Source: Candidatus Omnitrophota bacterium | Lineage (GTDB): Bacteria > Omnitrophota > Gorgyraeia > Zapsychrales > Fredricksoniimonadaceae | Reading direction: 5' to 3' | Assembly (NCBI GenBank): GCA_903908245.1 | Contig: CAIVRE010000015.1 | Span: 5,468-69,467 of the forward strand | Length of the DNA: 64,000 bases | In this document: positions 1-64,000 of the stretch, one piece after another | Position numbering within the stretch: the first letter of the stretch is position 1 | How the letters are laid out: each line of letters opens with the position of its first letter | The notes under the pieces: model-generated | Seen by the model: the letters and a program-made list of their open reading frames with translations, nothing else | The model's database searches: none | What the model was told of the DNA's origin: nothing | Made by a program: the position numbers and the translations under genes

Positions 1-18
1 GTTATTCCTGCTCCTGCG

Positions 19-3000
19 ATGGCGCAGGCAGTGCAAACCATTCTTCCGTTCTCTTCATCTATCAGTGCGCCATCGTCCGCGTTCATTCCTGTTCATATTA
101 AAGCACTAAAAGTCAGGGCCGATGAACCGCTGGTGTTTGATTTTGTGATCGATAATGGTACGACCGGCCTTAAAGGAGCGGAGCTGAAAAATGAAACGCA
201 GAAGCTGGCCAAGTATTTTCTGGCGGCGGTGACCATTCCTGAAAAAGACCTTTGGGTCAACCTGTCTCCCTATGAAAATGACCGTATTATTCCCAATGAA
301 CTTGGTCTGACCGAAATGGGCCGTCAGATGTTGTCGCAGGACAGCGTGCTCAAGCAGGTGTCGGCTTCCATCATTAATCCGGAGACCGCTACCGGGAAAT
401 TGTTCTGGGACAAATTGTATGCCAAGGCCAGGGAAGTCCTGGGGACGGTTGAGATCCCCCTGGATTCGTTGCAGAAGATCTGGATCGTGCCTGCGCAAGC
501 CAAGGTGTATGAATTTGATAATACCGCCCTCCTAGGTGGATCGAAGCTGAAGGTCATGCTGGACCAGGATTATTACGCGCTGGGGCTTCAGGCGAAGTCG
601 GCGGATACGGATGTGGCGGATGCCGATGCAGCCAGGACCAGGGACCTGTCCTTGCAGGTGATGAGGGACGTGGTGATCCCGGCGGTGGAGAAAGAGGTTA
701 ATGAGGGGAAAGATTTTGCGCCATTGCGCCAGGTTTATGGGGCGATGATCTTTGCCACCTGGTACAAGAAGGCACTTAAGGAAACATTGCTGGCGCAGGT
801 TTATGCCGACAAGAAAAAGACGGCAGGCGTTGAGACGGAAGACCTGGATGCGCGCGAGCGGATCTATCAGGAATATGTGGAAGCGTTCAAGAAGGGCGCG
901 TTCAGTTTTATCCGCGAGGATGCGGATCCGGTATCCGGCGAGGTTATTCCCCGGAAGTATTTTTCAGGCGGGATCGACGGTACAGAAAATGCCCGTACGG
1001 TTGCCGAGGGGTTGGAGCATGTGCAGGGGCTGAAGGATGTTCCCTCTGCCTCGCAGGCGCCTTCCGCGCCCGATTCCAGCGAGACGGTCGCGACGGTCGC
1101 GCTGCAGCAGAAGGATGGTGTTTCGGGTGTTAAAGATTTTGAAGTGGCGACAGGGGTTTCGTATTTCAAAGGCGATATTAAAACAACACCCATTACGCGT
1201 CCTTTTCGGGCCAGCCGGCAGGATGATGTGAGCGATATAACCAAATTGAATGAGCAGCAGGAATTGACCGCGGAAAGGGCCGGGGCGGAATCGGTGGAGC
1301 GTGGTGAAGGCGCGTTCTTTGTTCTTGCGGCAGGGGCGGCTTCGCGCATGGCGGTCGTACTGGCTCCGGACGATGTCAAGCAATTGGCCGGCGGGGAGGA
1401 GATCCTGTCCAAGGCCGGTGTTCCGGTGGGAGTTATCGACGGGAAGACGGTCAATTATCTGGATGTTTTCGGGCATAATGTGGCCCGGTTGCTGGAGGGG
1501 ATCGACCGGGAAGCCCGGTCGCAGGGGGTCACATCCGCGGCAGACCGGAATATTGTTGGTGTTTTTACGAATGATGAATATCGTGCGGAACATGATCGTA
1601 TCCTGGCCAAAAGCGGGAATTACGGGCTTAAGGCGGGGCAATTGCGTCTTTTTCATCAGCCTCTTGGGCCGAAATATGTCGGGACTCCGGAGGATGTGAA
1701 AAAGCTGGAAGCCAAATTTGCTTCTCCGGAGGCGTTTGCGCGGGCCCTGGCCCTGGCGCAGGACGTTCAGGCAAAGATCGCCAGCGGGGACCGTGAGGCT
1801 GCCAAGAGCGTGGTGCTTGCGAGTGAAAGGGATCCTCAGGGTCACGGGGAGTTTTTTCATCAGCTGATCGTTTCGGGGGAATTCCTGTACCTTTTTAATC
1901 ATGGAAAGAAATGGATCGCGGTCAAGAACATTGATAATATCGCGGCCAAGTTTGACCGGGTATGGTTAAGGATCCTGGGGTTGTTTTTGAACGGGAAGCT
2001 TGATGCTCAGCCGGAAGTTTCTCTTCGTGCGCCCGGGCAGAAAGGCGGAAGCCTGATCGTTATGGAAGATAACGGTTCACATCAGCTGGTGGAAGATCCG
2101 TCGTTGAATGCGACCAAGGATGAGCAGGGAAAGGTCAAGGTAACTCCGACCCAGTCATTCTGGTTCAATGATGCGGTGGCGCTTTTTTCATTGAACTATA
2201 TTGTAAGTATTTATAAGAAGGACGGACAGACCGATGAGGATTTTATTGCCGAATTACGCGGGGCGGACCAGTTAAAGAGGGAAGAGATCGCGGATCGCGG
2301 CCGGCAGAAATTCCCCAAGCTGCTGGATCCCAAGCCCGCCAAGAAACAGGATGCGGTTGCGGTCAAGATCGAGACGAATATGTGGCAATCGACCGGGATC
2401 GTCCCGCAGAGCATCAGCGTTAAGGCTGTCGGGGTTCGCGGTGCCAGGAATTTCCCGATCGCGGAATATCCTGCAATGGCGCAGGAACAGAGGACGGCAG
2501 AGCTTGCGAAGCTTCGGTTCCTCGGCACAAAACAGTGGAGCCTTTCTGATGCCGAGGTCATGAAGGCCAGGGCCGATCTTGAAGCGGCGGTGGGCCGTCC
2601 TGTGACAGATGCAGAATTAAGTCTGACGCTGGAAACATACAGCGGGAATAAAATATTGACGGATGACCTGCTGGATTATATATGGAACCAGCCATTGGTC
2701 CGGCCGGGGGTTTTTAATGGTGTTGATGGCAAAGACCTTGTGGCCGAAGGGTCCAGTGCCGCGCAGGTCGTTGATTTTAATGACGCCAATATTCGCGCCC
2801 AGATCACCGAGAGCGTTGATCGGGGCAATGCGCGGATCGGTTTTGTGAAGCCCGGCGCCATGGAAAAGGCCGGGGCGGACTGGATCATGCAGGTGATCAC
2901 GGATGAGATCGCCAAGAGGGACCTTCCGTTAAGCGTTGTGGTCGGCCCGCGGTTTCAAATGACACGCGCGGAAGCCGAACAGTTCTATATCGGGCATAAA

Positions 3001-3528
3001 GGCCGCCGTAATCCCGCGGGTTTTGAATATGCGCCGGGCTTGTGGGATTCTGTGAGCAATAAAGAGGCCGGCTGGTTCTTGCTGCAGGCCGGGCCGCAGG
3101 GAATGCCGTCGGAACAGGAAATGAAAGACCTGAAGAATGCGGTGCGTGACCGGTACAGCAAGGAGAAGCTTGGTCTTTCCGGCGATGCGGTCTTAAAGCA
3201 AAGGGCGGAAACGGATAATGGCCCTCACTGGTCTGATCCTTTGGGGTCAGACACGAATGCGGCTAATGAGGACTGGAATAATTTGCAGGCAATGCTTGAT
3301 ACGCGTCCTGCGCTGCAAGTCGGGCAGCCCAATGATACGACGGGTGGTATCAATTTCAACGCGACATTGCTGGATATGACCGTTGAGCGCAGCGGCAGCG
3401 GCGTGAAGGTGAATATTGACCCGGTGTTAATCCAACGGATCAAGACCCGGGGCGTGGAGGGGTTTGCTCCGGTGATCATCAATATGATGCCGGTAACCGG
3501 CATGGGCCAGGCGTTGGGAGTGAAGTAG
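19..3528 (+). CDS. Large multidomain protein with a central UDP-glucose/UDP-sugar pyrophosphorylase (UDPGP family) nucleotidyltransferase domain. Reading frame is open to window position 1, so the true start may lie upstream
   Basis: 1169-aa ORF. Central region has a glycine-rich motif VLAAGAASRMAV resembling UGPase LNGGLGTSMG, and later NIDNIAAKFD and KGGSLIVMEDNG resembling UGPase NIDNL and KGGTLI motifs. N-terminal ~400 aa and C-terminal ~450 aa have no family recognised from sequence alone. No stop codon between nt 1 and the first ATG at 19. Confidence 0.6.
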   Translation: MAQAVQTILPFSSSISAPSSAFIPVHIKALKVRADEPLVFDFVIDNGTTGLKGAELKNETQKLAKYFLAAVTIPEKDLWVNLSPYENDRIIPNELGLTEMGRQMLSQDSVLKQVSASIINPETATGKLFWDKLYAKAREVLGTVEIPLDSLQKIWIVPAQAKVYEFDNTALLGGSKLKVMLDQDYYALGLQAKSADTDVADADAARTRDLSLQVMRDVVIPAVEKEVNEGKDFAPLRQVYGAMIFATWYKKALKETLLAQVYADKKKTAGVETEDLDARERIYQEYVEAFKKGAFSFIREDADPVSGEVIPRKYFSGGIDGTENARTVAEGLEHVQGLKDVPSASQAPSAPDSSETVATVALQQKDGVSGVKDFEVATGVSYFKGDIKTTPITRPFRASRQDDVSDITKLNEQQELTAERAGAESVERGEGAFFVLAAGAASRMAVVLAPDDVKQLAGGEEILSKAGVPVGVIDGKTVNYLDVFGHNVARLLEGIDREARSQGVTSAADRNIVGVFTNDEYRAEHDRILAKSGNYGLKAGQLRLFHQPLGPKYVGTPEDVKKLEAKFASPEAFARALALAQDVQAKIASGDREAAKSVVLASERDPQGHGEFFHQLIVSGEFLYLFNHGKKWIAVKNIDNIAAKFDRVWLRILGLFLNGKLDAQPEVSLRAPGQKGGSLIVMEDNGSHQLVEDPSLNATKDEQGKVKVTPTQSFWFNDAVALFSLNYIVSIYKKDGQTDEDFIAELRGADQLKREEIADRGRQKFPKLLDPKPAKKQDAVAVKIETNMWQSTGIVPQSISVKAVGVRGARNFPIAEYPAMAQEQRTAELAKLRFLGTKQWSLSDAEVMKARADLEAAVGRPVTDAELSLTLETYSGNKILTDDLLDYIWNQPLVRPGVFNGVDGKDLVAEGSSAAQVVDFNDANIRAQITESVDRGNARIGFVKPGAMEKAGADWIMQVITDEIAKRDLPLSVVVGPRFQMTRAEAEQFYIGHKGRRNPAGFEYAPGLWDSVSNKEAGWFLLQAGPQGMPSEQEMKDLKNAVRDRYSKEKLGLSGDAVLKQRAETDNGPHWSDPLGSDTNAANEDWNNLQAMLDTRPALQVGQPNDTTGGINFNATLLDMTVERSGSGVKVNIDPVLIQRIKTRGVEGFAPVIINMMPVTGMGQALGVK

Positions 3529-3556
3529 TTCATAAAGGGTTATGCGTGCTATTTGA

Positions 3557-3583
3557 GGGCGGCCGTTCGGGCCGCCCTTTTTA
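3557..3583. terminator. Bidirectional intrinsic terminator between convergent genes
   Basis: GC stem GGGCGGCC-gttc-GGGCCGCCC followed by TTTTT. Sits at the stop of the + gene and overlaps the stop (3581-3583) of the - gene. Confidence 0.6.
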
Positions 3584-5260
3584 TTTGGCGCGCAGAATCT
3601 GCAGGTTCCGGGTATATCGTTGGACATCTGCCGTGTCATTCTGCTGTTGGGCGATCCTGATGAGGAGGTTAAGGGTGAATTCCCGATCGTCGGCGTATTG
3701 AAAATACTGTTCCAGCACGCGACGGGCATTGGCGTAGTCTTTGGCGTTGAGATAGAGCTGGGCCAGGGATTTGTAGGAAAAGATGAAATTTTTTTGTACG
3801 GCAATGGCCTGTTCGAAATAGTGAATGGCGTCTTTATCCCGTTGGGTATCCCGGCATAAATTCCCCATGTTGTGATAGGCGACGGCATTGGTCGCGTCAA
3901 GCGCGATGGCTTTGTTGTAGGCGGATTCGGCGTCAGCCGTCCGGCCTTTTGCGGCGTATTCCATCCCCAGGTTATTAAGGACCCGGTAACTCGGGTTGTT
4001 GCGCGCGATCTGTTCGTAAAATCCGACGGGGTTCCCCCAGTCGGCATTGCGGGCGATCGTGCGTCCGGCCAGGGCGAGTATCCCGGTCATGCCCAGTGTT
4101 AGCAGCCATGTTCGTTGCCGTGGATAATGCTCAAAGAGGACAATGGCGCCCCAGCCGGCCGCCAGCCCGAGCCCGGCGATGGGGATATACAGGAAATGTT
4201 CAAAGAAAAGGCTGTTGATGATCAGCGGAATGTTCGAATAGGGAAAGAGCGTGACCAGGAACCAGCTGGCCCCGAAAGAAACGATCGGCGCGGTATTGCG
4301 GCATTTCCAGACAAGGGTTCCGGCGCCCGTCAGCAGAGCGGCTCCAAGGGTGATCATCGGGGTCAGCCGCAGATCGGCCATGGCAAAGGGGCGGTCGAAC
4401 TGAAGGTGTGCGGGCCAGAGAAGGACGCCGATATATTCAGGAACGGCTTTGAGGAAGGTGAGGGTGCGGACCAGGATGTTCGTTTGAAAGTCGGGGCGTT
4501 CGGGATAGTAATCCTTCGCACTTCCGAAATATAAGAGGGTGGCCCGCAGGAGGGCATAAATAATGGCGATGGCCAGGAACGGGAGCAGGGCGAGAAGCAT
4601 TTTTCGGATACGGGGCCAGATCCCTGGCATGGTTCGGCAGTATGCCCCGTCGCAAAGCATCAGCAGCGGCAGAAAGATGATCCCGATCTCTTTGGTCATG
4701 AGGGCCAGCGCAAAACAGGCAAGTGCGCCGAGATAACAGGATCTCTTGCCGGTGATACGGTAACGCACGAATGTATTGAGCCCCAGAAGGGTGCACAGGA
4801 AGACAAGGCTGTCCCCCTGGCTGCAGGCATAGGCCACGGTCTCGGTCTGTACGGGGTGGATCAGAAAGAGGAGGGCGGCAATGAACGCGGCGGCCGGTCG
4901 GTGGAACAGGCGGCGGAATAAAAGAAAAAGCAGTGCCGCGTTGATCGAGTGCAGGAGGATGCCTATGGCATGCCAGCCCGGCGCCCAGTCGGCCCACAGG
5001 TGCCATTGCGCGGCAAAGAATATTTGCACCAGCGGCCGCCAGTAGTTGCTCATCAGGCTTGTTCCTGCCAGCAGGTTGTCGGTAAAGAAGTGGGGCCAGT
5101 ATTTCCAGTCCTGGATAAAGAGGTTCCTGAGGATGAAGTCATCATCGTCCCAGAACATTTCATTGGGCAGGCAGTTGGCGTAGACGACCATGCCGAGCAG
5201 CAGGAGCAGCAGGATGGCGGTCGATGGTTTTTTGATCAGGGATCCGATTTTTTCAAGCAT
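3581..5260 (-). CDS. Membrane GT-C type glycosyltransferase-like protein (DUF1736/PMT_2/TMTC-like multi-pass N-terminus) with C-terminal TPR repeats
   Basis: 559 aa. About 10 predicted TM segments in the N-terminal 400 aa, then TPR-like repeats (YNKAIALDATNAVAYHNMGNLC..., AIHYFEQAIAVQKNF...). Architecture matches bacterial TMTC/PMT_2-like TPR proteins. Confidence 0.55.
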   Translation of the reverse strand: MLEKIGSLIKKPSTAILLLLLLGMVVYANCLPNEMFWDDDDFILRNLFIQDWKYWPHFFTDNLLAGTSLMSNYWRPLVQIFFAAQWHLWADWAPGWHAIGILLHSINAALLFLLFRRLFHRPAAAFIAALLFLIHPVQTETVAYACSQGDSLVFLCTLLGLNTFVRYRITGKRSCYLGALACFALALMTKEIGIIFLPLLMLCDGAYCRTMPGIWPRIRKMLLALLPFLAIAIIYALLRATLLYFGSAKDYYPERPDFQTNILVRTLTFLKAVPEYIGVLLWPAHLQFDRPFAMADLRLTPMITLGAALLTGAGTLVWKCRNTAPIVSFGASWFLVTLFPYSNIPLIINSLFFEHFLYIPIAGLGLAAGWGAIVLFEHYPRQRTWLLTLGMTGILALAGRTIARNADWGNPVGFYEQIARNNPSYRVLNNLGMEYAAKGRTADAESAYNKAIALDATNAVAYHNMGNLCRDTQRDKDAIHYFEQAIAVQKNFIFSYKSLAQLYLNAKDYANARRVLEQYFQYADDREFTLNLLIRIAQQQNDTADVQRYTRNLQILRAK

Positions 5261-5273
5261 GGCGTCGTTTTCA

Positions 5274-5456
5274 GGGCTATTTTAACTTTTCATAGCTATC
5301 GACATTCCTTCGCCGAACGCTTGTCCGGCCCCTCCGAGGCCGGCCTGCGCTCGGGCGTCGGACTCGCTCTCGCTGCAGGGAGAACAAGGGCGATCCATGG
5401 CCGCTCGTCCTCCTTACGTCGGCTGCGGAATATCGATAGCTATGATTAAAATAGCC
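5274..5456. mobile_element. MITE-like element: ~183 bp GC-rich core flanked by ~30-bp imperfect terminal inverted repeats, in a divergent intergenic region
   Basis: Left arm GGGCTATTTTAACTTTTCATAGCTATCGACATTCC. Right arm GGAATATCGATAGCTATGATTAAAATAGCC is its reverse complement apart from a small indel. Interior is much more GC-rich than the flanks and contains a CCGGCC..GGCCGG hairpin. Confidence 0.35.
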
Positions 5457-5532
5457 GGATCGTAATCGTGAAGCCGAGGACTTGCAGAATAACGCATTGA
5501 CACCGTATTCAATGGTCTTATTATAAAGTGAT

Positions 5533-6081
5533 ATGCGATTTGCCAAACTTCTTTTATTGTTCGTTTTGCTGATGCCGGTGTCGGGCTGTGACCGCATTTA
5601 CGCTTTTTTGCACAAGCCGGGCGGGGAAGAGCGCCAGATCCTCGGGCCTTTCGAGTTCAATGTCTACAATGCGAGAGTGGAAGAAGTGCAGAAGGTCCTC
5701 AAGGGGTTCGGTTATAATATTGGCCGTCCGGACGGAAAATTCGGCGCCTCCACCCGTGAGGCCGTGGCGAGGTTCCAGGCGGATGAGGGCATCAAGGTCA
5801 CGCGTTTTGTCGACAAGGATACCTGGGCCGCGATGCAGGGATATTTGCAGGGGCCGTTGTTCAGGAAAGGCCTGCTCGATGGCCGCGCGGTGCAGAAGGC
5901 GCTGGCGAAGGCCGGGTTCGGGGCGGGCAAGGTTGACGGCCAGATCGGGCGCCGCAGCCGCGAGGCGCTCAAGGCGTTCCAGGCTTCCCAGGGGCTTGAT
6001 GCGGACGGGCAGATCGGGCTTCGGACCATAAAAGCCCTGTTGAAGTATTCCGCTTTACCGGCCGCAAAACCCGGGATGTGA
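5533..6081 (+). CDS. Lipoprotein with two peptidoglycan-binding (PG_binding_1-like) repeats
   Basis: Signal peptide MRFAKLLLLFVLLMPVSGC (lipobox). Repeated motif GxxDGKFGxxTxxAVxxFQ occurs twice. Confidence 0.6.
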   Translation: MRFAKLLLLFVLLMPVSGCDRIYAFLHKPGGEERQILGPFEFNVYNARVEEVQKVLKGFGYNIGRPDGKFGASTREAVARFQADEGIKVTRFVDKDTWAAMQGYLQGPLFRKGLLDGRAVQKALAKAGFGAGKVDGQIGRRSREALKAFQASQGLDADGQIGLRTIKALLKYSALPAAKPGM

Positions 6082-6109
6082 TATACTTGTTCAAATTCGG
6101 AGACCATAT

Positions 6110-7330
6110 ATGCCCAAAGTGAAAAGCCAGCTTTCTTCCAAAGATGAACTGATCATCCTTCGCAAGGTCGTTGATATTACGACTTCCGAGGTTGATCTCG
6201 ATGGTGTCTTGAGCGAGATCATCAAGGTCGCTCTGGCGATCGCGCCGGCAGATTCGGTGTTCGTTTATCTTTTTGACGCGGAGCACCGGAACCTGGTCTT
6301 GCGCGCTTCGAAGACGCCGCACAAGCAGGAACTGGGGCAGGTGACGCTCAAGGTTGGCGAGGGGTTGACCGGATGGGTCGCGAAGAACGTGAAGCCGTTG
6401 GCGATCAAGGCCAACGCGTATGATGATCCGCGTTTCAAGGCGTTCGATGTCCTTCCCGAAGACCGTTACGAGGCTTTTCTGGCCCTGCCGATCCTCTATA
6501 AGGGAAAAGCCATCGGCGTCATCAATCTTCAGCATAAAAAACCGTTCGATTTCCCGGTGAGTGTCGTGAACCTGCTGAGTATGGCGGCCCGGCAGCTGGG
6601 GAGCGTGGTCGAACATGCCCGCCTTTTCAGCGAAACCCGGCAGAAGGCATTGCAGTTCGACAGCCTGGTGAAGGTGAGCCAGTCGATCACGTCCGAAAAA
6701 TATCTCGACGAGATCTTAAGCCTTATTGTTATCGTCACGGCGGAAATGTTGAATTCCAAGATCTGTTCCGTGATGCTTTTGGATGCCAAGGGGACGGAGC
6801 TGGTCATCAAGGCTACGCAGAGCCTGAGCGATGATTATAAGAAGAAGCCGAACCTGAAAGTGGATGCCAGCTTGATCGGCGAAGTGATCAAGACCCTGCG
6901 CCCGCTGGTGGTCGAGGATGTCCGCAAGGAGAAGCGGTATTTTTATCGTGACCTGGCGGTCAGGGAAGGCCTGAGCACCATGGTGGCGGTGCCGATGATC
7001 GTCAAGGACAAGGCGATCGGGGTCATTAATGTTTATACGAAAGAGCCTCATGTTTTTACGGCGGATGAGGTGGGCGTGCTGCAAATGGTGGCTAACCAGG
7101 CGGCCGCGGCGGTGGAGAACACGCGCTGGATGGAAGAGGCGCTTAAAGCCAAGGAAGCGCTGGAGACCCGCAAGCTGGTGGAGCGCGCCAAGGGGATCCT
7201 TATGAAGATGAACGGCCTTTCCGAGGAGACCGCGTATAAAATGATCCACCGCAAAAGCATGGACTCCTGCCGATCGATGAAAGATATCGCGGAATCCATC
7301 CTTCTTATGGTGGATTTCCAGAAAACCTAA
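6110..7330 (+). CDS. GAF-GAF-ANTAR RNA-binding antitermination regulator
   Basis: 406 aa. Two GAF-like domains (..GEGLTGWVAKN.., ..IGVINLQHKKP.., second copy ..IGVINVYTKEP..). C-terminal ANTAR signature LVERAKGILMKMNGLSEETAYKMIHRKSMDSCRSMKDIAESIL. Confidence 0.7.
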   Translation: MPKVKSQLSSKDELIILRKVVDITTSEVDLDGVLSEIIKVALAIAPADSVFVYLFDAEHRNLVLRASKTPHKQELGQVTLKVGEGLTGWVAKNVKPLAIKANAYDDPRFKAFDVLPEDRYEAFLALPILYKGKAIGVINLQHKKPFDFPVSVVNLLSMAARQLGSVVEHARLFSETRQKALQFDSLVKVSQSITSEKYLDEILSLIVIVTAEMLNSKICSVMLLDAKGTELVIKATQSLSDDYKKKPNLKVDASLIGEVIKTLRPLVVEDVRKEKRYFYRDLAVREGLSTMVAVPMIVKDKAIGVINVYTKEPHVFTADEVGVLQMVANQAAAAVENTRWMEEALKAKEALETRKLVERAKGILMKMNGLSEETAYKMIHRKSMDSCRSMKDIAESILLMVDFQKT

Positions 7331-7334
7331 CTAC

Positions 7335-7368
7335 CTTCACCCTCTCCGGCAGGGAGAAGGTTTTTTTT
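7335..7368 (+). terminator. Intrinsic terminator after the ANTAR regulator gene
   Basis: Stem CCTTCACCCTCTCC-GGCAG-GGAGAAGG followed by T8. Confidence 0.5.
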
Positions 7369-7369
7369 G

Positions 7370-7398
7370 TTGACAACTTTTTTTTCAGCGGATATACT
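7370..7398 (+). promoter_or_regulatory. Sigma70-type promoter for glnN (TTGACA-N17-TATACT)
   Basis: Consensus -35 at 7370-7375, 17-nt spacer, -10 TATACT at 7393-7398. About 115 nt upstream of the glnN ATG, leaving a structured leader. Confidence 0.5.
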
Positions 7399-7512
7399 TT
7401 TTGAGATTCGAAAGCTTAAAGGCTTTCAAAAGACTGAAGCAGGGCATTGATGTCCTCTTTCGAAAAGGAATTTTCGGCGGGGGATTTTTTCTTTTAAAAA
7501 CAGGAGGTTTAT

Positions 7513-9612
7513 ATGGCAGCAAAGGTCAGCAAGAAGGTTGTCAGCGCGGTCGAGTCTTTGTATGGCGAGAATGTGTTCAGCATTAACGTCATGAAGAAGG
7601 TCCTTTCGAAGAAGGCGTTCGATTCCATCAGCAGGACGATGAATGAAGGCGGCGCGCTTGACCCGGCTATTGCGACGGAAGTCGCGGGTGCGATGAAGGA
7701 TTGGGCGGTTGCCAAGGGTGCCACGCATTTCTGCCACTGGTTCCAGCCGCTCACCGGCACCACGGCTGAAAAACACGATTCGTTCATTTCTCCTGACGGC
7801 CAGGGCGGTGTCAAGATGGAGTTTTCCGCCAAAGAGCTTATCCAGGGCGAGCCGGATGCTTCTTCGTTCCCGTCGGGCGGTTTGCGCGCCACGTTCGAGG
7901 CCCGCGGCTATACGGCGTGGGACCCCACCAGCCCCGCGTTTATTAAAGAAGGCGCCGAGGGCGCAACGTTGTGTATCCCGACCATCTTCTGCGGGTATCA
8001 TGGCGAAGCACTTGACAAAAAGGCCCCGTTGCTCCGTTCGATCGCGGCGTTGGCCAAGCAGATGGACCGTGCCGGCAAGCTGTTCGGTGTCAAGCCTGTT
8101 ACCAAGGCGTATGCCACGCTGGGACCCGAGCAGGAATATTTCCTGATCGATAAATCATTCTATGAGCAGCGACTGGACCTGGTGCAGACCGGCCGTACGC
8201 TGTTCGGCCGCAAGCCGGCCCGCCATCAGCAGATGGAAGATCATTATTTCGGCGCTATTCGTCCGCGGATCCTGGCGTTCATGGAAGAGCTCGACCAGAC
8301 GCTCTGGAAACTCGGGATGCCGTCCAAGACCCGTCATAACGAGGTTGCTCCGGCCCAGTTCGAGATCGCGCCCATTTACGAGCGTCTGAACCTGGCGGTC
8401 GATCATAACATGATGTGCATGGATGTGATGAAGCAGATCGCCGACAAGCATGGCCTGGTCTGCCTGCTGCACGAGAAGCCTTTTGCCGGTGTTAACGGCA
8501 GCGGCAAGCACAATAACTGGTCGGTGGTCGGTACGGACGGCAAGAACTGGCTTTATCCCGGTTCCAGTCCGCATGAGAATGCGAAGTTCCTGTTCACGCT
8601 TTGCGCGATCATCAAGGCGGTGGACGAGAACGCGGCATTGCTCCGCGCCACTGTCGCAACTCCCGGCAATGATCATCGCCTGGGTGCCAATGAAGCGCCA
8701 CCGGCGATCATTTCCGTATTCCTGGGTGACCAGCTGACGGATATCATCGACCAGCTTGAGAGCGGCGAGGCGAAGTCCGCCAAGAGCGGCGGCACCATTC
8801 AGATCGGCGTGGATGTTATTCCGACCCTTCCGAGGGATGCCACCGACCGCAATCGCACCTCTCCCTTTGCGTTCACGGGCAACAAGTTTGAGTTCCGTGC
8901 GCTGGGTTCCAACATGAGCCCGTCGGGTGCGAATGTGGCCCTGAACACCATCGTGGCTTCCGCCATTGATGATATGTGCACACAGCTTGAGGGCGATCTC
9001 AAGGCCAAGAAGGATTTCAACAAGTCCCTGCAGGCTGTTTTACAGGCGATCATCAAGAAGCACAAGCGTGTGCTTTTCAATGGCGACAATTATACCGAAG
9101 AATGGCATAAGGAAGCCGAGAAGCGCGGGTTGCCGAATTTTAAGACCACGCCCGAAGCCCTGAAGGTCCTGGAAGATGAAAAGACCGTCAAGTTGTTCGA
9201 GAAGTACGGGGTCCTTTCCAGAAAAGAGCTTTTGTCCCGTTATGAGATCTACATGCATAACTACAAGAGTGTCCTGGCTTACGAGGCGGAATGCGCCAAG
9301 ACGATCGCGTCCACCCAGATATTCCCGGCGGTGGTGGAGTACCAGGCGGTCCTGGCTGCCACGGTGAAAGCGGTTGACGAGGCCGGTTGCAAGGCCGCTG
9401 CCGCGAAAGTCGTTCTGGGTAAGGTGTCCAAGCTGGCCGATGAATTGTCCGCTGGTATTGAAGCGCTGGAAATCGCGATCGAACACCATTCGACCGACAA
9501 GATGAAGTCCGCGATGCTTCAGGCGCGTGCCGCGGTGGATGAGCTTGAAGCGCTGGTCCCGGCCGATCTGTGGCCGTTGCCGACGTATGCCGAAATGCTG
9601 TTCTTGTATTAA
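7513..9612 (+). CDS. glnN: Glutamine synthetase type III (GlnN)
   Basis: 699 aa, the length of GSIII. N-terminus MAAKVSKKVVSAVESLYGENVFSINVMKK and internal motifs match GSIII as I recall them. Confidence 0.8.
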   Translation: MAAKVSKKVVSAVESLYGENVFSINVMKKVLSKKAFDSISRTMNEGGALDPAIATEVAGAMKDWAVAKGATHFCHWFQPLTGTTAEKHDSFISPDGQGGVKMEFSAKELIQGEPDASSFPSGGLRATFEARGYTAWDPTSPAFIKEGAEGATLCIPTIFCGYHGEALDKKAPLLRSIAALAKQMDRAGKLFGVKPVTKAYATLGPEQEYFLIDKSFYEQRLDLVQTGRTLFGRKPARHQQMEDHYFGAIRPRILAFMEELDQTLWKLGMPSKTRHNEVAPAQFEIAPIYERLNLAVDHNMMCMDVMKQIADKHGLVCLLHEKPFAGVNGSGKHNNWSVVGTDGKNWLYPGSSPHENAKFLFTLCAIIKAVDENAALLRATVATPGNDHRLGANEAPPAIISVFLGDQLTDIIDQLESGEAKSAKSGGTIQIGVDVIPTLPRDATDRNRTSPFAFTGNKFEFRALGSNMSPSGANVALNTIVASAIDDMCTQLEGDLKAKKDFNKSLQAVLQAIIKKHKRVLFNGDNYTEEWHKEAEKRGLPNFKTTPEALKVLEDEKTVKLFEKYGVLSRKELLSRYEIYMHNYKSVLAYEAECAKTIASTQIFPAVVEYQAVLAATVKAVDEAGCKAAAAKVVLGKVSKLADELSAGIEALEIAIEHHSTDKMKSAMLQARAAVDELEALVPADLWPLPTYAEMLFLY

Positions 9613-9642
9613 GGGCGGCAGAATTAAAGGTTGAATTATAAA

Positions 9643-9681
9643 GGGCTCAAGTGCTGCATGGTGCTTGAGCCCTTTGTGTTT
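9643..9681 (+). terminator. Intrinsic terminator after glnN
   Basis: GGGCTCAAG-tgctgcatggtg-CTTGAGCCC followed by TTTGTGTTT. Confidence 0.6.
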
Positions 9682-9723
9682 CGGGCGGAACAATTTACTG
9701 TTTGTATTGAAAGGCGATATGCT

Positions 9724-10416
9724 ATGATTCTGTTCATTAAACATATTGAGATCGAAGGGCCCGAGACGCTGGGAAGTTTTTTTGTCGAACAAGGCTTTCC
9801 TTTGCAGATTGTCAATTTGCAGGACGGTGATATCCTTCCGGAGGACCTGCGCGGTATTGATGCGGTCATTGCTTTGGGCGGTCCGATGAACGTCTATGAG
9901 GAAGATCGATATCCGTTCTTGAAAGAGGAAGATATATTTTTAAAGAAAGTGTTGGCCGGGCAGGTGCCGTTCCTGGGGATCTGTCTTGGAGCCCAGTTAT
10001 TGGCCAAGGCTTCCGGCGGCCGGGTTGTCCGTTCTCTCAAGGAAGAGATCGGCTGGTTTGATATCGGCTTCACGCCCGGTGGTCGAAAGGATCCTTTGTT
10101 CGAGGGGATCCCGGAGCCCTGGGAGGTTTTTCAGTGGCACGGCGACATGGCCGAGCCTTTGGGCGGGGAAGTGATCCTGGCTTCCTCCGCGCGTTGTCCG
10201 GTACAGGCTTTTCGTGTCGGGACCAATGCGTATGGCCTGCAGTTCCATGCGGAGATCACCGACAAGAGCATCCGGGACTGGTCGGCGGATTTTTCCCGGG
10301 ACAAACAGCCGGAGCGGGAAGCGATGTTGGAACATTATGACAGGGTCAAAGACGGGTTTCTGCGTAACGGAGGCAGGTTGTGCGCAAACTTTTTAAAGGT
10401 GATGAGGGCGAAATGA
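9724..10416 (+). CDS. Class I glutamine amidotransferase (GATase1, GuaA-N/PabA-like) stand-alone protein
   Basis: Catalytic-cysteine motif GICLGAQLL and later His region LQFHAE. Start chosen at ATG 9724 because the longer ORF would include the glnN terminator. Confidence 0.7.
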   Translation: MILFIKHIEIEGPETLGSFFVEQGFPLQIVNLQDGDILPEDLRGIDAVIALGGPMNVYEEDRYPFLKEEDIFLKKVLAGQVPFLGICLGAQLLAKASGGRVVRSLKEEIGWFDIGFTPGGRKDPLFEGIPEPWEVFQWHGDMAEPLGGEVILASSARCPVQAFRVGTNAYGLQFHAEITDKSIRDWSADFSRDKQPEREAMLEHYDRVKDGFLRNGGRLCANFLKVMRAK

Positions 10417-12029
10417 GCATCCGTATCGCGCTGGCGCAGATCAATACGACCGTTGGTGACCTGGAGGGCAATGCCGCCAGGGTGCTGGGATCCTGCCGCC
10501 GTGCCCGGGAGGCCGGGGCCGACCTGGCGGTTTTTCCCGAGCTTACAACCACAGGTTATCCGCCGGAAGACCTGCTGTTCAAGGATCATTTTATCGGCGG
10601 GAACCTGAAAAGCCTTGTGACCATTGCCCGTCAGGTGCGCGGGATCACGGCCGTGGTCGGTTTTGTGGACAGAGGGGCAAAGGGCGAGCTTTATAATGCG
10701 GCCGCGGTCATTGCCGACGGCGGGGTAAAAAGCGTTTATCATAAACAGGCCCTGCCGAATTACAGCGTTTTTGACGAGAAGCGGTATTTTTCGCCCGGAA
10801 AAAGAACCGGGCTTTTTTCGCTTAAAGGCCGCCGGTTTGCCGTTAATATCTGCGAAGACATCTGGGTGGATGGCGGTATCTTTAAAGCGCAGTCGGATGC
10901 GGGGGCCGGGATCATCCTGAATATTTCCAGTTCACCGTATGAATCCGGAAAACGGGCCGAGCGGCTGAAATTGATCGCGCGCCGCGCCAGGGAGACCGGC
11001 GCGGTGATCGTGTATGTGAACCTGGTGGGCGGCCAGGATGAACTGGTTTTTGACGGCGCCAGCCTGGTGGCGGATGAGCGGGGCCGTTTTATTGCGGCCG
11101 GCGCCCAATTTCGGGAAGACCTTGTTTTGGTCAATATTCCTGTCAATGCCGGGGTCGCATTGCCGAAGCCGCTGGAAGAGACGGCGGAAATGTATGAAGC
11201 GGTCCTGCTGGGGACGAGGGATTATATCCGCAAGAACGGGTTTAAAAAGGTCCTTATCGGCCTTTCCGGCGGGATCGATTCCGCCCTGGTGGCGGCGATC
11301 GCGGTGGATGCGGTCGGGAAAGAGAATGTGGTGTGTATCTCGATGCCGACGCGTTTTAACGCGAAGGCCACGCGCGATGACGCCAGGCGCCTGGCGAAAA
11401 ATCTTGGCGTGACATTCCATGAGATCCCCATTGAGCCGGTCGTCGGGGCGTTTTTAGGGACGCTTAAGGATTATTTCAGGGGAACTTCGTCCGGGCTGGC
11501 GGAAGAGAACCTTCAGGCACGTATCCGCGGGAACCTGTTGATGGCTTTTTCCAATAAATTCGGCTGGCTGCTTTTGACAACGGGGAACAAAAGCGAAATG
11601 GCGACCGGTTATTGCACGCTTTACGGGGACATGTCCGGCGGTTACGCGGTGATCAAGGATATTTTCAAGACCAAAGTATATGCGCTTTCGGAATATATCA
11701 ATGCCCGGGCCGGAAAAGCGGTGATCCCCCGCTCTATCATCACCCGTGCGCCGTCGGCAGAGCTGAAGGCCGGACAGAAAGACCAGGATTCCCTTCCGCC
11801 GTATCCGGTGCTGGATGACCTGCTCGGGCTGTATGTGGAGGGGCATTGCTCCCTGGATGTTATGGGCAAGGCCTGCGGCGATATGAAAATGGCCAAGAAA
11901 GTGGTTGAGCTGGTGGACAAAAGTGAGTATAAAAGACGACAGGCTCCGCCAGGGGTCAAGATCTCCAAACGGGCGTTTGGCAAGGACTGGCGTTTGCCGC
12001 TCACGAACAGATACAAGGCGGCGCGGTGA
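10413..12029 (+). CDS. nadE: Glutamine-dependent NAD+ synthetase (N-terminal nitrilase/CN-hydrolase domain plus NAD synthetase domain)
   Basis: MSIRIALAQINTTVGDLEGN (CN-hydrolase start). ATP-pyrophosphatase motif LIGLSGGIDSALVAA. Overlaps the upstream GATase stop by 4 nt. Confidence 0.8.
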   Translation: MSIRIALAQINTTVGDLEGNAARVLGSCRRAREAGADLAVFPELTTTGYPPEDLLFKDHFIGGNLKSLVTIARQVRGITAVVGFVDRGAKGELYNAAAVIADGGVKSVYHKQALPNYSVFDEKRYFSPGKRTGLFSLKGRRFAVNICEDIWVDGGIFKAQSDAGAGIILNISSSPYESGKRAERLKLIARRARETGAVIVYVNLVGGQDELVFDGASLVADERGRFIAAGAQFREDLVLVNIPVNAGVALPKPLEETAEMYEAVLLGTRDYIRKNGFKKVLIGLSGGIDSALVAAIAVDAVGKENVVCISMPTRFNAKATRDDARRLAKNLGVTFHEIPIEPVVGAFLGTLKDYFRGTSSGLAEENLQARIRGNLLMAFSNKFGWLLLTTGNKSEMATGYCTLYGDMSGGYAVIKDIFKTKVYALSEYINARAGKAVIPRSIITRAPSAELKAGQKDQDSLPPYPVLDDLLGLYVEGHCSLDVMGKACGDMKMAKKVVELVDKSEYKRRQAPPGVKISKRAFGKDWRLPLTNRYKAAR

Positions 12030-12718
12030 AACTTTCAATTGTTGTTCCGGCGTATAATGAAGAGCTTACGGTCGTGCAGGTCATTCACGCGGCGAAAGCC
12101 GTTGAGCTGCCCGCGGGGATCGACCGGGAGATCGTTGTGGTGAATGACGGGTCTAACGACGGGACGGCCGGGGTCCTTGGCCGTTTTGACGGCGACCGGT
12201 TTGTCCGGGTGTTCCATCAGACCAACCAGGGAAAGGCCGCGGCGATCCGCCGGGGGCTGAAAGAGGTGACGGGCGACCTGGTCCTGATCCAGGATGCCGA
12301 CCTGGAATATCATCCGTCCCAGTATCCGCAGCTGCTGGCACCGGTCCTGAGCTTTCAGGCGGATGCGGTCTATGGTTCCCGTTTTAAGGGCAGGATCGAA
12401 GCGATGGAGCCGATCAACCGTTGGGCGAACATTGTTTCGAACATTACTTTCAATGTTCTGTTCGGCACCCGCTTGACCGATATCAATACATGTTTCAAGC
12501 TGTTCCGCACCGCAGACCTTCGTTCCATCACCATTGAATCGGAGCATTTTGCCCTGGAGACGGAAATTACGGCCAAGCTGAGGCGCAAGGGCATCCGTAT
12601 CGTGGAAGTCCCGATCAACTATCAGGCGCGTTCTATCGGCCAGGGCAAGAAGATCGACTGGCCAAAGGGGTTGTGGATGTACTGGGCTATTTTTCAGTAT
12701 CGGTTTTCCAAGGGATGA
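12026..12718 (+). CDS. Family 2 glycosyltransferase (DPM1/polyprenyl-phosphate sugar synthase-like)
   Basis: MKLSIVVPAYNEE...VVVNDGSNDGT...IQDADLE: GT-A fold motifs (DxD). Start overlaps the nadE stop (ATGA). Confidence 0.65.
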   Translation: MKLSIVVPAYNEELTVVQVIHAAKAVELPAGIDREIVVVNDGSNDGTAGVLGRFDGDRFVRVFHQTNQGKAAAIRRGLKEVTGDLVLIQDADLEYHPSQYPQLLAPVLSFQADAVYGSRFKGRIEAMEPINRWANIVSNITFNVLFGTRLTDINTCFKLFRTADLRSITIESEHFALETEITAKLRRKGIRIVEVPINYQARSIGQGKKIDWPKGLWMYWAIFQYRFSKG

Positions 12719-12724
12719 CGATCA

Positions 12725-13441
12725 ATGAGCGAGTTGTTTAAAGCCCTGGAAGTCGTTGGCGCGACAGGCCGTTATCAGCAGTGGATCATTGCTCATTTCA
12801 GGCCGTATTTGTCCGGTGTTGTTTTTGACATTGGCAGCGGGCGCGGGGATATGGCGGAATTGTACGATGTGCCGCAGGTTGAAAAGATCATTTGTTCGGA
12901 TCACTCCGCGGAAATGGTCGCCTTCCTGGAAAAGCGGTTCATCGGCCGAAAGCCCAGATACGAGGTCCTTCCCCTGGCAGATATTTCTTTTCCTGCGCGG
13001 GCAGCGGTCTTAAAGGAGCATTTACCCGATACGGTCATTGCGATTAACGTGTTGGAACATATTGAGGATGACCGCGCGGCGATCGGGAACATGGCGCGGA
13101 TCCTTATGCCGGGCGGACGGATGCTGATCATGGTGCCCGCGTTGCCCGCGATCCATGGTACGCTCGATGATATGGCGGGCCATATCAGGCGGTATACTAG
13201 GGAAGACCTTGTGACGAAAGTAACGGCGGCGGGGCTTGATGTCGACCGGGCTTATTATATGAATTTTTTCGGGATCGTCTCCTGGTTCTTGGCGGGCAGG
13301 GTTTTGCGTCAAACAAGGTTTGACACCGGGATGTGCGGGGCCTTGGACCGGGTTGTCCCGTTCCTGAGAGCGATCGAAGGTTGTTTCCATCCGCCGGTCG
13401 GGCAGTCGTTGATCCTGGTCGCGCACAAGCGAGGCCGTTAA
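12725..13441 (+). CDS. Class I SAM-dependent methyltransferase
   Basis: Motif I VFDIGSGRGDMA and overall Methyltransf_11/23-like layout. Confidence 0.6.
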   Translation: MSELFKALEVVGATGRYQQWIIAHFRPYLSGVVFDIGSGRGDMAELYDVPQVEKIICSDHSAEMVAFLEKRFIGRKPRYEVLPLADISFPARAAVLKEHLPDTVIAINVLEHIEDDRAAIGNMARILMPGGRMLIMVPALPAIHGTLDDMAGHIRRYTREDLVTKVTAAGLDVDRAYYMNFFGIVSWFLAGRVLRQTRFDTGMCGALDRVVPFLRAIEGCFHPPVGQSLILVAHKRGR

Positions 13442-13528
13442 AAAATAGTTGCTTTTACATGCCCGTGGACTTAAAATACACGCCTTTATATAACAAAATA
13501 ATCTTATAAGCCTATCGGAGTTCTTCCA

Positions 13529-16189
13529 ATGAATGCTGGCGGTTATCCTTCCAAACAGGGGCTTTATGACCCTCAATTTGAACATGATGCGTGCGGTGTC
13601 GGCTTTGTGGCGGATATCAAAGGCCGCAAGTCCCATGAGATCGTCCGTCAGGGCATCAGTATCCTTGAGAACCTGGCGCATCGCGGCGCGTGCGGCTGCG
13701 ACCCTTTAACAGGGGACGGCGCGGGTATTTTACTGCAGATGCCGGACCAGTTCCTGCGCAAGGCCGCGAAAGCCGAAGGTTTCGTGCTTCCGGCGCCGGG
13801 GGATTATGCCTGCGGGATGGTCTTTCTTCCCGTTGAGCCTCAGTCGCGCAATATCATCGAGGAGTGGGTCGAGCAGATCATTCATGAGGAAGGCCAGCAG
13901 TTCCTGGGTTGGCGCGCCATCCCCCACGATGACAGGCATGTCGGCCGGGTCGCCCATTCGGTACAGCCGGAATTGAGGCAGATCTTTATCGGCCGCGGCG
14001 CGGATACGAAACCCGAGGAATTCGAGCGTAAATTATATGTCCTGCGCAAGCGTTGCTGGACGAAAGTCCACACGTCCACGGTGCATGACCGCAGTTATTT
14101 TTATATTTGCAGCCTGTCGTCAAAGACGATCGTTTATAAAGGCCAGTTCATGGCCGAACAGCTGGGGCCGTTCTTTTCCGACCTTTCCGACCCCGATATG
14201 ATCTCGGCGCTCGCGCTGGTCCATTCGCGTTACAGCACGAATACTTTTCCGACCTGGTCCTTGGCGCATCCTTACCGCCTGCTGGCGCATAACGGCGAGA
14301 TCAACACCCTGCGCGGCAACCTGAACTGGATGCGTGCGCGCGAAGCGCAAATGGCCAATCAGTTGTTCGGCAAGGACGTGAAGAAGATCTATCCGATCGT
14401 CGGCCCATTCGGGAGCGATTCGGCATCGTTCGATAACGCGCTGGAGCTCCTGGTCATGGCCGGACGTTCCTTGCCCCACGCGGTCCTGATGATGGTCCCT
14501 GAAGCCTGGGTGGGCGATGAGGCGATCAGCGCGGAAAAGCGCGCGTTCTATGAATATCATGCCCTGTTGATGGAGCCATGGGACGGCCCGGCGTGCATCG
14601 CGTTCACGGATGGCAGTTATATCGGGGCGGTCCTGGACCGCAACGGGCTTCGTCCGTCGAGATATACGGTCACCAAAGACGGCCTGGTCGTAATGGCGTC
14701 CGAGACGGGGGTCCTTCCGATCGCGCCGGAACGGGTGGCGAAGAAAGGCCGCTTACAGCCCGGGAAGATGTTCTTGATCGATACGGTCGGGGGCCGGATC
14801 ATCGATGACAAGGAGATCAAGGAGACATATGCCCGGCGCAAGCCTTACGGGCAGTGGCTCAAGGATAATATTGTCGATCTGAAGGATTTGCCGGAGCCCA
14901 GGAAGGTTTCGGGGCTGAATGAAAAAACACTCATGGAGCGCCAGCGTGCGTTCGGCTATACGCAGGAAGACCTCAAGATCGTCCTGAAAGCCATGGTCGA
15001 GAACGGGGAAGAGGCGACAGGATCCATGGGGGCGGATAACCCGGTCGCGGTGCTGTCCGGCCGTTCACAGCTCTTCTTCAATTATTTTAAACAGCTTTTT
15101 GCCCAGGTCACCAATCCGCCGGTTGATCCCATCCGTGAAGAGGTCGTGATGGCGGAAAATGTCTATCTTGGCTCCGAAGGCAATATCCTGGCGGAAACGC
15201 CCGATCATGCCCGCCGTTTGCGGCTGGCTCGGCCGATTCTGACCAACAGGGAGCTGGAACAGATCGCGCATGTGAACATGTCCGGATTGAAAAGCGCAAC
15301 GTTCCCGATCGTTTTCCGCAAGGCCGATGGCCCCGGCGGGCTGGCCAAGGCGATGGACGAGCTGTTCGTCCGCGTGGACAAGGCGATCGCGGAGGGCGTT
15401 AATATCCTGGTCCTTTCCGACCGCGAGATGGGCGCGAAGAGCGTGGCCATCCCGTCGTTGCTGGCGTGCGCGGGACTGCACCATCATTTGATCCGCAAGG
15501 GAACGCGCACCAAAGTGTCCCTTGTCCTTGAAACGGGCGAGGCGCGTGAAATGCACCATTTCGCGGTCCTGATCGGTTACGGCGCGAACGCGGTCAATCC
15601 GTACCTTGCGCTGGAAACGATCGAAAGCGAAGTGAACAAGGGGAATTTCAAAGGGCCTGATCTGGACTGGCATCACGCGGAGAAGAATTATATCAAGGCC
15701 ACGCGCAAGGGCTTGTTCAAGATCATTTCCAAGATGGGGATCTCGACCATCCAGTCGTATTGCGGCGCGCAGATCTTCGAGGCTGTCGGGCTTGGCAAGG
15801 AGCTGATCGAAAAGTATTTTACCGCCACGCCGTCGCGGATCGGCGGGATCGAGATCGGGACCGTTGCCGAGGAATCCCTGCTCCGTCACGCGCAGGGGTA
15901 TCCTGATGCCGGGCCGGAAGAGCACCTGCTCGATGAAGGCGGCTGGTACCACTGGCGCAAAGACGGGGAATACCATCAGATCAACCCCGAGGTCATTGCG
16001 ACGCTGCAGCAGGCGGTGCGTGCGAACGATTATCAGCTGTTCAAGAAATTCAGCAAGACCGTCAATGAGGCCGACCGGACCATTCCCAATATCCGCGGCC
16101 TGATGCAGTTCAAAAAAGGCGCGGCTATTCCCTTATCCGAGGTTGAACCGGCCTCCGAGATCGTGAAGCGTTTTGCGACCGGGCGATGA
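13529..16189 (+). CDS. gltB: Glutamate synthase large subunit GltB, N-terminal part (Ntn-amidotransferase and central domains). Interrupted by an apparent 1-nt frameshift
   Basis: Starts [30 protein letters not shown] (Cys1 nucleophile). Ends ...VKRFATGR*, exactly where intact GltB reads FATGAMSYGS. Confidence 0.8.
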
Positions 16190-18060
16190 GCTACGGTTCC
16201 ATTTCCAAGGAAGCGCATGAGACGATGGCCATTGCCATGAACCGCCTGGGCGGTTTTTCCAACACCGGTGAAGGCGGGGAAGACCCCTTGCGGTTTAAAA
16301 AGGATGCTAACGGTGATGTCCGCCGCAGCCGCATCAAACAGGTGGCGCAGGGGCGGTTCGGTGTCAACATTGAATACCTGGTCAATTCTGACCAGATGCA
16401 GATCAAGATGGCGCAGGGGGCCAAGCCCGGCGAGGGCGGCCAGCTTCCCGGCCACAAGGTCACGCAGGAGATCGCAAAGACCCGCGGCACAACGGCAGGC
16501 GTCCAGCTGATCTCGCCGCCGCCGCATCATGATATTTATTCGATCGAGGACCTGGCCCAGCTGATCCATGACCTGAAGAACGCCAATCCGCAGGCGGATG
16601 TGAGCGTGAAGCTTGTGTCCGAGATCGGCGTGGGGACGGTCGCGGCCGGCGTGTCCAAGGGCAAGTCCGACCATGTTCTGATCTCGGGTTATGACGGCGG
16701 TACGGGGGCGTCCCCGCAGACGTCTATCAAGCATGCCGGCCTTCCGATGGAGCTCGGCCTTGCCGAGACCCAGCAGGTCCTGGTCATGAACGATCTGCGC
16801 GGGCGTATCCGCGTGCAGGCGGACGGCCAGCTCAAGACGGGGCGGGACGTGGTCATTACGGCGATGCTTGGCGCGGATGAGTTCGGGTTTTCCACTATTG
16901 TACTGGTTACGCTCGGGTGCGTCATGTTGCGCAAATGCCATCTGGATGCCTGTTCGGTCGGCATTGCGACCCAGGATCCGCAGCTGCGCGCGAATTTTGC
17001 CGGCAAGCCGGAGTATGTGGTGAGTTTCTTCACGTTCCTGGCCGAGGAGATCCGCGAGTTGATGGCTGAACTGGGTTTCCGGAAGTTCGAGGACATGGTC
17101 GGCCGCGTGGATATGCTGGAAGCCAAGGATGTCATCAGCCACTGGAAATTGAAGGGGATCGACCTTGCGAATATCCTGCATCGGGTGGATGTTCCCAAAG
17201 AGGTCCCTATTCATCATTGTTTGAAGCAGGAGCATGGCCTGGAGAAGGCGCTGGATAATGAGCTTATCGTAAAATGCCGGGACGCTGTCGAAAACAAAAC
17301 GCCGGTGCGCTTTTCGTCCGCGGTCAGGAATGTCAATCGTACTGTCGGGACGATGCTCAGCTCCACGATCGCCCGCCGTTACGGGATGGCCGGACTTCCG
17401 GAAGGGACCATTCACATCGATTTTACGGGTTCGGGCGGGCAGAGTTTCGGGGCGTTCCTTTCCAGGGGTGTCACCTTTGAACTGGAAGGCGATGCCAACG
17501 ATTATGTCGGCAAGGGGTTGTCCGGCGGCCGGATCATTGTGTATCCGTCGAAAAAGGCTTCGCTGGTGGCGGAAGACAACATCCTTATCGGCAATGTGGT
17601 CCTTTACGGGGCGATCGCCGGCGAGGCGTATTTTCGCGGGATCGCCGGCGAACGTTTTTGCGTGCGTAATTCGGGCGGGCACGCCGTTGTGGAGGGAGTG
17701 GGGGACCACGGTTGTGAATATATGACGGGCGGACGGGTCGCAGTCCTTGGAGGCACGGGGCGTAATTTTGCGGCGGGGATGTCCGGCGGCATTGCGTATG
17801 TCCTGGATGCGGACGGGACGTTCGCCAGCCGCTGCAATATGGGGATGGTGGACCTCTTTCCCGTTTTGGACGCTTCCGATGTTGCGGAGCTTAGGGGCAT
17901 GATCGAACGCCATCAAAAGCATACGCAAAGTGTTGTTGCCGGGAACATCCTTGAGCATTGGGATATAACGCTGCCGCGGTTCGTGAAGGTTTATCCTCGC
18001 GATTTCCGCAAGGCGGTAGAAAAAGCGCAACAGGCCGCAGTGCCGGCCGGCAAGGGATAA
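16186..18060 (+). CDS. gltB: Glutamate synthase large subunit GltB, C-terminal part (FMN-binding and GXGXG domains). Continuation after the frameshift
   Basis: Begins [23 protein letters not shown]..., the conserved FMN-domain sequence, in the -1 frame relative to the upstream part. The two parts total ~1510 aa, matching full-length GltB. Confidence 0.8.
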
Positions 18061-18073
18061 AGGACCAAAGGCC

Positions 18074-19525
18074 ATGGGCGAAGTCAAAGGATTCCTCAAG
18101 TATAAGCGTGAAGAATACACCAAAGAGCCGGTGAGCGGGCGGCTTAAGCACTGGAAAGAGTTCATCAGGCTTCCGGACGAGAAGGGATTGAAAGAGCAGG
18201 GCGGCCGTTGCATGGATTGCGGCGTTCCGTTCTGTCAGTGGGGTTGCCCTATCGGCAACATTATCCCGTCCTGGAATGACCTTGTGAACAAGGGCCAGTG
18301 GAAAGAGGCGATGGAGCGGCTGCACAAGACCAATAATTTTCCGGAGTTCACGGGCAGGGTCTGTCCGGCTCCGTGCGAGAATTCCTGCACCCTTGCCATC
18401 AATAATCCGGCGGTCACGATCAAGAATATTGAGCTTGCGATCATTGAGCGTGCTTATCAGGAAGGCTGGGTCAAGGCGGAACCGCCTAAAACGCGTACGG
18501 GAATGAAGGTGGCGATCGTTGGCGGCGGCCCGGCAGGTTTGGCTTGTGCCGATCAGCTCAATAAAAAAGGGCATAAGGTCACTGTTTACGAGAAAAACGA
18601 AGCGGTCGGAGGCCTTCTGACGCTGGGGATCCCGAATTTCAAGCTTGAAAAAGAGGTGGTTGCGCGCCGCGTTCAGCGGATGGAGCAGGAAGGGGTCGTT
18701 CTCAGGGCCGGAGTGAACGTTGGCGTGGATGTGGATCCGAATGAATTGCGCAAACAGCATGACGCGGTCGTGCTGTGCGGCGGGGCGGAATTACCCAGGG
18801 ATATTGCGGTCCCTGGACGGGAGTTGAAGGGGGTTTATTACGCGATGCAGTATCTCGCGCAGAAGACCCGTCTGGTCATGGGGACAAAGGTTGACGCGAG
18901 TGGCTTGATCGACGTCAAGGGCAAAAAGGTCGTTGTCCTGGGCGGGGGAGATACCGGTTCGGATTGTGTGGGGACGTCCAATCGTCTGGGAGCGGCATCG
19001 GTCCAGCAGTTCGAGCTTCTGGCCAAACCTCCGGCCGCGCGTGCCGGCGATAATCCCTGGCCGTATTGGGCGTTCATCCTGCGCACATCCACCTCGCATG
19101 AGGAAGGCTGTGAGCGCAATTATAATATCCTGACAAAGAAATTTTCAGGGGACGGGCACGGTAATTTGAAGAAACTTCACGGGGTTCGCCTGGACTGGTC
19201 AACCAGAGACGTGAACGGCCGTTCGGTGATGAAAGAGGTCCCGGGGTCGGAATTCGAGATCGACTGCGACCTTGTTTTCCTGGCGCTTGGATTTCTTGGC
19301 CCGGTCAAAGGCGGGTTGCTGGAAAAGATCGGCGTTGAGCTCGATGGCCGCGGGAATGTGAAGGCCGACGCGAATAAAATGACCTCTGTCCCCGGGGTTT
19401 TTACGGCGGGGGATATGACCCGGGGCCAGTCGCTGGTCGTCTGGGCTATCCAGGAAGGCCGTGCGGCGGCGGAAGGTGTGCATGCTTATTTGGTATCAAA
19501 AATGGCGAAGACGCAGGCAGGTTGA
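18074..19525 (+). CDS. gltD: Glutamate synthase small subunit (NADPH-dependent, GltD)
   Basis: MGEVKGFLKYKREEY..., Fe-S Cys cluster CMDCGVPFC, Rossmann motif VAIVGGGPAGLACA. Confidence 0.8.
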   Translation: MGEVKGFLKYKREEYTKEPVSGRLKHWKEFIRLPDEKGLKEQGGRCMDCGVPFCQWGCPIGNIIPSWNDLVNKGQWKEAMERLHKTNNFPEFTGRVCPAPCENSCTLAINNPAVTIKNIELAIIERAYQEGWVKAEPPKTRTGMKVAIVGGGPAGLACADQLNKKGHKVTVYEKNEAVGGLLTLGIPNFKLEKEVVARRVQRMEQEGVVLRAGVNVGVDVDPNELRKQHDAVVLCGGAELPRDIAVPGRELKGVYYAMQYLAQKTRLVMGTKVDASGLIDVKGKKVVVLGGGDTGSDCVGTSNRLGAASVQQFELLAKPPAARAGDNPWPYWAFILRTSTSHEEGCERNYNILTKKFSGDGHGNLKKLHGVRLDWSTRDVNGRSVMKEVPGSEFEIDCDLVFLALGFLGPVKGGLLEKIGVELDGRGNVKADANKMTSVPGVFTAGDMTRGQSLVVWAIQEGRAAAEGVHAYLVSKMAKTQAG

Positions 19526-19547
19526 ATCAAACAAACGAGGTATTGTT

Positions 19548-20129
19548 ATGAGAAAAATGATGGCAGTTCTATTGATCGCCGGTCTGATCTTCACGGGTTG
19601 CGCGAAAAAAGAAGCTCCGGCTGCGTCCAGGACGCAATCCGCGGCGCGCAAACTTCTGGTGGAAGGCACCGTGTATCTTAAACAGGGAGACATCAAGGGC
19701 GCGGTGGGGAATTTTGCTGCGGCGATCAAGGTCGCGCCGGATGATTTTGAAGGGTATTTCATGCTCAGCGAGACGTTCGTTCATCTCAAGCAGTATCCGC
19801 AGGCGATCGCGGTCCTTTCAACGGCGGTGCATCAATTCCCGGAGAACGGGCTGGTGTATTACCTTTTGGCCGTGGCCTATGAGTCTGCGGAGCAGCCTTT
19901 GCCGGCGATCGTAGCGGCCCGCCGCAGTGTTGAGATCTTTAGCGCCAAAGGTGACCAGGACGGGGTCAAGCGTTCGGCGATCCTGCTGGCCGGGCTGATC
20001 GAGTCGGCCAAGAAGCAGTCCGAGGATATGGCAACAGCCAATGCGGCCAAGGATGCGGCCAATGCCGCGGCTCCGGCCAAGGTTGTGGCGCCGTCAGAAC
20101 CGTTGTCTGTTCCAGCGGTGAAGAAGTAA
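19548..20129 (+). CDS. TPR-like lipoprotein
   Basis: Signal and lipobox MRKMMAVLLIAGLIFTGC. RBS GAGG upstream. TPR-like helices. Ala/Lys-rich tail. Confidence 0.5.
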   Translation: MRKMMAVLLIAGLIFTGCAKKEAPAASRTQSAARKLLVEGTVYLKQGDIKGAVGNFAAAIKVAPDDFEGYFMLSETFVHLKQYPQAIAVLSTAVHQFPENGLVYYLLAVAYESAEQPLPAIVAARRSVEIFSAKGDQDGVKRSAILLAGLIESAKKQSEDMATANAAKDAANAAAPAKVVAPSEPLSVPAVKK

Positions 20130-20134
20130 GCGTA

Positions 20135-22693
20135 ATGGCCACGGGGCTGATACTTCTTCTGGTGTCTGCTTTATTGTTTGGTTGTTCATTTTCTAATATT
20201 ATTAATGTGAACGGGTTTTTCCTGGGGGGGTGGCTTATGGCCATCCCCCTTTTGTTTTTACTGGAGGGGAAAAGCTGGCGCACGCGCATAGTGCTGGGAT
20301 TGGGCTGGGGCGTACTGGCGCATGGATTGCTTATCTGGTGGCTCTTGCCGATATCGCCGGTGGGGTATTGTGTTTTTGTCCTTGCGCTGTCGCTGCAGGG
20401 CGCGATCTTTGGTGCGTTGATGGCCGGGGCTCTTCGCTGGCCGGAGACCGCCCGATTGTTCTATATCCCCTGTGCGTGGGTTGTCAGCGAATATTTACGC
20501 AACAGGACGCTGGGGGGTTTTACCTGGGGGCTGGGGGAATCCCAGGCCGGGGTTCCGTCGCTTATTCAGTCTGCCCGTTTTGGCGGCGTATATGCGGTCA
20601 GCTGGCTGATGGTTCTTTTTGCCGCAGCCTGTTATTTGCGTATCAAGCACAAAGGTGCGGGAGCGGTCAAAGACCCCCCGTCGCTGATGTTGGTTGTTTT
20701 TCCGCTGTGTGTCTGGATCGCGGGGGCGGCCGCCATGGCCATGGAGGATGTCCCGAAAGAACGCTCGCTGCGTGTGGTGCTGGTCCAGCCGAATATTTCA
20801 CGGGCCGAAAAAGCCAGCGCCTCCTTGTATAACGAGAATATGAACCGTCATCTGATCTTAAGCAAGAAAGGCGCACAGCAGGTCCGGCCGGACATCATCG
20901 TCTGGCCCGAGACCGCGTTCCCGGATGATATTATGCGTGATGCGCTCTGGCGGCCGAGGATGGAAACGGTGGCACGGAATTTCAATGCCTGGTTCATTTT
21001 CGGGTCCGCGCTTCTTTCGGATGACGGGCATGACCTTAACGCGGTATTATTTTTAGACCCGAAGGGGAAATGGCGGGATGTTTATTACAAGCGCTATCTG
21101 GTTCCTTTCACTGAATATTTGCCGGGGGACCGCGCGTCGGCATGGCTGGCCAGGGTCGGTGGGATGCAGAGTTATCATTTTTTGCCTGGCCAGCGCCGGG
21201 GGATGGCTTATCTGGACGGCCCGAATGTGGTGGTGGGGGCTGTGATCTGTTCGGAGGAGGCGTATCCGGCCCTTTTCAGGGATCTGGCGCAAAACGATGC
21301 CGGGGTTTTTATCGGAGTACTTAACGACGGGTGGTTCACGCGCCCGGAAGCGTTGATGCTGCACGCGGAGATGGCGGTATTCCGTGCGGTTGAGACCGGC
21401 CGGCCGCTGGTGCGTGCGGCCAATACCGGCTGGAGCGCCGGGATCGACAGCCGGGGCCGTGCAATAAGAACGGCCGTGTTGCAGTCGCCTGGCTGGGTGG
21501 CGGTCGATGTCCATCCCGGGAAAGGGCGAACATTGTATGTAAGATTTGGCGATGTTTTTGTGTGGCTCTGTGCCGGGTTTGTTATAATTATTCTTATGGG
21601 AAAACGAAGATCGGGATGCCTTGGGCTTGTTCTGCTGGCGCTTGTGCTGCCGGCGTCTGATGCCGGCGCGGCGGCGGCGGTCCAGCGTCGGGCCCAGCAG
21701 CAGAAACAGATGCAGGCCCAGCAGATTCAGCAGTACCAGCAGCAATTGCAGCAACAGCAGTATCAGCAGTATCAGCAGCAGCTGGCGGAACAGCAGCAGG
21801 CCCAGCAGGTGGCGGCGTATAAGCAGGCAGCCGCCCAAAAAGCCGCCGAGGAGTACGCCGCGCAGAAGCAGGCCATGGAAGCGGCTGTTGCTAAAAAGCA
21901 GGCGGAACAGCAGGCCGCTCAAGTTGTGACGGCGGTGGCACAAGATCAGGCCCAGCAGGTCTCCCAGTATCAACAGGCGGTGGCGAGCAATAATGTGGCG
22001 GCCATGGTCGCCTATAAGCAGGCCCAGCAGGTCAAGGCCTATCAGGACGCGCAGGCCCAGGCGCAGTTGAACGGTGATATCAAGCAGTATGCCGAATATA
22101 CGATGAAGCGTAACGCCCTGATGCAGGCCCAGGCGGCCCAGGCGGCGCAGGAGGAGACGGATCGGCAGTTATTGACCCAGGCGGCGTATCAGAAAACGGC
22201 GGTCATGAAAAAACGATCGGAGCTTAACGCCGCCTATCAGGAGGATGTCCGCCGCCGGATGGGAAAACAGCTGCAGGATACGGTCATGGCCCCCCGGGCG
22301 GCGGAAGGCGCGGCGGCGGACAGCGCAGCAGCCCCCGCTCCCGAAACGACGGTTGGCCTCGAAGAGCTTTGGGCCGCGCTGGATCATTCGGCCCGTCCGT
22401 GGGTCAAGATCGTGGACCGGGAGATCAAGCTTTTGACGGTCTCGCAATTTATTGACCGGTTCCGCAAGGGCGGTATTGTTATCAGCCACTCTCCGGGTGA
22501 GTATGTCGGGAAGATCGATTCCGTTGCGGCGGGCACTCCGGAGATGCTCAATTCGCCGTTCGGGAACCTGCTCAGTTACGTTGCCATTATGGATTATGAT
22601 TTTGAGAACGGGCAGAACAAGGATGAGCTGGCCCGTCAGGTGCTGGGCGATGCCAATTTCTGGTCCAATAAACGCCGGTTGCAGCGCAAATGA
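20135..22693 (+). CDS. lnt: Apolipoprotein N-acyltransferase (Lnt) domain fused in-frame to a ~340-aa extension: an extra hydrophobic helix, a Q/A-rich low-complexity tract and a ~110-aa globular C-terminal domain
   Basis: N-terminal multi-TM region plus CN-hydrolase domain (VVLVQPNIS..., WPETAF..., VICSEEAY... catalytic Cys context) ending at ...VIIILMGKRR around nt 21610. It then continues without a stop through LGLVLLALVLPASDAGAAAAVQRRAQQQKQMQAQQIQQYQQQ... to 22693. Confidence 0.7.
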   Translation: MATGLILLLVSALLFGCSFSNIINVNGFFLGGWLMAIPLLFLLEGKSWRTRIVLGLGWGVLAHGLLIWWLLPISPVGYCVFVLALSLQGAIFGALMAGALRWPETARLFYIPCAWVVSEYLRNRTLGGFTWGLGESQAGVPSLIQSARFGGVYAVSWLMVLFAAACYLRIKHKGAGAVKDPPSLMLVVFPLCVWIAGAAAMAMEDVPKERSLRVVLVQPNISRAEKASASLYNENMNRHLILSKKGAQQVRPDIIVWPETAFPDDIMRDALWRPRMETVARNFNAWFIFGSALLSDDGHDLNAVLFLDPKGKWRDVYYKRYLVPFTEYLPGDRASAWLARVGGMQSYHFLPGQRRGMAYLDGPNVVVGAVICSEEAYPALFRDLAQNDAGVFIGVLNDGWFTRPEALMLHAEMAVFRAVETGRPLVRAANTGWSAGIDSRGRAIRTAVLQSPGWVAVDVHPGKGRTLYVRFGDVFVWLCAGFVIIILMGKRRSGCLGLVLLALVLPASDAGAAAAVQRRAQQQKQMQAQQIQQYQQQLQQQQYQQYQQQLAEQQQAQQVAAYKQAAAQKAAEEYAAQKQAMEAAVAKKQAEQQAAQVVTAVAQDQAQQVSQYQQAVASNNVAAMVAYKQAQQVKAYQDAQAQAQLNGDIKQYAEYTMKRNALMQAQAAQAAQEETDRQLLTQAAYQKTAVMKKRSELNAAYQEDVRRRMGKQLQDTVMAPRAAEGAAADSAAAPAPETTVGLEELWAALDHSARPWVKIVDREIKLLTVSQFIDRFRKGGIVISHSPGEYVGKIDSVAAGTPEMLNSPFGNLLSYVAIMDYDFENGQNKDELARQVLGDANFWSNKRRLQRK

Positions 22694-22722
22694 CCGATGG
22701 ATTTTCTTCCATGGCACTCATC

Positions 22723-22750
22723 TTGACATAACAATAAAGGGTGTTATAGT
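22723..22750 (+). promoter_or_regulatory. Sigma70-type promoter upstream of carA (TTGACA-N16-TATAGT)
   Basis: Hexamers at 22723-22728 and 22745-22750. Confidence 0.45.
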
Positions 22751-22803
22751 AATGCAGGTTTTTGAATGAATTTCCCGTCACAATTCCATAAAGAACAGCT
22801 GTA

Positions 22804-23895
22804 ATGAACAAAGCGGTCCTTACCCTCGAAGATGGCAAGTGTTTTTACGGGCGGTCTCTCAATATCCACGGAGAATCGGCCGGTGAAGTTGTTTTTAATA
22901 CCGCGTTGTCCGGGTATCAGGAAGTCCTCACCGATCCGTCCTATGCCGGGCAGATCGTGGTGATGACCTATCCCTTGATCGGCAATTATGGTGTTAACGA
23001 TGAAGATGTCGAATCTTCCAGGATCCATGTGAAAGGTTTTGTCGTCAAGGAGTTCTGCCGCACCCATTCCAATTTCCGCGCTAAAAAGAGCCTGATCCAG
23101 TATCTTGACGAGAATAATATTATCGGTATTGAAGGGGTTGATACGCGCGCGTTGACCCGCCATTTGCGCCTTTCCGGTGCGATGAAAGGCCTTATTTCGA
23201 CCGAGGACTTCGATCCAAAGAGCCTGAAAGCGAAGCTGGCCAAGGTCCCGTCCATGGAAGGTGCGGACTGGGTCAGGGAAGTGGCGTGTAAAAAGGCGTA
23301 TGTCTGGAAGGCCGAAGGGCAGAGGAAATACAGGGTCACGGCGATCGACTGCGGGATCAAGTTGAATATCCTGCGCGAAATGGCCAAGCTTGGCATTGAA
23401 ACTTCCGTGGTTCCGCCGACGACAGGCGCGGCGGAGATCCTGGCCGCATCACCGGACGGGATATTCCTGGCCAATGGCCCCGGAGACCCGGCCGCGGTCA
23501 CCAATGTCATTGCGACGGTCAAAGAGCTTGTCGGCAAGAAGCCGATCTTCGGTATTTGCCTTGGGAACCAGATGATCGGGCTTGCGCTGGGTGGCCGTAC
23601 GTATAAGCTCAAGTTCGGACATCACGGGTGCAACCATCCGGTCAAGGACCTTGAGACCGGGCGCATCAGCATTACGTCGCAGAATCACGGGTTTTGCGTG
23701 GACATCAACAGCCTTGATAAAGACGAGGTCGAGGCGATCCATATCAATCTTAACGACAAGACGGTCGAGGGGTTGCGGCACAAGAAATATCCGCTGTTTT
23801 CCGTTCAGTATCATCCGGAAGCGGCCCCGGGCCCGAATGACGCGAAATATCTTTTTGGTCAATTTATCGAAATGATGGAAAAACATAAAAATTAA
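22804..23895 (+). CDS. carA: Carbamoyl-phosphate synthase small (glutaminase) subunit
   Basis: MNKAVLTLEDGKCFYGRSLNIHGESAGEVVFNTALSGYQEVLTDPSY... canonical CarA. GATase Cys region GICLGNQMIGLALG. Confidence 0.9.
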   Translation: MNKAVLTLEDGKCFYGRSLNIHGESAGEVVFNTALSGYQEVLTDPSYAGQIVVMTYPLIGNYGVNDEDVESSRIHVKGFVVKEFCRTHSNFRAKKSLIQYLDENNIIGIEGVDTRALTRHLRLSGAMKGLISTEDFDPKSLKAKLAKVPSMEGADWVREVACKKAYVWKAEGQRKYRVTAIDCGIKLNILREMAKLGIETSVVPPTTGAAEILAASPDGIFLANGPGDPAAVTNVIATVKELVGKKPIFGICLGNQMIGLALGGRTYKLKFGHHGCNHPVKDLETGRISITSQNHGFCVDINSLDKDEVEAIHINLNDKTVEGLRHKKYPLFSVQYHPEAAPGPNDAKYLFGQFIEMMEKHKN

Positions 23896-26800
23896 ATGCC
23901 AAAACGCACCGATATAAACAAGATCTTGCTTATTGGCTCCGGCCCGATCGTTATCGGCCAGGCCTGTGAGTTCGATTATTCCGGGACCCAGGCGTGTAAA
24001 GCGCTCAGGGAAGAGGGCTACGAGATCGTGCTGGTGAATTCGAATCCGGCCACGATCATGACCGATCCGGAGACGGCCCCGCATACGTATATCGAGCCGC
24101 TCAATGTTGAGTTCCTGGAGAAGATCATTGCCCTGGAGCGCCCGCAGGCCATCCTGCCGACACTGGGCGGGCAGACGGGCCTGAACCTGGCGGTCGAGCT
24201 GTGGGAAAAAGGCATTCTGGCGAAATATCAGGTTGAAATGCTTGGCGCGAAGTATGAGGTCATCAAAAAGGCCGAGGACCGCAAGCAGTTCAAGCAGGTG
24301 TGCCAGAGCATCGGGCTCGACCTGCCGCGCAGCTCGTTTGCGTACACTCTGGATGAAGCGCGTGAAGTCGTTAAAGAGATCGGTTTTCCCTGTATTATCC
24401 GTTCGAGCTTCACGCTGGGAGGGACAGGGGGGTCCATTGTTTATTCCAAGGACGAGTTCGACGTCAAGGCCCAGCGCGGCATTGACAGCAGTATTATTTC
24501 CGAGATCCTCATCGAAGAATCGATCGAGGGGTGGAAGGAGTACGAGCTTGAGGTCATGCGGGACAACAAGGATAATGTTGTTATCGTTTGTTCTATCGAG
24601 AACATGGACCCGATGGGCGTGCATACCGGGGATTCCATTACTGTGGCCCCTGCCCAGACGCTGACCGACCGCGAGTATCAGCAGATGCGCGACCAGTCGC
24701 TGGCGCTCATCCGTGCGATCGGGGTCGAGACCGGCGGGTCGAATATCCAGTTCGCGGTCCATCCGAAGACCGGCCGGATGGTCGTGATCGAGATGAATCC
24801 GCGCGTGTCGCGCTCTTCGGCGCTGGCCTCCAAGGCGACCGGTTTTCCGATCGCCAAATTTGCGGCCAAGCTGGCGGTGGGGTATTCGCTGGACGAGATC
24901 CAGAACGACATTACCCGCGAAACACCGGCGTCCTTCGAGCCGACCATTGATTATTGCGTGACCAAGATCCCCCGGTTCACGTTCGAGAAATTCCCCGAAG
25001 CCCAGGACATCCTCGGCATTCAGATGAAATCGGTCGGCGAGACCATGGCCATCGGCCGGACGTTCAAGGAGTCACTGCAGAAGGGCCTGCGGGGCCTGGA
25101 GATCCATCACATCGGGTTTGACAACAAGGCCGATTACCGTAATATCGAGGAAGAAAAAGTCTTGAAACGCCTGCGCGAGCCGAACGCGTCGCGGATATTT
25201 TATATCAAGTATGCCCTTCAGCGCGGGATGACCGTCGATCAGGTGGTCGAGATCACGCGCATGGACATCTGGTTCATTGCCCAGATGAAACAGCTTCTGG
25301 ATTTCGAGAATGAAATGATCGCCGAGTTCGCGGCGACAAAAATGCTGTCGGACCAGGCCTTGCGGCAGGCCAAGGAGTGGGGCTTTTCCGATCCGCAGCT
25401 GGCGGAGATCATGGATTGCTCCGAGAGCGCGGTGCGCACCCTGCGCAAGCAAAAGGGTATTGTGGCGACATTCAAGGTCGTGGATACCTGCGCGGCGGAG
25501 TTTGAGGCGTATACGCCGTATTTTTATTCCACCTATGAGACCGAGGATGAAGCGATCCTGCAGAATGAAAAGATCTCGAAAGCCAAGGGGGCTGACCGTA
25601 AGAAGATCATGATCCTCGGCGGTGGGCCGAACCGCATCGGCCAGGGCATTGAATTCGATTATTGCTGTTGCCACGCGTCATTCGCGCTCAAGGAGCGGGG
25701 TTTTGAGACTATTATGGTCAATTCCAACCCGGAGACGGTTTCGACCGATTACGACACGTCCGACCGCCTGTATTTTGAGCCGCTGACCTTTGAAGATGTG
25801 ATGAATATCATGGATGTCGAGAAGCCGGACGGCGTTATTGTCCAGTTCGGCGGACAGACACCGCTGAACCTTGCCCGCCGCCTGCAGCAGGCCGGCGCGC
25901 CTATTATCGGCACCAGTGTTGATTCGATCGATGCCGCCGAGAACCGCGAGAAATTCGCCGCGCTGATGGACGAATTGAAGATCGCCCAGCCCAACAACGC
26001 TACGGCGACGACGGTGGAAGAGACGGCGGCCGCGGCGCTGCGCGTGGGGTATCCGGTGCTGGTGCGCCCGTCCTATGTCCTGGGCGGCCGTGCGATGCGC
26101 ATTGTTTACGATGAAGAGTCCCTGATGTCGTTCATTGACGAGATCACGGATGTTTCCCGCGGCCATCCGATCCTGATCGATAAGTTCATCGAAGACGCCA
26201 TGGAAGTGGATGTTGACGCCGTCTGCGACGGGGAGCAGGTTTATGTCGCGGGCATTATGGAGCATATTGAGAACGCGGGGATCCATTCGGGCGATTCCGC
26301 CTGTGTCCTGCCGCCGCATACGCTCAGTGAAGAGATATTGGCCGAGATCAAGGAAAACACCCGCCGTATCGCGCTGGCGCTCAAGGTCATTGGCCTGCTG
26401 AATATCCAGTTCGCGATCAAGGGCGAGAAAGTCCTGATCCTTGAGGTCAATCCGCGCGCGTCGCGCACCGTGCCGTTCGTATCGAAAGCGATCGGCGTGC
26501 CTTTGGCTAAAATGGCCGCACGCATTATGACCGGCGAGAAGCTGACAGGGTTTAAATTGCCCGATATTGACCGTTTGGGGATGGTGGCGGTCAAGGAATG
26601 TGTCCTGCCTTTTTCCCGTTTTTCGGGAGTGGATATCATCCTGGGTCCCGAAATGAAGTCCACCGGCGAGGTGATGGGGATGGCGCCTACGTTCGGCGCG
26701 GCCTATGCCAAAAGCCAGATGGCGGCCAATCAGGGGCTGCCGAAGAAGGGCGGCGTTTTTATCAGTGTCAACGAGAATGACAAGCGCGCCATTGCTTTTA

Positions 26801-27150
26801 TGGCCAAGCGCCTGCACGACCTCGGGTTCAAATTGTTCGCGACCAAAGGGACTGCGAAAGTCCTTCGGACAAGCGGAGTTGCTGTTACACTGGTGGACAA
26901 GACCGGGGAAGGGCATAACAACATTTTGACGCTGATCCTGAAAGACGAGATCAATCTGGTCATCAATACGCCATCGGGCAAAAAAAGCCAGTTCGACTTG
27001 CGCAAGATCCGCGCGGCGGCGATCCTGCATAATATCCCTTGCATTACGACCATCCAGGGCGCGGCGGCGGCGATCCATGGTATCGAGGCGAGTTTAAAAG
27101 AAGGCTTCACGGTCGAGTCGCTCCAGAGTTACTATCAGAGATGTCCCTAA
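23896..27150 (+). CDS. carB: Carbamoyl-phosphate synthase large subunit
   Basis: 1084 aa. [37 protein letters not shown]... two ATP-grasp halves and an MGS-like C-terminal domain. Confidence 0.9.
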
Positions 27151-27169
27151 AAGGGTAAGGCGTGCGCGT

Positions 27170-30150
<2,981 letters not shown>

Positions 30151-30172
30151 GTCTTTGTATACATGTTCGTAT

Positions 30173-30202
30173 GGGCCGAGCTTGTCTCGGCCCGTTGTTC
30201 TT
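30173..30202 (+). terminator. Intrinsic terminator after pyrG
   Basis: GGGCCGAG-cttgtc-TCGGCCC followed by gTTGTTCTT. Confidence 0.55.
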
Positions 30203-30359
30203 ATTGTCTGATCTTTGCAATGTAACGGGCTGCAGGATTCACCCCAATGCTAGGAAGCCTCATCCTTATCTAATAAGGGTAGTAGGCTGAGTCTTCAACC
30301 GCATTGGGGTAAATCCTTCCGCCCTAACGAAAGTGCATGTAGCTCGCCTTTCGAATTTC

Positions 30360-30387
30360 TTGACACTTGTTCGAACTGTGCTAATAT
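30360..30387 (+). promoter_or_regulatory. Near-consensus sigma70 promoter (TTGACA-N16-TAATAT) ahead of the repeat region and tRNA-Leu
   Basis: Hexamers at 30360-30365 and 30382-30387. Confidence 0.5.
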
Positions 30388-30433
30388 TCTGCCTCGCTGT
30401 CATCCCGAACGAAGTGAGGGATCGCAAAGTTTC

Positions 30434-30706
30434 ATTGTTATTTGAATATGATTGATTTTTCGGATCTTATGGTGGTGCAATGCTTCTTTTCGTATTTATT
30501 AGGATAGGAATCATTCGATTTATTGTTATTTGAATATTATCGATCTTTCGGACCTTAGGGTGGTGCTATGATCCCTACCTTCTGTTTTTATTAGGTAATA
30601 AATTGTTTCGTGGGGATGGGATATAAATAGTTTTTTGGGATCTTATGGTGGTGTTATGCTTCCTTCCTTCTTTTTTTATTAGAAAAGGAAGCATTCCACC
30701 ACCCGA
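30434..30706 (+). repeat. Three tandem, degenerate ~85-105-bp repeat units, each containing a GGATCTTATGGTGGTG box, a hairpin and a short ATG...TATTAG mini-ORF
   Basis: Unit 1 30434-30520, unit 2 30522-30630, unit 3 30631-30706. Unit 3 forms a 19-bp imperfect hairpin GGTGGTGTTATGCTTCCTT/AAGGAAGCATTCCACCACC. Units 2 and 3 encode MIPTFCFY* and MLPSFFFY*. Confidence 0.6.
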
Positions 30707-30736
30707 AGCAAGCAATATACAGAATATATACTACAC

Positions 30737-30820
30737 GCGCGGGTGGTGAAATGGTAGACACGTACGTTTGAGGGGCGTATGCCGCAAGGTATGAGGGTTC
30801 AAGTCCCTCCCCGCGCACCA
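30737..30820 (+). tRNA. tRNA-Leu (anticodon GAG), type II with long variable arm, CCA encoded
   Basis: 84 nt. Acceptor GCGCGGG/CCCGCGC, anticodon stem TACGT/GCGTA with loop TTGAGGG (U33, GAG, G37), T-arm GAGGG-TTCAAGT-CCCTC. Confidence 0.85.
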
Positions 30821-30830
30821 TTTGAGAGAA

Positions 30831-30888
30831 CCGGGACACAATGCATTTTTTAGGATTTTTATAAAAATGTAATGTGTCCCGGTTTTTT
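30831..30888 (+). terminator. Intrinsic terminator after tRNA-Leu
   Basis: CCGGGACACA...TGTGTCCCGG long hairpin followed by TTTTTTG. Confidence 0.6.
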
Positions 30889-30904
30889 GTGTAAAATAAT
30901 GCCT

Positions 30905-31615
30905 ATGAAAAAGATCGAGATCAGTGCCAGCCTTCTTTCCGCCGATTTTGGCCGGATCGCCGAAGACCTTAAGCTTTGCGAGGATTGCGGCGTTGAGCGT
31001 ATTCATGTGGATGTGATGGACGGGCATTTTGTGCCGAATATCACCATTGGCCCGGTTGTGACCGCGGCTGTGCGCAAACACACGAAGTTGTCTGTTGAGG
31101 CGCATTTGATGATCGAGCATCCGTGGGATTATATTGATGGTTTTATTGATGCCGGTGCGGACATTATCGGCTTGCAGGTTGAGTGTTATGGCGAGCGCCG
31201 CCTGGCGTGCCGCAGTTATGGGCAGTATCCCAAAGAGATCGATGTGCTTGATACCGCATTGTTTATGCGGGATTGTGCGCGCATCAAGGCCCGCGGGAAA
31301 GAAGCGTGTGCCGTCATTAATCCTGGCACGCCTGTTGAGGTCCTCGATGGTGTTCTGGCGCAGGCCGGCAGTGTCCTTGTGATGTCGGTCAACCCCGGGT
31401 TTTCAGGGCAGAAATTCATGCCTGTTGCGCTTGACAAGATCCGTTATATCCGCGCCCGTTTTCAGGGGGATATCGGTATTGACGGCGGGATCAATGCCCA
31501 GACCGCGCCGCAAGCGGTCAAGGCCGGGGCCAATGTCCTTATTACAGGCAGTTACTTTTTTTCAAGTTCTTCCCGTCAGTTGGTGGTTCAGGGCCTGAAA
31601 ACCCTTTCCGCTTAG
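30905..31615 (+). CDS. rpe: Ribulose-phosphate 3-epimerase
   Basis: MKKIEISASLLSADFGRIAEDLK...HVDVMDGHFVPN... canonical Rpe with an internal insertion. Start set after the upstream terminator. Confidence 0.8.
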   Translation: MKKIEISASLLSADFGRIAEDLKLCEDCGVERIHVDVMDGHFVPNITIGPVVTAAVRKHTKLSVEAHLMIEHPWDYIDGFIDAGADIIGLQVECYGERRLACRSYGQYPKEIDVLDTALFMRDCARIKARGKEACAVINPGTPVEVLDGVLAQAGSVLVMSVNPGFSGQKFMPVALDKIRYIRARFQGDIGIDGGINAQTAPQAVKAGANVLITGSYFFSSSSRQLVVQGLKTLSA

Positions 31616-31680
31616 CGCAAATCTCCTTTATATGGTATATTTTATTTGTAAGATCGTATTAAACGGAACGGTGATCTTCT

Positions 31681-33078
31681 ATGCGTGATCGCGGGCAAGT
31701 GCTTCTTGAGTATCTTCTTTTGCTGGGACTGGTGGCGGTCCTGGCGCTGGCGTCGTTCAAACCGGGCGGTATTATCAGCCAGACGGGGACAAGCGCTAAT
31801 ACTTATTTTAAAACCGGTCAACGCGCGATCCTGGGCGGGTATGTTGACGCGTCGGGTAAACAGGTGATGGAAGACCCGGCGCCTATCCATGGAGGCTGGT
31901 GCGATTTCTCCTCATGTATTAACGGGGTCAAGGTCAGGGAATGTGCCTGTCCAAGGCCGGCCTTCGGCGGGACAGAGTGTGTGGGGGATGCGGTTATTCC
32001 TGCGGATTGTTCAGGAGGCGGCAATGGAGGCGGTTGTACTCCCAGTTGCGCGGGCAAATGCAGCGGGAGCGATGGCTGTACCGGGACCTGTCCGAATAAC
32101 TGTTCCTATCCTCAAACCTGCGGCGGCGGCGGGGTGCCCAATGTTTGCGGGGGCGGGTGCACGCCCAATTGCGCAGGCAAATGCGGCGGGGGTAATGGTT
32201 GTTCCGGGACCTGTCCTGATAATTGTTCATTTCCTCAAAGTTGCGGCGGCGGCGGGGTGCCCAATGTTTGCGGGTGTATCACCAGTTGCGCGGGTAAATG
32301 CGGCGGGAGCGATGGTTGTACCGGGACTTGCCCTGATAATTGCGTGGCTCCTCAAACCTGCGGTGGCAGCGGGACGGCCAATGTCTGCGGGCAATGCGTT
32401 TCTACCGGTTGTGCGGCCGCGGCAACCATTACATGCGGCCTGTCGTATTTTGACAATTGCGGAACATATTGCGGCCTCGGCCAGGATTGCGTGGGGGCGT
32501 GTGGCGTCTGCCCCGATGGTACTCCTTGCAATTTCATCAGTGACTACAAAGATGCCGGCGGTTACGATAATCAATTCACCACATGCCAATGTGGCGCAGG
32601 GTTGAGTTGTTCCGGGCTTACAAAGCCGATCGATCTTTCGGCTTCCATAGCAGGAACCTGGGCCTGTTATTCTTACGCAGGAATGGATCATGCCAGATGC
32701 GGAGCGTCCTGGGTAAAGTGCTTTCCCAGTTGCGTAGGTAAATGCGGAGGCGGGAGCGACGGGTGTATGGGGACCTGTTTCAATGCCTGCACATTGCCTC
32801 AAACCTGCGGCGGCGGCGGGACTCCCAAGGTTTGCGGCTGCACGCCGGTTTGCGCCGGGAAATGCGGCGGCTCGGACAGTTGCGGTTCGACGTGTCCCAA
32901 TAATTGCGTATCACCTCAAACCTGCGGCGGCGGCGGGGTATCCAATGTCTGCGGGTGTACGGCCAATTGCGCGGGCAAGTGCGGAGGATCCAACGGGTGT
33001 TCGGGGACCTGTCCCAACAATTGTGCGGCTCCTAAAACCTGCGGCGGCGGCGGGACGCCCAATGTCTGCGGCCCGTGA
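31681..33078 (+). CDS. Flp/TadE-like (class III prepilin signal) protein carrying six Cys/Gly-rich ~38-aa repeats and a distinct Cys-rich central domain
   Basis: N-terminus MRDRG|QVLLEYLLLLGLVAVLALA matches the Flp/TadE motif G-x4-E-Y after a short basic leader. Then 6 copies of C-x3-CAGKCGG-x-DGC-x-GTCPNNC-x2-PQTCGGGG-x-PNVCG, with 8 Cys per repeat. Confidence 0.65.
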   Translation: MRDRGQVLLEYLLLLGLVAVLALASFKPGGIISQTGTSANTYFKTGQRAILGGYVDASGKQVMEDPAPIHGGWCDFSSCINGVKVRECACPRPAFGGTECVGDAVIPADCSGGGNGGGCTPSCAGKCSGSDGCTGTCPNNCSYPQTCGGGGVPNVCGGGCTPNCAGKCGGGNGCSGTCPDNCSFPQSCGGGGVPNVCGCITSCAGKCGGSDGCTGTCPDNCVAPQTCGGSGTANVCGQCVSTGCAAAATITCGLSYFDNCGTYCGLGQDCVGACGVCPDGTPCNFISDYKDAGGYDNQFTTCQCGAGLSCSGLTKPIDLSASIAGTWACYSYAGMDHARCGASWVKCFPSCVGKCGGGSDGCMGTCFNACTLPQTCGGGGTPKVCGCTPVCAGKCGGSDSCGSTCPNNCVSPQTCGGGGVSNVCGCTANCAGKCGGSNGCSGTCPNNCAAPKTCGGGGTPNVCGP

Positions 33079-33095
33079 TGATTTGACCGGTCCTT

Positions 33096-34034
33096 TTATG
33101 CCCGGTCCGCCTTGCGCTGGTCGCGCACGAAATTGCTGCATTCCTGGGCTTTGGCGAATTTCTTGAGGTCCGCGCCTATCTCGCCGATCTGTGCTACATG
33201 GGAGATCTTCTGGTTGACGTTGGACACGATCCCGAGAGAGATCGTCATCAGCCCTGCCTTGGTCTCATTTCCCTGACGGTCTTTGCCTACGATAAAACCG
33301 GCCCGCCGGTCCTCTTCGCTATAAAAACTGGGAGCGGTCTGGTTGAAGAGCTCGATGAGCCGGCGGCTGACCTGGTCGGCGATCTCGTCAGGGCAGGCGA
33401 ACACAAAGTCGTCCCCTCCGATATGCCCCACGAATACGCGCGCTCCGCCTACTTCCTGCCCGGCCTGGATAATGGTGCGCGCGGTCGCTTTAATAACATC
33501 ATCGCCTTTTTCAAAACCGTATTTATCGTTGTAGATCTTGAATTTGTCCAGGTCGCAGTAGCCGACCGCGAAAGGTTTTCCGGCATTGATAAGGCTTTGC
33601 AATTCTTCCATAATGGACGCGTTGCCCGGTAAATGCGTGAGCGGGTTGGCGTCAAGGTTGCGCACCGTACGCTTGATGATCATGTTGATCTTCGCCAGAA
33701 GGCTTTCGGGTTCGAAGGGTTTTACCAGATAATCGTCCGCACCGGAATTGATGCCGGTGACCAGGTCTTTAATATCGCTTTTTCCGGTGAGCATGATGAT
33801 CGGGACGTGGGAGAGAAGGATGTCCTTGCGCAGTTCACGGCAGAATTCCGGCCCGGTCATGACGGGCATCATATAGTCGGTGATGATCAGGTCGAAATTC
33901 CCCGAACGGGCTTTTTGCAGGCCTTCGGCTCCGTTGTTGGCCTTGGTGACCTCGAATGTGTCCGACAGCGTGAGGTCCAGGACGTCGAGGATGTCGGGAT
34001 TGTCGTCAACGATAAGAATGTTTTGGCGTTTCAT
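33096..34034 (-). CDS. Response regulator with REC domain and GGDEF-type diguanylate cyclase domain (GGDDF variant)
   Basis: N-terminal REC (ILIVDDNPD...DLIITDYMMP...). C-terminal GGDEF fold with HIGGDDFVF. Confidence 0.75.
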   Translation of the reverse strand: MKRQNILIVDDNPDILDVLDLTLSDTFEVTKANNGAEGLQKARSGNFDLIITDYMMPVMTGPEFCRELRKDILLSHVPIIMLTGKSDIKDLVTGINSGADDYLVKPFEPESLLAKINMIIKRTVRNLDANPLTHLPGNASIMEELQSLINAGKPFAVGYCDLDKFKIYNDKYGFEKGDDVIKATARTIIQAGQEVGGARVFVGHIGGDDFVFACPDEIADQVSRRLIELFNQTAPSFYSEEDRRAGFIVGKDRQGNETKAGLMTISLGIVSNVNQKISHVAQIGEIGADLKKFAKAQECSNFVRDQRKADRA

Positions 34035-34050
34035 AGGGTCCTGTTATTGA

Positions 34051-35595
34051 TCAAACGGTTTTAAGTGTGTCCCGGGCCGGATGTTTGAACGGCAGCGTGA
34101 AGTGGAAGGTGGTGCCCGCGCCGACTTCGCTGGAGACCCAGATCTTTCCGCCGTGGGCTTCGACGATGTTCTTGGCGAGTGCCAGCCCGAGCCCCGTCCC
34201 CTTGACGTTCATGTTGATCTCGTTATCGACGCGGTAGAATTCGTCGAAAACCCGCATGAGGTCGTCTTTCTTGATGCCGACACCGGTGTCGGCCACTTCG
34301 CATAAAAGGATGTTCTTGTTCCACTGGGGGATGACATTAATGGTGATGGTCCCCTGGGGAGGCGTGAATTTGATGGCATTGCTGATGAGGTTAATAAAGA
34401 CACGCTCCACCTGGCTGGCGTCAAATTCGACTTCCGGCGCGTCGGCCTGGATCTGCACGCGCAGGGTCAGTGACTTGCTCAAAAGCTGGGGAGTGAGGAG
34501 GTCGGCGATATTGTTGACCATCGGCTGGATCGGCTGCGGGACGGTTTTCATTTCGACCCTTCCGGATTCGATGCGGGCGATATCCAGAAGGTCGTTGATG
34601 AGCTTGACCAGGTTATCGGAATGGGTATTGATCTTGATCAGGCGCTCTTTTACGGCATCCGGGATGACCCCGATCTTTCCCGTGATCAGCAGGGAAGCAT
34701 AGCCCTTGATGGATGTCAGCGGTGTGCGTAATTCGTGAGAGACGGCCGAGATGAATTCGGTCTTTTTTTTGGATATTTCTTCAACGTCCTTGAGCGCGAG
34801 GGAAAGTTCCTTGGTGCGTTCGTTGACCTTGGTCTCGAGCATCTGGGTGGAGCGGTAAACCTGTTCGAACAGGTGCGTGTTCTCGATCGTTTGTGCCAGC
34901 TGGCTGGTGAGGATGCCGATAAGCTCCTCGTCGCCTTCGGTGACCGCGGGCGCGTTGTAGCGGTTGCCGGTGAACATGAACCCGGTGAGGCCCTTTTGGG
35001 TCAGCAGAGGCGCCAGGATAAAGTGTTCGGTCTCAAAGAGGCTCACAATGACCGAGCGGGTTTTTTGTGACGAGCTCAGTGAAGAAAAGACCATCCCGTT
35101 CTTCAGCGCGTTCACCAGGTCGCCGTTGCCGGCGATCTTGGAAAGGGCGGCGTCCGTTTTTCCGGGGTTAAAGTCAATGGCGGCGCGGGCGATGAATTTT
35201 CCATCCTCGGTCATGGAGACGGCCAGCATTCGCGAGAACCCGAGCTCGGCGATCAGCTGGGGGTTGATGCGCTGGAAGGCTTCGTTCTCATCGAGCGAGG
35301 TGCGCATGTTGCGCGCCAGGTTTTGCAGGGTGTTGAGGCCTTTCAGTCGGCGGTCGAGCTCTTCTTGGGCTTTGTTGAGTTCGAGGTCGGTCTTTACAAT
35401 GAGCTTGGCCTGTTCGTCAAGCTCGTTGAAGGAGCCCATGATCTTGTCGTACGCGGCTTTGAGTTCGCGCAGTTCTTCGCTTTTTCCGATCAGCCAATAC
35501 AGCACGATCCCCAGTCCGATCAGCAGGAGCACGCAGATGACGCCCAGGACCGGGGTAAAATCCATTTGGGTTACGGGATAAGCGATGTCTTTCAT
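34051..35595 (-). CDS. Membrane-anchored sensor histidine kinase with GAF-like sensor, HisKA and HATPase_c
   Basis: N-terminal TM, coiled coil, GAF-like region. H-box SAVSHELRTPLTSI. G-boxes DTGVGI...GTGLGLA. Confidence 0.75.
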   Translation of the reverse strand: MKDIAYPVTQMDFTPVLGVICVLLLIGLGIVLYWLIGKSEELRELKAAYDKIMGSFNELDEQAKLIVKTDLELNKAQEELDRRLKGLNTLQNLARNMRTSLDENEAFQRINPQLIAELGFSRMLAVSMTEDGKFIARAAIDFNPGKTDAALSKIAGNGDLVNALKNGMVFSSLSSSQKTRSVIVSLFETEHFILAPLLTQKGLTGFMFTGNRYNAPAVTEGDEELIGILTSQLAQTIENTHLFEQVYRSTQMLETKVNERTKELSLALKDVEEISKKKTEFISAVSHELRTPLTSIKGYASLLITGKIGVIPDAVKERLIKINTHSDNLVKLINDLLDIARIESGRVEMKTVPQPIQPMVNNIADLLTPQLLSKSLTLRVQIQADAPEVEFDASQVERVFINLISNAIKFTPPQGTITINVIPQWNKNILLCEVADTGVGIKKDDLMRVFDEFYRVDNEINMNVKGTGLGLALAKNIVEAHGGKIWVSSEVGAGTTFHFTLPFKHPARDTLKTV

Positions 35596-35608
35596 ATTTT
35601 AATGGTAT

Positions 35609-36781
35609 TTATCCAATGGCCGCGATCAGGATGCCCGCGTTATGTGTTTGAAGGTCCATGGATGTTACCGCGCCAAGTTCTCCATAAGTATACATTCCGA
35701 ATACCGGACATGCGAGACCCAAGATCTCTTTTATCTGGCTGATCTCCTGGCCCGCGGACCGGCCGAAAAGTTTCTTTCGTGATAATGAGGCGAATATAAA
35801 AACGAGCTTCGGGTGTTTGCCGTGGAGCTTGTCGTGCACTTCCACGGCCGCGTCGTGCGCGGCCTTCCGGCAGGAGTCTTTATCGCCGATCATCAGGTGT
35901 ACCTGCGTGCCATGCGGGATATCTCCCTGGCAGATCAGGCTGCCGTCGGGGAGGATGCCCGAAGGGCTTTTGATGATGTATTCCTTGGCGCGGGCTGTGC
36001 TCAGGCCGAGCGGGTACAGGAACCCGATGTCCCCCAGCTGCCCGGCGGGGAGGCTGGCCATGTCTTCCGGGAAATATTCCTGGTAAATGGATACGGCGGG
36101 TTTTCCATCGATCGTGCGGATCAGGTTGCTGTTGCTGTCGTCGATGATGCGCGGTTTTCCCAGCGGCTGCCAGCCGTGCCTGATGGCGGCCGCGAATGAT
36201 GTTTTCCCGCCGAAGATGATCCCCCCGATGATATCGGTCAGGAGGTTTTCCTGAAGGAACATCCCTCCGGGATTGATCGCGCCGGCCATGATGAACGCAC
36301 GGCCAAGGCCTTCGTGCAGGCCGCGGATGATCTGGGTATGGTTGAGCGCGAGGGCGTCACAGAAAATGATGGCGCCGTGGCGTTCGCTGTTGGACATTCT
36401 TGAGGCAAGCTCCCGCGCGAGTTTTAGCCCGGTATCCTGCAAAGGCATCAGGGAGAGGGAATTTTCCGCGGCTATCCCGAAGTCAATGTCGTCGGATGAA
36501 ATGGCGAGCACCAGGACACCCTTGTTCTCGATCCCCTTTGTCCAGATCAGGGCAGGGGCCGGGAGGCCGATGAGTTTTTCGGGGTTGAGGACCTTGCGCA
36601 GGCTTTCGAGCGCCTGCAGGGAGTTCGGATGGCCCAGAGCGGTGTAAGACGGGGTGGTGGTAATGACCACAAGGTCGTGTTTTGTCAGGCCCGATTGGGC
36701 CTTGGCCATGACCGCCGCTTCTTTGAAAGCGGTGAGCGGGTCATTTTCCGACGAGAATCCGATGGCGATGGTTGTGCTCAT
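35609..36781 (-). CDS. FIST-domain sensory protein (FIST_N + FIST_C)
   Basis: FIST-like layout. The longest ORF uses a TTG at 36820. ATG at 36781 gives MSTTIAIGFSS..., which looks like the native N-terminus. Neither start has a clear SD. Confidence 0.55.
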   Translation of the reverse strand: MSTTIAIGFSSENDPLTAFKEAAVMAKAQSGLTKHDLVVITTTPSYTALGHPNSLQALESLRKVLNPEKLIGLPAPALIWTKGIENKGVLVLAISSDDIDFGIAAENSLSLMPLQDTGLKLARELASRMSNSERHGAIIFCDALALNHTQIIRGLHEGLGRAFIMAGAINPGGMFLQENLLTDIIGGIIFGGKTSFAAAIRHGWQPLGKPRIIDDSNSNLIRTIDGKPAVSIYQEYFPEDMASLPAGQLGDIGFLYPLGLSTARAKEYIIKSPSGILPDGSLICQGDIPHGTQVHLMIGDKDSCRKAAHDAAVEVHDKLHGKHPKLVFIFASLSRKKLFGRSAGQEISQIKEILGLACPVFGMYTYGELGAVTSMDLQTHNAGILIAAIG

Positions 36782-36840
36782 AATTATGGATATTGTACCG
36801 GCGGATGGGGGTGGTGTCAATTGCCGAGGTGAGGGAAAAT

Positions 36841-36868
36841 AAAAAACCCGCTGGTTAGCGGGTTTTTT
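36841..36868. terminator. Bidirectional terminator (A6-CCCGC-tggtta-GCGGG-T6)
   Basis: Symmetric A-run/T-run hairpin between the FIST operon and tRNA-Glu. Confidence 0.55.
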
Positions 36869-36872
36869 AAAC

Positions 36873-36949
36873 TGGTAGCCCCAACCGGATTTGAACCGGT
36901 GTTTAATGGCTGAGAACCATTCGTCCTGACCAGGCTAGACGATGGGGCC
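36873..36949 (-). tRNA. tRNA-Glu (anticodon CTC), CCA encoded
   Basis: Reverse complement GGCCCCATCGTCTAGCCTGGTCAGGACGAATGGTTCTCAGCCATTAAACACCGGTTCAAATCCGGTTGGGGCTACCA. Anticodon loop TTCTCAG. Confidence 0.8.
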
Positions 36950-37028
36950 AAATTTTTATTATCAAGTCGAAAACGGACTAAAATATAGCACAGATGCTTT
37001 AAAAAGCAAAAAATATTTTATAGCGGTA

Positions 37029-37832
37029 TCAATCGATCGCGCCCAGGACCGTGGCGAGTGCCAGGATGGACCCGATAAAGATCAGGAATACGCCGAAGTT
37101 CACTTTTTTTACAAAATTCATCAGCAGGCCGATCGACAGCATTCCGACGGCGAACGACACCAGAACGCCCAGCCATTCCACCCTGGCGGCCAGCATCATG
37201 TGATAGTTCTTGATGATGTTACCCAGGATGATGACCGGGATGCTCATCAGAAAACTTAACTTGAGCGTCTGTTCTTTATCGAAATTCCGGAAAGAGAGCA
37301 TTGCCATGGTCGTGCCCGCGCGGGAAAGCCCGGGCAGGCAGGTGAACGCCTGGGTCAGGCCGAGGATAATGCCGTCCATGATCGTGAGGTCTTTGGCCGC
37401 GCGTTTTCCGGTGGACTTTGTTTTCAGCTGCAGGAAACCGGCCACGATGAGCAGCGCTGCAATGATGCAGGTGATGGCGGCTTTGGCATGCGGCGCGCGA
37501 TAAGCAAGGTCAGAGGCTTTGTTGACCAGGACCTGGCCGAACGCGGTCAGCAGCGTGACGATAAAAAGAAAGGTGAGGATCTTCCGGCCTTCATTATCCG
37601 GCGCTTGAATGTTCGTGCAGGCTTTAAGGATATTCCTGATATCTTCCCGGAAATACACAATGGCGGCCAGGCAGGTCCCGAGATGCAAAAAAAGCGCGTA
37701 ATTAATAAGCTCGTTCAATGATCCGCTATTATGGAACAAATGGACCCTGGCCGCGATAACGCAGGCTTTTGAACTGACGGGGATCCATTCGGTGATGCCC
37801 TGAATAGCGCCTAGGATGATATTTTCGAACAT
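37029..37832 (-). CDS. uppP: Undecaprenyl-diphosphatase (BacA/UppP)
   Basis: 267 aa, 8 TM, motifs ...GISRSG-like (LSRAGTTM) and conserved N-terminal GxxQGxTEWxPVSS. Confidence 0.8.
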   Translation of the reverse strand: MFENIILGAIQGITEWIPVSSKACVIAARVHLFHNSGSLNELINYALFLHLGTCLAAIVYFREDIRNILKACTNIQAPDNEGRKILTFLFIVTLLTAFGQVLVNKASDLAYRAPHAKAAITCIIAALLIVAGFLQLKTKSTGKRAAKDLTIMDGIILGLTQAFTCLPGLSRAGTTMAMLSFRNFDKEQTLKLSFLMSIPVIILGNIIKNYHMMLAARVEWLGVLVSFAVGMLSIGLLMNFVKKVNFGVFLIFIGSILALATVLGAID

Positions 37833-37973
37833 GGTAGCCTCGGTTGACGGTGCTGCTTAATAATGAATGGCAGGGATCTCTTCTTTTGGGCATACTAGCA
37901 GAAAAATTGTGCCGGGGGGTGTTTTTGCCAAAAAATGTTTGGTGTCCCGCGTTTTCTTGTTAATATAGCGGCT

Positions 37974-38456
37974 ATGTTCACGCCGCTTGACCAACAGTAT
38001 ATGCGCCTCGCCATTGAAAAGACCCGTGAAGGGATCATGGCGGGCCAGACGCCGTTCGGCGCGTGTATTGTGACATCCGGCGGGCGCGTGGCTTCGTGCG
38101 CACATAATGTGGTCTGGCAAACAACGGATATTACGGCGCATGGCGAGGTCAATGCTATCCGCGCGGCGTGCCTGGCGCTCGGTACGATCGATCTTTCCGG
38201 GTGCACGATCTTTTCCACTACTGAGCCGTGTCCGATGTGTTTCAGCGCTATTCATTGGGCCAGGATCAGGCGGATCGTTTTTGGAGCTTCCATTGAAGAT
38301 GCCAAAGCGGCCGGGTTCAACGAGCTGACGATATCGAATGACAGGATGAAGCGCGAGGGAGGAAGCCCTTTGGTGATCGAGGCGGGGTGTTTGCGCGAAG
38401 AGTGCAGGGGGCTGTTCCGGGAGTGGCAGGCGGCCGGACGGGCAAGGTTATATTAA
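37974..38456 (+). CDS. CDA-fold nucleoside/tRNA adenosine deaminase (TadA-like)
   Basis: HGEVNAI (HAE zinc ligand) and PCPMC motifs. Start chosen by comparison with the TadA N-terminus as I remember it. A longer ORF starts at 37935. Confidence 0.7.
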   Translation: MFTPLDQQYMRLAIEKTREGIMAGQTPFGACIVTSGGRVASCAHNVVWQTTDITAHGEVNAIRAACLALGTIDLSGCTIFSTTEPCPMCFSAIHWARIRRIVFGASIEDAKAAGFNELTISNDRMKREGGSPLVIEAGCLREECRGLFREWQAAGRARLY

Positions 38457-38464
38457 GAGGGGTT

Positions 38465-38866
38465 ATGCGTTATATTTTTCTTGTTTTATTCATGATAGTT
38501 TTGGGCGGATGTTCTTCGTTGCCGCTTAATTCCAGCCTTCTTCCCGTTGCTTCGCAGGCCATGGAGCCGACGCTCGGGATGACGCGGCCGCAGGTGGCGG
38601 CATTGATGACGCGCACCGTGACCGTTGGCTATGAGATCGATCCCGTTACCGGTGAGGCAAAGCCTTTGGAGGCCAAAAGCCTGTATTCGACCGAGGTTGT
38701 TCCTGTCGGGAATGAAACATATCTGGTTGATTCGTATATTATCGGGGTCCCTTTACCCGGACATCCGGTGACGGCGTCAGGATTAATGCCGATGATATTC
38801 AAGGATGATCTTTTGTGCGGTAAAGGCCGTGACGCGCTGGCGGCGCTGAAGGCCGGACGGCAGTGA
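38465..38866 (+). CDS. Hypothetical lipoprotein
   Basis: MRYIFLVLFMIVLGGCSSL lipobox. No recognised domain. Confidence 0.45.
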   Translation: MRYIFLVLFMIVLGGCSSLPLNSSLLPVASQAMEPTLGMTRPQVAALMTRTVTVGYEIDPVTGEAKPLEAKSLYSTEVVPVGNETYLVDSYIIGVPLPGHPVTASGLMPMIFKDDLLCGKGRDALAALKAGRQ

Positions 38867-39807
38867 AGAGCAATTACAATTATGGTTCGCTGGGGCCATT
38901 CATTGACCTTTCTTTGCTGGACTGGGCGGACGGTTATCCCGGGGTTTTTTCCGGCGGAAGTTCCGGTGTATCTTCGCTGGAAGTCGAGATCGGTTTTGGC
39001 ACGGGGGAATATTTGGCCGCAATGGGCGCGGCAAATCCCGGTGTGAATTTTATCGGTTTTGAGCAGTGCCCCACGCGGATCATCAAGACCTTGCGCAAAT
39101 TGCACCAGGCCGGGGTTGTGAATACGCGGGTGTTGCGCATCGATGCTGTCTGGGGGTTCCGTTTTCTTCTGGCTCCGGGGACACTGGACCGGGTGCATTG
39201 CCTTTTCCCGTGTCCGTGGCCGAAAAAGAAACATATCAAGCATCGTCTGTTCCAGCCGGCGTTCCTGAGGCTTGTTCGTTCACGGTTAAAGGCCAACGGC
39301 ACGCTCAGGATCGTCACCGATCATCAGCCGTACGCGCAGTGGATCGGGGAGGGCCTGGAGGCAACGGGATTTTCATTGCAGCGCCGGACGATCGGCGCGG
39401 TGCATGGGACCAAGTTTGAGAAGAAGTGGCAGGAGGGCGGGCAGGAGCTGTTCGATGAGCTTACGCTGACCGCCGACCAGCCTTATGAATTCAGCCCTGT
39501 CGAGGTGTTGCCGGTGAAAATATATTTTTCCAAAGGATTCGATCCGGACCGCATGGTCCTGGAGGGCGTCAAGGGGCTGATCACCGTTTCTTTTCCCGAG
39601 TACCTTTTTGATCCCAAGCGCAACGCGGGCATGGTGCATGCCATTGTGAGCGAGGATAACCGGATGCAGCATGTGTGGGTGGGGATCGAGCGTACCGCCA
39701 AAGGCTGGTGCGTGGCGCCTGCCGCGGGTACCGCCATCCTTCCGACCGAGGGTGTGCAGAAAGCCGTGGAGATCGTGTTCCAGGCCGTGGAGCGGAGCCA
39801 GAAATGA
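38863..39807 (+). CDS. trmB: tRNA (guanine-N7)-methyltransferase with C-terminal extension
   Basis: EIGFGTGEYLAAMA (SAM motif) and FPCPWPKKKH (TrmB FPDPWxKxRH motif). GTG start overlapping the upstream stop. Confidence 0.75.
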   Translation: MKSNYNYGSLGPFIDLSLLDWADGYPGVFSGGSSGVSSLEVEIGFGTGEYLAAMGAANPGVNFIGFEQCPTRIIKTLRKLHQAGVVNTRVLRIDAVWGFRFLLAPGTLDRVHCLFPCPWPKKKHIKHRLFQPAFLRLVRSRLKANGTLRIVTDHQPYAQWIGEGLEATGFSLQRRTIGAVHGTKFEKKWQEGGQELFDELTLTADQPYEFSPVEVLPVKIYFSKGFDPDRMVLEGVKGLITVSFPEYLFDPKRNAGMVHAIVSEDNRMQHVWVGIERTAKGWCVAPAAGTAILPTEGVQKAVEIVFQAVERSQK

Positions 39808-40658
39808 TACGCGCCGTAATAAAACATTTATCGGTGGTCCTGGTCATTGTTCTGGCGTTGCTTTTGGTGGTTGCGTTGCCTGCGGAGGCAAAAAAGAAGG
39901 CCAGGAAAAAGAGCGGGCCATATAGTGTTTCGGCGCAGTCGGCTCTGCTTTTTGACGAGAGCGGCTGGCAAAAGTATTATGCGCACGATATTGAGCAGAA
40001 GGTGTTCCCTGCGAGCACGACCAAGGTCATGACCGCGCTCATTGTCCTCGAGCGCCTGAATTTGAACGATGTGGTGACCATCACGCCGGAGGCGACCAAT
40101 GTGCTGCCCAGCAAGGTGGATCTTAAGGTCGGCGAGAAATATCATGTCCGCGACCTGCTGTTCGCCGCATTGCTCAATTCGGCCAATGACGCGTCTGTCG
40201 CCCTGGCGTATGCCGTTGCGGGCTCTCAGGACAAGTTCGTTGCAATGATGAATGACAGGGCGCGCCAGCTTGGCGCGAAACATACGGTCTTTGCCAATCC
40301 TCATGGCCTTCCGTCCAGCAGGGCGCAGTACACGACCGCGTATGATATGTTCCTGATCTTCCGCGCGGCGCTGAAGAAGGAGTTCTTTTACGAAGCGATC
40401 AAGATCCGCACGATGTCCGTCAAGTCCATTGACGGCAGGAGTATCGCCTTGAAGAGCCATAACAAGGCCCTTTTCAAGGGATGGAAGCAGGGGGTTTATG
40501 GCAAGACCGGGTATACCCGCGCGGCGCAGGCCTGTTTTATCGGGATGGTGCAAAAGGGCAGGCAAACGCTTATTGTGGCGGTCTTTGGTTGTCCGGGATC
40601 GACGCGCTGGGATGATATAAAATTCATTATCGAGCATTACGGCGGGATTGACTTGTAA
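39804..40658 (+). CDS. D-alanyl-D-alanine carboxypeptidase (PBP5/6-like serine peptidase S11)
   Basis: Signal/TM, SxxK (ASTTK), SxN (SAND), KTG motifs. ATGA overlap with the trmB stop. Confidence 0.75.
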   Translation: MIRAVIKHLSVVLVIVLALLLVVALPAEAKKKARKKSGPYSVSAQSALLFDESGWQKYYAHDIEQKVFPASTTKVMTALIVLERLNLNDVVTITPEATNVLPSKVDLKVGEKYHVRDLLFAALLNSANDASVALAYAVAGSQDKFVAMMNDRARQLGAKHTVFANPHGLPSSRAQYTTAYDMFLIFRAALKKEFFYEAIKIRTMSVKSIDGRSIALKSHNKALFKGWKQGVYGKTGYTRAAQACFIGMVQKGRQTLIVAVFGCPGSTRWDDIKFIIEHYGGIDL

Positions 40659-40706
40659 CGGGTTTCTGGTTAAAATAAAATTTCTGGAATAAACAGGAGG
40701 GGAAAA

Positions 40707-41537
40707 ATGGATACGAACAATAAACTTTTTACGGTCGCGCTGGTCGCGCTGACCGCGGTGGTGGGCGGGTTGGGGGTTGTCTTCTCGGTCGGGATGGCCG
40801 TGCAGTCTTCGACGGCGCCCATGACGGCTGTCCTTCGGGAGATCGCGGATGGCCAAAAGAAGATGGACGTTCTGGTCGCCCAGGCCGGGAAGAATGACAT
40901 TAAGGCCCTTGAGTCCAGGCTGGCCGCGCTGGAGTCGGAAGTAAGGGTCCTGAAGGCCCAGCCTTCGCATGCCGGAATGCCTCAGCAGCCGCAGCCTCCG
41001 GCGGAAGATATGAACAAGGTGTACGATATCCCTGTTGCGGGATCGTATGTGCTCGGGTCAAAAGATGCGCCGGTGACCATTACTGTCTTTGATGATTATC
41101 AGTGCCCGTTCTGCGGCAGGTTCTATCCCGCGGCGGTCGAGGGGCAGAAGGCGTTCCCCGGCAAGGTGAAGATGGTCGTCAAACATTATCCTTTGCCGTT
41201 CCACAAGATGGCCCTTCCGGCGGCCAAAGCGGCGCTGGCGGCTGGCGAGCAGGGCAAGTTCTTTGAAATGTCCGACCTTATTTTTGCCAATGCGGCGGCT
41301 TTGAGTGATGAAAAGTTCAAGGAACTGGCGGGCCAGGCCGGGCTCAATGTTGAAAAGTTCCTTAAAGACCTTAAGGACAGGGATGCGGTCTATGCAAAGG
41401 TCATTGAAGCGGATCTTGACCTGGGCTCTAAAATAGATGTGCGTGGCACGCCGACCTATTTCCTGAACGGGAAAAAATGCAATGCCCGTACGGCGGATGA
41501 TTGGAAGGCCCAGATCGCGGAGCTGCTTAAAAAGTAA
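40707..41537 (+). CDS. Membrane-anchored thiol:disulfide oxidoreductase, DsbA-like
   Basis: N-terminal TM, coiled coil, thioredoxin-fold CPFC active site. Confidence 0.7.
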   Translation: MDTNNKLFTVALVALTAVVGGLGVVFSVGMAVQSSTAPMTAVLREIADGQKKMDVLVAQAGKNDIKALESRLAALESEVRVLKAQPSHAGMPQQPQPPAEDMNKVYDIPVAGSYVLGSKDAPVTITVFDDYQCPFCGRFYPAAVEGQKAFPGKVKMVVKHYPLPFHKMALPAAKAALAAGEQGKFFEMSDLIFANAAALSDEKFKELAGQAGLNVEKFLKDLKDRDAVYAKVIEADLDLGSKIDVRGTPTYFLNGKKCNARTADDWKAQIAELLKK

Positions 41538-41627
41538 GTCCGCGAGTAAAAAAAGGTTGCTAAAAACAGTAAATAATGTATATTTGAGCGTCCAGTTGGG
41601 GATATAAAAAAATTAAGAGGAGTTTTT

Positions 41628-41993
41628 ATGGGCGGTAGAGTAGGTGGTTTATCTCATATCATGTACGCCGAGACATGCGGCGTTAAGGTTTCAGGCGGCC
41701 AGCGCGTGAAAGCCGGTACGGTTTTGACCCGCCAGGGAGACAGGTGGAAGCCCGGCGTCAATGTTATTGGCCGGATGCATCTTACGGCGGCTTGTGCGGG
41801 CGTGGTTTATTTTACCAAGAAGCGTATTCGCAAGACGGGCAAGGTAGATACGTTCCTTAATGTTCGTGCGGAAGGCCCGGAAGCGGCAGCGGCCAAGGTG
41901 ACTCCGACGGAGTCGAGAAAAGCCAAGATGTCGGCCAAGGTGGCGTATAAAGTCAGGGTTCCGTCTTACGTCGCGAAAAAAGCCAGGGCATAA
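41628..41993 (+). CDS. rpmA: Ribosomal protein L27 homologue with divergent N-terminus and K/A-rich C-terminal extension
   Basis: Core CGVKVSGGQRVKAGTVLTRQGDRWKPGVNVIGRMHLTAACAGVVYF aligns with the L27 family (GVKR.GG..V.AG.I..RQRGT...PG.NVG.G.D.TLFA..DG.V.F). Strong RBS AAGAGGAG. Confidence 0.6.
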   Translation: MGGRVGGLSHIMYAETCGVKVSGGQRVKAGTVLTRQGDRWKPGVNVIGRMHLTAACAGVVYFTKKRIRKTGKVDTFLNVRAEGPEAAAAKVTPTESRKAKMSAKVAYKVRVPSYVAKKARA

Positions 41994-42086
41994 ACAAAAG
42001 ACCGTTTGATTTTGAGACCACAGGTCCGTAGAATAGAAATATTCTGTGGTCTGTGGTCTTAACATTTTCAATCATATCGAGGTTTT

Positions 42087-43916
42087 ATGTGCGGGATCGT
42101 CGGTTATATCGGGAATAAGGATGCCCTTCCCTTCCTTATTGAGGGTTTGAAAAATCTTGAATACCGCGGTTACGATTCGAGCGGCGTCGGGTTGATCACG
42201 CCCGATGGCGGCCTTCAGGTCCGCAAGGAAAAAGGCAAGATCCGCTGCCTGGAAGACCTGCTGGCAAAGGATCCGGTCAAAAAAGCCCATATAGGCATTG
42301 CGCATACCCGCTGGGCCACGCACGGCGCGCCATGCCGGAAGAATTCCCATCCGCATACCAATTCCGGCGGGACCATTGCGGTGGTCCATAACGGGATCAT
42401 CGAGAATTACCAGTCGCTTAAGGCAGGACTGATCGCCAAGGGCGTCAGGTTCCTTTCCGATACCGATACCGAAGTTATCGGCCATTTGATCAACGAATAT
42501 TTTGAAGGCGACCTGGTCAAGGCTGTGCAGCGGGCTATTAGGGACCTGACAGGGGCTTTTGCGATCGGTGTTATTTCGTCGGATGACCCTTCCACCCTGG
42601 TTGCGGCGCGCGTGGGTTCGCCGCTGATCATCGGCGTGGGAGAGGGCGAGTATTTTATTGCGTCGGATGTTCCGGCCATTATTCGCCATACCCGCCGGGT
42701 CATTTACCTGAAAGACGGAGAGATGGCGGTCCTGCGCTCCGATGGCGTTGAGGTTATGACGTTCGCAGGGAAAAAAATGCCGTTCACCGTGGACAAGGTT
42801 ACTTTTCAGATGGATGCCGCCCAGAAGCAGGGCTATCCCCATTTTATGCTCAAGGAAATACATGAACAGCCCGAGGTGCTGAGGCAAATGGTTGCTTTGC
42901 GGCTCAAGGGCGGGCATGTGACGCTCGATGGCCTTGGGATCTCCGATCGCAAGCTCAAGTCTTTCACGCGCATTAAAGTGGTGGCATGCGGGACGGCGTA
43001 TCATGCCGGCCTGGTCGGGCGGTATATTATTGAAGAGCTGGCCAGGGTGCCGGTGGAGGTGGATGTTTCGAGTGAATTTCGTTATCGATCGCCCATCGTG
43101 GACAAGAGAACACTTTTGATCGCGGTGAGCCAGTCGGGTGAGACGGCCGATACGCTGGCTGCGGTGCGCGAGGCGCGCGCGCGGGGCGCTTCGGTCGTTT
43201 CCATATGCAATGTGATCGGTTCCTCGCTGGCGCGTGAGTCGGCGGGGGTCCTCTATACGCACGCCGGCCCGGAAATAGGCGTGGCGTCCACCAAAGCCTA
43301 TACGGCCCAGCTGATGATGTTCTATCTTCTGGCCATCAAGCTGGCGGAAGTTCACGGCGGAGTGGATGTCAAGGAGCGCGTGAAGTTCGCCAAAGACCTT
43401 GCGGCGGTCCCGGGGCTGATCAGGGAAATATTGAAGAACGCGAAGCATATTGCCAGGGTCGCCAGGAAACATTCGCATTACGGCTGTTTTCTGTATCTGG
43501 GGCGCAATATCAATTATCCGTCCGCCCTGGAAGGCGCGCTCAAGCTCAAGGAGATCTCGTATATTCCGGCGGAAGGTTACGCGGCGGGTGAAATGAAGCA
43601 TGGGCCTATTGCCTTGATCGACGAGTACCGGGCGGTCGTCTGTATCGCGCCGCAATCGGATATTTACGAGAAGATGATCTCGAACATCCAGGAGATCCTC
43701 TCGCGCAAGGGCAAGGTCATTGCCATTGCGACGGAAGGCGACGCCTTGATCCAGCAGCATGCCACCAAGGTCATTTATATCCCCAGGACGCATAAACTGT
43801 TGACGCCGCTTTTGGCGATCATCCCTTTGCAGCTTCTGGCGTATTACATTGCGGTCAATCGCGGATGCGATGTGGACCAGCCGCGCAACCTGGCAAAGTC
43901 CGTGACCGTGGAATAA
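42087..43916 (+). CDS. glmS: Glutamine--fructose-6-phosphate aminotransferase
   Basis: MCGIVGYIGNKDALPFLIEGLKNLEYRGYDSSG... canonical GlmS. C-terminal ...SVTVE. Confidence 0.9.
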   Translation: MCGIVGYIGNKDALPFLIEGLKNLEYRGYDSSGVGLITPDGGLQVRKEKGKIRCLEDLLAKDPVKKAHIGIAHTRWATHGAPCRKNSHPHTNSGGTIAVVHNGIIENYQSLKAGLIAKGVRFLSDTDTEVIGHLINEYFEGDLVKAVQRAIRDLTGAFAIGVISSDDPSTLVAARVGSPLIIGVGEGEYFIASDVPAIIRHTRRVIYLKDGEMAVLRSDGVEVMTFAGKKMPFTVDKVTFQMDAAQKQGYPHFMLKEIHEQPEVLRQMVALRLKGGHVTLDGLGISDRKLKSFTRIKVVACGTAYHAGLVGRYIIEELARVPVEVDVSSEFRYRSPIVDKRTLLIAVSQSGETADTLAAVREARARGASVVSICNVIGSSLARESAGVLYTHAGPEIGVASTKAYTAQLMMFYLLAIKLAEVHGGVDVKERVKFAKDLAAVPGLIREILKNAKHIARVARKHSHYGCFLYLGRNINYPSALEGALKLKEISYIPAEGYAAGEMKHGPIALIDEYRAVVCIAPQSDIYEKMISNIQEILSRKGKVIAIATEGDALIQQHATKVIYIPRTHKLLTPLLAIIPLQLLAYYIAVNRGCDVDQPRNLAKSVTVE

Positions 43917-44575
43917 TGTTATACATCGTCTCCACTCCCATCGGGAATTTGAAGGACATTACGCTGCGCGCGATCGAGGTCCTCAAAAGCGTGGATCTGA
44001 TCGCCGCCGAGGATACCCGTCATACGGGTGTTTTGTGCAAAGAGTATGGCATTACCGCGCCCCTCACCAGTTATTTCGACCATAATGAAAGCGGCAAGGC
44101 CCGCCAGCTGGTGGAGCTGCTCAAAGCGGGAAAGAATATTGCGCTGGTATCAGATGCCGGGACGCCCGGTATTAATGATCCCGGGTATCGCCTGGTGAGC
44201 CTGGCGAAAGCGGAGAATGTCCCGATGGAGGTCATTCCCGGAGCCTGTGCCGTGATCGCGGCGTTGTCGTTGTCGGCCCTTCCGACGGACAGGTTCGCGT
44301 TCTACGGGTTTTTGCCGGTCAAGCCCGGTGCCCGGCGCAAAAGGATCGCGCAGGCCGCCGAGGCGGGAGGGACCGCGATCTTTTATGAGTCACCGCATCG
44401 TTTGCTTAAAGCATTGAAGGATATTGAGGAAGTCTTGAAGGACCCGTCCATTACCGTAGCTCGTGAGCTTACTAAAAAATTCGAGGAGCGCCTGGATGGG
44501 AAAGCCAGCACGCTCCTCGATCATTTTACCCGCCATAAGCCTTTGGGCGAGTTCGTGATATTATTTCATGTTTGA
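43917..44575 (+). CDS. rsmI: 16S rRNA (cytidine1402-2'-O)-methyltransferase
   Basis: MLYIVSTPIGNLKDITLRAIEVLKSVDLIAAEDTR... canonical RsmI. Confidence 0.8.
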
Positions 44576-45364
44576 TGCCGCGGGGGCAGTGGTTTTTTCT
44601 GCCTGATGAACGGGTTTTGTCCCCGTTTTCTTGTCGATTTTACACATCTTTTGTCCCTGTTTCTTTTCCAGTTTATCCAGCCGGGCCGTGAGCACATCGA
44701 TCTGTTTTTGCTGGTCCTTGATCCCCTCGACCAGCAAGCCGACCAACCCGTCGTAGTTGATGCCTCTCATTCCCTTGTTGTCGATCGAAACGACTTCCGG
44801 AACGATCGGCTCCACATCCTGGGCGATGAGGCCCATCCGGACCGTTTTGGGGTCTTGCTTGAAGGCGAATGTAACGCCGTTCATGGCTTTGATCTTCTTT
44901 AGTGCGTCGATGATGGGCTGGATCTTCTCTTTCAAACGCCTGTCTGACGATGTCGTAAAGGCAAGGGCGAAGACTGTCCTGTAAAAGAGACTGTCGATAT
45001 TTTTGACATAAAGATTACCTTGTTGGCGTATGTAGAAGTCACCGGCTCCCGACGGGTCGTAGAGAAAATTGGCATTGCTTCCGCCAAGCCTGAGCGTATC
45101 CCCTGTGATGGTAACGTTCCCGGTCACGAACAGTTTGTCCGTCGGGTTGGAGGTGCCGATGCCGACATTGCCTTCCACGATCAACCGGTCACCGGGGACG
45201 CCGGTGGTGGTATAAGTGGTCCCGACCGATAATTTGGCGTAGTTCCCTGCCGGGGCGGGGTAATTGGATGTCAGGGTGACCGTGCCGGCGGCAAGCCCGG
45301 AGCGGGGACAACAGAGCAAGGACAGGCCAAGGATCGCTAAAGTGAGAACGGGCAGTGGTTTCAT
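44561..45364 (-). CDS. Secreted protein with tail-fibre-like beta-rich N-terminal region and peptidase S74 (intramolecular chaperone of endosialidase/tail fibre) C-terminal domain plus coiled coil
   Basis: Signal peptide MKPLPVLTLAILGLSLLC. Motif SDRRLKEKIQPI...NGVTFAFKQD...GLIAQDVEPIVPEVV typical of S74 auto-processing chaperone domains. Confidence 0.55.
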   Translation of the reverse strand: MKPLPVLTLAILGLSLLCCPRSGLAAGTVTLTSNYPAPAGNYAKLSVGTTYTTTGVPGDRLIVEGNVGIGTSNPTDKLFVTGNVTITGDTLRLGGSNANFLYDPSGAGDFYIRQQGNLYVKNIDSLFYRTVFALAFTTSSDRRLKEKIQPIIDALKKIKAMNGVTFAFKQDPKTVRMGLIAQDVEPIVPEVVSIDNKGMRGINYDGLVGLLVEGIKDQQKQIDVLTARLDKLEKKQGQKMCKIDKKTGTKPVHQAEKTTAPAASNMK

Positions 45365-45443
45365 GGAACCTCCGGACAGAATTAACAGTTAACCTCTGGA
45401 TAATATATTAACGCCAGAAATTCTGCCGTCAACTTATATCCGC

Positions 45444-45472
45444 TTGACAAAAAGGGCGGCGAGTGTTATTCT
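45444..45472 (+). promoter_or_regulatory. Sigma70-type promoter of the pyr operon (TTGACA-N17-TATTCT)
   Basis: Hexamers at 45444-45449 and 45467-45472. Confidence 0.5.
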
Positions 45473-45484
45473 TTACGAAATTAA

Positions 45485-47074
<1,590 letters not shown>

Positions 47075-47087
47075 AAAAGGTGGGCCA

Positions 47088-47675
47088 ATGAACGAGCTGG
47101 GTCCTGTTCCTGAATTGAAAACGGCCGGTAGTGAGTATGCCTTGCCCATTCTTTGGGGCGGCGGGATCGTTATTTTTATGGGGCTCGTTTTTCTGGTTAT
47201 GGGCGTCAGTGTGTTCAGCAAGGCGGTGGTGACGCAGGACTGGGTCCGTGTCAAGGGGAAGATCGTTTCTTCGGGTGAAGCTGTTCAGAGCCGGCTGGTG
47301 ACCGACATGACCAATAATGCCGATGGCATGACGAGCACCACGACAGGAACGATGACCTACAGTGTTAATGTCGTCTATGAGTATCAATTTCAGGGAAAGA
47401 ATTATACTGGCAGCCAGATCGGCCTTTCTTCGGTGGATTTTTCAAACAGGGCCGCGGCGCAGCGCAAGGCGTCCCAGTATTCTTCAGGGGGCGAGGTCAG
47501 CGTTTTTGTGCATCCTTCTGTCCCGGAAGAATCGATCCTGGAGCGCGAGGAGAGCGGGGTCGCGCTTGGTTTTCTCCTGACGGGGATACTGTTCGGCCTG
47601 CTGGGGATCTGGGGGATCAGTTATCTTCCGGCCATGATCGCCCTGTTGGTGCTTGAACACCAGGGAACGCGTTAG
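47088..47675 (+). CDS. DUF3592-family membrane protein inserted in the pyr operon
   Basis: Two TM segments flanking a beta-rich region. Layout as in DUF3592. Confidence 0.5.
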   Translation: MNELGPVPELKTAGSEYALPILWGGGIVIFMGLVFLVMGVSVFSKAVVTQDWVRVKGKIVSSGEAVQSRLVTDMTNNADGMTSTTTGTMTYSVNVVYEYQFQGKNYTGSQIGLSSVDFSNRAAAQRKASQYSSGGEVSVFVHPSVPEESILEREESGVALGFLLTGILFGLLGIWGISYLPAMIALLVLEHQGTR

Positions 47676-47727
47676 GTTTATCATGAATAAAGCCGGAGAG
47701 ATGACATAATACGCAGCCAGGTAAAGG

Positions 47728-49032
47728 ATGACCATGAATGTTTTGATCAAGCATGCCACGATCGTTAATGCTTCCGGTGAGGCGCCGGTTGTGCAGGATA
47801 TTTTTATTGAAGAAGGGAAGATCACCGGGATCGGTCCGTCCATCAAGAGGGACGGGGTCCGGGAGATCGATGCCGCGGGGAAAAAAGTGATACCGGGGCT
47901 CATTGACCTGCATGTGCATTTGCGCGAGCCCGGCCGTGAGGACAAGGAGACCATTGAGACCGGGTCCCGCGCGGCGGTGAAGGGCGGGTTCACGACGATC
48001 TTTTGCATGCCCAATACGGCCCCCGCGATCGATACCGCGCAGGTGGTGCAATACATTCTTGACCAGGCCAAGAAGGTGGGGCTGGTGAATGTGTATCCTG
48101 TCGGCGCTATCACCAAAGGGCGTGAAGGCAGGGAGATCACCGAGATGATGGACCTCCGGCGGGCCGGATGCCTGGGCGTTTCCGATGACGGCAGGAGCCT
48201 GATGAACGCAGGCTTGATGCGCCGGGCTCTGGAATATGCGAAGATGGCGGGATTGCTGGTGATGCAGCATTGCGAGGATGATCATCTTTCTGCCAAAGGC
48301 GTGATGAATGAAGGCGCGCTTTCGACTTTGCTTGGGCTTAAAGGCGACCCTCTTATTGCCGAGACGGTCATTATCGCGCGTGACATTGAGATCGCGCGGT
48401 ACCTGGGGACGCGGGTGCATTTCATGCATATCAGCGCGGCACGGTCGGTGGAGCTGATCCGCCGGGCCAAGGCGGAGGGGGTCCTGGTTTCCTGCGAGGC
48501 GACCCCGCATCATTTTACTTTGACGGAGGATGCCGTAAAGTCGTTTGACACTTCGACGAAAGTCAATCCGCCCTTGCGCAGCCAGACGGATGTGCAGGCG
48601 ATCAAGGCGGGTTTGAAGGATGGCACGATCGATTGCATCGTGACCGATCACGCGCCGCATACGCATGAGGACAAGGAAGTGGAATATGATGGCGCTCCGC
48701 CCGGCCTTATCGGGCTGGAGACGGCGTTCGCGCTGGCGATAAAGGAACTGGTGGCGGGCGGTATTTTGACCCTGCCGCAACTCATTGAGAAAATGTCCGC
48801 CGGGCCGGCGCGGATCATGGGGTTCCTGAACAAAGGCGAGATCCTTGTCGGGAAAGATGCGGATATTGCGATCGTGGATATGGACCGTGAATGGAAAGTC
48901 ACCAAAGAGGACATGGTTTCCAAATCAAAGAATTCTCCTTTTATGGGATGGACATTGAAGGGCCGCGTGATGGCCACCATTTGCGGCGGCAAGGTGGTTT
49001 ATACGGATCGTTGCGGGAATGACCGGCAATGA
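47728..49032 (+). CDS. pyrC: Dihydroorotase
   Basis: Amidohydrolase motifs PGLIDLHVHLREPG, ...DHAPH... (VTDHAPHTHEDKE). Confidence 0.85.
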   Translation: MTMNVLIKHATIVNASGEAPVVQDIFIEEGKITGIGPSIKRDGVREIDAAGKKVIPGLIDLHVHLREPGREDKETIETGSRAAVKGGFTTIFCMPNTAPAIDTAQVVQYILDQAKKVGLVNVYPVGAITKGREGREITEMMDLRRAGCLGVSDDGRSLMNAGLMRRALEYAKMAGLLVMQHCEDDHLSAKGVMNEGALSTLLGLKGDPLIAETVIIARDIEIARYLGTRVHFMHISAARSVELIRRAKAEGVLVSCEATPHHFTLTEDAVKSFDTSTKVNPPLRSQTDVQAIKAGLKDGTIDCIVTDHAPHTHEDKEVEYDGAPPGLIGLETAFALAIKELVAGGILTLPQLIEKMSAGPARIMGFLNKGEILVGKDADIAIVDMDREWKVTKEDMVSKSKNSPFMGWTLKGRVMATICGGKVVYTDRCGNDRQ

Positions 49033-49799
49033 AAAAGATCCAGGACAGATATAAAGTCGTCGGTGTTAATAAAGTGAACGATGTTTATTTCCGCCTTGTG
49101 CTTGACGCGCCGGCGCTCGCCAGAGAGGTAAAACCGGGGCAGTTCATCCATATCAAGGTCTCCGACGGCCTTGAGCCGTTATTCCGCAGGCCGTTCAGTG
49201 TTTTTCGGGCGAAAGCCGGGAAAGTGGAGGTCTTTTTTGAGCCGGTGGGCAAGGGGTCTAAATTGCTCGCGGCAAAGGAAAAAGGCGATATCCTTGATGT
49301 CCTTGGGCCTTTGGGGCGGCCGTTCACGCTTCCAAGTAAAAGTGTGAAGCAGGTCGTTTTTATCGGCGGAGGCATTGGCGTTGCTCCGTTCCTGCTGTTT
49401 TCGGACATATTGTTGAAACATAAAGCCGAGAAGGTCCTTCTTTATGGCGGGCGGAGCAGGGCGCATACGTTCTCGATGGCAGGATTTAAAGCCAACGGTG
49501 TAAAAACATTTGTTGCAACGGATGACGGCTCTGTCGGCGTGAAGGGCCGCGTGTCGGAGCTGTTTGACAAGATCGATATCGCGCCGACGACCTTTATTTA
49601 CGCCTGCGGGCCAAGGCCGATGATGGCCACGGTGGCCGCGTTCGCCCGGGAAAAGAACTTGAGCGGAGAAGCATCGATGGAAGAAGTGATGGCCTGCGGC
49701 CTGGGTGCTTGCCTGGGTTGTTCTATATCGACGACGAAAGGGTATCAGACCGTGTGCCACGATGGGCCGGTCTTCGGCCTGGAAGCGCTGGTGTTTTGA
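49029..49799 (+). CDS. pyrK: Dihydroorotate dehydrogenase electron-transfer subunit
   Basis: FAD/NAD-binding FNR-like fold. C-terminal Cys cluster CGLGACLGC. Confidence 0.8.
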   Translation: MKKIQDRYKVVGVNKVNDVYFRLVLDAPALAREVKPGQFIHIKVSDGLEPLFRRPFSVFRAKAGKVEVFFEPVGKGSKLLAAKEKGDILDVLGPLGRPFTLPSKSVKQVVFIGGGIGVAPFLLFSDILLKHKAEKVLLYGGRSRAHTFSMAGFKANGVKTFVATDDGSVGVKGRVSELFDKIDIAPTTFIYACGPRPMMATVAAFAREKNLSGEASMEEVMACGLGACLGCSISTTKGYQTVCHDGPVFGLEALVF

Positions 49800-50161
49800 T
49801 GGTGCACTTTTTGTTGTTGATCCTGCTGGGTTTGGCCGGTGGTTTTGTTGGCGGAATGTTTGGGATCGGAGGCGGAGTTCTGGTCGTTCCGGCCCTGGTT
49901 CTTTTTTTCGGGTTTTCCCAGCATATGGCCCAGGGAACGATGATCATGACGTTTATTTTGCCGTCGTTCTTGTTGGCCGCATGGACTTATTATAAAGCCG
50001 GGAATGTTAATTTGCCTGTTGCCCTCCTGATCGCGCTGGGAATGCTGGCGGGGACTTTTCTGGGGGCGACCTATGCGCATACGCTCTCAACGCCAGTGCT
50101 TAAGAAATGTTTTGGTGCTTTAGTGATCGTAGTCGGCTTAAGGATGATCCTGGGGAAGTAA
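49799..50161 (+). CDS. Half-size TauE/SafE (DUF81)-like membrane protein (single 4-TM repeat)
   Basis: 121 aa. GGFVGGMFGIGGGVLVVPAL motif typical of TauE/SafE, but only one of the usual two repeats. ATG overlaps the pyrK stop. Confidence 0.5.
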   Translation: MVHFLLLILLGLAGGFVGGMFGIGGGVLVVPALVLFFGFSQHMAQGTMIMTFILPSFLLAAWTYYKAGNVNLPVALLIALGMLAGTFLGATYAHTLSTPVLKKCFGALVIVVGLRMILGK

Positions 50162-50164
50162 ATT

Positions 50165-51070
50165 ATGAATCTTATTGTCAAGATCGGAACAGCGGTGTTC
50201 CCTAATCCAGTTACCGTGGCGTCCGGGACATTCGGCCATGCCGAGGAATTTTACGGGCAGGAAGAAGTCAAGAGGCTGGGGGCCCTTGTTCCCAAGACGG
50301 TGACCTTGCAGGCCCAGCAGGGCAACCCCCCGACGCGCATTTGTGAGACTCCGGCGGGAATGATCAATGCCATCGGGATCGAGAATCCGGGGATCGACCG
50401 GTTTATCGACGAGAAATTGCCGAAGTTAAAAGCGACAGGCGTGCCGTTGATCGTCAGTATTTCCGCTCATAGTGAAGATGACTTTGCATTGATGGTCGAA
50501 AAGCTGAACGCAGCCGGTGGTTTGAGCGCGGTCGAGCTTAATTTGTCTTGCCCGAACCTTCAGAAGAAAGTGCTGGTGGCGCAATCGGCGGAAGCGACAT
50601 TTGCCGTAGTGCGCCGCGTCAAAGAAGTTTCGAAGTACCCGGTCATTGCCAAACTTTCGCCCAATGTCACGGATATTGCCGCGATCGCATTAGCGGCCGA
50701 AGAGGCAGGGGCGGATGGCATCAGCATGGTCAATACGTTCATGGCTATGGCGATCGATATCAGAAAACGCTGTTCGCGGATCGGGAATTTTACCGGAGGG
50801 CTTTCCGGACCGGCGATACGCCCCATTGCGGTGCGTATGGTGTGCGAGACCGCTGCAAAGGTGAAGATCCCCATTATCGGGATGGGGGGCATTACGAATG
50901 CGGATGATGCGCTGGAATTTCTTATTGCCGGCGCTTCGATGGTGGCGGTGGGGACTTACAATTTTGTGGACCCTCGCGCGCCGTTGGCGGTTCTCGACGG
51001 TATTAAGGCATATATGAAGGCCAACAAGATGACAGATATCCGTGAATTGATCGGGAGTATCCGGCGATGA
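50165..51070 (+). CDS. pyrD: Dihydroorotate dehydrogenase catalytic subunit (class 1B)
   Basis: MNLIVKIGTAVFPNPVTVASGTFG... LNLSCPN active-site region. Confidence 0.85.
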   Translation: MNLIVKIGTAVFPNPVTVASGTFGHAEEFYGQEEVKRLGALVPKTVTLQAQQGNPPTRICETPAGMINAIGIENPGIDRFIDEKLPKLKATGVPLIVSISAHSEDDFALMVEKLNAAGGLSAVELNLSCPNLQKKVLVAQSAEATFAVVRRVKEVSKYPVIAKLSPNVTDIAAIALAAEEAGADGISMVNTFMAMAIDIRKRCSRIGNFTGGLSGPAIRPIAVRMVCETAAKVKIPIIGMGGITNADDALEFLIAGASMVAVGTYNFVDPRAPLAVLDGIKAYMKANKMTDIRELIGSIRR

Positions 51071-51819
51071 AAGCTAAAGACAGGCTGATCCTGGCCCTGG
51101 ATGTCCCCACATTTGAAGAAGCGCGCGGGATCGTTGAATCTGTTGGCGATGCTGTTGAGATCTACAAGGTCGGGTTCCAGTTATTCACGGCGTATGGCCC
51201 GTTCATAGTGCGTTATTTGCAGGCGCAGGGCAAAAAGGTTTTCTTGGACCTGAAATTCCATGATATTCCCAATACGGTGGCCAGCGGGGTTTCATCGGCG
51301 GTGGGGTTAAGCGTTCCGGTGCATCAGGCGCTGGACGGAGCGGGGGTCAGGACGGAAAAATTCGCGCCGTTGTTCATGATGACCGTTCATGTCCAGGGTG
51401 GTATTGAAATGATGCGGGCCGCGGCCGATGCCGCGCGCAAGCGCGCGCTTGAGCTGGGTGTGCCCGGGCCTTTGATCGTGGGCGTGACGGTATTGACAAG
51501 TGATGCCGCCGCGGGTAACATGGCCCGCGTTGTGCTGGAACGGGCGGTTTTGGCGCAGGAGGCCGGGCTTGATGGCGTGGTATCTTCCGCACAGGAGGCC
51601 GCCATGCTGCGCCGGGAGATGGGCAGGGATTTTGTTCTGGTTACGCCCGGGATCCGTCCCGCGGCCGCTGATGCCGGTGACCAGAAGCGGGTTGAAACGC
51701 CCGCCAGCGCGATCAGGGCCGGCGCGAATTTCCTGGTGATCGGCCGCCCGATCGTGAAGGCCGGGGATCCGCGCGGGGCCGCGTTAAAGATCCTGGAAGA
51801 AATTCAGGGCGTGTTATAA
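51067..51819 (+). CDS. pyrF: Orotidine-5'-phosphate decarboxylase
   Basis: LILALDVP...FLDLKFHDIPNTV canonical motifs. Confidence 0.85.
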   Translation: MKAKDRLILALDVPTFEEARGIVESVGDAVEIYKVGFQLFTAYGPFIVRYLQAQGKKVFLDLKFHDIPNTVASGVSSAVGLSVPVHQALDGAGVRTEKFAPLFMMTVHVQGGIEMMRAAADAARKRALELGVPGPLIVGVTVLTSDAAAGNMARVVLERAVLAQEAGLDGVVSSAQEAAMLRREMGRDFVLVTPGIRPAAADAGDQKRVETPASAIRAGANFLVIGRPIVKAGDPRGAALKILEEIQGVL

Positions 51820-51833
51820 TCTTTTGTTATTTC

Positions 51834-51907
51834 GGGCGGTTAGCTCAGTTGGTTAGAGCAGTTGATTTACATTCAACAGGCCACAGGTTCGAGCCCTGTA
51901 CTGCCCA
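51834..51907 (+). tRNA. tRNA-Val (anticodon TAC), no encoded CCA
   Basis: GGGCGGTTAGCTCAGTTGGTTAGAGCAGTTGATTTACATTCAACAGGCCACAGGTTCGAGCCCTGTACTGCCCA. Anticodon loop TTTACAT. Confidence 0.85.
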
Positions 51908-51995
51908 TATTCTTGTTTTTGACCGGAGAGTTAAGCGGGTTTAAAAAAATTCTTTACAATTGCGGGGTGGATAAGTAAACTAGCGAAGATTTTTT

Positions 51996-52073
51996 GGGGT
52001 GGTGGTGTAGTTTGGTTAACATATCAGCTTGTCACGCTGGAGATCGCGGGTTCAAGTCCCGTCCACCCCGCCA
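51996..52073 (+). tRNA. tRNA-Asp (anticodon GTC), CCA encoded
   Basis: Acceptor GGGGTGG/CCACCCC, anticodon loop TTGTCAC, T-arm GCGGG-TTCAAGT-CCCGT. Confidence 0.8.
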
Positions 52074-52075
52074 TT

Positions 52076-52114
52076 AAACAAGAAAGCCCGCTTTTTCAGC
52101 GGGCTTTCTTGTTT
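52076..52114 (+). terminator. Long hairpin terminator after the tRNA pair
   Basis: AAACAAGAAAGCCCGC-tttttca-GCGGGCTTTCTTGTTT, a 16-bp perfect stem. Confidence 0.5.
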
Positions 52115-52304
52115 AATGGCCGACCCGAAGGGAGCGAAGCGACCGGAGGGCGCCAAGTCTCCTGCCGAGCCAGAGCTTCCTCATATTTTGGGTGTGCAAA
52201 AGTGAAAAGAATTGATAATATATTTGTAAAGAGGCAACAGGTTTTTAACGATCGGCCCAGTCATCAGGCCAGAGATCCGGGTATTTTTGTTTTAAGGAAT
52301 AACC

Positions 52305-53597
52305 ATGAAGAATGAAACTGAAAAAGCACTCGTTAAAGCGGTAAAACTTTTGCAAGAACAGCTATTAGCAAAAGATATTGAAAGCCAGAAGGCCGAGCAA
52401 AAGATCCAGAAAGCTCGCGAATATGCCGAGAGTATCGTAGAGACAGTGCGCGTGCCTTTAATAGTGTTGAGTCACAAGCTCAGGGTGATCTCTGCCAATC
52501 AATCGTTCTATCGGGTTTTTAAAGTTTCTCCTCAGGAAACTGTAGGAGAATTTATTTATGATCTGGGAAATCGGCAGTGGAATATTCCCGGGCTGCGGCA
52601 TCTTTTGGAGAAGATCCTTCCTGATAATAAATTCTTCGAGGACTATGAGATCAGTCATGATTTCAAGGCCATCGGGCCCAGGGACATGCTTCTTAATGCC
52701 CGCCGCCTTGATAGCGTGCAGATGATCCTTCTGAGTATTGAGGATATTACGGATCGCAAGAAGAGCGAAAATAAATTGAGAAATTCAGAGATCAAATATA
52801 AGGCGTTATTTATGGGTGCGCCCGATGGGATGCTCGCGGTGAGAACACAAACGAAGCAGATCATTTACGCTAATCCGGCTGCCTGCAGGATGTTCGGATA
52901 CGCGGAAGAAGAGTTTGTGCAAAAAAGAGTTATGGATCTTCATCCAAAAAAGTTTATGAGTTATGTTTTGGCCTGTTTCAAGGCAGAGAAGAAGGACGTT
53001 AATCGTGTATTAACAAACCTTGCATGCCTGCGCCAGGACGGCAGCGTGTTTTATGTCGACGTCAGCTGGATCAATATCATTTTAGATGGCGAGGATTGCA
53101 TCTTGGGCATTTTTAATGATATCACCCAGCGTATGCAGGCGCAGGAGGCATTAAGAAGGTCTGAAAAAGAGCTAAAAGACGACAAGGTGCTTTTGGTACA
53201 AAAGAATTTGGCTTTAAAGGAATTGCTGGAACATATGGAGAGGGAAAAAGACAGGATGAGAGAAGATGTTGCGATCAACGTGGAAGAATTCATAGAACCG
53301 ATCCTGAAGAAACTGGCGATCAAGGGCGTTTCGCCCAAATATCTTGAATTGCTCGAGCAGCATTTGAAGGAACTGACATTGTCTTTTGGCCGCAAGATAA
53401 CCAACAGACGCGAGCGATTAACATCTCGCGAGATCGAGATCAGCAGCATGATCAAAGGCAACCTTACCAGTAAGGATATTGCCGGGCTTTTGAATGTTTC
53501 TTGCCAGACAATAGAAAAACACCGCAAAAATATCCGAAAGAAAATGGGCCTGTCGAACAAAAAGGCCAACCTTGCCTCATATCTTCAGAAGATCTGA
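52305..53597 (+). CDS. PAS-PAS-LuxR family transcriptional regulator
   Basis: Two PAS-like regions and C-terminal HTH LTSREIEISSMIKGNLTSKDIAGLLNVSCQTIEKHRKNIRKKMGL (LuxR/GerE type). Confidence 0.7.
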   Translation: MKNETEKALVKAVKLLQEQLLAKDIESQKAEQKIQKAREYAESIVETVRVPLIVLSHKLRVISANQSFYRVFKVSPQETVGEFIYDLGNRQWNIPGLRHLLEKILPDNKFFEDYEISHDFKAIGPRDMLLNARRLDSVQMILLSIEDITDRKKSENKLRNSEIKYKALFMGAPDGMLAVRTQTKQIIYANPAACRMFGYAEEEFVQKRVMDLHPKKFMSYVLACFKAEKKDVNRVLTNLACLRQDGSVFYVDVSWINIILDGEDCILGIFNDITQRMQAQEALRRSEKELKDDKVLLVQKNLALKELLEHMEREKDRMREDVAINVEEFIEPILKKLAIKGVSPKYLELLEQHLKELTLSFGRKITNRRERLTSREIEISSMIKGNLTSKDIAGLLNVSCQTIEKHRKNIRKKMGLSNKKANLASYLQKI

Positions 53598-53634
53598 TCT
53601 TTTCGACCAGCCCTTTATAAGCTCCCCCTGAAGG

Positions 53635-53657
53635 AATGGGTATATTCTATACCCATT
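53635..53657. promoter_or_regulatory. Perfect 10-bp palindrome AATGGGTATA-ttc-TATACCCATT plus a downstream half-site, a candidate operator
   Basis: Seen directly. Additional TACCCATT half-site 4 nt downstream. Confidence 0.35.
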
Positions 53658-53739
53658 TGATACCCATTAATGCCCTATAGCATCGGTTACAATGCAGGGA
53701 TACAATTTGGACATATAGGAAGTGAGTGTCTGATATCGC

Positions 53740-54039
53740 ATGTGTGTATTCAGGGAAAGGAATATTTTCTTTATGAATCCATCCTGTGAAAAAGAAGCTG
53801 AAATAGGAACAATAGAAATGACCCGGCGCACAGGCATATCGTCCGAGCGATTGCGTTATTGGGAGAGATTTGGCATTGTTAAACCAGAATATGCCCAGTG
53901 CGGGATAAGAAAATTCAGGTGTTATTCTGCGGAAGATATCGACAGGGCTATTTTTGTGAAGAGGCTCATCGATAAGGAGGGGTATTCCCTCGCTGGCGCC
54001 CAAAGGAAGTTGGAAAAAGAGATGAAAGTTGGCCCCTGA
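53740..54039 (+). CDS. MerR-family HTH transcriptional regulator (small). True start possibly downstream, near 53818
   Basis: MTRRTGISSERLRYWERFGIVKP matches the MerR HTH. Confidence 0.55.
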   Translation: MCVFRERNIFFMNPSCEKEAEIGTIEMTRRTGISSERLRYWERFGIVKPEYAQCGIRKFRCYSAEDIDRAIFVKRLIDKEGYSLAGAQRKLEKEMKVGP

Positions 54040-54058
54040 AAGAATTAGAGAAGGCGTG

Positions 54059-55886
<1,828 letters not shown>

Positions 55887-55909
<23 letters not shown>

Positions 55910-56333
55910 GATACTTTTAGTCGAGGATAATCCGTCTGACGTTGAGCTTACACTGCGGGCGTTACAGAAGAAGAACCTTGATAATAAAATCCATGTGGTC
56001 ACTGATGGAGCCCAGGCGCTTGATTTTGTATTTTGTTCCGGAGCCTATCTCAACAGGAACATTAAAAATCCGCCCAAGGTTATTCTTCTCGACATTAAGC
56101 TCCCCAAGGTGGATGGCAAAGAGGTGCTCAGGCGCATCAAGGCGGATGAAAGGACGAAGATCATCCCCGTCGTGATCATGACTTCTTCTCAGGAGGAAAG
56201 TGATCTGATCGATAGTTATAATCTCGGCGCGAACAGCTATATCGTGAAGCCGATCGATTTTGAAAAGTTCTCTGAAACGATCAGGGCGCTTGGCATGTAT
56301 TGGGTTTTTATCAACAAGCCTCCGATCGTTTAA
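55887..56333 (+). CDS. Single-domain response regulator (CheY-like REC)
   Basis: ILLVEDNPSDVELT...VILLDIKLPKVDG...SYIVKP. RBS AAGGAGGG. Confidence 0.75.
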
Positions 56334-56400
56334 AAGAAGGCATCAAAGGGGCAAAGTATCCGAGTTGACAGGCGGGATCTTTGGGAGAGAAGGAGGTTTT

Positions 56401-57309
56401 ATGGATAAAGAGATACGGATCTTGATCATAGAAGATTCTGAAGCGGACGTGGAGCTTCTCGCAAGACAGCTTGATCAATGCGGCTTGGCCTACACCTTGA
56501 AATGGGTGAAAACAAAAGAGGCATTTCAAAAACTGATCGGCGACTATATTCCGGACATGATCTTTAGTGATTTTAATATGCCAGGTTTTGGCGCTTCCGA
56601 GGCGCTGGAGATCGCAAAAGAAGTTTTCCCGGGAATTCCGTTTGCCGTCATTTCCGGCACCATTGCTGAGGATCGGGCGGTTGAGATGATGAAGGCAGGC
56701 GCGGTGGACTATATTATGAAAGACCGGCTCTACAAGTTAGCAGAGGTCATAAAGCGTGCTGTCCGGGAAAGAGAGGTTCGTGTCGATCTCAAGAAGGCGG
56801 AGGCGGAGATCCGCCAGTCGGCTGAACAGTGGAAGATGACGTTTGATGCCATGAGTGAAATGATCTTTGTTCAGGATAAGGATATGAATATTGTGAGGAT
56901 AAACAAGGCCTGTCTTAATGCGTTAAAAATGGATTCCAGGGACGTGATCGGCAAGAAATGTTTCGAGATCGTGCATCACCTGGATCATCCCTGGCTGTCC
57001 TGTCCTTTTAAGAAGAGCGAACTGGATAAAGAATCCCATACAGAAGAGGTCATTGATCCTCGGTTGGGGATCATCTTACAGGTCACTGTTGCTCCCATTC
57101 TTGGGATCGATGGAGAATGGCTGGGCGCGGTCCATGTCGCCAGGGATATTACACAGGAAAAGAAGGTCACAAAGCAAACGGAAGCGCATTTGCATGAGTT
57201 GGAGATTTATTACAAAGCGAGCATGGGCCGGGAAGAGCGTATTCTGGCATTGAAAGAAGAGATCGACCAGTTGAAAGAGGATCTGGCCAAATTCAAAAAG
57301 AGTGTCTGA
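56401..57309 (+). CDS. Response regulator REC-PAS with conserved C-terminal coiled-coil tail
   Basis: REC (ILIIEDSEADVELL...) plus PAS. Strong RBS GAGAAGGAGG. Confidence 0.7.
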   Translation: MDKEIRILIIEDSEADVELLARQLDQCGLAYTLKWVKTKEAFQKLIGDYIPDMIFSDFNMPGFGASEALEIAKEVFPGIPFAVISGTIAEDRAVEMMKAGAVDYIMKDRLYKLAEVIKRAVREREVRVDLKKAEAEIRQSAEQWKMTFDAMSEMIFVQDKDMNIVRINKACLNALKMDSRDVIGKKCFEIVHHLDHPWLSCPFKKSELDKESHTEEVIDPRLGIILQVTVAPILGIDGEWLGAVHVARDITQEKKVTKQTEAHLHELEIYYKASMGREERILALKEEIDQLKEDLAKFKKSV

Positions 57310-57338
57310 ATGCCGGGCAAATTCAGGAAGAAGGTCTT

Positions 57339-59141
57339 ATGGTGAAAGACAATAACAGGCTTCAACACATGAGCGTGGCCATGCCTGAGGGGAAGGCTGT
57401 TGCGATCATGCAACAGATGTCAGAGATCATCAGTGTCTTGATCTTTTTTGGCGGATGTATTGTCCTGATGGGGTGGGCATTGGATATTGCGGCTTTGAAG
57501 AGCGTCCTTCCGGGACTGGTCACGATGAAGGCCAATACGGCGCTTTGTTTTGTCCTGATCGGTCTGGCCTTGTGGTGTCTGCAGATGAAGCGGGCGGATC
57601 ATGTCTGGTCGCGTTTAACCGCGGAACTATGTGTTTTTGTGCTTTTGTCCATCGGTCTTGTGACGATGTGTGAGTATGCCTTTCAATGGAACCCGGGCAT
57701 TGATCAATTATTGTTCCAGGACTCGGCCAGCGCTGTTTTGACGTCTTCTCCTGGAAGAATGGCTTTAAATACGGCGATCAACTTCGTATTGATCGCTTTA
57801 GCTTTCTTATTCTCAAGTCGCAAGAGGGTGAGGCTTGATCATGTGGCACAGAGTTTGACTTTGTTTGTTGTCTACACGTCCCTTTTAGCTCTCGTGGGGT
57901 ATTTTTATGGGGCAGCGCCTCTTTATTTTGGTCAGAAGTTCAGTACGGCCATGGCGTTCCATACGGCGGTTTTTTTTGTCCTGTCGGCCTTCGGGATCTT
58001 TTTTTTACGTTCCGAGAGAGGTTTCATGGCCCAGGTCACCTCTGATCTTATGGGAGGCAATATCCTGCGTCGAATATTACCAGTTGCGATCCTTGTTCCG
58101 ATCAGCATGGGATTTTTCGAGATATTCGCGCAAAGAATAACCTTGTTCAGCAATGAATTTGGCGTTTCGCTGGTGGCGATGGGAAATCTTTCCTTTGTTG
58201 TGCTGTATATTTATTTTCTTGGAAGGCTGTTGAATTATTCGGATGCCGGGCGAAAAGGGCAGGAGGATTCAACAGCTGCAGCAAAAGAATATCTTGAAAA
58301 GATCATCAATGCCGTGGCTGACCCCATCTTTGTCAAGGATCAGGAGCATCGCTGGGTCTTGTATAATTCCGCCTTTCTTGCATTTATTGGACGCAAGGCT
58401 GGGGAATTACAGGGAAAGTCTGATTATGATTTTTTTCCCAGGGAGCAGGCGGATATTTTCTGGAAGAAAGATGAAGAGGTGTTTTTCGGAGGAAAAGAGA
58501 TCATTAATGAGGAGTTCTTCACGGACGGAAAAGGGACCCTCAGGACGATCATTACCAAGAAGACATTATATGAAGACCCATCAGGTAGGAAGTATATCGT
58601 GGGGATCATTCAGGATATTACGGACCGAAAGGTTGTGGAGGAGGCTCTTAAGGCAAGTGAAGTTCGTCATCGGGAGATGTTTGGCCGGATGAGAAGCGGT
58701 GTGGCTGTTTACGAGGCGAAAAAGGACGGCGAGGATTTTATTCTCAGAGATTTTAATCCGGAGGCTGAGCGTACCAATCAAGTGAAGAGGGAAGATATTC
58801 TCGGGAGGAGCGTTTTGGATGTTTTTCCAAACGTCCGTGATACGGGCATCTTCAATGTTTTTCAGCGTGTTTGGAAGACCGGGATATCCGAAAATTATCC
58901 TGCTGTCTTTTACAAGGATGAACGTATAGCCCGCTGGTTCGAGAACGATGTTTATAAGCTTCCTTCTGGGGAGATCGTTGCTATCTTTAATGATGTCACT
59001 GAGCAGAAAATGGCAGGAGAAGAGGTGCGTAAGCGTATCAAGGAAATGGAGATCTTGTATAAGGTGAGCATGGGGAGGGAAGAACGTATCCTGGAGTTAA
59101 AAAAGAAAGTCATGGAGCTGGAGTTGAAGCTTGGGACGTAG
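57339..59141 (+). CDS. Polytopic membrane sensor (8-9 TM) with two cytoplasmic PAS domains and the same C-terminal tail. No kinase domain
   Basis: Hydrophobic N-terminal 300 aa. PAS-like regions. C-terminal ...KEMEILYKVSMGREERILELKKK. Confidence 0.6.
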   Translation: MVKDNNRLQHMSVAMPEGKAVAIMQQMSEIISVLIFFGGCIVLMGWALDIAALKSVLPGLVTMKANTALCFVLIGLALWCLQMKRADHVWSRLTAELCVFVLLSIGLVTMCEYAFQWNPGIDQLLFQDSASAVLTSSPGRMALNTAINFVLIALAFLFSSRKRVRLDHVAQSLTLFVVYTSLLALVGYFYGAAPLYFGQKFSTAMAFHTAVFFVLSAFGIFFLRSERGFMAQVTSDLMGGNILRRILPVAILVPISMGFFEIFAQRITLFSNEFGVSLVAMGNLSFVVLYIYFLGRLLNYSDAGRKGQEDSTAAAKEYLEKIINAVADPIFVKDQEHRWVLYNSAFLAFIGRKAGELQGKSDYDFFPREQADIFWKKDEEVFFGGKEIINEEFFTDGKGTLRTIITKKTLYEDPSGRKYIVGIIQDITDRKVVEEALKASEVRHREMFGRMRSGVAVYEAKKDGEDFILRDFNPEAERTNQVKREDILGRSVLDVFPNVRDTGIFNVFQRVWKTGISENYPAVFYKDERIARWFENDVYKLPSGEIVAIFNDVTEQKMAGEEVRKRIKEMEILYKVSMGREERILELKKKVMELELKLGT

Positions 59142-59178
59142 TTTTACAGATCGGGATCGCTAACGCAGGTGTTTTGTC

Positions 59179-61671
59179 ATGATGAAAACAGGCATTCAAA
59201 AAAAAAGCATACGGTTTGTGCTTGTCGTTGTTGGCATTATGGCGATAGCCCTGACAGTAGCGGGCTTTTTAAGTGTATGGAAGATGCGTTTTGATACCAT
59301 TGGCCAGAGGCAAAAACAGGATGCCGTGCTGTTCTCAACTTTTATTACCCTTCAAATTGAACATACCGTTTCGAATTTGGGATCTTATGTGGTGAGCCCC
59401 TGGTGGCGTGATGCGCTCGATCAGGCTAATCTTACTTATGTTAACTGGAACCCCCAGGCCATCCAGAAGTATATGGCGCGCATGGACGAGGAGTGGGTGT
59501 CGGCGCCCTTTAACAGCCCGGTCATTCAAGAGCGGCTCGGCTCCCGGATGAGTCAGAGATTAAAGATATTGGCGGATCAGGATGTCACGATCGCGAAAAT
59601 GCTTCTTACAGATAAATATGGCGGTTTGGTGGCCTCCTCGAACAGATCAAGCGATTTCTATCAGGCGGATGAGGACTGGTGGCAGCGTGCCTACAATAAA
59701 GGCCAGGGCGCCATCTTCTGGGGAGGCGTGGAACTTGACCCCTCGAGCCAGAAAATTTCCTGCCCTGTTGCCATTCCGGTCAAAGATCAGACAGGACAGG
59801 TCATTGGTGTCTTAAAGACCAGCCTGGATATTTCCGTATTTTTTCAGTCTTTACTGAAGTATCAATTCGGGAAGACAGGGCATGTGTCCTTGTTAAATGA
59901 GCAGGGGGACGTTATCTATCACCCCGGGCTGGCGCCCATGAGCAAGTTTGTGTTATCAGGTCCTGATCTGGGCCGTTTGTTAAGATCAAAGAACGGTTTT
60001 GAGATCGTCAAAGGTTGTACAGGAAAAATGGCGCTGGTTTCTGCTTCCCGGGTTCAGAGCCCGTATCTTGAAACAAATGGGATCCACTGGATCATCTTTG
60101 TTGCACAAGAACAAGATGAAATTTCTTATCCGCTGTATATGATCTTTGCCGGGTCGCTTGTTTTTGTGTTGATCATTTCATCGGGGATCGTGTTTTTTAT
60201 GCGCAAGATGATCCGGGACGTCTTTATTGCTCCGTTACTCAGGATCCAGGAAGGTGTACGGCATTTTTCTAAAGGAGATCTGGACCATCGCATTGATCTG
60301 AAGACGGCGGATGAGTTCGAATTGTTGGCAACGTCTTTAAACGAAGCTGCCGGTCATCTTAAAGAAACCATGGTATCGAAGGACAAGCTGTTATCTGAAA
60401 TAGAACGGCGCCAACAGCTGGAAAAGGACTTGATAGAGAGCGAAAAGAGATTCATCGATGTTATGTATGCTTCTCCCGACGCCATTCTTCTGATAGCGGG
60501 GGACAAGTTTGTGGATTCTAACGAAGCCACGGCCCGAATGCTGGGATATGCGAGCCGGGAGGACTTTTTGATGACGCATCCCTCGCAATTGTCTCCCCCC
60601 CGGCAGCCGGACGGGCAGAGTTCTTTTGAAAAAGCCAATGAGATGATGAAGATCGCGGCCGAACGGGGATCCCACCGGTTTGAATGGGTGCACCGCAAGG
60701 CGAATGGAGAAGACTTCTTGGTCGAGGTGTCTCTTACGCCTATTGTCATAAAAGGCAAGACCGTTCTCCACTGTGTATGGATCGATCTCACCAGAAAGAT
60801 CCAGGATGAAGAGAAACTCAAGCTCATTCAGCTGAGTTTGACGGAGCGGTCCGAGCAATTGGGGAATTCTTTGAAAGAGGCGTTCAAATCCCGCGAGATC
60901 CTGACGAGCATGCTGGAGGACAACAATGAGGCGACGGAAAAGCTGAAAGAAAATATCAGGGAATTAAAGCGTTCCCAGAGCATGCTGATCCACTCTGAAA
61001 AGCTGGCATCTTTGGGGCGGCTTGTTTCCGAGATCGCCCACGAGGTTAATAATCCGTTGATGATCATTTCCGGGAATGCACAGTTATCATTGATGTCAGC
61101 GGCGACAAGTGACAAGGAGAAAAAGAGCGCGGGCAAGATCGTCAAGGAATGCGAGAGGGCCAAGGAGGTTATCCGCCGGGTTCTCAGGTTCGCCCGGCCG
61201 AGCAAGGGAGAAGTCAAGGATGTGAATATCATCCAGAGCATTGAGGCTGTTGCCTGTCTTTTGGAAAAGCAGTATATGTTGAACAACAATGTGGAGATCA
61301 AAAGAGATTATCTGACAAAGGACATCTATATCCCGGTGGATGATCTGCAGCTTCAGGAAGTGTTCATGAATCTTTTGAATAATGCCAAGGAAGCCATGCC
61401 TCATGGCGGTGTTGTTACGATCACGACTTCTTTGGAAGGCGATTTTTTGAAGATCGATTTTAAGGATACGGGGGAGGGCATGACGGAAGAGGTGATGCAC
61501 AAGATCATGGAGCCGTTCTTTACGACCAAAGAGACAGGGACCGGGATCGGGCTGGCGGTTTGTTACGGGATCATCAAGGTGCATGGCGGGGAAATAAAAT
61601 TTGAGAGTGAGTTGGGCAAGGGAACGACAGCAACGATATTGCTGCCATTGGCGGGGGGGGGTAAATCGTAA
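59179..61671 (+). CDS. Sensor histidine kinase with double-Cache-like periplasmic domain, HAMP, PAS, HisKA, HATPase_c
   Basis: Two TM flanking a ~300-aa extracytoplasmic region. HAMP. H-box EIAHEVNNPL. G-boxes DTGEGM...GTGIGLAV. Confidence 0.7.
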   Translation: MMKTGIQKKSIRFVLVVVGIMAIALTVAGFLSVWKMRFDTIGQRQKQDAVLFSTFITLQIEHTVSNLGSYVVSPWWRDALDQANLTYVNWNPQAIQKYMARMDEEWVSAPFNSPVIQERLGSRMSQRLKILADQDVTIAKMLLTDKYGGLVASSNRSSDFYQADEDWWQRAYNKGQGAIFWGGVELDPSSQKISCPVAIPVKDQTGQVIGVLKTSLDISVFFQSLLKYQFGKTGHVSLLNEQGDVIYHPGLAPMSKFVLSGPDLGRLLRSKNGFEIVKGCTGKMALVSASRVQSPYLETNGIHWIIFVAQEQDEISYPLYMIFAGSLVFVLIISSGIVFFMRKMIRDVFIAPLLRIQEGVRHFSKGDLDHRIDLKTADEFELLATSLNEAAGHLKETMVSKDKLLSEIERRQQLEKDLIESEKRFIDVMYASPDAILLIAGDKFVDSNEATARMLGYASREDFLMTHPSQLSPPRQPDGQSSFEKANEMMKIAAERGSHRFEWVHRKANGEDFLVEVSLTPIVIKGKTVLHCVWIDLTRKIQDEEKLKLIQLSLTERSEQLGNSLKEAFKSREILTSMLEDNNEATEKLKENIRELKRSQSMLIHSEKLASLGRLVSEIAHEVNNPLMIISGNAQLSLMSAATSDKEKKSAGKIVKECERAKEVIRRVLRFARPSKGEVKDVNIIQSIEAVACLLEKQYMLNNNVEIKRDYLTKDIYIPVDDLQLQEVFMNLLNNAKEAMPHGGVVTITTSLEGDFLKIDFKDTGEGMTEEVMHKIMEPFFTTKETGTGIGLAVCYGIIKVHGGEIKFESELGKGTTATILLPLAGGGKS

Positions 61672-62054
61672 TGGCTAAGATATTGGTCGTTGATGATGAG
61701 GAAGGGATCGTCGAGGTGTTCGTCGAATTCTTGGCCCAGGAGGGTTTTGAGGTCATTTCGGCCTCCGGGGGCGGGGAGGCCATTGGGCTTTTAAAGGCAG
61801 GCGTGGCCATGGATCTAATGATCCTTGATATGAAGATGCCCAGGATCACAGGGTTAGATGTGCTGAAGGTTAAGAAGGACTTGCAAGATATCCGGCCGGT
61901 CATCATTTTAACGGGATCCATGGGGCAGGAGAAAATTTATAAAGACTTGGAAGGATTGGGATTCCGCTGGGAAGATGTTATTTATAAACCCGTTGATCTG
62001 CTTTTGCTTTTAAATGAAGTCAAAAAGAAACTTGGGATGAACAGGCATTTATGA
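61671..62054 (+). CDS. Single-domain response regulator (REC)
   Basis: [14 protein letters not shown]...[13 protein letters not shown]... Confidence 0.75.
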
Positions 62055-63112
62055 ATACGGCCAGGAACAACATAAAGGTCCTTATCGTTGAAGATGATCC
62101 GGCAGCCGCCGACTTGTATCTTGAGATATTCAGGATGCCGGGAAGGGTGGCCTTTGATGTCAAATGGGCGGATCGCCTGTCGAAAGCTTTGGAATATGAG
62201 AGCCGCGAGGCATTCGACGTGATCTTGTCCGATCTGGGCCTGCCGGATTCCAGAGGATTAAATACTTTCGAGAAGGTTAAAGAACAGGCGCAGGATGCTC
62301 CCATTATTATTTTAACTGGTTCTGAAGAGGAAACGCTGGCGGCGCAGGCTATCGGAGGCGGCGCCCAGGATTATATTTCAAAAGGGCGAGTGGATTATCA
62401 TATCCTTTTGCGGGCGATAACCTATGCGATCGAACGCAGCCGGATACAGAAAGATCTCCAGGATGCGAAGAAAGGCCTTGAGATGAAAGTCCGGGAGCGC
62501 ACCGCCGATCTGCAGGCATCCTTTGTCTATCTGATCAATGCTCTTGCCCGGGCGGCCGAGGCCAACGATGAAGACACGGGGGACCATATCCTGAGGGTCG
62601 GTGAATATTGTGCCGTGATCTCGCGGCAGATGAGAATGCCGCAGGAGTTCTCGGACGCCATCTGTTCGCAGGCCCCGTTGCATGATGTGGGCAAGATCCA
62701 TGTGCCGTCCACCATTCTAAAGAAGACGGGCAGCCTGACATCGGAGGAGTGGGAGGAAATGAAAAAACATACCCTCTACGGCGCGAAAATAATCGGCGAC
62801 CATCCCAAGTTCGCAATAGCCAAGTCGGTCACGCTGACCCACCATGAGAAATGGGACGGCAGCGGGTATCCCCGCGGCCTGAAAGGTGAAGAGATCCCCG
62901 TCGAGGGGCGGATCGTGACGATCGCCGATCAGTATGATGCATTAAGAAATGCGCGGGCCTATAAACCGGCGTTCGACCACGGAACGACGTGCGAGATCAT
63001 TATCAAGGGTGACGGAAGGACAAAGCCGGAGCACTTCGATCCCGAGGTCCTGGATGCCTTTGAACAGACAGCATCTGTCTTGGAAGAATTGTACGAAAAA
63101 ATGAAGCGGTGA
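62051..63112 (+). CDS. Response regulator REC + HD-GYP c-di-GMP phosphodiesterase
   Basis: REC followed by HD-GYP signature HDVGK ... [14 protein letters not shown]. Confidence 0.8.
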
Positions 63113-63114
63113 CT

Positions 63115-64000
63115 ATGAAAGCAATAAATGTTGTCATTCTCGATGATGAACTTGAGATCCTGGATGTGTGCGGACGCCTGTTTGAAGACGAGCCGTTCGC
63201 TTTCCTGGCAACGTCCGATCATAAAGAAGCGATGCGTGCGATAGAGGCAATGGATATAAAAGTTATCCTTTCGGATAATCGTATGCCGGGCATCCTTGGC
63301 GTTGAATTCCTGAGACAGGTCAAAGAGAAGAGGCCGGATGTCATCAGGGTCCTTTTTACCGGGCATGCGGATGTCCAGTTGGCCGAAGATGCGATCAACA
63401 AAGGCGAGGTCTATCGCTTTCTCAACAAGCCGTTCGATCTGAAACAGCTTTTGATGCTGGTGAGGGAGGCGATCGAGAAATTTGATCTGCTAAGGAACAA
63501 TCAACGGCTTGCCGGCAGCATCCAGAAGAGGAACGAGGAGCTCGAGGTATTGAGCGTGAAGTTAAAGAACATGTACGATGTGCAAAAGCAGTTCACCTAT
63601 ACGGTATCGCATGAATTGCGTACGCCATTGGCAGCCATCAAGTCTTCGATCGATATTTTGAATACGGAAATGCCCGGCAAGCTCTCCGACGAGCAGAAAA
63701 TGTTCATCACGGGGGCGAAATCGGGTATTGATCGTTTGGCGCGCCTGATCAACGATGTCCTGGATCTCGCCAAGCTGGAGTCGGGGAAGATGGCGATGGA
63801 CCTTGTGTCCGTTCCTCCTGCGGCCCTGGTGCAGGAGATCGTTTCGATGCAGGGCATGGTTGTTCAGGAGAAGGGGCTAACGCTGGAGACGGAATTCGGT
63901 GCGGACCTTCCCGTGATCCTGGTTGATAAGGACCGGCTGGCCCAGGTCTTCAGCAATTTGATCAATAATGCCATGAAGTTCACAAAAGAGGGGAAGATCA
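63115..64000 (+). CDS. Hybrid REC-HisKA-HATPase_c histidine kinase (3'-truncated by the window end)
   Basis: REC (VVILDDELEILD...) and H-box YTVSHELRTPLAAI. Reads to the window end without a stop. Confidence 0.7.
   Translation, partial: MKAINVVILDDELEILDVCGRLFEDEPFAFLATSDHKEAMRAIEAMDIKVILSDNRMPGILGVEFLRQVKEKRPDVIRVLFTGHADVQLAEDAINKGEVYRFLNKPFDLKQLLMLVREAIEKFDLLRNNQRLAGSIQKRNEELEVLSVKLKNMYDVQKQFTYTVSHELRTPLAAIKSSIDILNTEMPGKLSDEQKMFITGAKSGIDRLARLINDVLDLAKLESGKMAMDLVSVPPAALVQEIVSMQGMVVQEKGLTLETEFGADLPVILVDKDRLAQVFSNLINNAMKFTKEGKI

Follow-up and report, generated by a model that had tools for sequence, protein, structure and literature searches.

Systems for Placing Enzymes Outside the Cell

In Chlamydia, sugar enzymes of housekeeping type have gained secretion signals and do their work outside the bacterial cell (PMC4829429, PMC9251005). 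Within the phylum Omnitrophota, giant proteins that have a signal peptide or transmembrane (TM) helices also bear PGM, NUDIX and kinase domains (10.64898/2026.06.07.730766; 10.1101/2023.11.21.568195), and electron micrographs of the cultured predator are reported as showing open cytoplasmic contact with its prey (PMC13153191). Conserved trafficking modules combined with variable cargo are found in TpsA/CdiA proteins (TPS domain), T9SS cargo (C-terminal domain), SLH-anchored enzymes, cellulosomal dockerin enzymes and polymorphic toxins. The protein described here is encoded at the edge of a window of 64,000 nt of Omnitrophota DNA (the whole stretch analyzed) and follows the same architectural logic. 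Judged by its sequence, it is a modular member of an Omnitrophota-specific "framed cargo" family: the frame, consisting of a signal peptide, an N-module and a C-tail, is near-constant, and the middles differ widely among paralogs.

Gene Extent and Signal Peptide

The open reading frame spans positions 19..3528 of the forward strand (+) and remains open to base 1 of the window, as stated in the original prediction, which had also allowed for a longer protein. A public metagenome contig (L085), which matches the window at 100% identity for 15,260 nt, places the true start codon 78 nt upstream of the window and yields a product of 1,201 aa; the 5′ end of the gene is cut off by the window. The ATG at nt 19 was rejected as a start, since the full N-terminus in L085 puts this codon inside the signal peptide. 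Amino acid positions of parts and motifs are counted from window base 1.

The last 9 residues of the Sec-type signal peptide, VIPAPAMAQ, occupy positions 1..27 (+), identified through the identity with L085. The full predicted signal peptide from that contig, MFSEKRGSFLFRKAAACLTVIFFINSVIPAPAMA↓Q, is of canonical Sec type with the cleavage motif AMA↓Q and immediately precedes the N-module. Homologs starting with Met share this organization: the n-region is net-positive in 192/192, a hydrophobic core (12-18 residues, followed by small-x-small↓Q) is present in 191/192, and the small-x-small-Q motif lies ahead of the N-module in 165/192. No TM-like segment occurs outside the signal peptide in the whole protein, which is predicted to be exported with cleavage of the signal peptide.

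N-Module, Linker and C-Tail

The N-module (aa 10-335, positions 28..1005, +) is a conserved mixed α/β region of ~325 aa, always preceded by the signal peptide in the family and delimited by a BLAST map of 120 homologs and by alignment invariants. It carries the invariant stretch DLWVNLSPYE.DRIIP, including the WVNLSPYE block, and ends with RKYFSGG. Identity to more than 200 homologs is 45-75%, and about 50% is kept across representatives with unrelated middles. A phmmer search with this module retrieved at least 7,801 cluster representatives at E ≤ 1e-3 (6,103 at ≤ 1e-30); in 150/150 matches listed it begins no later than residue ~77 of the protein, mostly at 35-60. All named matches are Omnitrophota, and all named loci belong to Omnitrophota MAGs. 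The AF2 model (pLDDT 81.2, pTM 0.80) has no structural match among PDB and viral (BFVD) folds, no Pfam or NCBIfam model matches the module, and neither sequence nor structure searches returned an analog hinting at its binding partner. ClyA-type α-pore-forming toxins (NheA/SmhA/MakA) were among the top noise matches and were rejected (E 0.07-3, TM ≤ 0.13, rmsd > 20 Å); the module contains no hydrophobic window like the β-tongue or helical hairpin of these toxins. A Ser/Pro/Ala-rich linker, apparent from the sequence itself, follows at aa 336-376 (1006..1128, +; EGLEHVQGLKDVPSASQAPSAPDSSETVATVALQQKDGVSGV). Its bounds are set by the N-module homology, which stops at ~aa 325-335, and by the homology to stand-alone enzymes, which begins at aa 377; pLDDT falls at aa 330-340 of the AF2 model.

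The C-tail (aa 1112-1175, positions 3334..3525, +), recognized by BLAST and a tail HMM, is laid out as GGINFN..(β-hairpin)..(helix)..GFAPVIINMMPV..LG, and its PVIINMMPV motif stops 10 residues short of the stop. The family consensus is ~60 aa long and reads GGIDLN…PVIINI.P, to which the tail conforms in the form GGI(D/N)(L/F)N...PVIINI.P. BLAST aligned this region in 94/120 homologs, and the HMM matches 52/59 complete N-module genes (88%), 0-53 residues from the C-terminus. In the AF2 model (pLDDT 61-85) the tail forms a hairpin, a helix and an extended segment. No sorting-signal model of NCBIfam or Pfam matches the C-tail, which has no TM-like window and ends in polar residues, without the terminal TM helix and basic cluster of a CTERM signal. 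Known sorting and secretion modules (T9SS CTD, PEP-CTERM/LPXTG-type, TPS domain, autotransporter β-domain, SLH, dockerin) gave no Pfam/NCBIfam match at E ≤ 1 and were discarded. An intrinsic terminator-like hairpin (3555..3579, +; 10 bp stem with 8 GC pairs, then a T-run) begins 27 nt beyond the stop codon (3526-3528).

Exchangeable Cargo

The original prediction described a protein built round a UDPGP domain, with flanks that match nothing and might be carbohydrate-binding or regulatory. The absence of matches holds for the curated libraries (Pfam, NCBIfam) but not for sequence space, where each flank has thousands of relatives. The N-terminal flank turned out to be the signal peptide and the shared module, and the C-terminal one an NDK-like domain and the family tail. 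Among 79 loci chosen on the N-module only, a single one (about 1% of the family) carries UDPGP cargo. Because the flanks are common to proteins with unrelated middles, the pyrophosphorylase is interchangeable cargo in a family frame, and not the centre around which the protein is organized.

Domain searches of the N-module loci found HEAT, PRTase, PGI, PGM, PPDK_N, NUDIX and PP2C as cargo; the 120 best full-length matches add NDK, PGK, adenylate kinase, aldolase+GAPDH and GT1. Some cargo scores are very strong (Pfam E 5.6e-199 for PGI), and many paralogs contain HEAT, ankyrin or TPR repeats or no recognizable domain. Members range from 0.4 to 5 kaa, with many paralogs per genome and tandem duplicates. 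The UDPGP core itself is co-fused with canonical NDK, PGM or PGK in sister proteins. On the contig of one relative, a signal-peptide-less 520-aa paralog lies ~900 bp upstream of the framed 1,568-aa copy, and two stand-alone versions of the core (P0130, P0131) bear a signal peptide of their own.

UDPGP-Family Core

The cargo comprises a divergent UDPGP-family sugar-1-phosphate nucleotidylyltransferase core at aa 377-905 (positions 1129..2715, +), assigned from Pfam, PDB profiles and stand-alone homologs. The latter (460-530 aa, 44-57% identity) set its bounds, so that the core is ~530 aa long instead of the ~280 aa first proposed. Pfam UDPGP (PF01704) matches the whole protein with 41.8 bits (gathering cutoff 22, E 7.6e-11) and aa 421-800 with 44.4 bits, the alignment being limited to aa 609-723, i.e., profile positions 161-275 of 413 (~115 positions, about a quarter). 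UGPases of the PDB cover this block as well, at E 8e-4 for the single sequence and 1.3e-9 for a profile; in the profile search UAP reaches 4.5e-4 and USP 0.03. The domain anticipated by the original prediction is thus genuine, though divergent, and the three motifs named there were all found: VLAAGAASRMAV at aa 441-452 (nt 1321-1356), NIDNIAAKFD at aa 643-652 (nt 1927-1956) and KGGSLIVMEDNG at aa 681-692 (nt 2041-2076). Its view of an atypical architecture, unlike GalU, also stands, no curated Pfam or NCBIfam family spanning the whole protein.

Like eukaryote-type UGPase/USP/UAP enzymes (PF01704; Arabidopsis UGPase 1Z90/2ICY, Leishmania UGP 2OEF), which have cores of similar size (~500-530 aa), the protein carries GHG, N-x-D-N and KGG(S/T)L residue for residue. 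A putative nucleotide-binding loop of the L-x-x-G-x-x-(S/T)-R-M type precedes a conserved Lys in S-K-A. PQGHGEF (nt 1834-1854, +), KNIDNIAA (NIDN at nt 1927-1938, +) and KGGSLIV (KGGSL at nt 2041-2055, +) align with PPGHGDV, NSDNLGA and KGGTLI of 1Z90/5WEG; the KGG lysine varies among stand-alone homologs. In contrast to those enzymes, the profile is aligned over only about a quarter, and the Gly-rich loop LAAGAASRM (nt 1324-1350, +) is degenerate: two Gly are replaced by Ala, giving AGAAS versus GGxGT (L-x-G-G-x-G-T-x-M/L-G), and the homologs read AG(A/G)(S/A)(S/T)R(M/Q). The loop region has no significant UGPase alignment, and its alignment to UAP and USP is weak. The invariant S-K-A (SKAGVPVG, nt 1408-1431, +) comes after an insertion of ~20 aa behind the loop. 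Also unlike those enzymes, the core lies behind a signal peptide and N-module and ahead of an NDK-like domain. Some sources label relatives "UTP--glucose-1-phosphate uridylyltransferase". Enzymatic activity of the core is a prediction from these conserved motifs.

NDK-Like Domain

A divergent NDK-like domain at aa 942-1084 (positions 2824..3252, +) was recognized with hhalign, AF2 and Foldseek. Comparison with a canonical NDK profile that included an E. coli Ndk sequence gave a probability of 96% (E 3.6e-9, 113 columns). In Foldseek searches of the PDB with the AF2 model (pLDDT 70.6), NDKs make up about 45 of the top 50 matches, with a best probability of 0.98, TM ≤ 0.53 on target length and weak individual E-values (0.003-0.3). 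Pfam NDK (PF00334) gave nothing at E ≤ 1 with either the whole protein or aa 801-1175, and the domain stays below the gathering threshold.

As in canonical NDK (PF00334), the K(P), FY and N-x-x-H-x-S-D positions are present: FVKPG, QFYIGH and NGPHWSD align with IIKPN, GFYAEH and NGTHGSD, and the catalytic His of the phospho-histidine motif NGPHWSD (nt 3217-3237, +) is retained along with the Lys, Tyr, Asn and Ser positions. In contrast, the Kpn-loop region is replaced, and the Kpn-loop Arg/Thr is not recognizable in the alignment. Three paralogs of the same family (P0001, P0015, P0027) contain canonical NDK; because the NDK-like domain is placed after the canonical one in P0001 and P0015, it may be a specialized or regulatory NDK derivative.

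Genomic Neighborhood

The convergent neighbor (positions 3581..5260, −) encodes, according to Pfam, a PMT_2 (GT-C fold) membrane glycosyltransferase with C-terminal TPRs, a possible functional partner of the framed protein. A 41%-identical ortholog is likewise convergent beside the UDPGP-cargo gene at L005, the only other such case among 79 loci, and L083 contains a weaker relative at a distance of ~2 kb from P0003. Otherwise the framed gene is surrounded by housekeeping genes, and the family loci show no conserved neighbor pointing to a dedicated transporter or receptor.

Proposed Function and Alternatives

The preferred reading, to which we assign a probability of roughly one half, is that of a relocated, exported sugar-nucleotide/NTP-exchange enzyme in a phylum-specific localization frame. 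The end-modules common to thousands of Omnitrophota proteins suggest that these tiny predatory or symbiotic bacteria place ordinary cytoplasmic enzymes outside the cell. The protein would leave the cytoplasm through Sec and lose its signal peptide by cleavage. Because N-module and C-tail are near-constant in thousands of paralogs and the middle varies freely, the two most likely act jointly as a localization, docking or assembly device, a putative function read from conservation, which would retain the protein either in the envelope or where the cell is in contact with a host or prey cell. The cargo would catalyze the reversible reaction NTP + sugar-1-phosphate ↔ NDP-sugar + PPi, and the NDK-like domain would move the γ-phosphate between NTP and NDP pools, thereby feeding or draining UTP. 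Co-fusions of the core with NDK, PGM and PGK point to a function in hexose-phosphate/UDP-hexose/NTP exchange. The signal-peptide-less copy beside a framed copy would make the framed protein a relocated duplicate working at a site other than that of housekeeping UDP-sugar synthesis. Most plausibly, it scavenges or converts sugar phosphates and nucleotide sugars gained from a partner cell, or supplies extracytoplasmic glycosylation. A normal periplasm has no obvious substrate supply for NTP-dependent enzymes, which speaks against the export reading.

More tentatively, the frame could serve across the whole phylum as a previously undescribed system for export and display (or for head-to-tail assembly), by which ultra-small, host-dependent Omnitrophota move blocks of central metabolism outside to work on the metabolites of an attached or breached partner. 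These blocks would cover glycolysis, nucleotide and nucleotide-sugar interconversion and phosphotransfer, the UDPGP + NDK-like protein being one station.

A rather unlikely explanation is a cytoplasmic metabolon tethered to the membrane, the N-terminal hydrophobic segment being an uncleaved anchor. The cargo is indeed overwhelmingly of cytoplasmic, NTP-dependent type, and about 46% of long Omnitrophota proteins are assigned a TM-only, cytoplasm-facing topology (10.64898/2026.06.07.730766). However, the positive n-region (192/192) and small-x-small↓Q (165/192) are typical of a Sec signal that is cleaved and oriented N-in/C-out, the protein lacks a second TM segment that could return its body inside, and one relative also has a cytoplasmic copy devoid of a signal peptide. 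To the same small degree, the proteins might be surface coats or adhesins, whose enzyme folds would bind ligands (nucleotides, sugars, partner-cell glycans) rather than work as enzymes and whose frame would polymerize or anchor an extracellular layer. V. archaeovorus has been proposed to bear an extracellular coat (PMC10066038), and an N-module plus C-tail on each member would fit head-to-tail assembly; degenerate catalytic motifs (the AGAAS loop, the NDK-like domain under the Pfam threshold) and the many paralogs with repeats or no recognizable domain agree with it. Against this stand the kept GHG, NxDN and KGG motifs and NDK His/Lys/Tyr/Asn/Ser positions, the PGI-type scores, which argue for intact enzymes, and the metabolically sensible PGM + UDPGP and NDK + UDPGP co-fusions.

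The reading implicit in the original prediction, an ordinary housekeeping UDP-glucose pyrophosphorylase (GalU substitute) with accessory regulatory domains, is disfavored. The PF01704 match, the uridylyltransferase name of relatives and the housekeeping surroundings fit it, but the protein has a signal peptide, its flanks recur in thousands of proteins with unrelated cargo, and a signal-peptide-less version of ~520 aa coexists with a framed copy. Marginally less probable still is targeting to an intracellular membrane-bounded compartment, with the frame as retention device, comparable to the anammoxosome in PVC relatives. Omnitrophota are members of the PVC superphylum, and a compartment would square signal peptides with NTP-dependent cargo. 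However, a literature search gave no evidence of such a compartment in Omnitrophota, and the sequence features are the same as for ordinary export.

If the frame relocates enzymes, reconstructions of Omnitrophota metabolism that count PGI, PGK, PGM, NDK and UGPase as cytoplasmic could err, and the nanobacterial predatory or epibiotic lifestyle would involve many small exported metabolic enzymes besides giant surface proteins. With a confidently modeled fold-orphan domain in at least 7,801 clusters and easily assayed cargo, exploitation of partner cells becomes directly testable. Curated domain models are so far lacking for the N-module and the C-tail, both of them obvious candidates for such families.

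Comparison with Known Systems

The framed proteins share with the trafficking systems named at the outset a signal peptide, conserved terminal module(s), an exchangeable middle, many paralogs and tandem duplicates. In contrast to those systems, there is no sequence or fold relation to their modules (Pfam, NCBIfam, fold search), both ends are conserved at once, and the cargo consists of central-metabolic enzymes instead of toxins, CAZymes or adhesins, without an adjacent dedicated transporter gene. With the giant proteins of Omnitrophota ("Archaeovorins", multi-enzyme metabolic class), the family has in common the phylum, the signal peptide and a vocabulary of HEAT, PPDK_N, NUDIX, PGM, TPR and kinase domains. 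However, its members measure 0.4-5 kaa versus 10-147 kaa for the giants, and the present protein, which is 1,201 aa long and lacks TM segments apart from the signal peptide, was rejected as an Archaeovorin-type giant, these having tens of thousands of residues and many TM helices. The combination of N-module and C-tail goes unmentioned in the papers on Omnitrophota giant proteins. The secreted glycogen-metabolism enzymes and PGM of Chlamydia, delivered by T3SS to the inclusion lumen, likewise come from a PVC bacterium and are sugar-phosphate/UDP-glucose-linked enzymes with an export signal. Their use of host-derived metabolites outside the bacterium is experimentally shown, whereas for the framed proteins it is inferred. 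A T3SS signal on a handful of enzymes there contrasts with a Sec signal and frame on thousands of paralogs here.

A Conserved Frame Around Variable Cargo

The gene at 19..3528 (+) is a clear member of an unnamed Omnitrophota family defined by an undescribed frame, consisting of a signal peptide, an N-module (aa 10-335) and a C-tail (aa 1112-1175); residues are counted throughout from window base 1, and numbers in the full-length protein are higher by 26. This frame belongs to thousands of Omnitrophota proteins carrying cytoplasmic-type enzymes. When 5.8 billion proteins were queried with the gene product, more than 2,700 significant matches were obtained, and all those with a named source came from Omnitrophota/Omnitrophica. 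Mapped onto the query, every match shares aa 1 to ~325 (~45-75% identity), the homology beginning about 27-30 residues into each homolog, and most also share aa 1115-1174; the middles are mutually unrelated. With the N-module as query, phmmer was run exhaustively against 1.84 billion 50%-identity representatives and returned 7,801 proteins at E<=1e-3, of which 6,103 reach E<=1e-30. Among the 150 matches listed, which are 376 to 4,969 aa long, the N-module always starts within the first ~77 residues (mostly 35-60) and aligns as one stretch in all but four. Of 59 complete family genes, 52 match a tail HMM, and in every case the match lies 0-53 residues from the C-terminus. In five of these 52 (loci L004-L082) the HMM matches twice, which suggests that the tail was duplicated internally or that two family genes were fused. 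The original prediction had found nothing recognizable in the flanks; this stands for Pfam and NCBIfam, which hold no model of either N-module or C-tail, but not for sequence space, where the N-module has at least the 7,801 relatives above and the tail is common to most matches.

Alignment of the N-module reveals invariant residues (W85, N87, S89, E92, R95, D114, K118, K159, D190, E232, N234, R243, Q244, K256), a polar and aromatic set that suggests a specific binding or catalytic surface. Foldseek comparison of the N-module with PDB and BFVD gave nothing significant; recurring matches to NheA/SmhA/MakA and the V-ATPase stalk (TM <=0.15, probability <=0.2) were discounted as noise from helix-rich folds. 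The 64-kb window contains no other copy of any module, and no description of the signal peptide/N-module/C-tail frame was found in the literature.

Scanning GTDB species representatives with the N-module alignment yielded at least 592 stretches, 581 of them confirmed. The best 79 loci all lie in Omnitrophota MAGs, several per genome, some bearing the automatic label 'Planctomycetales' and one 'Elusimicrobia'. Two or more family genes occur within 6 kb at 16 of the 79. Across these loci no recurrent neighbor gene family, such as a dedicated transporter or receptor, was found: the two largest neighbor clusters are read as antisense shadows of the N-module, and the third consists of generic PAS kinases.

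Precomputed Pfam domains in the homolog middles include enzymes (UDPGP, NDK, phosphoglucomutase, phosphoglycerate kinase, adenylate kinase, NUDIX, PGI, class II aldolase with GAPDH, aldose epimerase, methyltransferases, GNAT, GT1, PP2C) and repeats (HEAT, ankyrin). Because the loci were chosen without regard to cargo, a sample of 32 complete genes from the best 79 is unbiased toward UDPGP. Its cargo comprises HEAT repeats, phosphoribosyltransferase, PGI (E 5.6e-199), PGM, PPDK_N, NUDIX, PP2C, ankyrin and TPR, most members having no Pfam match. UDPGP cargo occurs at just one of the best 79 loci (L005), so the pyrophosphorylase is a rare, exchangeable passenger and not the organizing principle of the protein. 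The protein originally singled out is real and unusual, but what makes it unusual is the frame and not the enzyme; its interest lies there more than in the catalytic core.

Gene Extent and Signal Peptide

The reading frame is open up to window base 1, and a longer protein with its true start upstream had been considered possible. Public assemblies were queried with the exact product of a neighboring gene, retrieving contigs with the same locus. One of these, L085, matches the window without a difference over 15,260 nt and confirms the longer protein: the gene there encodes 1,201 aa, and the 26 residues absent from the window supply the start and complete a Sec signal peptide of textbook type, MFSEKRGSFLFRK-AAACLTVIFFINSVIPAP-AMA|Q. 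A GGGG Shine-Dalgarno-like run lies 8 nt 5' of the true ATG. The ATG at window nt 19 falls within the signal peptide and does not begin the gene. A strong intrinsic terminator (3555-3579) lies 3' of the stop codon. An exact 51-nt query from the window start had no match in GTDB representative genomes.

By their sequence features, the N-termini of the homologs are also Sec-type signal peptides. Among 192 homologs with a Met start, a hydrophobic core is found in 191 and a net-positive n-region in all, and 165 have a small-x-small-Gln motif directly ahead of the N-module. Tat export was rejected: the RR pair seen in a few signal peptides (homologs P0001, P0015) is not general.

The UDPGP Core and NDK-Like Domain

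With PF01704, the Pfam UDPGP profile, the protein reaches 41.8 bits (gathering cutoff 22), the alignment being limited to aa 609-723 (profile positions 161-275 of 413); an NCBIfam search of the gene product gave no match. This block is also where the solved UGPases of plants, Leishmania, yeast and human align, and the originally proposed UDPGP match is therefore real. A profile including stand-alone homologs detects UGPases at E 1.3e-9, UAP at 4.5e-4 and USP at 0.03. These homologs (460-530 aa, 44-57% identity) set the core limits at aa 377-905; the signal peptide is absent from P0124, P0126 and P0128, and P0130 and P0131 have their own. All motifs quoted originally were recovered (aa 441-452, 643-652, 681-692). 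PQGHGEF, KNIDN and KGGSL align to UGPase signatures and an invariant S-K-A is also kept; the Gly-rich loop is degenerate (LAAGAASRM) and followed by a ~20-aa insertion. The score and motifs place the protein, as predicted from sequence, in the UDPGP superfamily. The catalytic core thereby joins a known enzyme family as a new and divergent representative, predicted to be a sugar-1-phosphate nucleotidylyltransferase.

Downstream of the core, aa ~942-1084 align to a canonical NDK profile in hhalign (96% probability, E 3.6e-9), with FVKPG, QFYIGH and NGPHWSD opposite the NDK Lys, Tyr and phospho-His motifs. The profile combined an E. coli sequence that may deviate from the true one with five family-member segments cut around Pfam NDK matches. 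In PDB comparisons of an AF2 model of aa 905-1175 (pLDDT 70.6), NDKs make up about 45 of the top 50 matches, single E-values being weak. The segment as sole query gave no match in a homology search whose word index limits sensitivity. A BLAST alignment of q973-1170 with the canonical NDK of P0027 was discarded as independent evidence because the shared C-tail adds to the score. Since the Pfam threshold was not reached, the domain is best described as NDK-like, membership in the NDK family not being demonstrable. The UDPGP core is fused to canonical NDK in P0001, P0011 and P0027, to a four-domain phosphoglucomutase in P0005, P0009 and P0010, and to PGK in P0006. These partners argue for hexose-phosphate/UDP-hexose/NTP exchange chemistry.

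Genomic Neighborhood

Directly upstream on the gene's strand lies a tandem framed paralog (L085 15480-18491, also L086 9978-12989, minus in the locus), whose middle is methyltransferase-like and which also has a signal peptide, an N-module and a GGVDFN tail. A gene lying upstream of the closest homolog (L003 111-3563) matches the N part of this paralog at 56% identity, and the tandem arrangement is therefore conserved. Two independent assemblies show an identical in-frame stop, TAA at codon 518; the paralog may be a pseudogene, or may give rise to two products. Farther upstream on the same strand (L085 18614-20726; 284,957-bp contig) are a ROK-family sugar kinase with a C-terminal extension, a Metallophos/Ppx-GppA/HD protein and a CHAD protein. 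This polyphosphate and sugar-phosphorylation flavored neighborhood might feed hexose phosphates. Convergent with the gene is a PMT_2 (GT-C) and TPR membrane glycosyltransferase (window 3581-5260, -). At 41% identity, an ortholog (L005 9036-10850) is placed in the same way next to the one UDPGP-cargo gene that the best 79 loci contain, and a less similar relative is found close to P0003 (L083 19462-21018). This may reflect a functional link to extracytoplasmic glycosylation or merely conserved synteny.

A small protein with two PG_binding_1 peptidoglycan-binding repeats (window 5533-6081, +) is encoded between the GT-C gene and the gene of a GAF-ANTAR regulator. Behind the regulator, window 7513-30150 has a high density of genes for glutamine-dependent nitrogen metabolism (type III glutamine synthetase, GOGAT, NAD synthase, CarAB, PurF, PyrG, class I GATase); GlmS lies at 42087-43916. 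Two overlapping ORFs (13529-16189, 16186-18060) share the large subunit of glutamate synthase, with an apparent 1-nt deletion (16170-16195) in ACCGGGCGATGAGC, which presumably sits inside a conserved GOGAT motif. A public contig has a single 1,510-aa product (886 + 624), and the split probably reflects either a sequencing error in a homopolymer or a real frameshift. Directly past a tRNA-Val/tRNA-Asp pair, GC drops from ~0.55 to 0.45-0.49 (51834-62000) over a run of PAS, HisKA/HATPase, receiver, LuxR and HD-domain signaling proteins, which may be a horizontally acquired or fast-evolving signaling island.

Proposed Relocation of a Cytoplasmic-Type Enzyme

On one contig (L083), a signal-peptide-less 520-aa enzyme copy lies between uvrB and coaX, and a framed 1,568-aa copy about 900 bp downstream. 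The framed protein is therefore additional to an unframed one, which fits a history in which the enzyme gene was duplicated and one copy then entered the frame to act at a different place; that the gene studied encodes a plain housekeeping UGPase is very unlikely. Taking as established the signal peptide, conserved frame, UDPGP motifs, NDK-like fold, co-fusions and coexisting unframed copy, we propose that Sec would export the protein, the signal peptide then being cleaved, and that the N-module and C-tail would share a role in localization, docking or assembly. The cargo would run the reversible NDP-sugar pyrophosphorylase reaction outside the cytoplasm, coupled to NTP/NDP exchange there.

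The weak point of this proposal is the usefulness of NTP-dependent enzymes outside the cytoplasm. Omnitrophota are ultra-small and host-dependent (PMC10066038), and the cultured member is reported to be seen in micrographs in open cytoplasmic contact with its prey (PMC13153191). Among the related Chlamydiae, PGM and glycogen enzymes of the housekeeping kind have gained signals for secretion and work outside the bacterial cell (PMC4829429, PMC9251005). Together, these precedents make such enzymes less implausible. Preprints on Omnitrophota giant proteins, which do not mention the frame, describe PGM, NUDIX and kinase domains in proteins bearing signal peptides or TM segments, whose topology is debated (10.64898/2026.06.07.730766; 10.1101/2023.11.21.568195). 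A membrane-tethered metabolon facing the cytoplasm is improbable; no further TM-like segment was found in the query or seven scanned homologs. A coat or adhesin family, in which the enzyme folds serve as binding modules, is equally improbable, and targeting to an internal compartment is the least probable reading. Known secretion and sorting modules (T9SS CTD, CTERM sorting signals, TPS, autotransporter, SLH, dockerin) are unrelated to the frame by sequence or fold, but resemble it in their logic of conserved terminal modules combined with variable cargo.

Follow-up and report, generated by a model that had tools for sequence, protein, structure and literature searches.

A candidate ANTAR-type transcription attenuation switch upstream of the type III glutamine synthetase gene glnN in Omnitrophota

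The DNA between a GAF-GAF-ANTAR regulator gene and glnN in a Candidatus Omnitrophota genome probably encodes a one-component ANTAR-type transcription attenuation switch for glnN, a reading of the sequence to which we assign a probability of about 0.78. The DNA examined (the window) is a stretch of 64,000 nt from assembly GCA_903908245.1, contig CAIVRE010000015.1, positions 5,468–69,467 of the forward strand; positions below are those of the window, and the elements of the switch and the genes on either side of it lie on the + strand. The initial annotation had proposed that an ANTAR protein controls the nitrogen-assimilation genes at the RNA level. For glnN the sequence supports this proposal: the 3′ arm of a hexaloop hairpin, P2, is common to a terminator, and the module is conserved beside orthologous regulators. 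The switch mechanism itself is not new, as antitermination by ANTAR proteins is already established for nitrogen genes (NasR, NasT, GnfR, NitR). To judge from sequence comparison, the region appears to hold an attenuator of the familiar ANTAR kind, its regulator being an uncharacterised one-component protein with tandem GAF domains, in the uncultured phylum Omnitrophota.

The regulator gene (6110–7330) is an open reading frame of 406 codons for amino acids and, as initially annotated, lies directly upstream of glnN. Pfam assigned two stretches of the protein to GAF (PF01590, 1.7e-35) and its C-terminal part to ANTAR (PF03861, 7.8e-21; 74.1 bits against a curated cut-off of 27.3). GAF1 extends over approximately residues 14–172, GAF2 over approximately residues 199–337, and ANTAR over residues 347–398. 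The ANTAR domain aligns to Rv1626 (7.3e-11), EutV (4.4e-09) and NasR (6e-08). The residues of EutV that contact the RNA hexaloop are taken from Walshe et al. 2022 (PMC8934654); in an ungapped alignment with PDB 6wsh, EutV R142, K143, K147, Y164 and M172 correspond to R354, K355, R359 (K to R), Y376 and M384 of the regulator. The chain numbering of 6wsh is shifted by 2 relative to that paper, and the offset was deduced from the spacing of the R, K, K, Y and M residues. Orthologues of the regulator, 64–92% identical, were found in 40 Omnitrophota species. The gene has no P2-terminator module upstream of it, and is followed by an intrinsic terminator (7334–7368), also detected in the terminator scan, with a stem at 7334–7360 (−13.0 kcal/mol) and eight U residues at 7361–7368; this matches the terminator annotated previously at 7335–7368.

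A sigma-70-type promoter for glnN is present at 7370–7398 (TTGACA at 7370–7375, a 17-nt spacer, TATACT at 7393–7398), exactly where a consensus promoter had been annotated, and matches 11 of the 12 consensus positions. Neither hexamer is changed in any of 12 orthologous spacers, and most modules in relatives are preceded by the same sigma-70-consensus type of promoter. The leader between promoter and glnN is roughly 110 nt long. The ribosome binding site AGGAGG (7502–7507) and the glnN start codon (7513–7515), both read from the sequence, are located 3′ of the switch and do not overlap any of its elements. The gene (7513–9612) encodes a type III glutamine synthetase of 699 amino acids (GSIII_N 6.6e-76, Gln-synt_C-ter 1.9e-40, Gln-synt_C 5.4e-22), and is found directly 3′ of the regulator in 11 related species. 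It is followed by a strong terminator-like hairpin of 19 pairs (9637–9678, −28.5 kcal/mol), and glnN is therefore probably a single-gene transcription unit.

The whole GS-GOGAT block had been put forward as the target, together with the suggestion that a similar leader might precede gltB. This holds for glnN but not for GOGAT. The gltB spacer in the window (13442–13528) is unstructured: neither a module nor a notable hairpin or terminator is present, and the covariance model described below does not match it. With glnN closed by its own hairpin, GOGAT was rejected as a target in the window on present evidence; the flanks of the related loci do not include gltB.

The predicted ANTAR-binding hairpin, which the initial annotation missed, is P2 (7441–7456, A-GGGC-AUUGAU-GUCC-U). 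Its core occupies 7442–7455, and its hexaloop (7446–7451) has A at position 1 and G at position 4 (A1/G4). The exact motif GGGCANNGNNGTCC occurs in the window only once, at P2, against 0.29 copies expected by chance in the window. The P2 stem is unchanged in the 12 orthologous glnN leaders and shows no covariation within them; support for its pairing comes only from one-sided variants outside the glnN leaders (GGAC/GUCC, GGGC/GCCC). When the loop was left free in the search, the 47 copies recovered had G at position 4 in 44 cases and A at position 1 in 34, with A or G at position 1 in 46.

Upstream of P2, the hairpin GAAAGC-UUAAAG-GCUUUC (7410–7427, −6.4 kcal/mol), to which the initial annotation had drawn attention, does exist and corresponds to a conserved helix, P1. 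Five of its six pairs are changed on both sides among the 12 leaders. It is not the decisive element, which is P2; in this clade the P1 loop lacks the A1/G4 signature. P1 is the homologue of the first ANTAR hairpin in relatives, although the window loop has A rather than G at loop position 4, the position (G17) that is invariant in six distant relatives, whose linkers are 10–17 nt long. Within the clade of the window the P1 loop is UUAAAG, UUUUUG or UUCCAUG, and P1 is deleted altogether in one close relative (L003); many leaders of the phylum have no P1 and no room for one. The linker between P1 and P2 in the window is 13–14 nt, outside the 5–12 nt of eut. Of the canonical dual A-x-x-G hexaloops sought in the initial annotation, P2 is canonical and P1, with its UUAAAG loop, is not. 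The window leader is thus not a strict dual-hexaloop member, and fits the single-hexaloop minimal site of Walshe et al. 2022.

The dual-hexaloop scan also returned a weak and doubtful alternative hairpin, P1′ (UUUCA-AAAGAC-UGAAG, 7424–7439), which has an A1/G4 hexaloop one nucleotide from P2 and competes with P1 for positions 7424–7427. P1′ was rejected as the true first hairpin: its energy is only −1.0 kcal/mol, it overlaps the stronger, covarying P1, and only 65% of its alignment cells are paired, no better than in shuffles.

The leader terminator (7453–7495) consists of a stem at 7453–7484 (UCCUCU.UCGAAAA-GGAA-UUUUCGG.C.GGGGGA, −13.6 kcal/mol) and a U6CU4 tract at 7485–7495. The A/U-rich hairpin with a U-tract noted initially at about 7451–7480 is real, but is only the inner part of this 13-pair helix. 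In the alignment 93.5% of the helix is paired, and four pairs show compensatory changes. Four nucleotides, 7453–7456, belong both to P2 (3′ arm) and to the terminator (5′ arm). Enforced folds gave −23.8 kcal/mol for the terminator state and −23.4 kcal/mol for the P2 state, with pair probabilities of 0.52 and 0.48; in these models the leader is bistable, the two states being nearly isoenergetic. In co-transcriptional snapshots P2 formed before the terminator, which was the minimum-energy fold only from position 7484 onward. When the leader was folded, one of the checks proposed initially, its overall folding energy was ordinary relative to shuffled sequence (z = −0.39).

Since the evidence from this single window is weak (the z-score just given, and the 0.29 copies of P2 expected by chance), the case rests on comparative data, which decide against chance. 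In an alignment of 12 regulator-glnN spacers, from species in which the proteins are 64–77% identical, the promoter and P2 are invariant while P1 and the terminator covary. Related loci contain the exact P2 motif 33 times, in every case on the regulator's strand; 31 of these copies are intergenic. Among 32 intergenic exact-motif instances examined (the window included), 29 have a hairpin that is anchored on the UCC of P2 and immediately precedes a U-tract or is at most 3 nt from it. A generic descriptor of a hexaloop hairpin (RNNGNN) overlapping a terminator gave 58 matches on the regulator's strand of the related loci and 5 on the opposite strand. Six relatives that do not belong to the clade of the window were used to build a covariance model, which matched window positions 7403–7494 with 51.1 bits (E = 4e-9) and gave 31 matches in related loci, all on the + strand.

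In at least 24 of the 40 species the module comes directly 3′ of the regulator gene. The genes found 3′ of modules encode Amt, P-II, type I glutamine synthetase and type III glutamine synthetase, with modules placed before glnN, amtB-glnK and glnA. In many relatives P2 is at the extreme 5′ end of the transcript, 13–18 nt from the −10 hexamer. A strict scan for dual A1/G4 hexaloops 3′ of the regulator in the 40 loci produced few clean pairs, indicating that the conserved unit is P2 plus terminator rather than a tight dual hairpin.

Searches of the window yielded little else. With Rfam 15, the families of which include glutamine riboswitches as well as ribosomal and amino-acid leaders, four tRNAs were the only matches at gathering score. 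The scan of the leader for an ANTAR family, as first suggested, was negative at gathering score and up to E = 10: with permissive filters, positions 7300–7560 gave only noise-level matches (E = 2 to 9), and no ANTAR-like, riboswitch or leader family among them. The strict dual A1/G4 scan of the window returned the pair at 7424–7456 and two further pairs, at 42880 (in a coding region) and at 50169 (in the first codons of ORF 50165). Both of the latter are in coding sequence with no terminator after them, and were discarded as chance occurrences. The generic descriptor gave four matches in the window against about two in random sequence; those at 10478, 11031 and 37364 are inside or antisense to coding regions, at random expectation, and were likewise set aside. 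A covariance-model match at 57901–58006 (20.6 bits, E = 0.06) was regarded as noise from a T-rich stretch within an ORF of 600 amino acids.

In the mechanism that we propose, the sigma-70 promoter at 7370–7398, which is strong and probably constitutive, would start the leader at about position 7405. P1 (7410–7427) would fold first and P2 (7442–7455) next. By default, once positions 7479–7484 had been transcribed, the more stable helix 7453–7484 would take UCC(U) from P2, and the terminator helix together with the U-tract (7485–7495) would halt transcription about 20 nt before the glnN ribosome binding site. We infer that the protein that reads P2 is the neighbouring GAF-GAF-ANTAR regulator, the ANTAR domains of which, in the active state, would bind the P2 hexaloop with G4 stacked on Tyr376, as in EutV. 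With P2 held closed, the terminator would be deprived of the nucleation at its base; only a weak inner hairpin would remain, 7 nt from the U-tract, and transcription would be expected to read through into glnN. Active regulator would in this way turn the gene on. The input would be a shortage of nitrogen, which the two GAF domains would perceive directly, as low glutamine, as high 2-oxoglutarate or as both.

The choice of input follows from the likeness of the GAF domains to known sensors. The best structural matches of GAF1 are PtsP GAF structures (3ci6, 1.7e-18). The top NCBIfam families for the GAF domains are PtsP (7.9e-36, 123.6 bits) and NifA (3.5e-29, 102 bits), but these matches cover the GAF parts only, and the full-length cut-offs, 583 and 529 bits, are far higher. 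The PtsP GAF domain binds glutamine (PMC4848567). PtsP (EI-Ntr) and NifA, while providing the best sequence matches to the GAF domains of the window regulator, differ from it in output, which is a phosphotransferase or a sigma-54 activator in those proteins and an RNA-binding ANTAR domain here. Escherichia coli EI-Ntr reportedly responds to 2-oxoglutarate as well, and the GAF domain of Azotobacter NifA is reported to bind 2-oxoglutarate. The activating signal is most likely nitrogen limitation, with low glutamine and/or high 2-oxoglutarate sensed by both GAF domains; the assignment depends on domain-level similarity that lies far under the full-length family cut-offs.

It is rather unlikely, though by no means negligible, that the switch operates as described and the GAF domains sense some other input, such as a cyclic nucleotide, redox state, haem or a partner such as P-II, or that the polarity is the opposite, with the regulator inactive when ligand is bound. 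Many ligands are known for GAF domains (PMC3369931), GAF2 also resembles the GAF domains of cGMP phosphodiesterases (5w10, 3.1e-09), and the PtsP and NifA similarity, as stated above, is at domain level. Against these considerations, the two top-scoring GAF families are both nitrogen-status sensors, and the regulon is the core ammonium-assimilation set. A different input or polarity would touch the input step only and is compatible with the main explanation. Another alternative is that the attenuator is real and P2 is read by another RNA-binding protein, by a metabolite as in a riboswitch, or by an sRNA, the adjacency of the regulator gene reflecting no more than a shared nitrogen theme. The invariant sequence of the P2 stem would also suit a sequence-specific reader other than ANTAR, and no module stands before the regulator gene itself. 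We nevertheless consider this improbable, as the loop rule that emerged from the free-loop search (G4 near-invariant, A or G at position 1, six nucleotides) is exactly the ANTAR rule, and the module lies directly 3′ of the regulator in at least 24 of 40 species, always on its strand. A 14-nt hairpin is, moreover, too small for a metabolite pocket, and no riboswitch or leader family of Rfam matches the leader even at E = 10.

The ANTAR protein might instead bind the leader and act mainly on mRNA stability or translation, in which case the terminator-like hairpin would attenuate partially and constitutively, or serve in RNA processing or stability. Actinobacterial ANTAR RNAs work at translation, and ANTAR matches that overlap a ribosome binding site have been described; the position of P2 at the extreme 5′ end in many relatives is also typical of stabilising hairpins. 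In the window, however, no element of the switch overlaps or pairs with the ribosome binding site (7502–7507). The sole feature kept in all leader classes is the overlap of the P2 3′ arm with the base of a hairpin that is followed by a U-tract. Such an overlap is the signature of competition between terminator and antiterminator, and it therefore counts against action on stability or translation, which we regard as very improbable. That the hairpins arose by chance in an A/T-rich intergenic spacer, with no regulation at all, would agree with the ordinary folding energy of the leader and with the four descriptor matches in the window against about two in random sequence. The comparative data already refute this explanation, to which we attach almost no weight: among species with only 64–77% protein identity, neither the promoter nor P2 varies and covariation is seen in P1 and the terminator, the covariance model matches the window at E = 4e-9, and the descriptor matches are divided 58 to 5 between strands. 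ANTAR-type attenuation of glnN is the preferred reading.

Among characterised systems, that of Geobacter sulfurreducens is close in both targets and site. There, glnK, amtB and nif genes are preceded by terminators that overlap the GnfR site, CAGGCAANGGCGCC (Ueki and Lovley 2010, PMC2995071). The GnfK/GnfR system and the predicted switch share an ANTAR protein acting on leader terminators of ammonium-assimilation genes, and one short conserved site that overlaps the terminator. The site sequence is CAGGGCAUUGAUGUCC in the window and CAGGGCAAUGGCGUCC in relatives, and its layout is like that of the GnfR site, with CA, a G/C stem, an A-N-N-G hexaloop and a stem overlapping the terminator. GnfR, however, is a REC-ANTAR response regulator that is phosphorylated by GnfK and placed under a sigma-54/GnfLM cascade, whereas the Omnitrophota system has two GAF domains in the same polypeptide, sigma-70-consensus promoters, a four-pair stem (GGGC/GUCC) and a type III glutamine synthetase as target.

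With EutV (PMC3369931, PMC8934654) the window shares a P2 with an A1/G4 hexaloop, the overlap between the P2 3′ arm and the terminator 5′ arm, and the loop-contacting residues. In the eut system P1 and a linker of 5–12 nt are needed, and induction by EutV is lost when P1 is deleted or the linker is 14 nt long (PMC3369931). In contrast, P1 of the window has the loop UUAAAG, its linker is 13–14 nt, and P1 is lost in one close relative. According to the revised view, a single hexaloop is the minimal ANTAR site (Walshe et al. 2022, PMC8934654). This single-hexaloop view fits the Omnitrophota leaders better, because of the non-canonical P1, the 13–14-nt linker and the leaders without P1.

NasR of Klebsiella oxytoca, a NIT-ANTAR protein, resembles the window regulator in being a one-component protein encoded beside the operon that it controls, in acting at a leader terminator and in serving nitrogen assimilation. 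It differs in its sensor, a NIT domain that binds nitrate or nitrite, and in its target, nasF; the Omnitrophota regulator has tandem GAF domains and is associated with genes for glutamine synthetase and the ammonium transporter. In Clostridium saccharobutylicum, NitR is encoded in a glutamine synthetase gene cluster and, in the report of Stutz et al. 2007 as relayed in PMC6316151, induces the GS and GOGAT genes by antitermination under nitrogen limitation. The likeness is that of an ANTAR-family protein in a glutamine synthetase gene cluster; targeting of GOGAT has no support in the window. ANTAR RNA sites before P-II, Amt and glutamine synthetase genes were predicted by Ramesh et al. 2012 (PMC3369931).

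In the literature searched, no paper was found on GAF-ANTAR control of glutamine synthetase, nor any that joins Omnitrophica with ANTAR, and reviews still class the GAF-ANTAR subclass as uncharacterised. The present comparison suggests a concrete regulon and a plausible class of ligand for this subclass. It also provides a clean, phylum-wide set of natural sites, many of which consist of one hexaloop hairpin and a terminator right after the promoter; the set bears on whether ANTAR proteins require one hairpin or two. For nitrogen-assimilation regulation in Omnitrophota it offers a first handle.

A bolder and more tentative reading, which we consider possible without favouring it, is that the tandem-GAF ANTAR protein acts in Omnitrophota as the master regulator for nitrogen. 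A single polypeptide would read glutamine and/or 2-oxoglutarate directly through PtsP-like and NifA-like GAF domains, and antitermination alone, at promoters that are constitutive and of consensus type, would turn on the complete set of ammonium-assimilation genes (amtB-glnK, glnA, glnN). The site in each case would be one GGGC-ANNGAN-GUCC hexaloop hairpin, located right at the 5′ end of the RNA, in place of a dual site. If this were true, the protein would be the first GAF-ANTAR regulator with a defined ligand and regulon, and its sites would demonstrate in nature that a single hexaloop suffices in vivo. With a protein of 406 amino acids and a leader of 90 nt, the system is small enough to be tested in vitro or in a heterologous host.

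The regulator gene, ORF 6110-7330 on the forward strand, encodes 406 amino acids, with an ANTAR domain (PF03861, 74.1 bits; cut-off 27.3) at the C-terminus after two GAF stretches. It is followed by a terminator, a hairpin at 7334-7360 (-13.0 kcal/mol) with U8 directly after it. Two bases past the U8 lies a promoter on the same strand, TTGACA-17-TATACT (7370-7398), which matches the consensus at 11 of 12 positions, and the next ORF is glnN (7513-9612, +), encoding a type III glutamine synthetase, with the ribosome-binding site AGGAGG at 7502-7507 (+). The leader contains the hairpin P1, GAAAGC-UUAAAG-GCUUUC (7410-7427, +; -6.4 kcal/mol). The initial annotation had described the GAF-GAF-ANTAR gene just before glnN, its terminator, the promoter and this hexaloop hairpin, and each is present.

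A scan for ANTAR-type hexaloops, with A at position 1 and G at position 4, identified a further hairpin, P2 (AGGGC-AUUGAU-GUCCU, 7441-7456). The initial annotation had identified no canonical dual A-x-x-G hexaloops with confidence and missed P2; the P1 loop in the window is UUAAAG. The A/U-rich hairpin reported earlier also exists, as the inner portion of a larger terminator helix of 13 pairs, UCCUCU.UCGAAAA-GGAA-UUUUCGG.C.GGGGGA (7453-7484, -13.6 kcal/mol), followed by U6CU4. Nucleotides 7453-7456 belong both to the 3′ arm of P2 (GUCCU) and to the 5′ arm of the terminator. ANTAR-controlled leaders are defined by just such an arrangement, in which the hexaloop hairpin P2 and a terminator exclude each other (Ramesh et al. 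2012, PMC3369931). The best fold of the 90-nt leader had an energy of -23.8 kcal/mol when the terminator was enforced and -23.4 kcal/mol when P2 was enforced with an open loop, and the two helices had ensemble pair probabilities of 0.52 and 0.48. In folding snapshots of the growing chain, P2 formed first, and the terminator became the minimum-energy fold only once 7479-7484 had been added. These thermodynamic predictions suggest a leader poised between the two folds, in which a protein that holds P2 closed would tip the balance.

The case from the window alone is thin, and the comparative evidence carries the claim. The folding energy of the leader is ordinary (z = -0.39), and the exact pattern GGGCANNGNNGTCC occurs once in the window against 0.29 expected. 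A looser descriptor, an RNNGNN hexaloop hairpin overlapping a terminator, gave four matches in the window compared with about two in random sequence; only the match at 7441 is intergenic. A tight pair of A1/G4 hexaloop hairpins (AUCUU-AUUGUC-AAGAU, C, GGAAC-AGCGGU-GUUCC; 50169-50201, +) lies in the first codons of ORF 50165-51070 with no terminator after it, and is probably due to chance.

One genome per species was scanned for the regulator, and the related loci come from metagenome bins. An orthologous regulator (64-92% identity) was found in 40 Omnitrophota species, with glnN directly 3′ of it in 11. In 12 aligned regulator-glnN spacers, the two promoter hexamers and P2 do not vary in sequence. 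Five of the six pairs of the P1 helix have changed on both sides, and the 13 pairs of the terminator helix are 93.5% paired, four of them with compensatory changes. The observed pairing and covariation scores were not reached in 500 shuffles, and all measures exceeded those of all slid registers; judged by this alignment, P1 and the terminator are real helices. P2 does not vary in the 12 glnN leaders and hence shows no covariation within them, its pairing being supported only by one-sided variants in other leaders (GGAC/GUCC, GGGC/GCCC). The loci together contain 33 exact copies of the P2 pattern, all of them on the strand of the regulator gene and 31 of them between genes. Nearly all copies precede a hairpin (-11 to -22 kcal/mol) that runs from the UCC of P2 to a GGA, with a U-tract directly after. 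When the loop was left unconstrained, position 4 was G in 44 of 47 copies and position 1 was A (34) or G (12). The generic descriptor gave 58 matches on the regulator's strand and five on the opposite one. A home-built covariance model, trained only on six relatives outside the window's own clade, matched window 7403-7494 over its full length (51.1 bits, E = 4e-9, the E-value being rough) and had 31 matches in the loci, all on the + strand.

P1 is a homologue of the upstream ANTAR hairpin. Its loops in six more distant relatives (AACGCG, AGUGUG, AGUGAG, (C)AAUGAA, GGUGAC and GAUGUU) have an invariant G at position 4, and those of the window's clade (UUAAAG, UUUUUG or UUCCAUG) have decayed. In a close relative, locus L003, P1 is lost altogether. 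The spacing between the -10 hexamer and P2 falls into two classes across the phylum: 42-50 nt, where P1 is present, and 13-18 nt, which leaves no room for it. Loop decay, the loss in L003 and the short-distance leaders make P1 look dispensable, with a single hexaloop hairpin and a terminator as the conserved core. Such sites depart from the rules for EutV, which requires P1 and a 5-12 nt linker (PMC3369931), but agree with the structural revision by which one hexaloop is the minimal ANTAR site (Walshe 2022, PMC8934654). Another candidate hairpin with a canonical loop, UUUCA-AAAGAC-UGAAG (7424-7439), 1 nt from P2, is doubtful: at -1.0 kcal/mol it is weak, it competes with P1, and its conservation is poor. 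The P1-P2 linker also carries a hexamer A-N-N-G-A-C/A (AAAGAC, AAUGAC, ACCGAC, AAUGAA, and GUCGAC or GACGAC) 7-9 nt 5′ of P2, at 7429-7434 in the window and in the aligned linkers of loci L001, L002, L004, L005 and L007. It recurs in the same clade whose P1 loop lost G4, and could be a substitute protein contact or a coincidence.

The ANTAR domain of the regulator aligns without gaps with those of EutV, Rv1626 and NasR. In EutV the hexaloop is contacted by R142, K143, K147, Y164 (stacked on G4) and M172 (Walshe et al. 2022, PMC8934654), and the alignment places R354, K355, R359, Y376 and M384 at these positions. Proteins identical or nearly so to the regulator came only from Candidatus Omnitrophota metagenome-assembled genomes. 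The solved structures nearest to GAF1 are PtsP GAF domains (3ci6, 1.7e-18; 3trc, 2.6e-14), and the top two NCBIfam families, both far below their full-length cut-offs, are PtsP (7.9e-36, over its GAF part only) and NifA (3.5e-29, strongest on GAF2). A PtsP GAF domain binds glutamine (PMC4848567), which provides a lead on the regulator's ligand, a guess from domain similarity. Upstream of the regulator gene there is no module of P2-type hairpin and overlapping terminator, so autoregulation through P2 is not apparent. A possible regulator promoter (TTACCG, 17 nt, TGATATACT; 6056-6090) lies inside the 3′ end of the preceding peptidoglycan-binding-domain ORF (5533-6081).

The analysis, computational throughout, establishes the elements of the switch and their overlap, how they are conserved and covary, the regulon and the RNA-contact residues. 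From adjacency, strand and fit to the ANTAR loop rule, we infer that the regulator acts on the P2 RNA. In the most likely mechanism, transcription would start at the probably constitutive consensus promoter and by default terminate at 7485-7495. Under nitrogen limitation the protein would bind the P2 hexaloop and keep 7453-7456 out of the terminator, and polymerase would read on into glnN.

Of known systems, GnfR of Geobacter comes nearest: its conserved site, CAGGCAANGGCGCC, overlaps terminators ahead of glnK, amtB and nif genes (PMC2995071) and closely resembles CAGGGCAUUGAUGUCC. GnfR differs in being a phosphorylated response regulator that works under sigma-54 control. In logic the closest system is NasR, a one-component ANTAR regulator encoded next to its target, and NitR, as cited in PMC6316151, is a precedent for ANTAR control of glutamine synthetase. 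In 2012, Ramesh et al. (PMC3369931) reported ANTAR-type RNA matches ahead of P-II, Amt and GS genes. According to literature from 2012 (PMC3369931), 2020 and 2025, no GAF-ANTAR protein has been characterised, and a literature search for a GAF-ANTAR glutamine synthetase system or for ANTAR in Omnitrophota found nothing. The mechanism is ordinary; what is new is the input module, the single-hairpin sites and the lineage.

In relatives, modules precede genes for ammonium transporters (PF00909), P-II (PF00543), glutamine synthetases of types I and III, and a small DUF2934 protein; these make up the core ammonium-assimilation set. The DUF2934 protein (8.8e-12) is encoded in many relatives by a conserved ORF, about 71 aa long, that lies between the regulator gene and amtB (L019:5339-5554, L029:5357-5572, L023:2606-2821, L017:5328-5600), and with a module on each side it appears to be part of the same regulon. 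The amtB leader module, GGGCAUUGAAGUCCGGUUUUAUGUGC..., is near-identical in several species (L017:5751, L019:5735, L023:2970, L027:2645, L029:5731, L035:5765) and begins a few nucleotides past the U-tract of the preceding terminator, placing two terminator modules in series. Loci L010, L026 and L031 have two or three modules in tandem.

Within the window the module occurs only in the glnN leader. The suggested extension to the GOGAT genes, through a similar leader before gltB, is unsupported here, since glnN has its own 3′ hairpin (9637-9678, +; 19 pairs, -28.5 kcal/mol) and the unstructured gltB upstream spacer (13442-13528) contains no hexaloop hairpin, terminator or covariance-model match. 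For an ORF of 1169 aa (19-3528) the sole match is partial and UDP-glucose pyrophosphorylase-like (aa 603-717), and one of 465 aa (31681-33078) has no match whatever in Pfam. Window 7513-30150 holds an unusual same-strand cluster of glutamine-making and glutamine-consuming genes, in the order glnN, class I glutamine amidotransferase, glutamine-dependent NAD synthetase (nadE), gltB, gltD, carA, carB, a purF-like amidophosphoribosyltransferase and CTP synthase, with an Lnt-like gene and a few others in between. The order regulator, glnN, amidotransferase, nadE is kept in close relatives. A frameshift splits gltB itself midway through the FMN-binding (Glu_synthase) domain, at the junction of ORFs 13529-16189 and 16186-18060 (window 16170-16200). 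The junction reads ...CGT TTT GCG ACC GGG CGA TGA (R F A T G R stop); the following frame goes on with ATG AGC TAC GGT TCC ATT TCC (M S Y G S I S). The split could be a homopolymer assembly error, a pseudogene or genuine; one added G in the GGG run would restore a single protein of about 1510 aa.

What the first reader, a model, noticed from the sequence alone, without database searches (positions are those of the whole stretch)
31681..33078. Giant Flp/TadE-type prepilin-like protein with six Cys/Gly-rich 38-aa repeats (48 Cys in repeats, ~70 in total)
The N-terminus MRDRGQVLLEYLLLLGLVAVLALA fits the class-III (type IVb/Flp-TadE) signal: short basic leader, Gly cleavage site, Glu at +5, Tyr at +6, hydrophobic stretch. 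Flp pilins are normally 50-80 aa and TadE/F pseudopilins 150-300 aa with unrelated globular domains. Here the signal is joined to ~440 aa made of six near-identical repeats C-x3-CAGKCGG-x-DGC-x-GTCPNNC-x2-PQTCGGGG-x-PNVCG (8 Cys each), split by a separate ~110-aa Cys-rich domain. I cannot place the repeat in any family I know (it is unlike the Myxococcus cysteine-rich repeat, metallothioneins or EGF). A disulfide-knotted or metal-binding module on a pilin-like anchor is a candidate new surface-filament, adhesin or metal-binding protein. No tad/pil assembly genes lie in this window.
Basis: partly seen in the sequence, partly recalled or inferred. Interest (0 to 1): 0.78.

Follow-up and report, generated by a model that had tools for sequence, protein, structure and literature searches.

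The report
Pilin-like protein with cysteine-rich stalk
This gene from an uncultured Omnitrophota bacterium encodes a pilus-subunit-like anchor capped by a thrombospondin-type adhesion domain and extended by a cysteine-rich stalk; it is one member of a large, unstudied family whose outer part differs in almost every species while the gene keeps the same place in the genome.

Summary
The ORF is real: 31681..33078 (+), 465 aa, 68 Cys. It has six 39-41-aa repeats with 8 Cys each, split by a 109-aa orphan Cys-rich domain.

About 100 clusters share [RK][GA]|Q-x-x-L-E-Y plus a hydrophobic helix. Leader length varies from 4 to 46 residues. Many relatives match Pfam Class_IIIsignal, and sources call some "Flp pilin" or "class III signal peptide-containing protein".

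- Residues ~66-110 are a thrombospondin type-1 (TSR)-like domain. With the pilin-like helix it forms a conserved ~105-aa module.
- The gene sits in a fixed slot in Omnitrophota: rpe upstream in 59/66 loci, a convergent REC-GGDEF/kinase/FIST cluster downstream in 46/46. Orthologues range from 72 to 1573 aa, mostly with Cys-rich, Pfam-dark extensions.
- The 39-aa repeat is not unique. It occurs in at least 96 other proteins, mostly Myxococcota-like lipoproteins, but in no other member of this family examined.

No pilus-assembly gene lies near any orthologue, so processing and polymerisation are inferred, not shown.

Best reading: a modular Flp-like pilin that acts as an adhesin. This is a new variant of a known kind, of moderate interest.

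The parts
31631..31642 (+). Conserved promoter-like element TATGGTATATTT (an extended -10-like TGnTATATT), 38 nt upstream of the ATG
   Evidence: The pattern TATGKTATATTT occurs once in the 64-kb window, against 0.00 expected. It also occurs once each in L006, L007 and L010, always just upstream of the orthologue. Its function as a promoter is inferred.
31681..31695 (+). Predicted leader peptide MRDRG (residues 1-5). The proposed prepilin-peptidase cut is between G5 and Q6.
   Evidence: Sequence. In the family, position -1 is G or A and -2 is R or K in 64 of 92, and leader length varies from 4 to 46 residues. The motif screen required G/A/S/N at -1. Cleavage is inferred, not shown.
31696..31833 (+). 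Pilin-like alpha-1 helix, residues 6-51. It comprises the QVLLEY motif (E at +5, Y at +6), a hydrophobic half (residues 6-25), a break at P28-G-G and an amphipathic half (residues 31-51).
31876..32010 (+). TSR-like (thrombospondin type-1-like) head, residues ~66-110, with W73 C74, R86 x C88 A C90 P91 x P A F G G97 x x C100 and 6 Cys in all
   Evidence: The family profile matches TSR domains of UNC5B (E 1.3e-5), thrombospondin-1 (1e-4), UNC5A/D and ADAMTS13 at profile positions 63-106. The same profile region matches proteins carrying 15-28 Pfam TSP_1 domains. TSP_1 scores 19.1 bits on the isolated module, below the 21.6 cut-off. The top Foldseek hits are TSP-1 TSRs, but they are not significant.
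32011..32034 (+). Gly-rich linker SGGGNGGG (residues 111-118)
   Evidence: Sequence.
32035..32391 (+). Cys-rich repeats 1-3 (residues 119-237), consensus CTPxCxGKCGGxDGCGGTCxxxCxxPQTCGGGGxxNVCG, 8 Cys per unit
   Evidence: One unit (residues 147-187) is missing from a 424-aa variant found in another sample.
32392..32718 (+). Orphan Cys-rich middle domain (residues 238-346, 14 Cys). To my eye its first ~45 residues look like a degenerate relative of the repeat.
   Evidence: No homologue among the retrieved proteins. No Pfam hit and no significant PDB hit.
32719..33078 (+). Cys-rich repeats 4-6 (residues 347-465) plus the stop codon
30899..31615 (+). rpe (ribulose-phosphate 3-epimerase), the conserved upstream neighbour
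   Evidence: Pfam Ribul_P_3_epim. It lies directly upstream of the orthologue in 59 of 66 loci.
33096..34034 (-). Response regulator with a GGDEF domain (motif GGDDF). It is convergent, 17 nt from the stop of the pilin-like gene.
   Evidence: Pfam Response_reg + GGDEF. It lies on the opposite strand downstream in 46 of 46 loci, within 200 nt of the stop in 44 of 46.
34051..35595 (-). Histidine kinase with HisKA and HATPase_c domains, and what reads as a single N-terminal hydrophobic helix with no periplasmic domain
35609..36781 (-). FIST/FIST_C sensor-domain protein, the third gene of the conserved convergent cluster

Best explanation
The gene encodes a modular, Flp-like (class III signal) pilin of an Omnitrophota bacterium. 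The proposed mechanism has six steps.

1. The gene is transcribed from its own extended -10-type promoter.
2. The protein inserts into the inner membrane by its N-terminal hydrophobic helix.
3. A prepilin peptidase of the TadV/CpaA/EppA kind removes the 5-residue leader MRDRG, between G5 and Q6.
4. The 68 cysteines form about 34 intradomain disulfides in the periplasm. Every module has an even Cys count.
5. A type IV filament machine encoded elsewhere extracts the helix from the membrane. It places the subunit in or at the tip of a filament.
6. The TSR-like head is then displayed outward. So are the rod of six disulfide-knotted 39-aa repeats and the orphan middle domain. Together they act as an adhesin or ligand-recognition module.

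A likely candidate for the machine in step 5 is the Tad/T2SS-like locus reported as conserved across Omnitrophota.

The outer part evolves fast. Orthologues in the same genomic slot range from 72 to 1573 aa with unrelated Cys-rich extensions. That fits recognition of variable partners, such as prey, host or surface.

**Shown:** the architecture, family membership, the fixed slot and the variability. **Inferred:** cleavage, disulfides, assembly and adhesion.
For: **N-terminal motif and its conservation**
- About 92 cluster representatives share the motif. G/A at -1, Q at +1, E at +5 and Y at +6 were required by the screen.
- Positions the screen did not constrain are also strongly conserved: L+8 in 84 of 92, V+13 in 83 of 92 and F+21 in 70 of 92.
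- The leader varies from 4 to 46 residues. A variable leader before a conserved helix is the pattern of a cleaved prepilin leader, not of a Sec signal.

**Database matches and names**
- Pfam Class_IIIsignal matches 38 of 59 N-modules (best E 9.7e-7) and 30 of 40 long members. N_methyl matches none.
- JGI names four relatives 'Flp pilus assembly pilin Flp'. NCBI names one 'class III signal peptide-containing protein [Ca. Omnitrophica]'.

**Size range in the slot**
- Flp-sized orthologues of 72 and 91 aa, lacking the TSR, occupy the same slot.

**Structure**
- The AlphaFold model has mean pLDDT 80.8. It shows a ~50-residue helix broken at P28 followed by a small head.
- The best non-TSR PDB matches of the helix are the Caulobacter Tad pilin PilA and an Flp pilin. 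These are weak, at E 0.12-0.17.

**TSR head:**

**The same combination elsewhere**
- P0042, P0053, P0065 and P0091 carry the Cys repeat on N_methyl-type pilin N-termini.
- P0124 is an N_methyl pilin with 15 TSP_1 domains.
- L005 has an adjacent protein with a TadE-like N-terminus plus Cys repeats and a TSR.

**Literature**
- Modular pilins that present a grafted adhesion module are established (PMC8179133).
- Omnitrophota commonly encode T4aP and Tad systems (PMC10066038).
- They also have a phylum-wide secretion locus with many small class III-signal genes (bioRxiv 10.1101/2023.11.21.568195).

**Other**
- A DsbA-like gene lies in the window at 40707-41537.
Against: - The window protein itself scores below the Pfam thresholds. 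Class_IIIsignal gives 16.5-19.1 bits against 23.7. Flp_Fap, TadE and N_methyl give no hit.
- No prepilin peptidase, assembly ATPase, platform protein or secretin gene lies in the 64-kb window.
- No GxTGSGK[ST]T ATPase motif occurs in the 856 kb of window plus fetched loci. Flp genes normally head a tad locus.
- A 460-residue mature subunit is far larger than any known Flp pilin. It would be sterically awkward as a major subunit.
- The rest of this genome could not be searched, so the cognate machine is assumed from reports on the phylum.
- The fold of the repeat was not predicted, so 'rigid disulfide rod' is inference from Cys spacing and parity.
- Adhesion is argued only by analogy with TSR domains and modular pilins.
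Confidence: 0.55

Rival explanations
1. The protein is a class III-signal surface protein that is processed but not polymerised. A prepilin peptidase cuts it, and it then stays anchored or loosely assembled at the cell surface. It would act as a binding or receptor protein rather than a filament subunit. Archaeal sugar-binding proteins with class III signals do this (my own knowledge, not checked here).
For: - No assembly genes lie near any of 46 or more orthologues.
- There is one such gene in each fixed slot (two adjacent pilin-like genes in L005, and apparently one or more extra genes in L018 and L068/L069).
- Sizes up to 1573 aa are unusual for pilins.
- The motif Q-x-S-x-E-x-x-x-L is that of Pfam PF04021, an archaeal family.
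Against: - Flp-sized (72-110 aa) orthologues, which are little more than the assembly helix, occupy the same slot. Such small proteins make poor stand-alone receptors.
- The hydrophobic helix is conserved far more strongly than a mere membrane anchor would need.
Confidence: 0.2
2. The N-terminus is an ordinary Sec signal peptide or an uncleaved signal-anchor. For example it could be cleaved after A-L-A24 by signal peptidase I. The protein would then be a generic secreted or membrane-tethered Cys-rich exoprotein.
For: - The N-terminus has a basic n-region, a hydrophobic core and an A-x-A site at residues 22-24.
- Most other proteins with this repeat have Sec or lipoprotein-type N-termini.
- The Pfam scores are below threshold.
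Against: - The charged Glu, with Tyr next to it, sits inside the hydrophobic core in every family representative (a residue the screen required). Unselected positions nearby are also highly conserved, and the leader length varies. Sec signals show neither a core acidic residue nor this conservation.
- The A-x-A site is not conserved in the family.
- Relatives pass Class_IIIsignal.
Confidence: 0.1
3. The protein is a membrane partner of the adjacent signalling cluster. The pilin-like helix would be sensed within the membrane by the neighbouring single-helix histidine kinase, as PilA is sensed by PilS in Pseudomonas (my own knowledge). This would couple surface contact or the subunit pool to c-di-GMP synthesis by the REC-GGDEF protein. 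This reading can coexist with the pilin reading.
For: - The convergent REC-GGDEF/kinase/FIST cluster abuts the gene in 46 of 46 loci, and 44 of 46 within 200 nt. This holds across orthologues only 35-60% identical, while the flanks beyond the block vary.
- The kinase sequence shows one N-terminal hydrophobic helix and no periplasmic sensor domain.
Against: - The genes are convergent, not co-transcribed.
- The whole carA-carB-purF-pyrG-rpe stretch upstream is also conserved. Adjacency may therefore only reflect a frozen core region.
- There is no direct evidence of interaction.
Confidence: 0.1
4. The protein binds metals in a metallothionein-like way, with the repeats chelating metal ions through free thiolates.
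For: - High Cys content: 8 invariant Cys per 39 aa.
Against: - The extracytoplasmic targeting signal, the even Cys count in every module and a DsbA-like gene nearby all favour disulfides.
- The protein has only 2 His, which rules out a run of CxxCH haem motifs.
- There is no match to any metal-binding family.
- In other proteins the repeat sits as a spacer between a lipoprotein signal and enzymatic or binding domains.
Confidence: 0.05

Closest known systems
Modular type IV pilins (for example Streptococcus sanguinis PilB, with a vWA module, and PilC, with a lectin module; PMC8179133)
   Same: A small N-terminal pilin module with a class III signal is joined by a short linker to bulky extra modules that present an adhesion function. 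Domains better known from eukaryotic matrix proteins are used: vWA there, TSR here.
   Different: - Those pilins were defined by the N_methyl motif (IPR012902, G|FTLxE). Here the motif is G|QxxLEY, and N_methyl matches 0 of 59 relatives.
- The extra modules here are a TSR-like head plus Pfam-dark Cys-rich repeats.
- The gene lies in no pilus locus.
- No experimental evidence exists for this protein.
Flp pilins of Tad (type IVc) pili (Aggregatibacter Flp1, Caulobacter PilA; Pfam PF04964)
   Same: - It has the G-x4-E-Y 'Flp motif' followed by a hydrophobic helix.
- The shortest orthologues are Flp-sized, at 72-91 aa.
- JGI annotates four relatives as Flp.
- There are weak profile matches to PDB Tad pilins.
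   Different: - The mature protein is about 460 aa, against about 45-60 aa for Flp.
- Position +1 is Q rather than A or V.
- PF04964 does not match this protein and matches only 2 of 59 relatives.
- The gene is never next to tad genes.
Archaeal class III signal peptide proteins (Pfam PF04021/DUF361, motif QxSxExxxL; substrates of the EppA-type peptidase, from my own knowledge)
   Same: This is the best-matching Pfam family. Q at +1, E at +5 and L at +9 are kept in the window protein and in most of the family. S at +3 occurs in about a third of the family but is L in the window protein.
   Different: - The host is a bacterium (Omnitrophota).
- The window protein scores below the gathering threshold.
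- The helix is followed by a TSR-like domain rather than an archaeal pilin head.
Thrombospondin type-1 repeat (TSR, Pfam PF00090) adhesion domains
   Same: It has the W...C...R-x-C...P-x-P-x-x-G-G-x-x-C pattern, 6 Cys and about 45-50 residues. The family profile matches solved TSRs at E 1e-5 to 1e-3. NCBI names the relative P0006 'thrombospondin type-1 domain-containing protein'.
   Different: It is shortened, lacking the CSxTCG hairpin, and has a single Trp. It scores 19.1 bits, below the Pfam cut-off of 21.6. It is fused directly to a pilin-like helix.
Unnamed Cys-rich 39-45-aa repeat of Myxococcota/Bradymonadia-like lipoproteins and exoproteins
   Same: The consensus is the same: CTPxCxGKCGGxDGCGGTCxxxCxxPQTCGGGGxxNVCG. 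Identity to the window's units reaches about 80%.
   Different: In those proteins, 1-7 copies sit between a Sec or lipoprotein signal and FGE-sulfatase, DUF1566, Kelch, RCC1 or metallophosphatase domains. Here six copies make up most of a pilin-like protein. No other member of the Omnitrophota family examined has this repeat.

Membership tests
Type IV filament pilins (class III signal peptide) | Short, mostly hydrophilic leader ending in Gly or Ala | tested here: met
   The leader is MRDRG, then Q6. In the family, -1 is G in 70 and A in 22 of 92, and -2 is R or K in 64 of 92. The screen required G/A/S/N at -1.
Type IV filament pilins (class III signal peptide) | Glu at +5, followed by about 20 hydrophobic residues that form the N-terminal half of a long alpha-helix | tested here: met
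   E10 is at +5. Residues 7-25 are hydrophobic. AlphaFold gives helices 2-25 and 31-51 at pLDDT 73-95. E at +5 holds in all 92 representatives, though the screen required it.
Type IV filament pilins (class III signal peptide) | Cleavage by a dedicated prepilin peptidase (Peptidase_A24) encoded in the genome | not testable with these tools
   Only 64 kb of the genome is held, and it has no such gene. The presence of such systems is known for the phylum only from the literature (PMC10066038; 10.1101/2023.11.21.568195).
Type IV filament pilins (class III signal peptide) | Polymerisation into a filament by an ATPase/platform machine | not testable with these tools
   No assembly ATPase motif occurs in the 856 kb of window plus fetched loci. 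This needs an experiment or a whole-genome search.
Pfam PF04021 Class_IIIsignal | Score at or above the gathering threshold (23.7 bits), with the motif QxSxExxxL | tested here: inconclusive
   The window protein scores 16.5 bits whole and 19.1 bits for the isolated module, both below threshold. Of its relatives, 38 of 59 match at E<=0.01 (best 9.7e-7), and many carry a precomputed PF04021 hit. The motif is kept here as Q-x-x-x-E-x-x-x-L.
Flp/Fap pilins (Pfam PF04964; Tad pili) | G-x4-E-Y 'Flp motif' | tested here: met
   The sequence reads G5-QVLL-E10-Y11. Y at +6 is found in 91 of 92 representatives, a position the screen restricted to Y/F/W/M/L.
Flp/Fap pilins (Pfam PF04964; Tad pili) | Match to the PF04964 profile | tested here: not met
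   There is no hit for the window protein even at E<=10. Only 2 of 59 relatives match weakly, and one (P0323) has a precomputed hit.
Flp/Fap pilins (Pfam PF04964; Tad pili) | Small mature size (about 45-80 aa) and a gene inside or next to a tad locus | tested here: not met
   The mature protein is about 460 aa. The gene is never next to tad genes in 46 or more loci. Orthologues of 72-110 aa do exist.
TadE/TadF pseudopilins (Pfam PF07811) | Match to the TadE N-terminal profile (G/A-x4-E-F) | tested here: not met
   There is no hit for the window protein, and only 1 of 59 relatives matches. A different, adjacent gene in L005 scores 15.3 bits, below threshold.
Bacterial type IVa/T2SS pilins (Pfam PF07963 N_methyl / IPR012902) | G|[FM]-T-L-[IV]-E N-methylation motif | tested here: not met
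   None of 59 family members matches. Position +1 is Q.
Modular pilins (as defined in PMC8179133) | An N-terminal pilin module, a linker, and one or more extra non-pilus domains | tested here: met
   The architecture is helix + TSR head (residues 1-110), a Gly linker (111-118), then 347 aa of Cys-rich modules. The published census used IPR012902, which this protein lacks.
Thrombospondin type-1 repeat (Pfam PF00090) | Match to the TSR profile, with 6 Cys and the W / R-x-C / P-x-P-x-x-GG-x-x-C pattern | tested here: inconclusive
   TSP_1 scores 19.1 bits against a cut-off of 21.6 on the isolated module. The family profile matches solved TSRs at E 1.3e-5 to 4e-3 and multi-TSP_1 proteins. Foldseek puts TSP-1 TSRs on top, but at E 0.6-1.1.
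Myxococcus cysteine-rich repeat (as I recall, TIGR02232 and Pfam DUF4215) and other named Cys-rich repeats | Match to the family profile | tested here: not met
   No Pfam or NCBIfam family matches the repeats, whether scanned whole, as arrays or as single units, even at E<=10. No PDB relative is found with a 50-sequence profile.

The most novel reading that the evidence does not exclude
This family could be the main subunit of an Omnitrophota-specific Tad/archaeal-type filament. Every subunit would carry a TSR head and a species-specific, disulfide-knotted extension, giving a 'bottle-brush' pilus. That extension would be the prey, host or surface recognition determinant of these putatively predatory or symbiotic nanobacteria. 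The membrane pool or assembly state of the subunit would be read by the invariably adjacent single-helix kinase / REC-GGDEF / FIST cluster, to set c-di-GMP levels.
Probability: 0.12. Interest if true: 0.75.

Novelty: new variant of a known kind. Interest (0 to 1): 0.45.

Why it matters
- Omnitrophota are uncultured, ultra-small and probably predatory or symbiotic bacteria. How they recognise and attach to partners is unknown.
- This gene family offers a concrete candidate. It has a conserved pilin-like anchor with a eukaryote-type adhesion domain (TSR). Its outer, cysteine-rich part is rebuilt in almost every species while the gene keeps one genomic address.
- The family extends the 'modular pilin' idea from N-methyl-type pilins to Flp/archaeal-type class III signals.
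- It shows that TSR domains are used on bacterial pilin scaffolds.
- It points to a widespread Cys-rich repeat that has no model in Pfam or NCBIfam, shared with Myxococcota.
- The strict adjacency to a c-di-GMP two-component cluster gives a testable link between a surface appendage and signalling.

Tried and rejected
1. **Direct family scans of the whole protein.** Pfam gave only a sub-threshold Class_IIIsignal hit and a spurious 14-residue SH3_9 fragment. NCBIfam gave nothing.
2. **PDB sequence search with the whole protein.** Only chance hits to antibody light chains, E about 0.1.
3. **First AlphaFold run, with 13 sequences.** Mean pLDDT was 63 and the head was unreliable. It was repeated with 59 sequences.
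5. **Repeat profile and middle domain against the PDB and Pfam.** Nothing significant. The best hits were a conotoxin at E 0.11 and a PilA chain at E 0.27, both read as chance.
6. **GTDB genome scan.** Only one locus was returned, a Lujinxingiaceae protein sharing the repeats. The source genome is not a species representative, so its tad/pil genes could not be sought.
7. **Supplements of the Omnitrophota paper,** searched for the relative's assembly accession. No entry.
8. **Full-text search for the peptide motifs DGCGG, CGGGG and GKCGG.** Only DNA strings were returned.
9. **Consensus promoter/terminator scan.** No -35/-10 promoter and no convincing terminator. The conserved extended -10-like 12-mer was found by comparing orthologous loci instead.
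10. **Horizontal-transfer test by composition.** GC3 of the gene is 0.59, lower than the 0.71 +/- 0.04 of its neighbours, and its Gly codon usage is the same. This gives no sign of recent import from high-GC Myxococcota, and it does not settle the repeat's origin.
11. **Metal-binding or haem reading.** Rejected. The protein has only 2 His, the Cys counts are even, and it is targeted outside the cytoplasm.
Full report
**1.

An ATG ORF runs from 31681 to 33078 on the + strand and encodes 465 aa. It contains 68 Cys and 98 Gly. A stop codon lies two codons upstream of the ATG. A GGTGATC Shine-Dalgarno-like string sits 6 nt before the ATG. The start, and the 5-residue leader MRDRG, are therefore well defined.

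There are six repeat units of 39-41 aa, at residues 119-159, 160-198, 199-237, 347-386, 387-425 and 426-465.
- Each unit carries 8 Cys, 48 in all.
- They are 65-78% identical in protein and 67-81% in DNA. 'Near-identical' overstates this.
- Tandem Repeats Finder sees both arrays independently.

A 109-aa domain with 14 Cys (residues 238-346) separates the arrays. It has no homologue among the proteins retrieved.

Every module has an even number of Cys: 6, 48 and 14.

The exact protein is on record for nine contigs. Three variants occur in other samples:
- one lacks exactly one repeat unit (residues 147-187, giving 424 aa);
- one has C252G;
- one has C387S.

**2. The organism**

CTP synthase and glutamine synthetase III of the window fall in 90%-identity clusters with proteins of 'Candidatus Omnitrophica/Omnitrophota bacterium'. 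Every named relative of the N-terminal module comes from the same phylum.

**3. The N-terminal ~105 residues are the conserved unit**

A search with the whole protein returned two kinds of hit.
- Eight proteins share the first ~110 residues: P0006, P0010, P0012-P0015, P0021 and P0050.
- About 95 proteins share only the repeats.

Searching with the N-terminal part found free-standing versions of 110-161 aa.

A profile of 13 modules was searched against 1.84 billion cluster representatives.
- It gave 405 hits at E<=1e-3 and 156 at E<=1e-10.
- About 92 representatives have the full module at their N-terminus. Their total lengths run from 109 to 1642 aa.
- The remaining strong hits match only profile positions ~60-108, many times over. 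Pfam shows most of the sampled ones to be multi-TSP_1 proteins with 15-28 domains.

*3a. The signal.* In the 92 representatives the motif reads as follows:
- -2 is R or K in 64 of 92;
- -1 is G (70) or A (22);
- +1 is Q, +5 is E and +6 is Y;
- 16 hydrophobic residues follow, with strikingly high conservation: L+8 in 84 of 92, V+13 in 83 of 92 and F+21 in 70 of 92.

The Q, E and Y positions were part of the motif screen. The other positions were not.

The leader ahead of the motif varies from 4 to 46 residues, with a mode of 11. A variable leader in front of an invariant cut site and helix is what a cleaved prepilin leader looks like. A Sec signal would not keep an acidic residue in its core or be this conserved.

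Pfam results agree:
- Class_IIIsignal matches 38 of 59 modules (best E 9.7e-7) and 30 of 40 long members;
- Flp_Fap matches 2, TadE 1 and N_methyl none;
- the window protein itself scores 16.5-19.1 bits, below the 23.7 cut-off.

Source annotations of relatives read 'class III signal peptide-containing protein' (NCBI) and 'Flp pilus assembly pilin Flp' (JGI, four proteins).

*3b. The helix.* AlphaFold2 with 59 family sequences gave a mean pLDDT of 80.8.
- It shows helices at residues 2-25 and 31-51, broken at P28-G-G, then a short hairpin and a small head.
- The best non-TSR PDB sequence matches of the family profile are the Caulobacter Tad pilin PilA (8u1k, E 0.12) and an Flp pilin (8u2b, E 0.17). 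These are weak.

*3c. The head is TSR-like.*
- The family profile matches the TSR domains of UNC5B (E 1.3e-5), thrombospondin-1 (1.1e-4), UNC5A/D and ADAMTS13, all at profile positions 63-106.
- Pfam TSP_1 scores 19.1 bits on the isolated window module, against a cut-off of 21.6.
- It passes in the relatives P0010 and P0014, through further TSR copies downstream of the module.
- Foldseek ranks thrombospondin-1 TSR crystal structures first, but not significantly.
- NCBI calls P0006 a 'thrombospondin type-1 domain-containing protein'.

**4. A fixed genomic slot with a hypervariable gene**

The arrangement rpe -> family gene -> <- REC-GGDEF <- histidine kinase <- FIST is seen in the window and in every orthologous locus looked up by exact protein. 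Those are L005-L008 and L010-L014, plus L015 and L016, which are near-duplicates of L014.

A metagenome scan with the module alignment brought 67 further loci. Taken together with the earlier loci:
- rpe lies within 260 nt upstream in 59 of 66 loci with enough upstream sequence;
- a REC-GGDEF gene lies on the opposite strand downstream in 46 of 46 loci with a complete ORF and at least 1 kb of downstream sequence;
- its alignment begins within 200 nt of the stop codon in 44 of those 46.

Complete ORFs in the slot range from 94 to 1573 aa. Two TSR-less versions of 72 and 91 aa occupy the same slot.

Extensions beyond residue 110 have a median of 14.8% Cys. Pfam recognises almost nothing in them.

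None of these other members carries the window's 39-aa repeat.

A 12-mer, TATG[GT]TATATTT, lies 38 nt upstream of the ATG.
- It resembles an extended -10 element.
- It is unique in the window, against 0.00 expected.
- It recurs upstream of the orthologues in L006, L007 and L010, and variants occur in L008 and L011.

**5. The repeat**

The consensus is CTPxCxGKCGGxDGCGGTCxxxCxxPQTCGGGGxxNVCG.
- An HMM of the six units finds 269 instances in 96 of the retrieved proteins.
- Most of those have Sec or lipoprotein-like N-termini. The repeats lie between the signal and domains such as FGE-sulfatase, DUF1566, Kelch, RCC1 or metallophosphatase.
- Named sources are Bradymonadaceae, Polyangiaceae, Myxococcales, 'Deltaproteobacteria' and Corallococcus. 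The one GTDB hit is a Lujinxingiaceae MAG.
- Four carriers have classical N_methyl-type pilin N-termini: P0042, P0053, P0065 and P0091.
- No Pfam, NCBIfam or PDB family matches the repeat.

The repeat therefore has no model in the libraries I could search, but it is widespread. Its usual position suggests a disulfide-stabilised spacer or stalk.

Composition gives no sign of recent import. GC3 is 0.59 against 0.71 +/- 0.04 in neighbouring genes, and Gly codon usage is the same.

**6. What could not be shown**

- No prepilin peptidase or assembly gene lies in the window.
- No GxTGSGK[ST]T ATPase motif occurs in the 856 kb of window plus fetched loci.

The literature reports the following for the phylum:
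- T4aP genes in nearly all Omnitrophota genomes and Tad genes in many of them (PMC10066038);
- a phylum-wide secretion locus (gspD/E/F, rcpC) accompanied by many small class III-signal genes (bioRxiv 10.1101/2023.11.21.568195; echoed in 10.64898/2026.06.07.730766).

A cognate machine is therefore plausible, but it is inferred.

**7. Interpretation**

The best-supported reading is a modular Flp-like pilin: a pilin-like helix, a TSR head, a Gly linker and a Cys-rich stalk with an orphan domain. It would be processed at G5|Q6, oxidatively folded, and presented on or at the tip of a type IV filament as an adhesin. The outer part would be under rapid diversification.

This matches the 'modular pilin' concept established for S. 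sanguinis PilB (PMC8179133). It differs in the type of class III motif, in the modules used and in gene location.

The rivals are:
- a processed but non-polymerised surface protein;
- an ordinary Sec signal-anchor;
- a membrane partner of the adjacent kinase/GGDEF cluster, which is compatible with the main reading;
- metal binding.

**8. Verdict**

The finding is a new variant of a known kind.

- modular pilins are known;
- the repeat is common elsewhere;
- relatives already carry automatic class III/Flp/TSP1 labels.

The fixed slot beside a c-di-GMP cluster and the hypervariable Cys-rich extensions were not mentioned in any of the papers I found and read. They are worth following up.

Noticed in passing
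window 13529-18060 (+): The glutamate synthase large subunit appears as two ORFs, 13529..16189 (886 aa) and 16186..18060 (624 aa). They are in different frames and overlap by ATGA. The gene index lists a single 1510-aa product (886 + 624) at this place on the 285-kb contig. This could be a frameshift, a sequencing error or a joined annotation. It is unresolved.
   Followed up: no
window 44561-45364 (-): A 267-aa protein matches Pfam Peptidase_S74, the intramolecular chaperone domain of phage tail-spike and endosialidase-type proteins. It sits among housekeeping genes.
   Followed up: no
window 52001-62000: GC content drops from about 0.55 to 0.45-0.49 just after two tRNA genes (Val 51834-51907, Asp 51996-52073). 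The stretch is packed with PAS, Cache, kinase and response-regulator genes. It may be an acquired signalling island.
   Followed up: no
window 33096-35595 (-): The REC-GGDEF protein carries GGDDF instead of GGDEF/GGEEF. From its sequence, the adjacent kinase has one N-terminal hydrophobic helix and no periplasmic sensor domain. Whether the cyclase is active was not examined.
   Followed up: partly
L005 8222-9958 (+): In a related genome a second, 578-aa gene lies between rpe and the family member. It has a TadE-like N-terminus (AQTILEF; PF07811 at 15.3 bits, below threshold). It also carries CxxCxGKxCGxxDGCGG-type repeats and, by eye, TSR-like segments. L018 and L068/L069 likewise have extra sequence between rpe and the gene.
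   Followed up: partly
L013 2359-2928 (+): A MamF_MmsF (magnetosome membrane protein) gene lies about 2.5 kb upstream of the 91-aa orthologue in an NCBI MAG (GCA_964373335.1). Some carriers of the family may therefore be magnetotactic Omnitrophota.
   Followed up: no
P0124 (1392 aa; cluster representative, source unknown): A protein with an N_methyl-type pilin N-terminus (GFTLVEV) carries 15 Pfam TSP_1 domains. TSR domains have thus been grafted onto pilin scaffolds more than once.
   Followed up: no
window 32119-32241 (residues 147-187); residues 252 and 387: There are population variants in other samples. One is an exact one-unit (41-aa) in-frame deletion. Two are single substitutions that each remove a cysteine (C252G, C387S). 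These could be real polymorphism, or assembly collapse and sequencing error.
   Followed up: partly
L007 6011-6022; L010 9980-9991: In two orthologous loci the conserved extended -10-like 12-mer ends only 12-17 nt before the annotated ATG. This implies a very short or absent 5' untranslated region.
   Followed up: no
P0120 (185 aa): One relative has the TSR-like head fused behind an unrelated N-terminal region that carries precomputed PF13938/PF04016 hits, in place of the pilin-like helix. It sits on an 886-bp contig. It is probably a frameshift or an assembly chimera.
   Followed up: no
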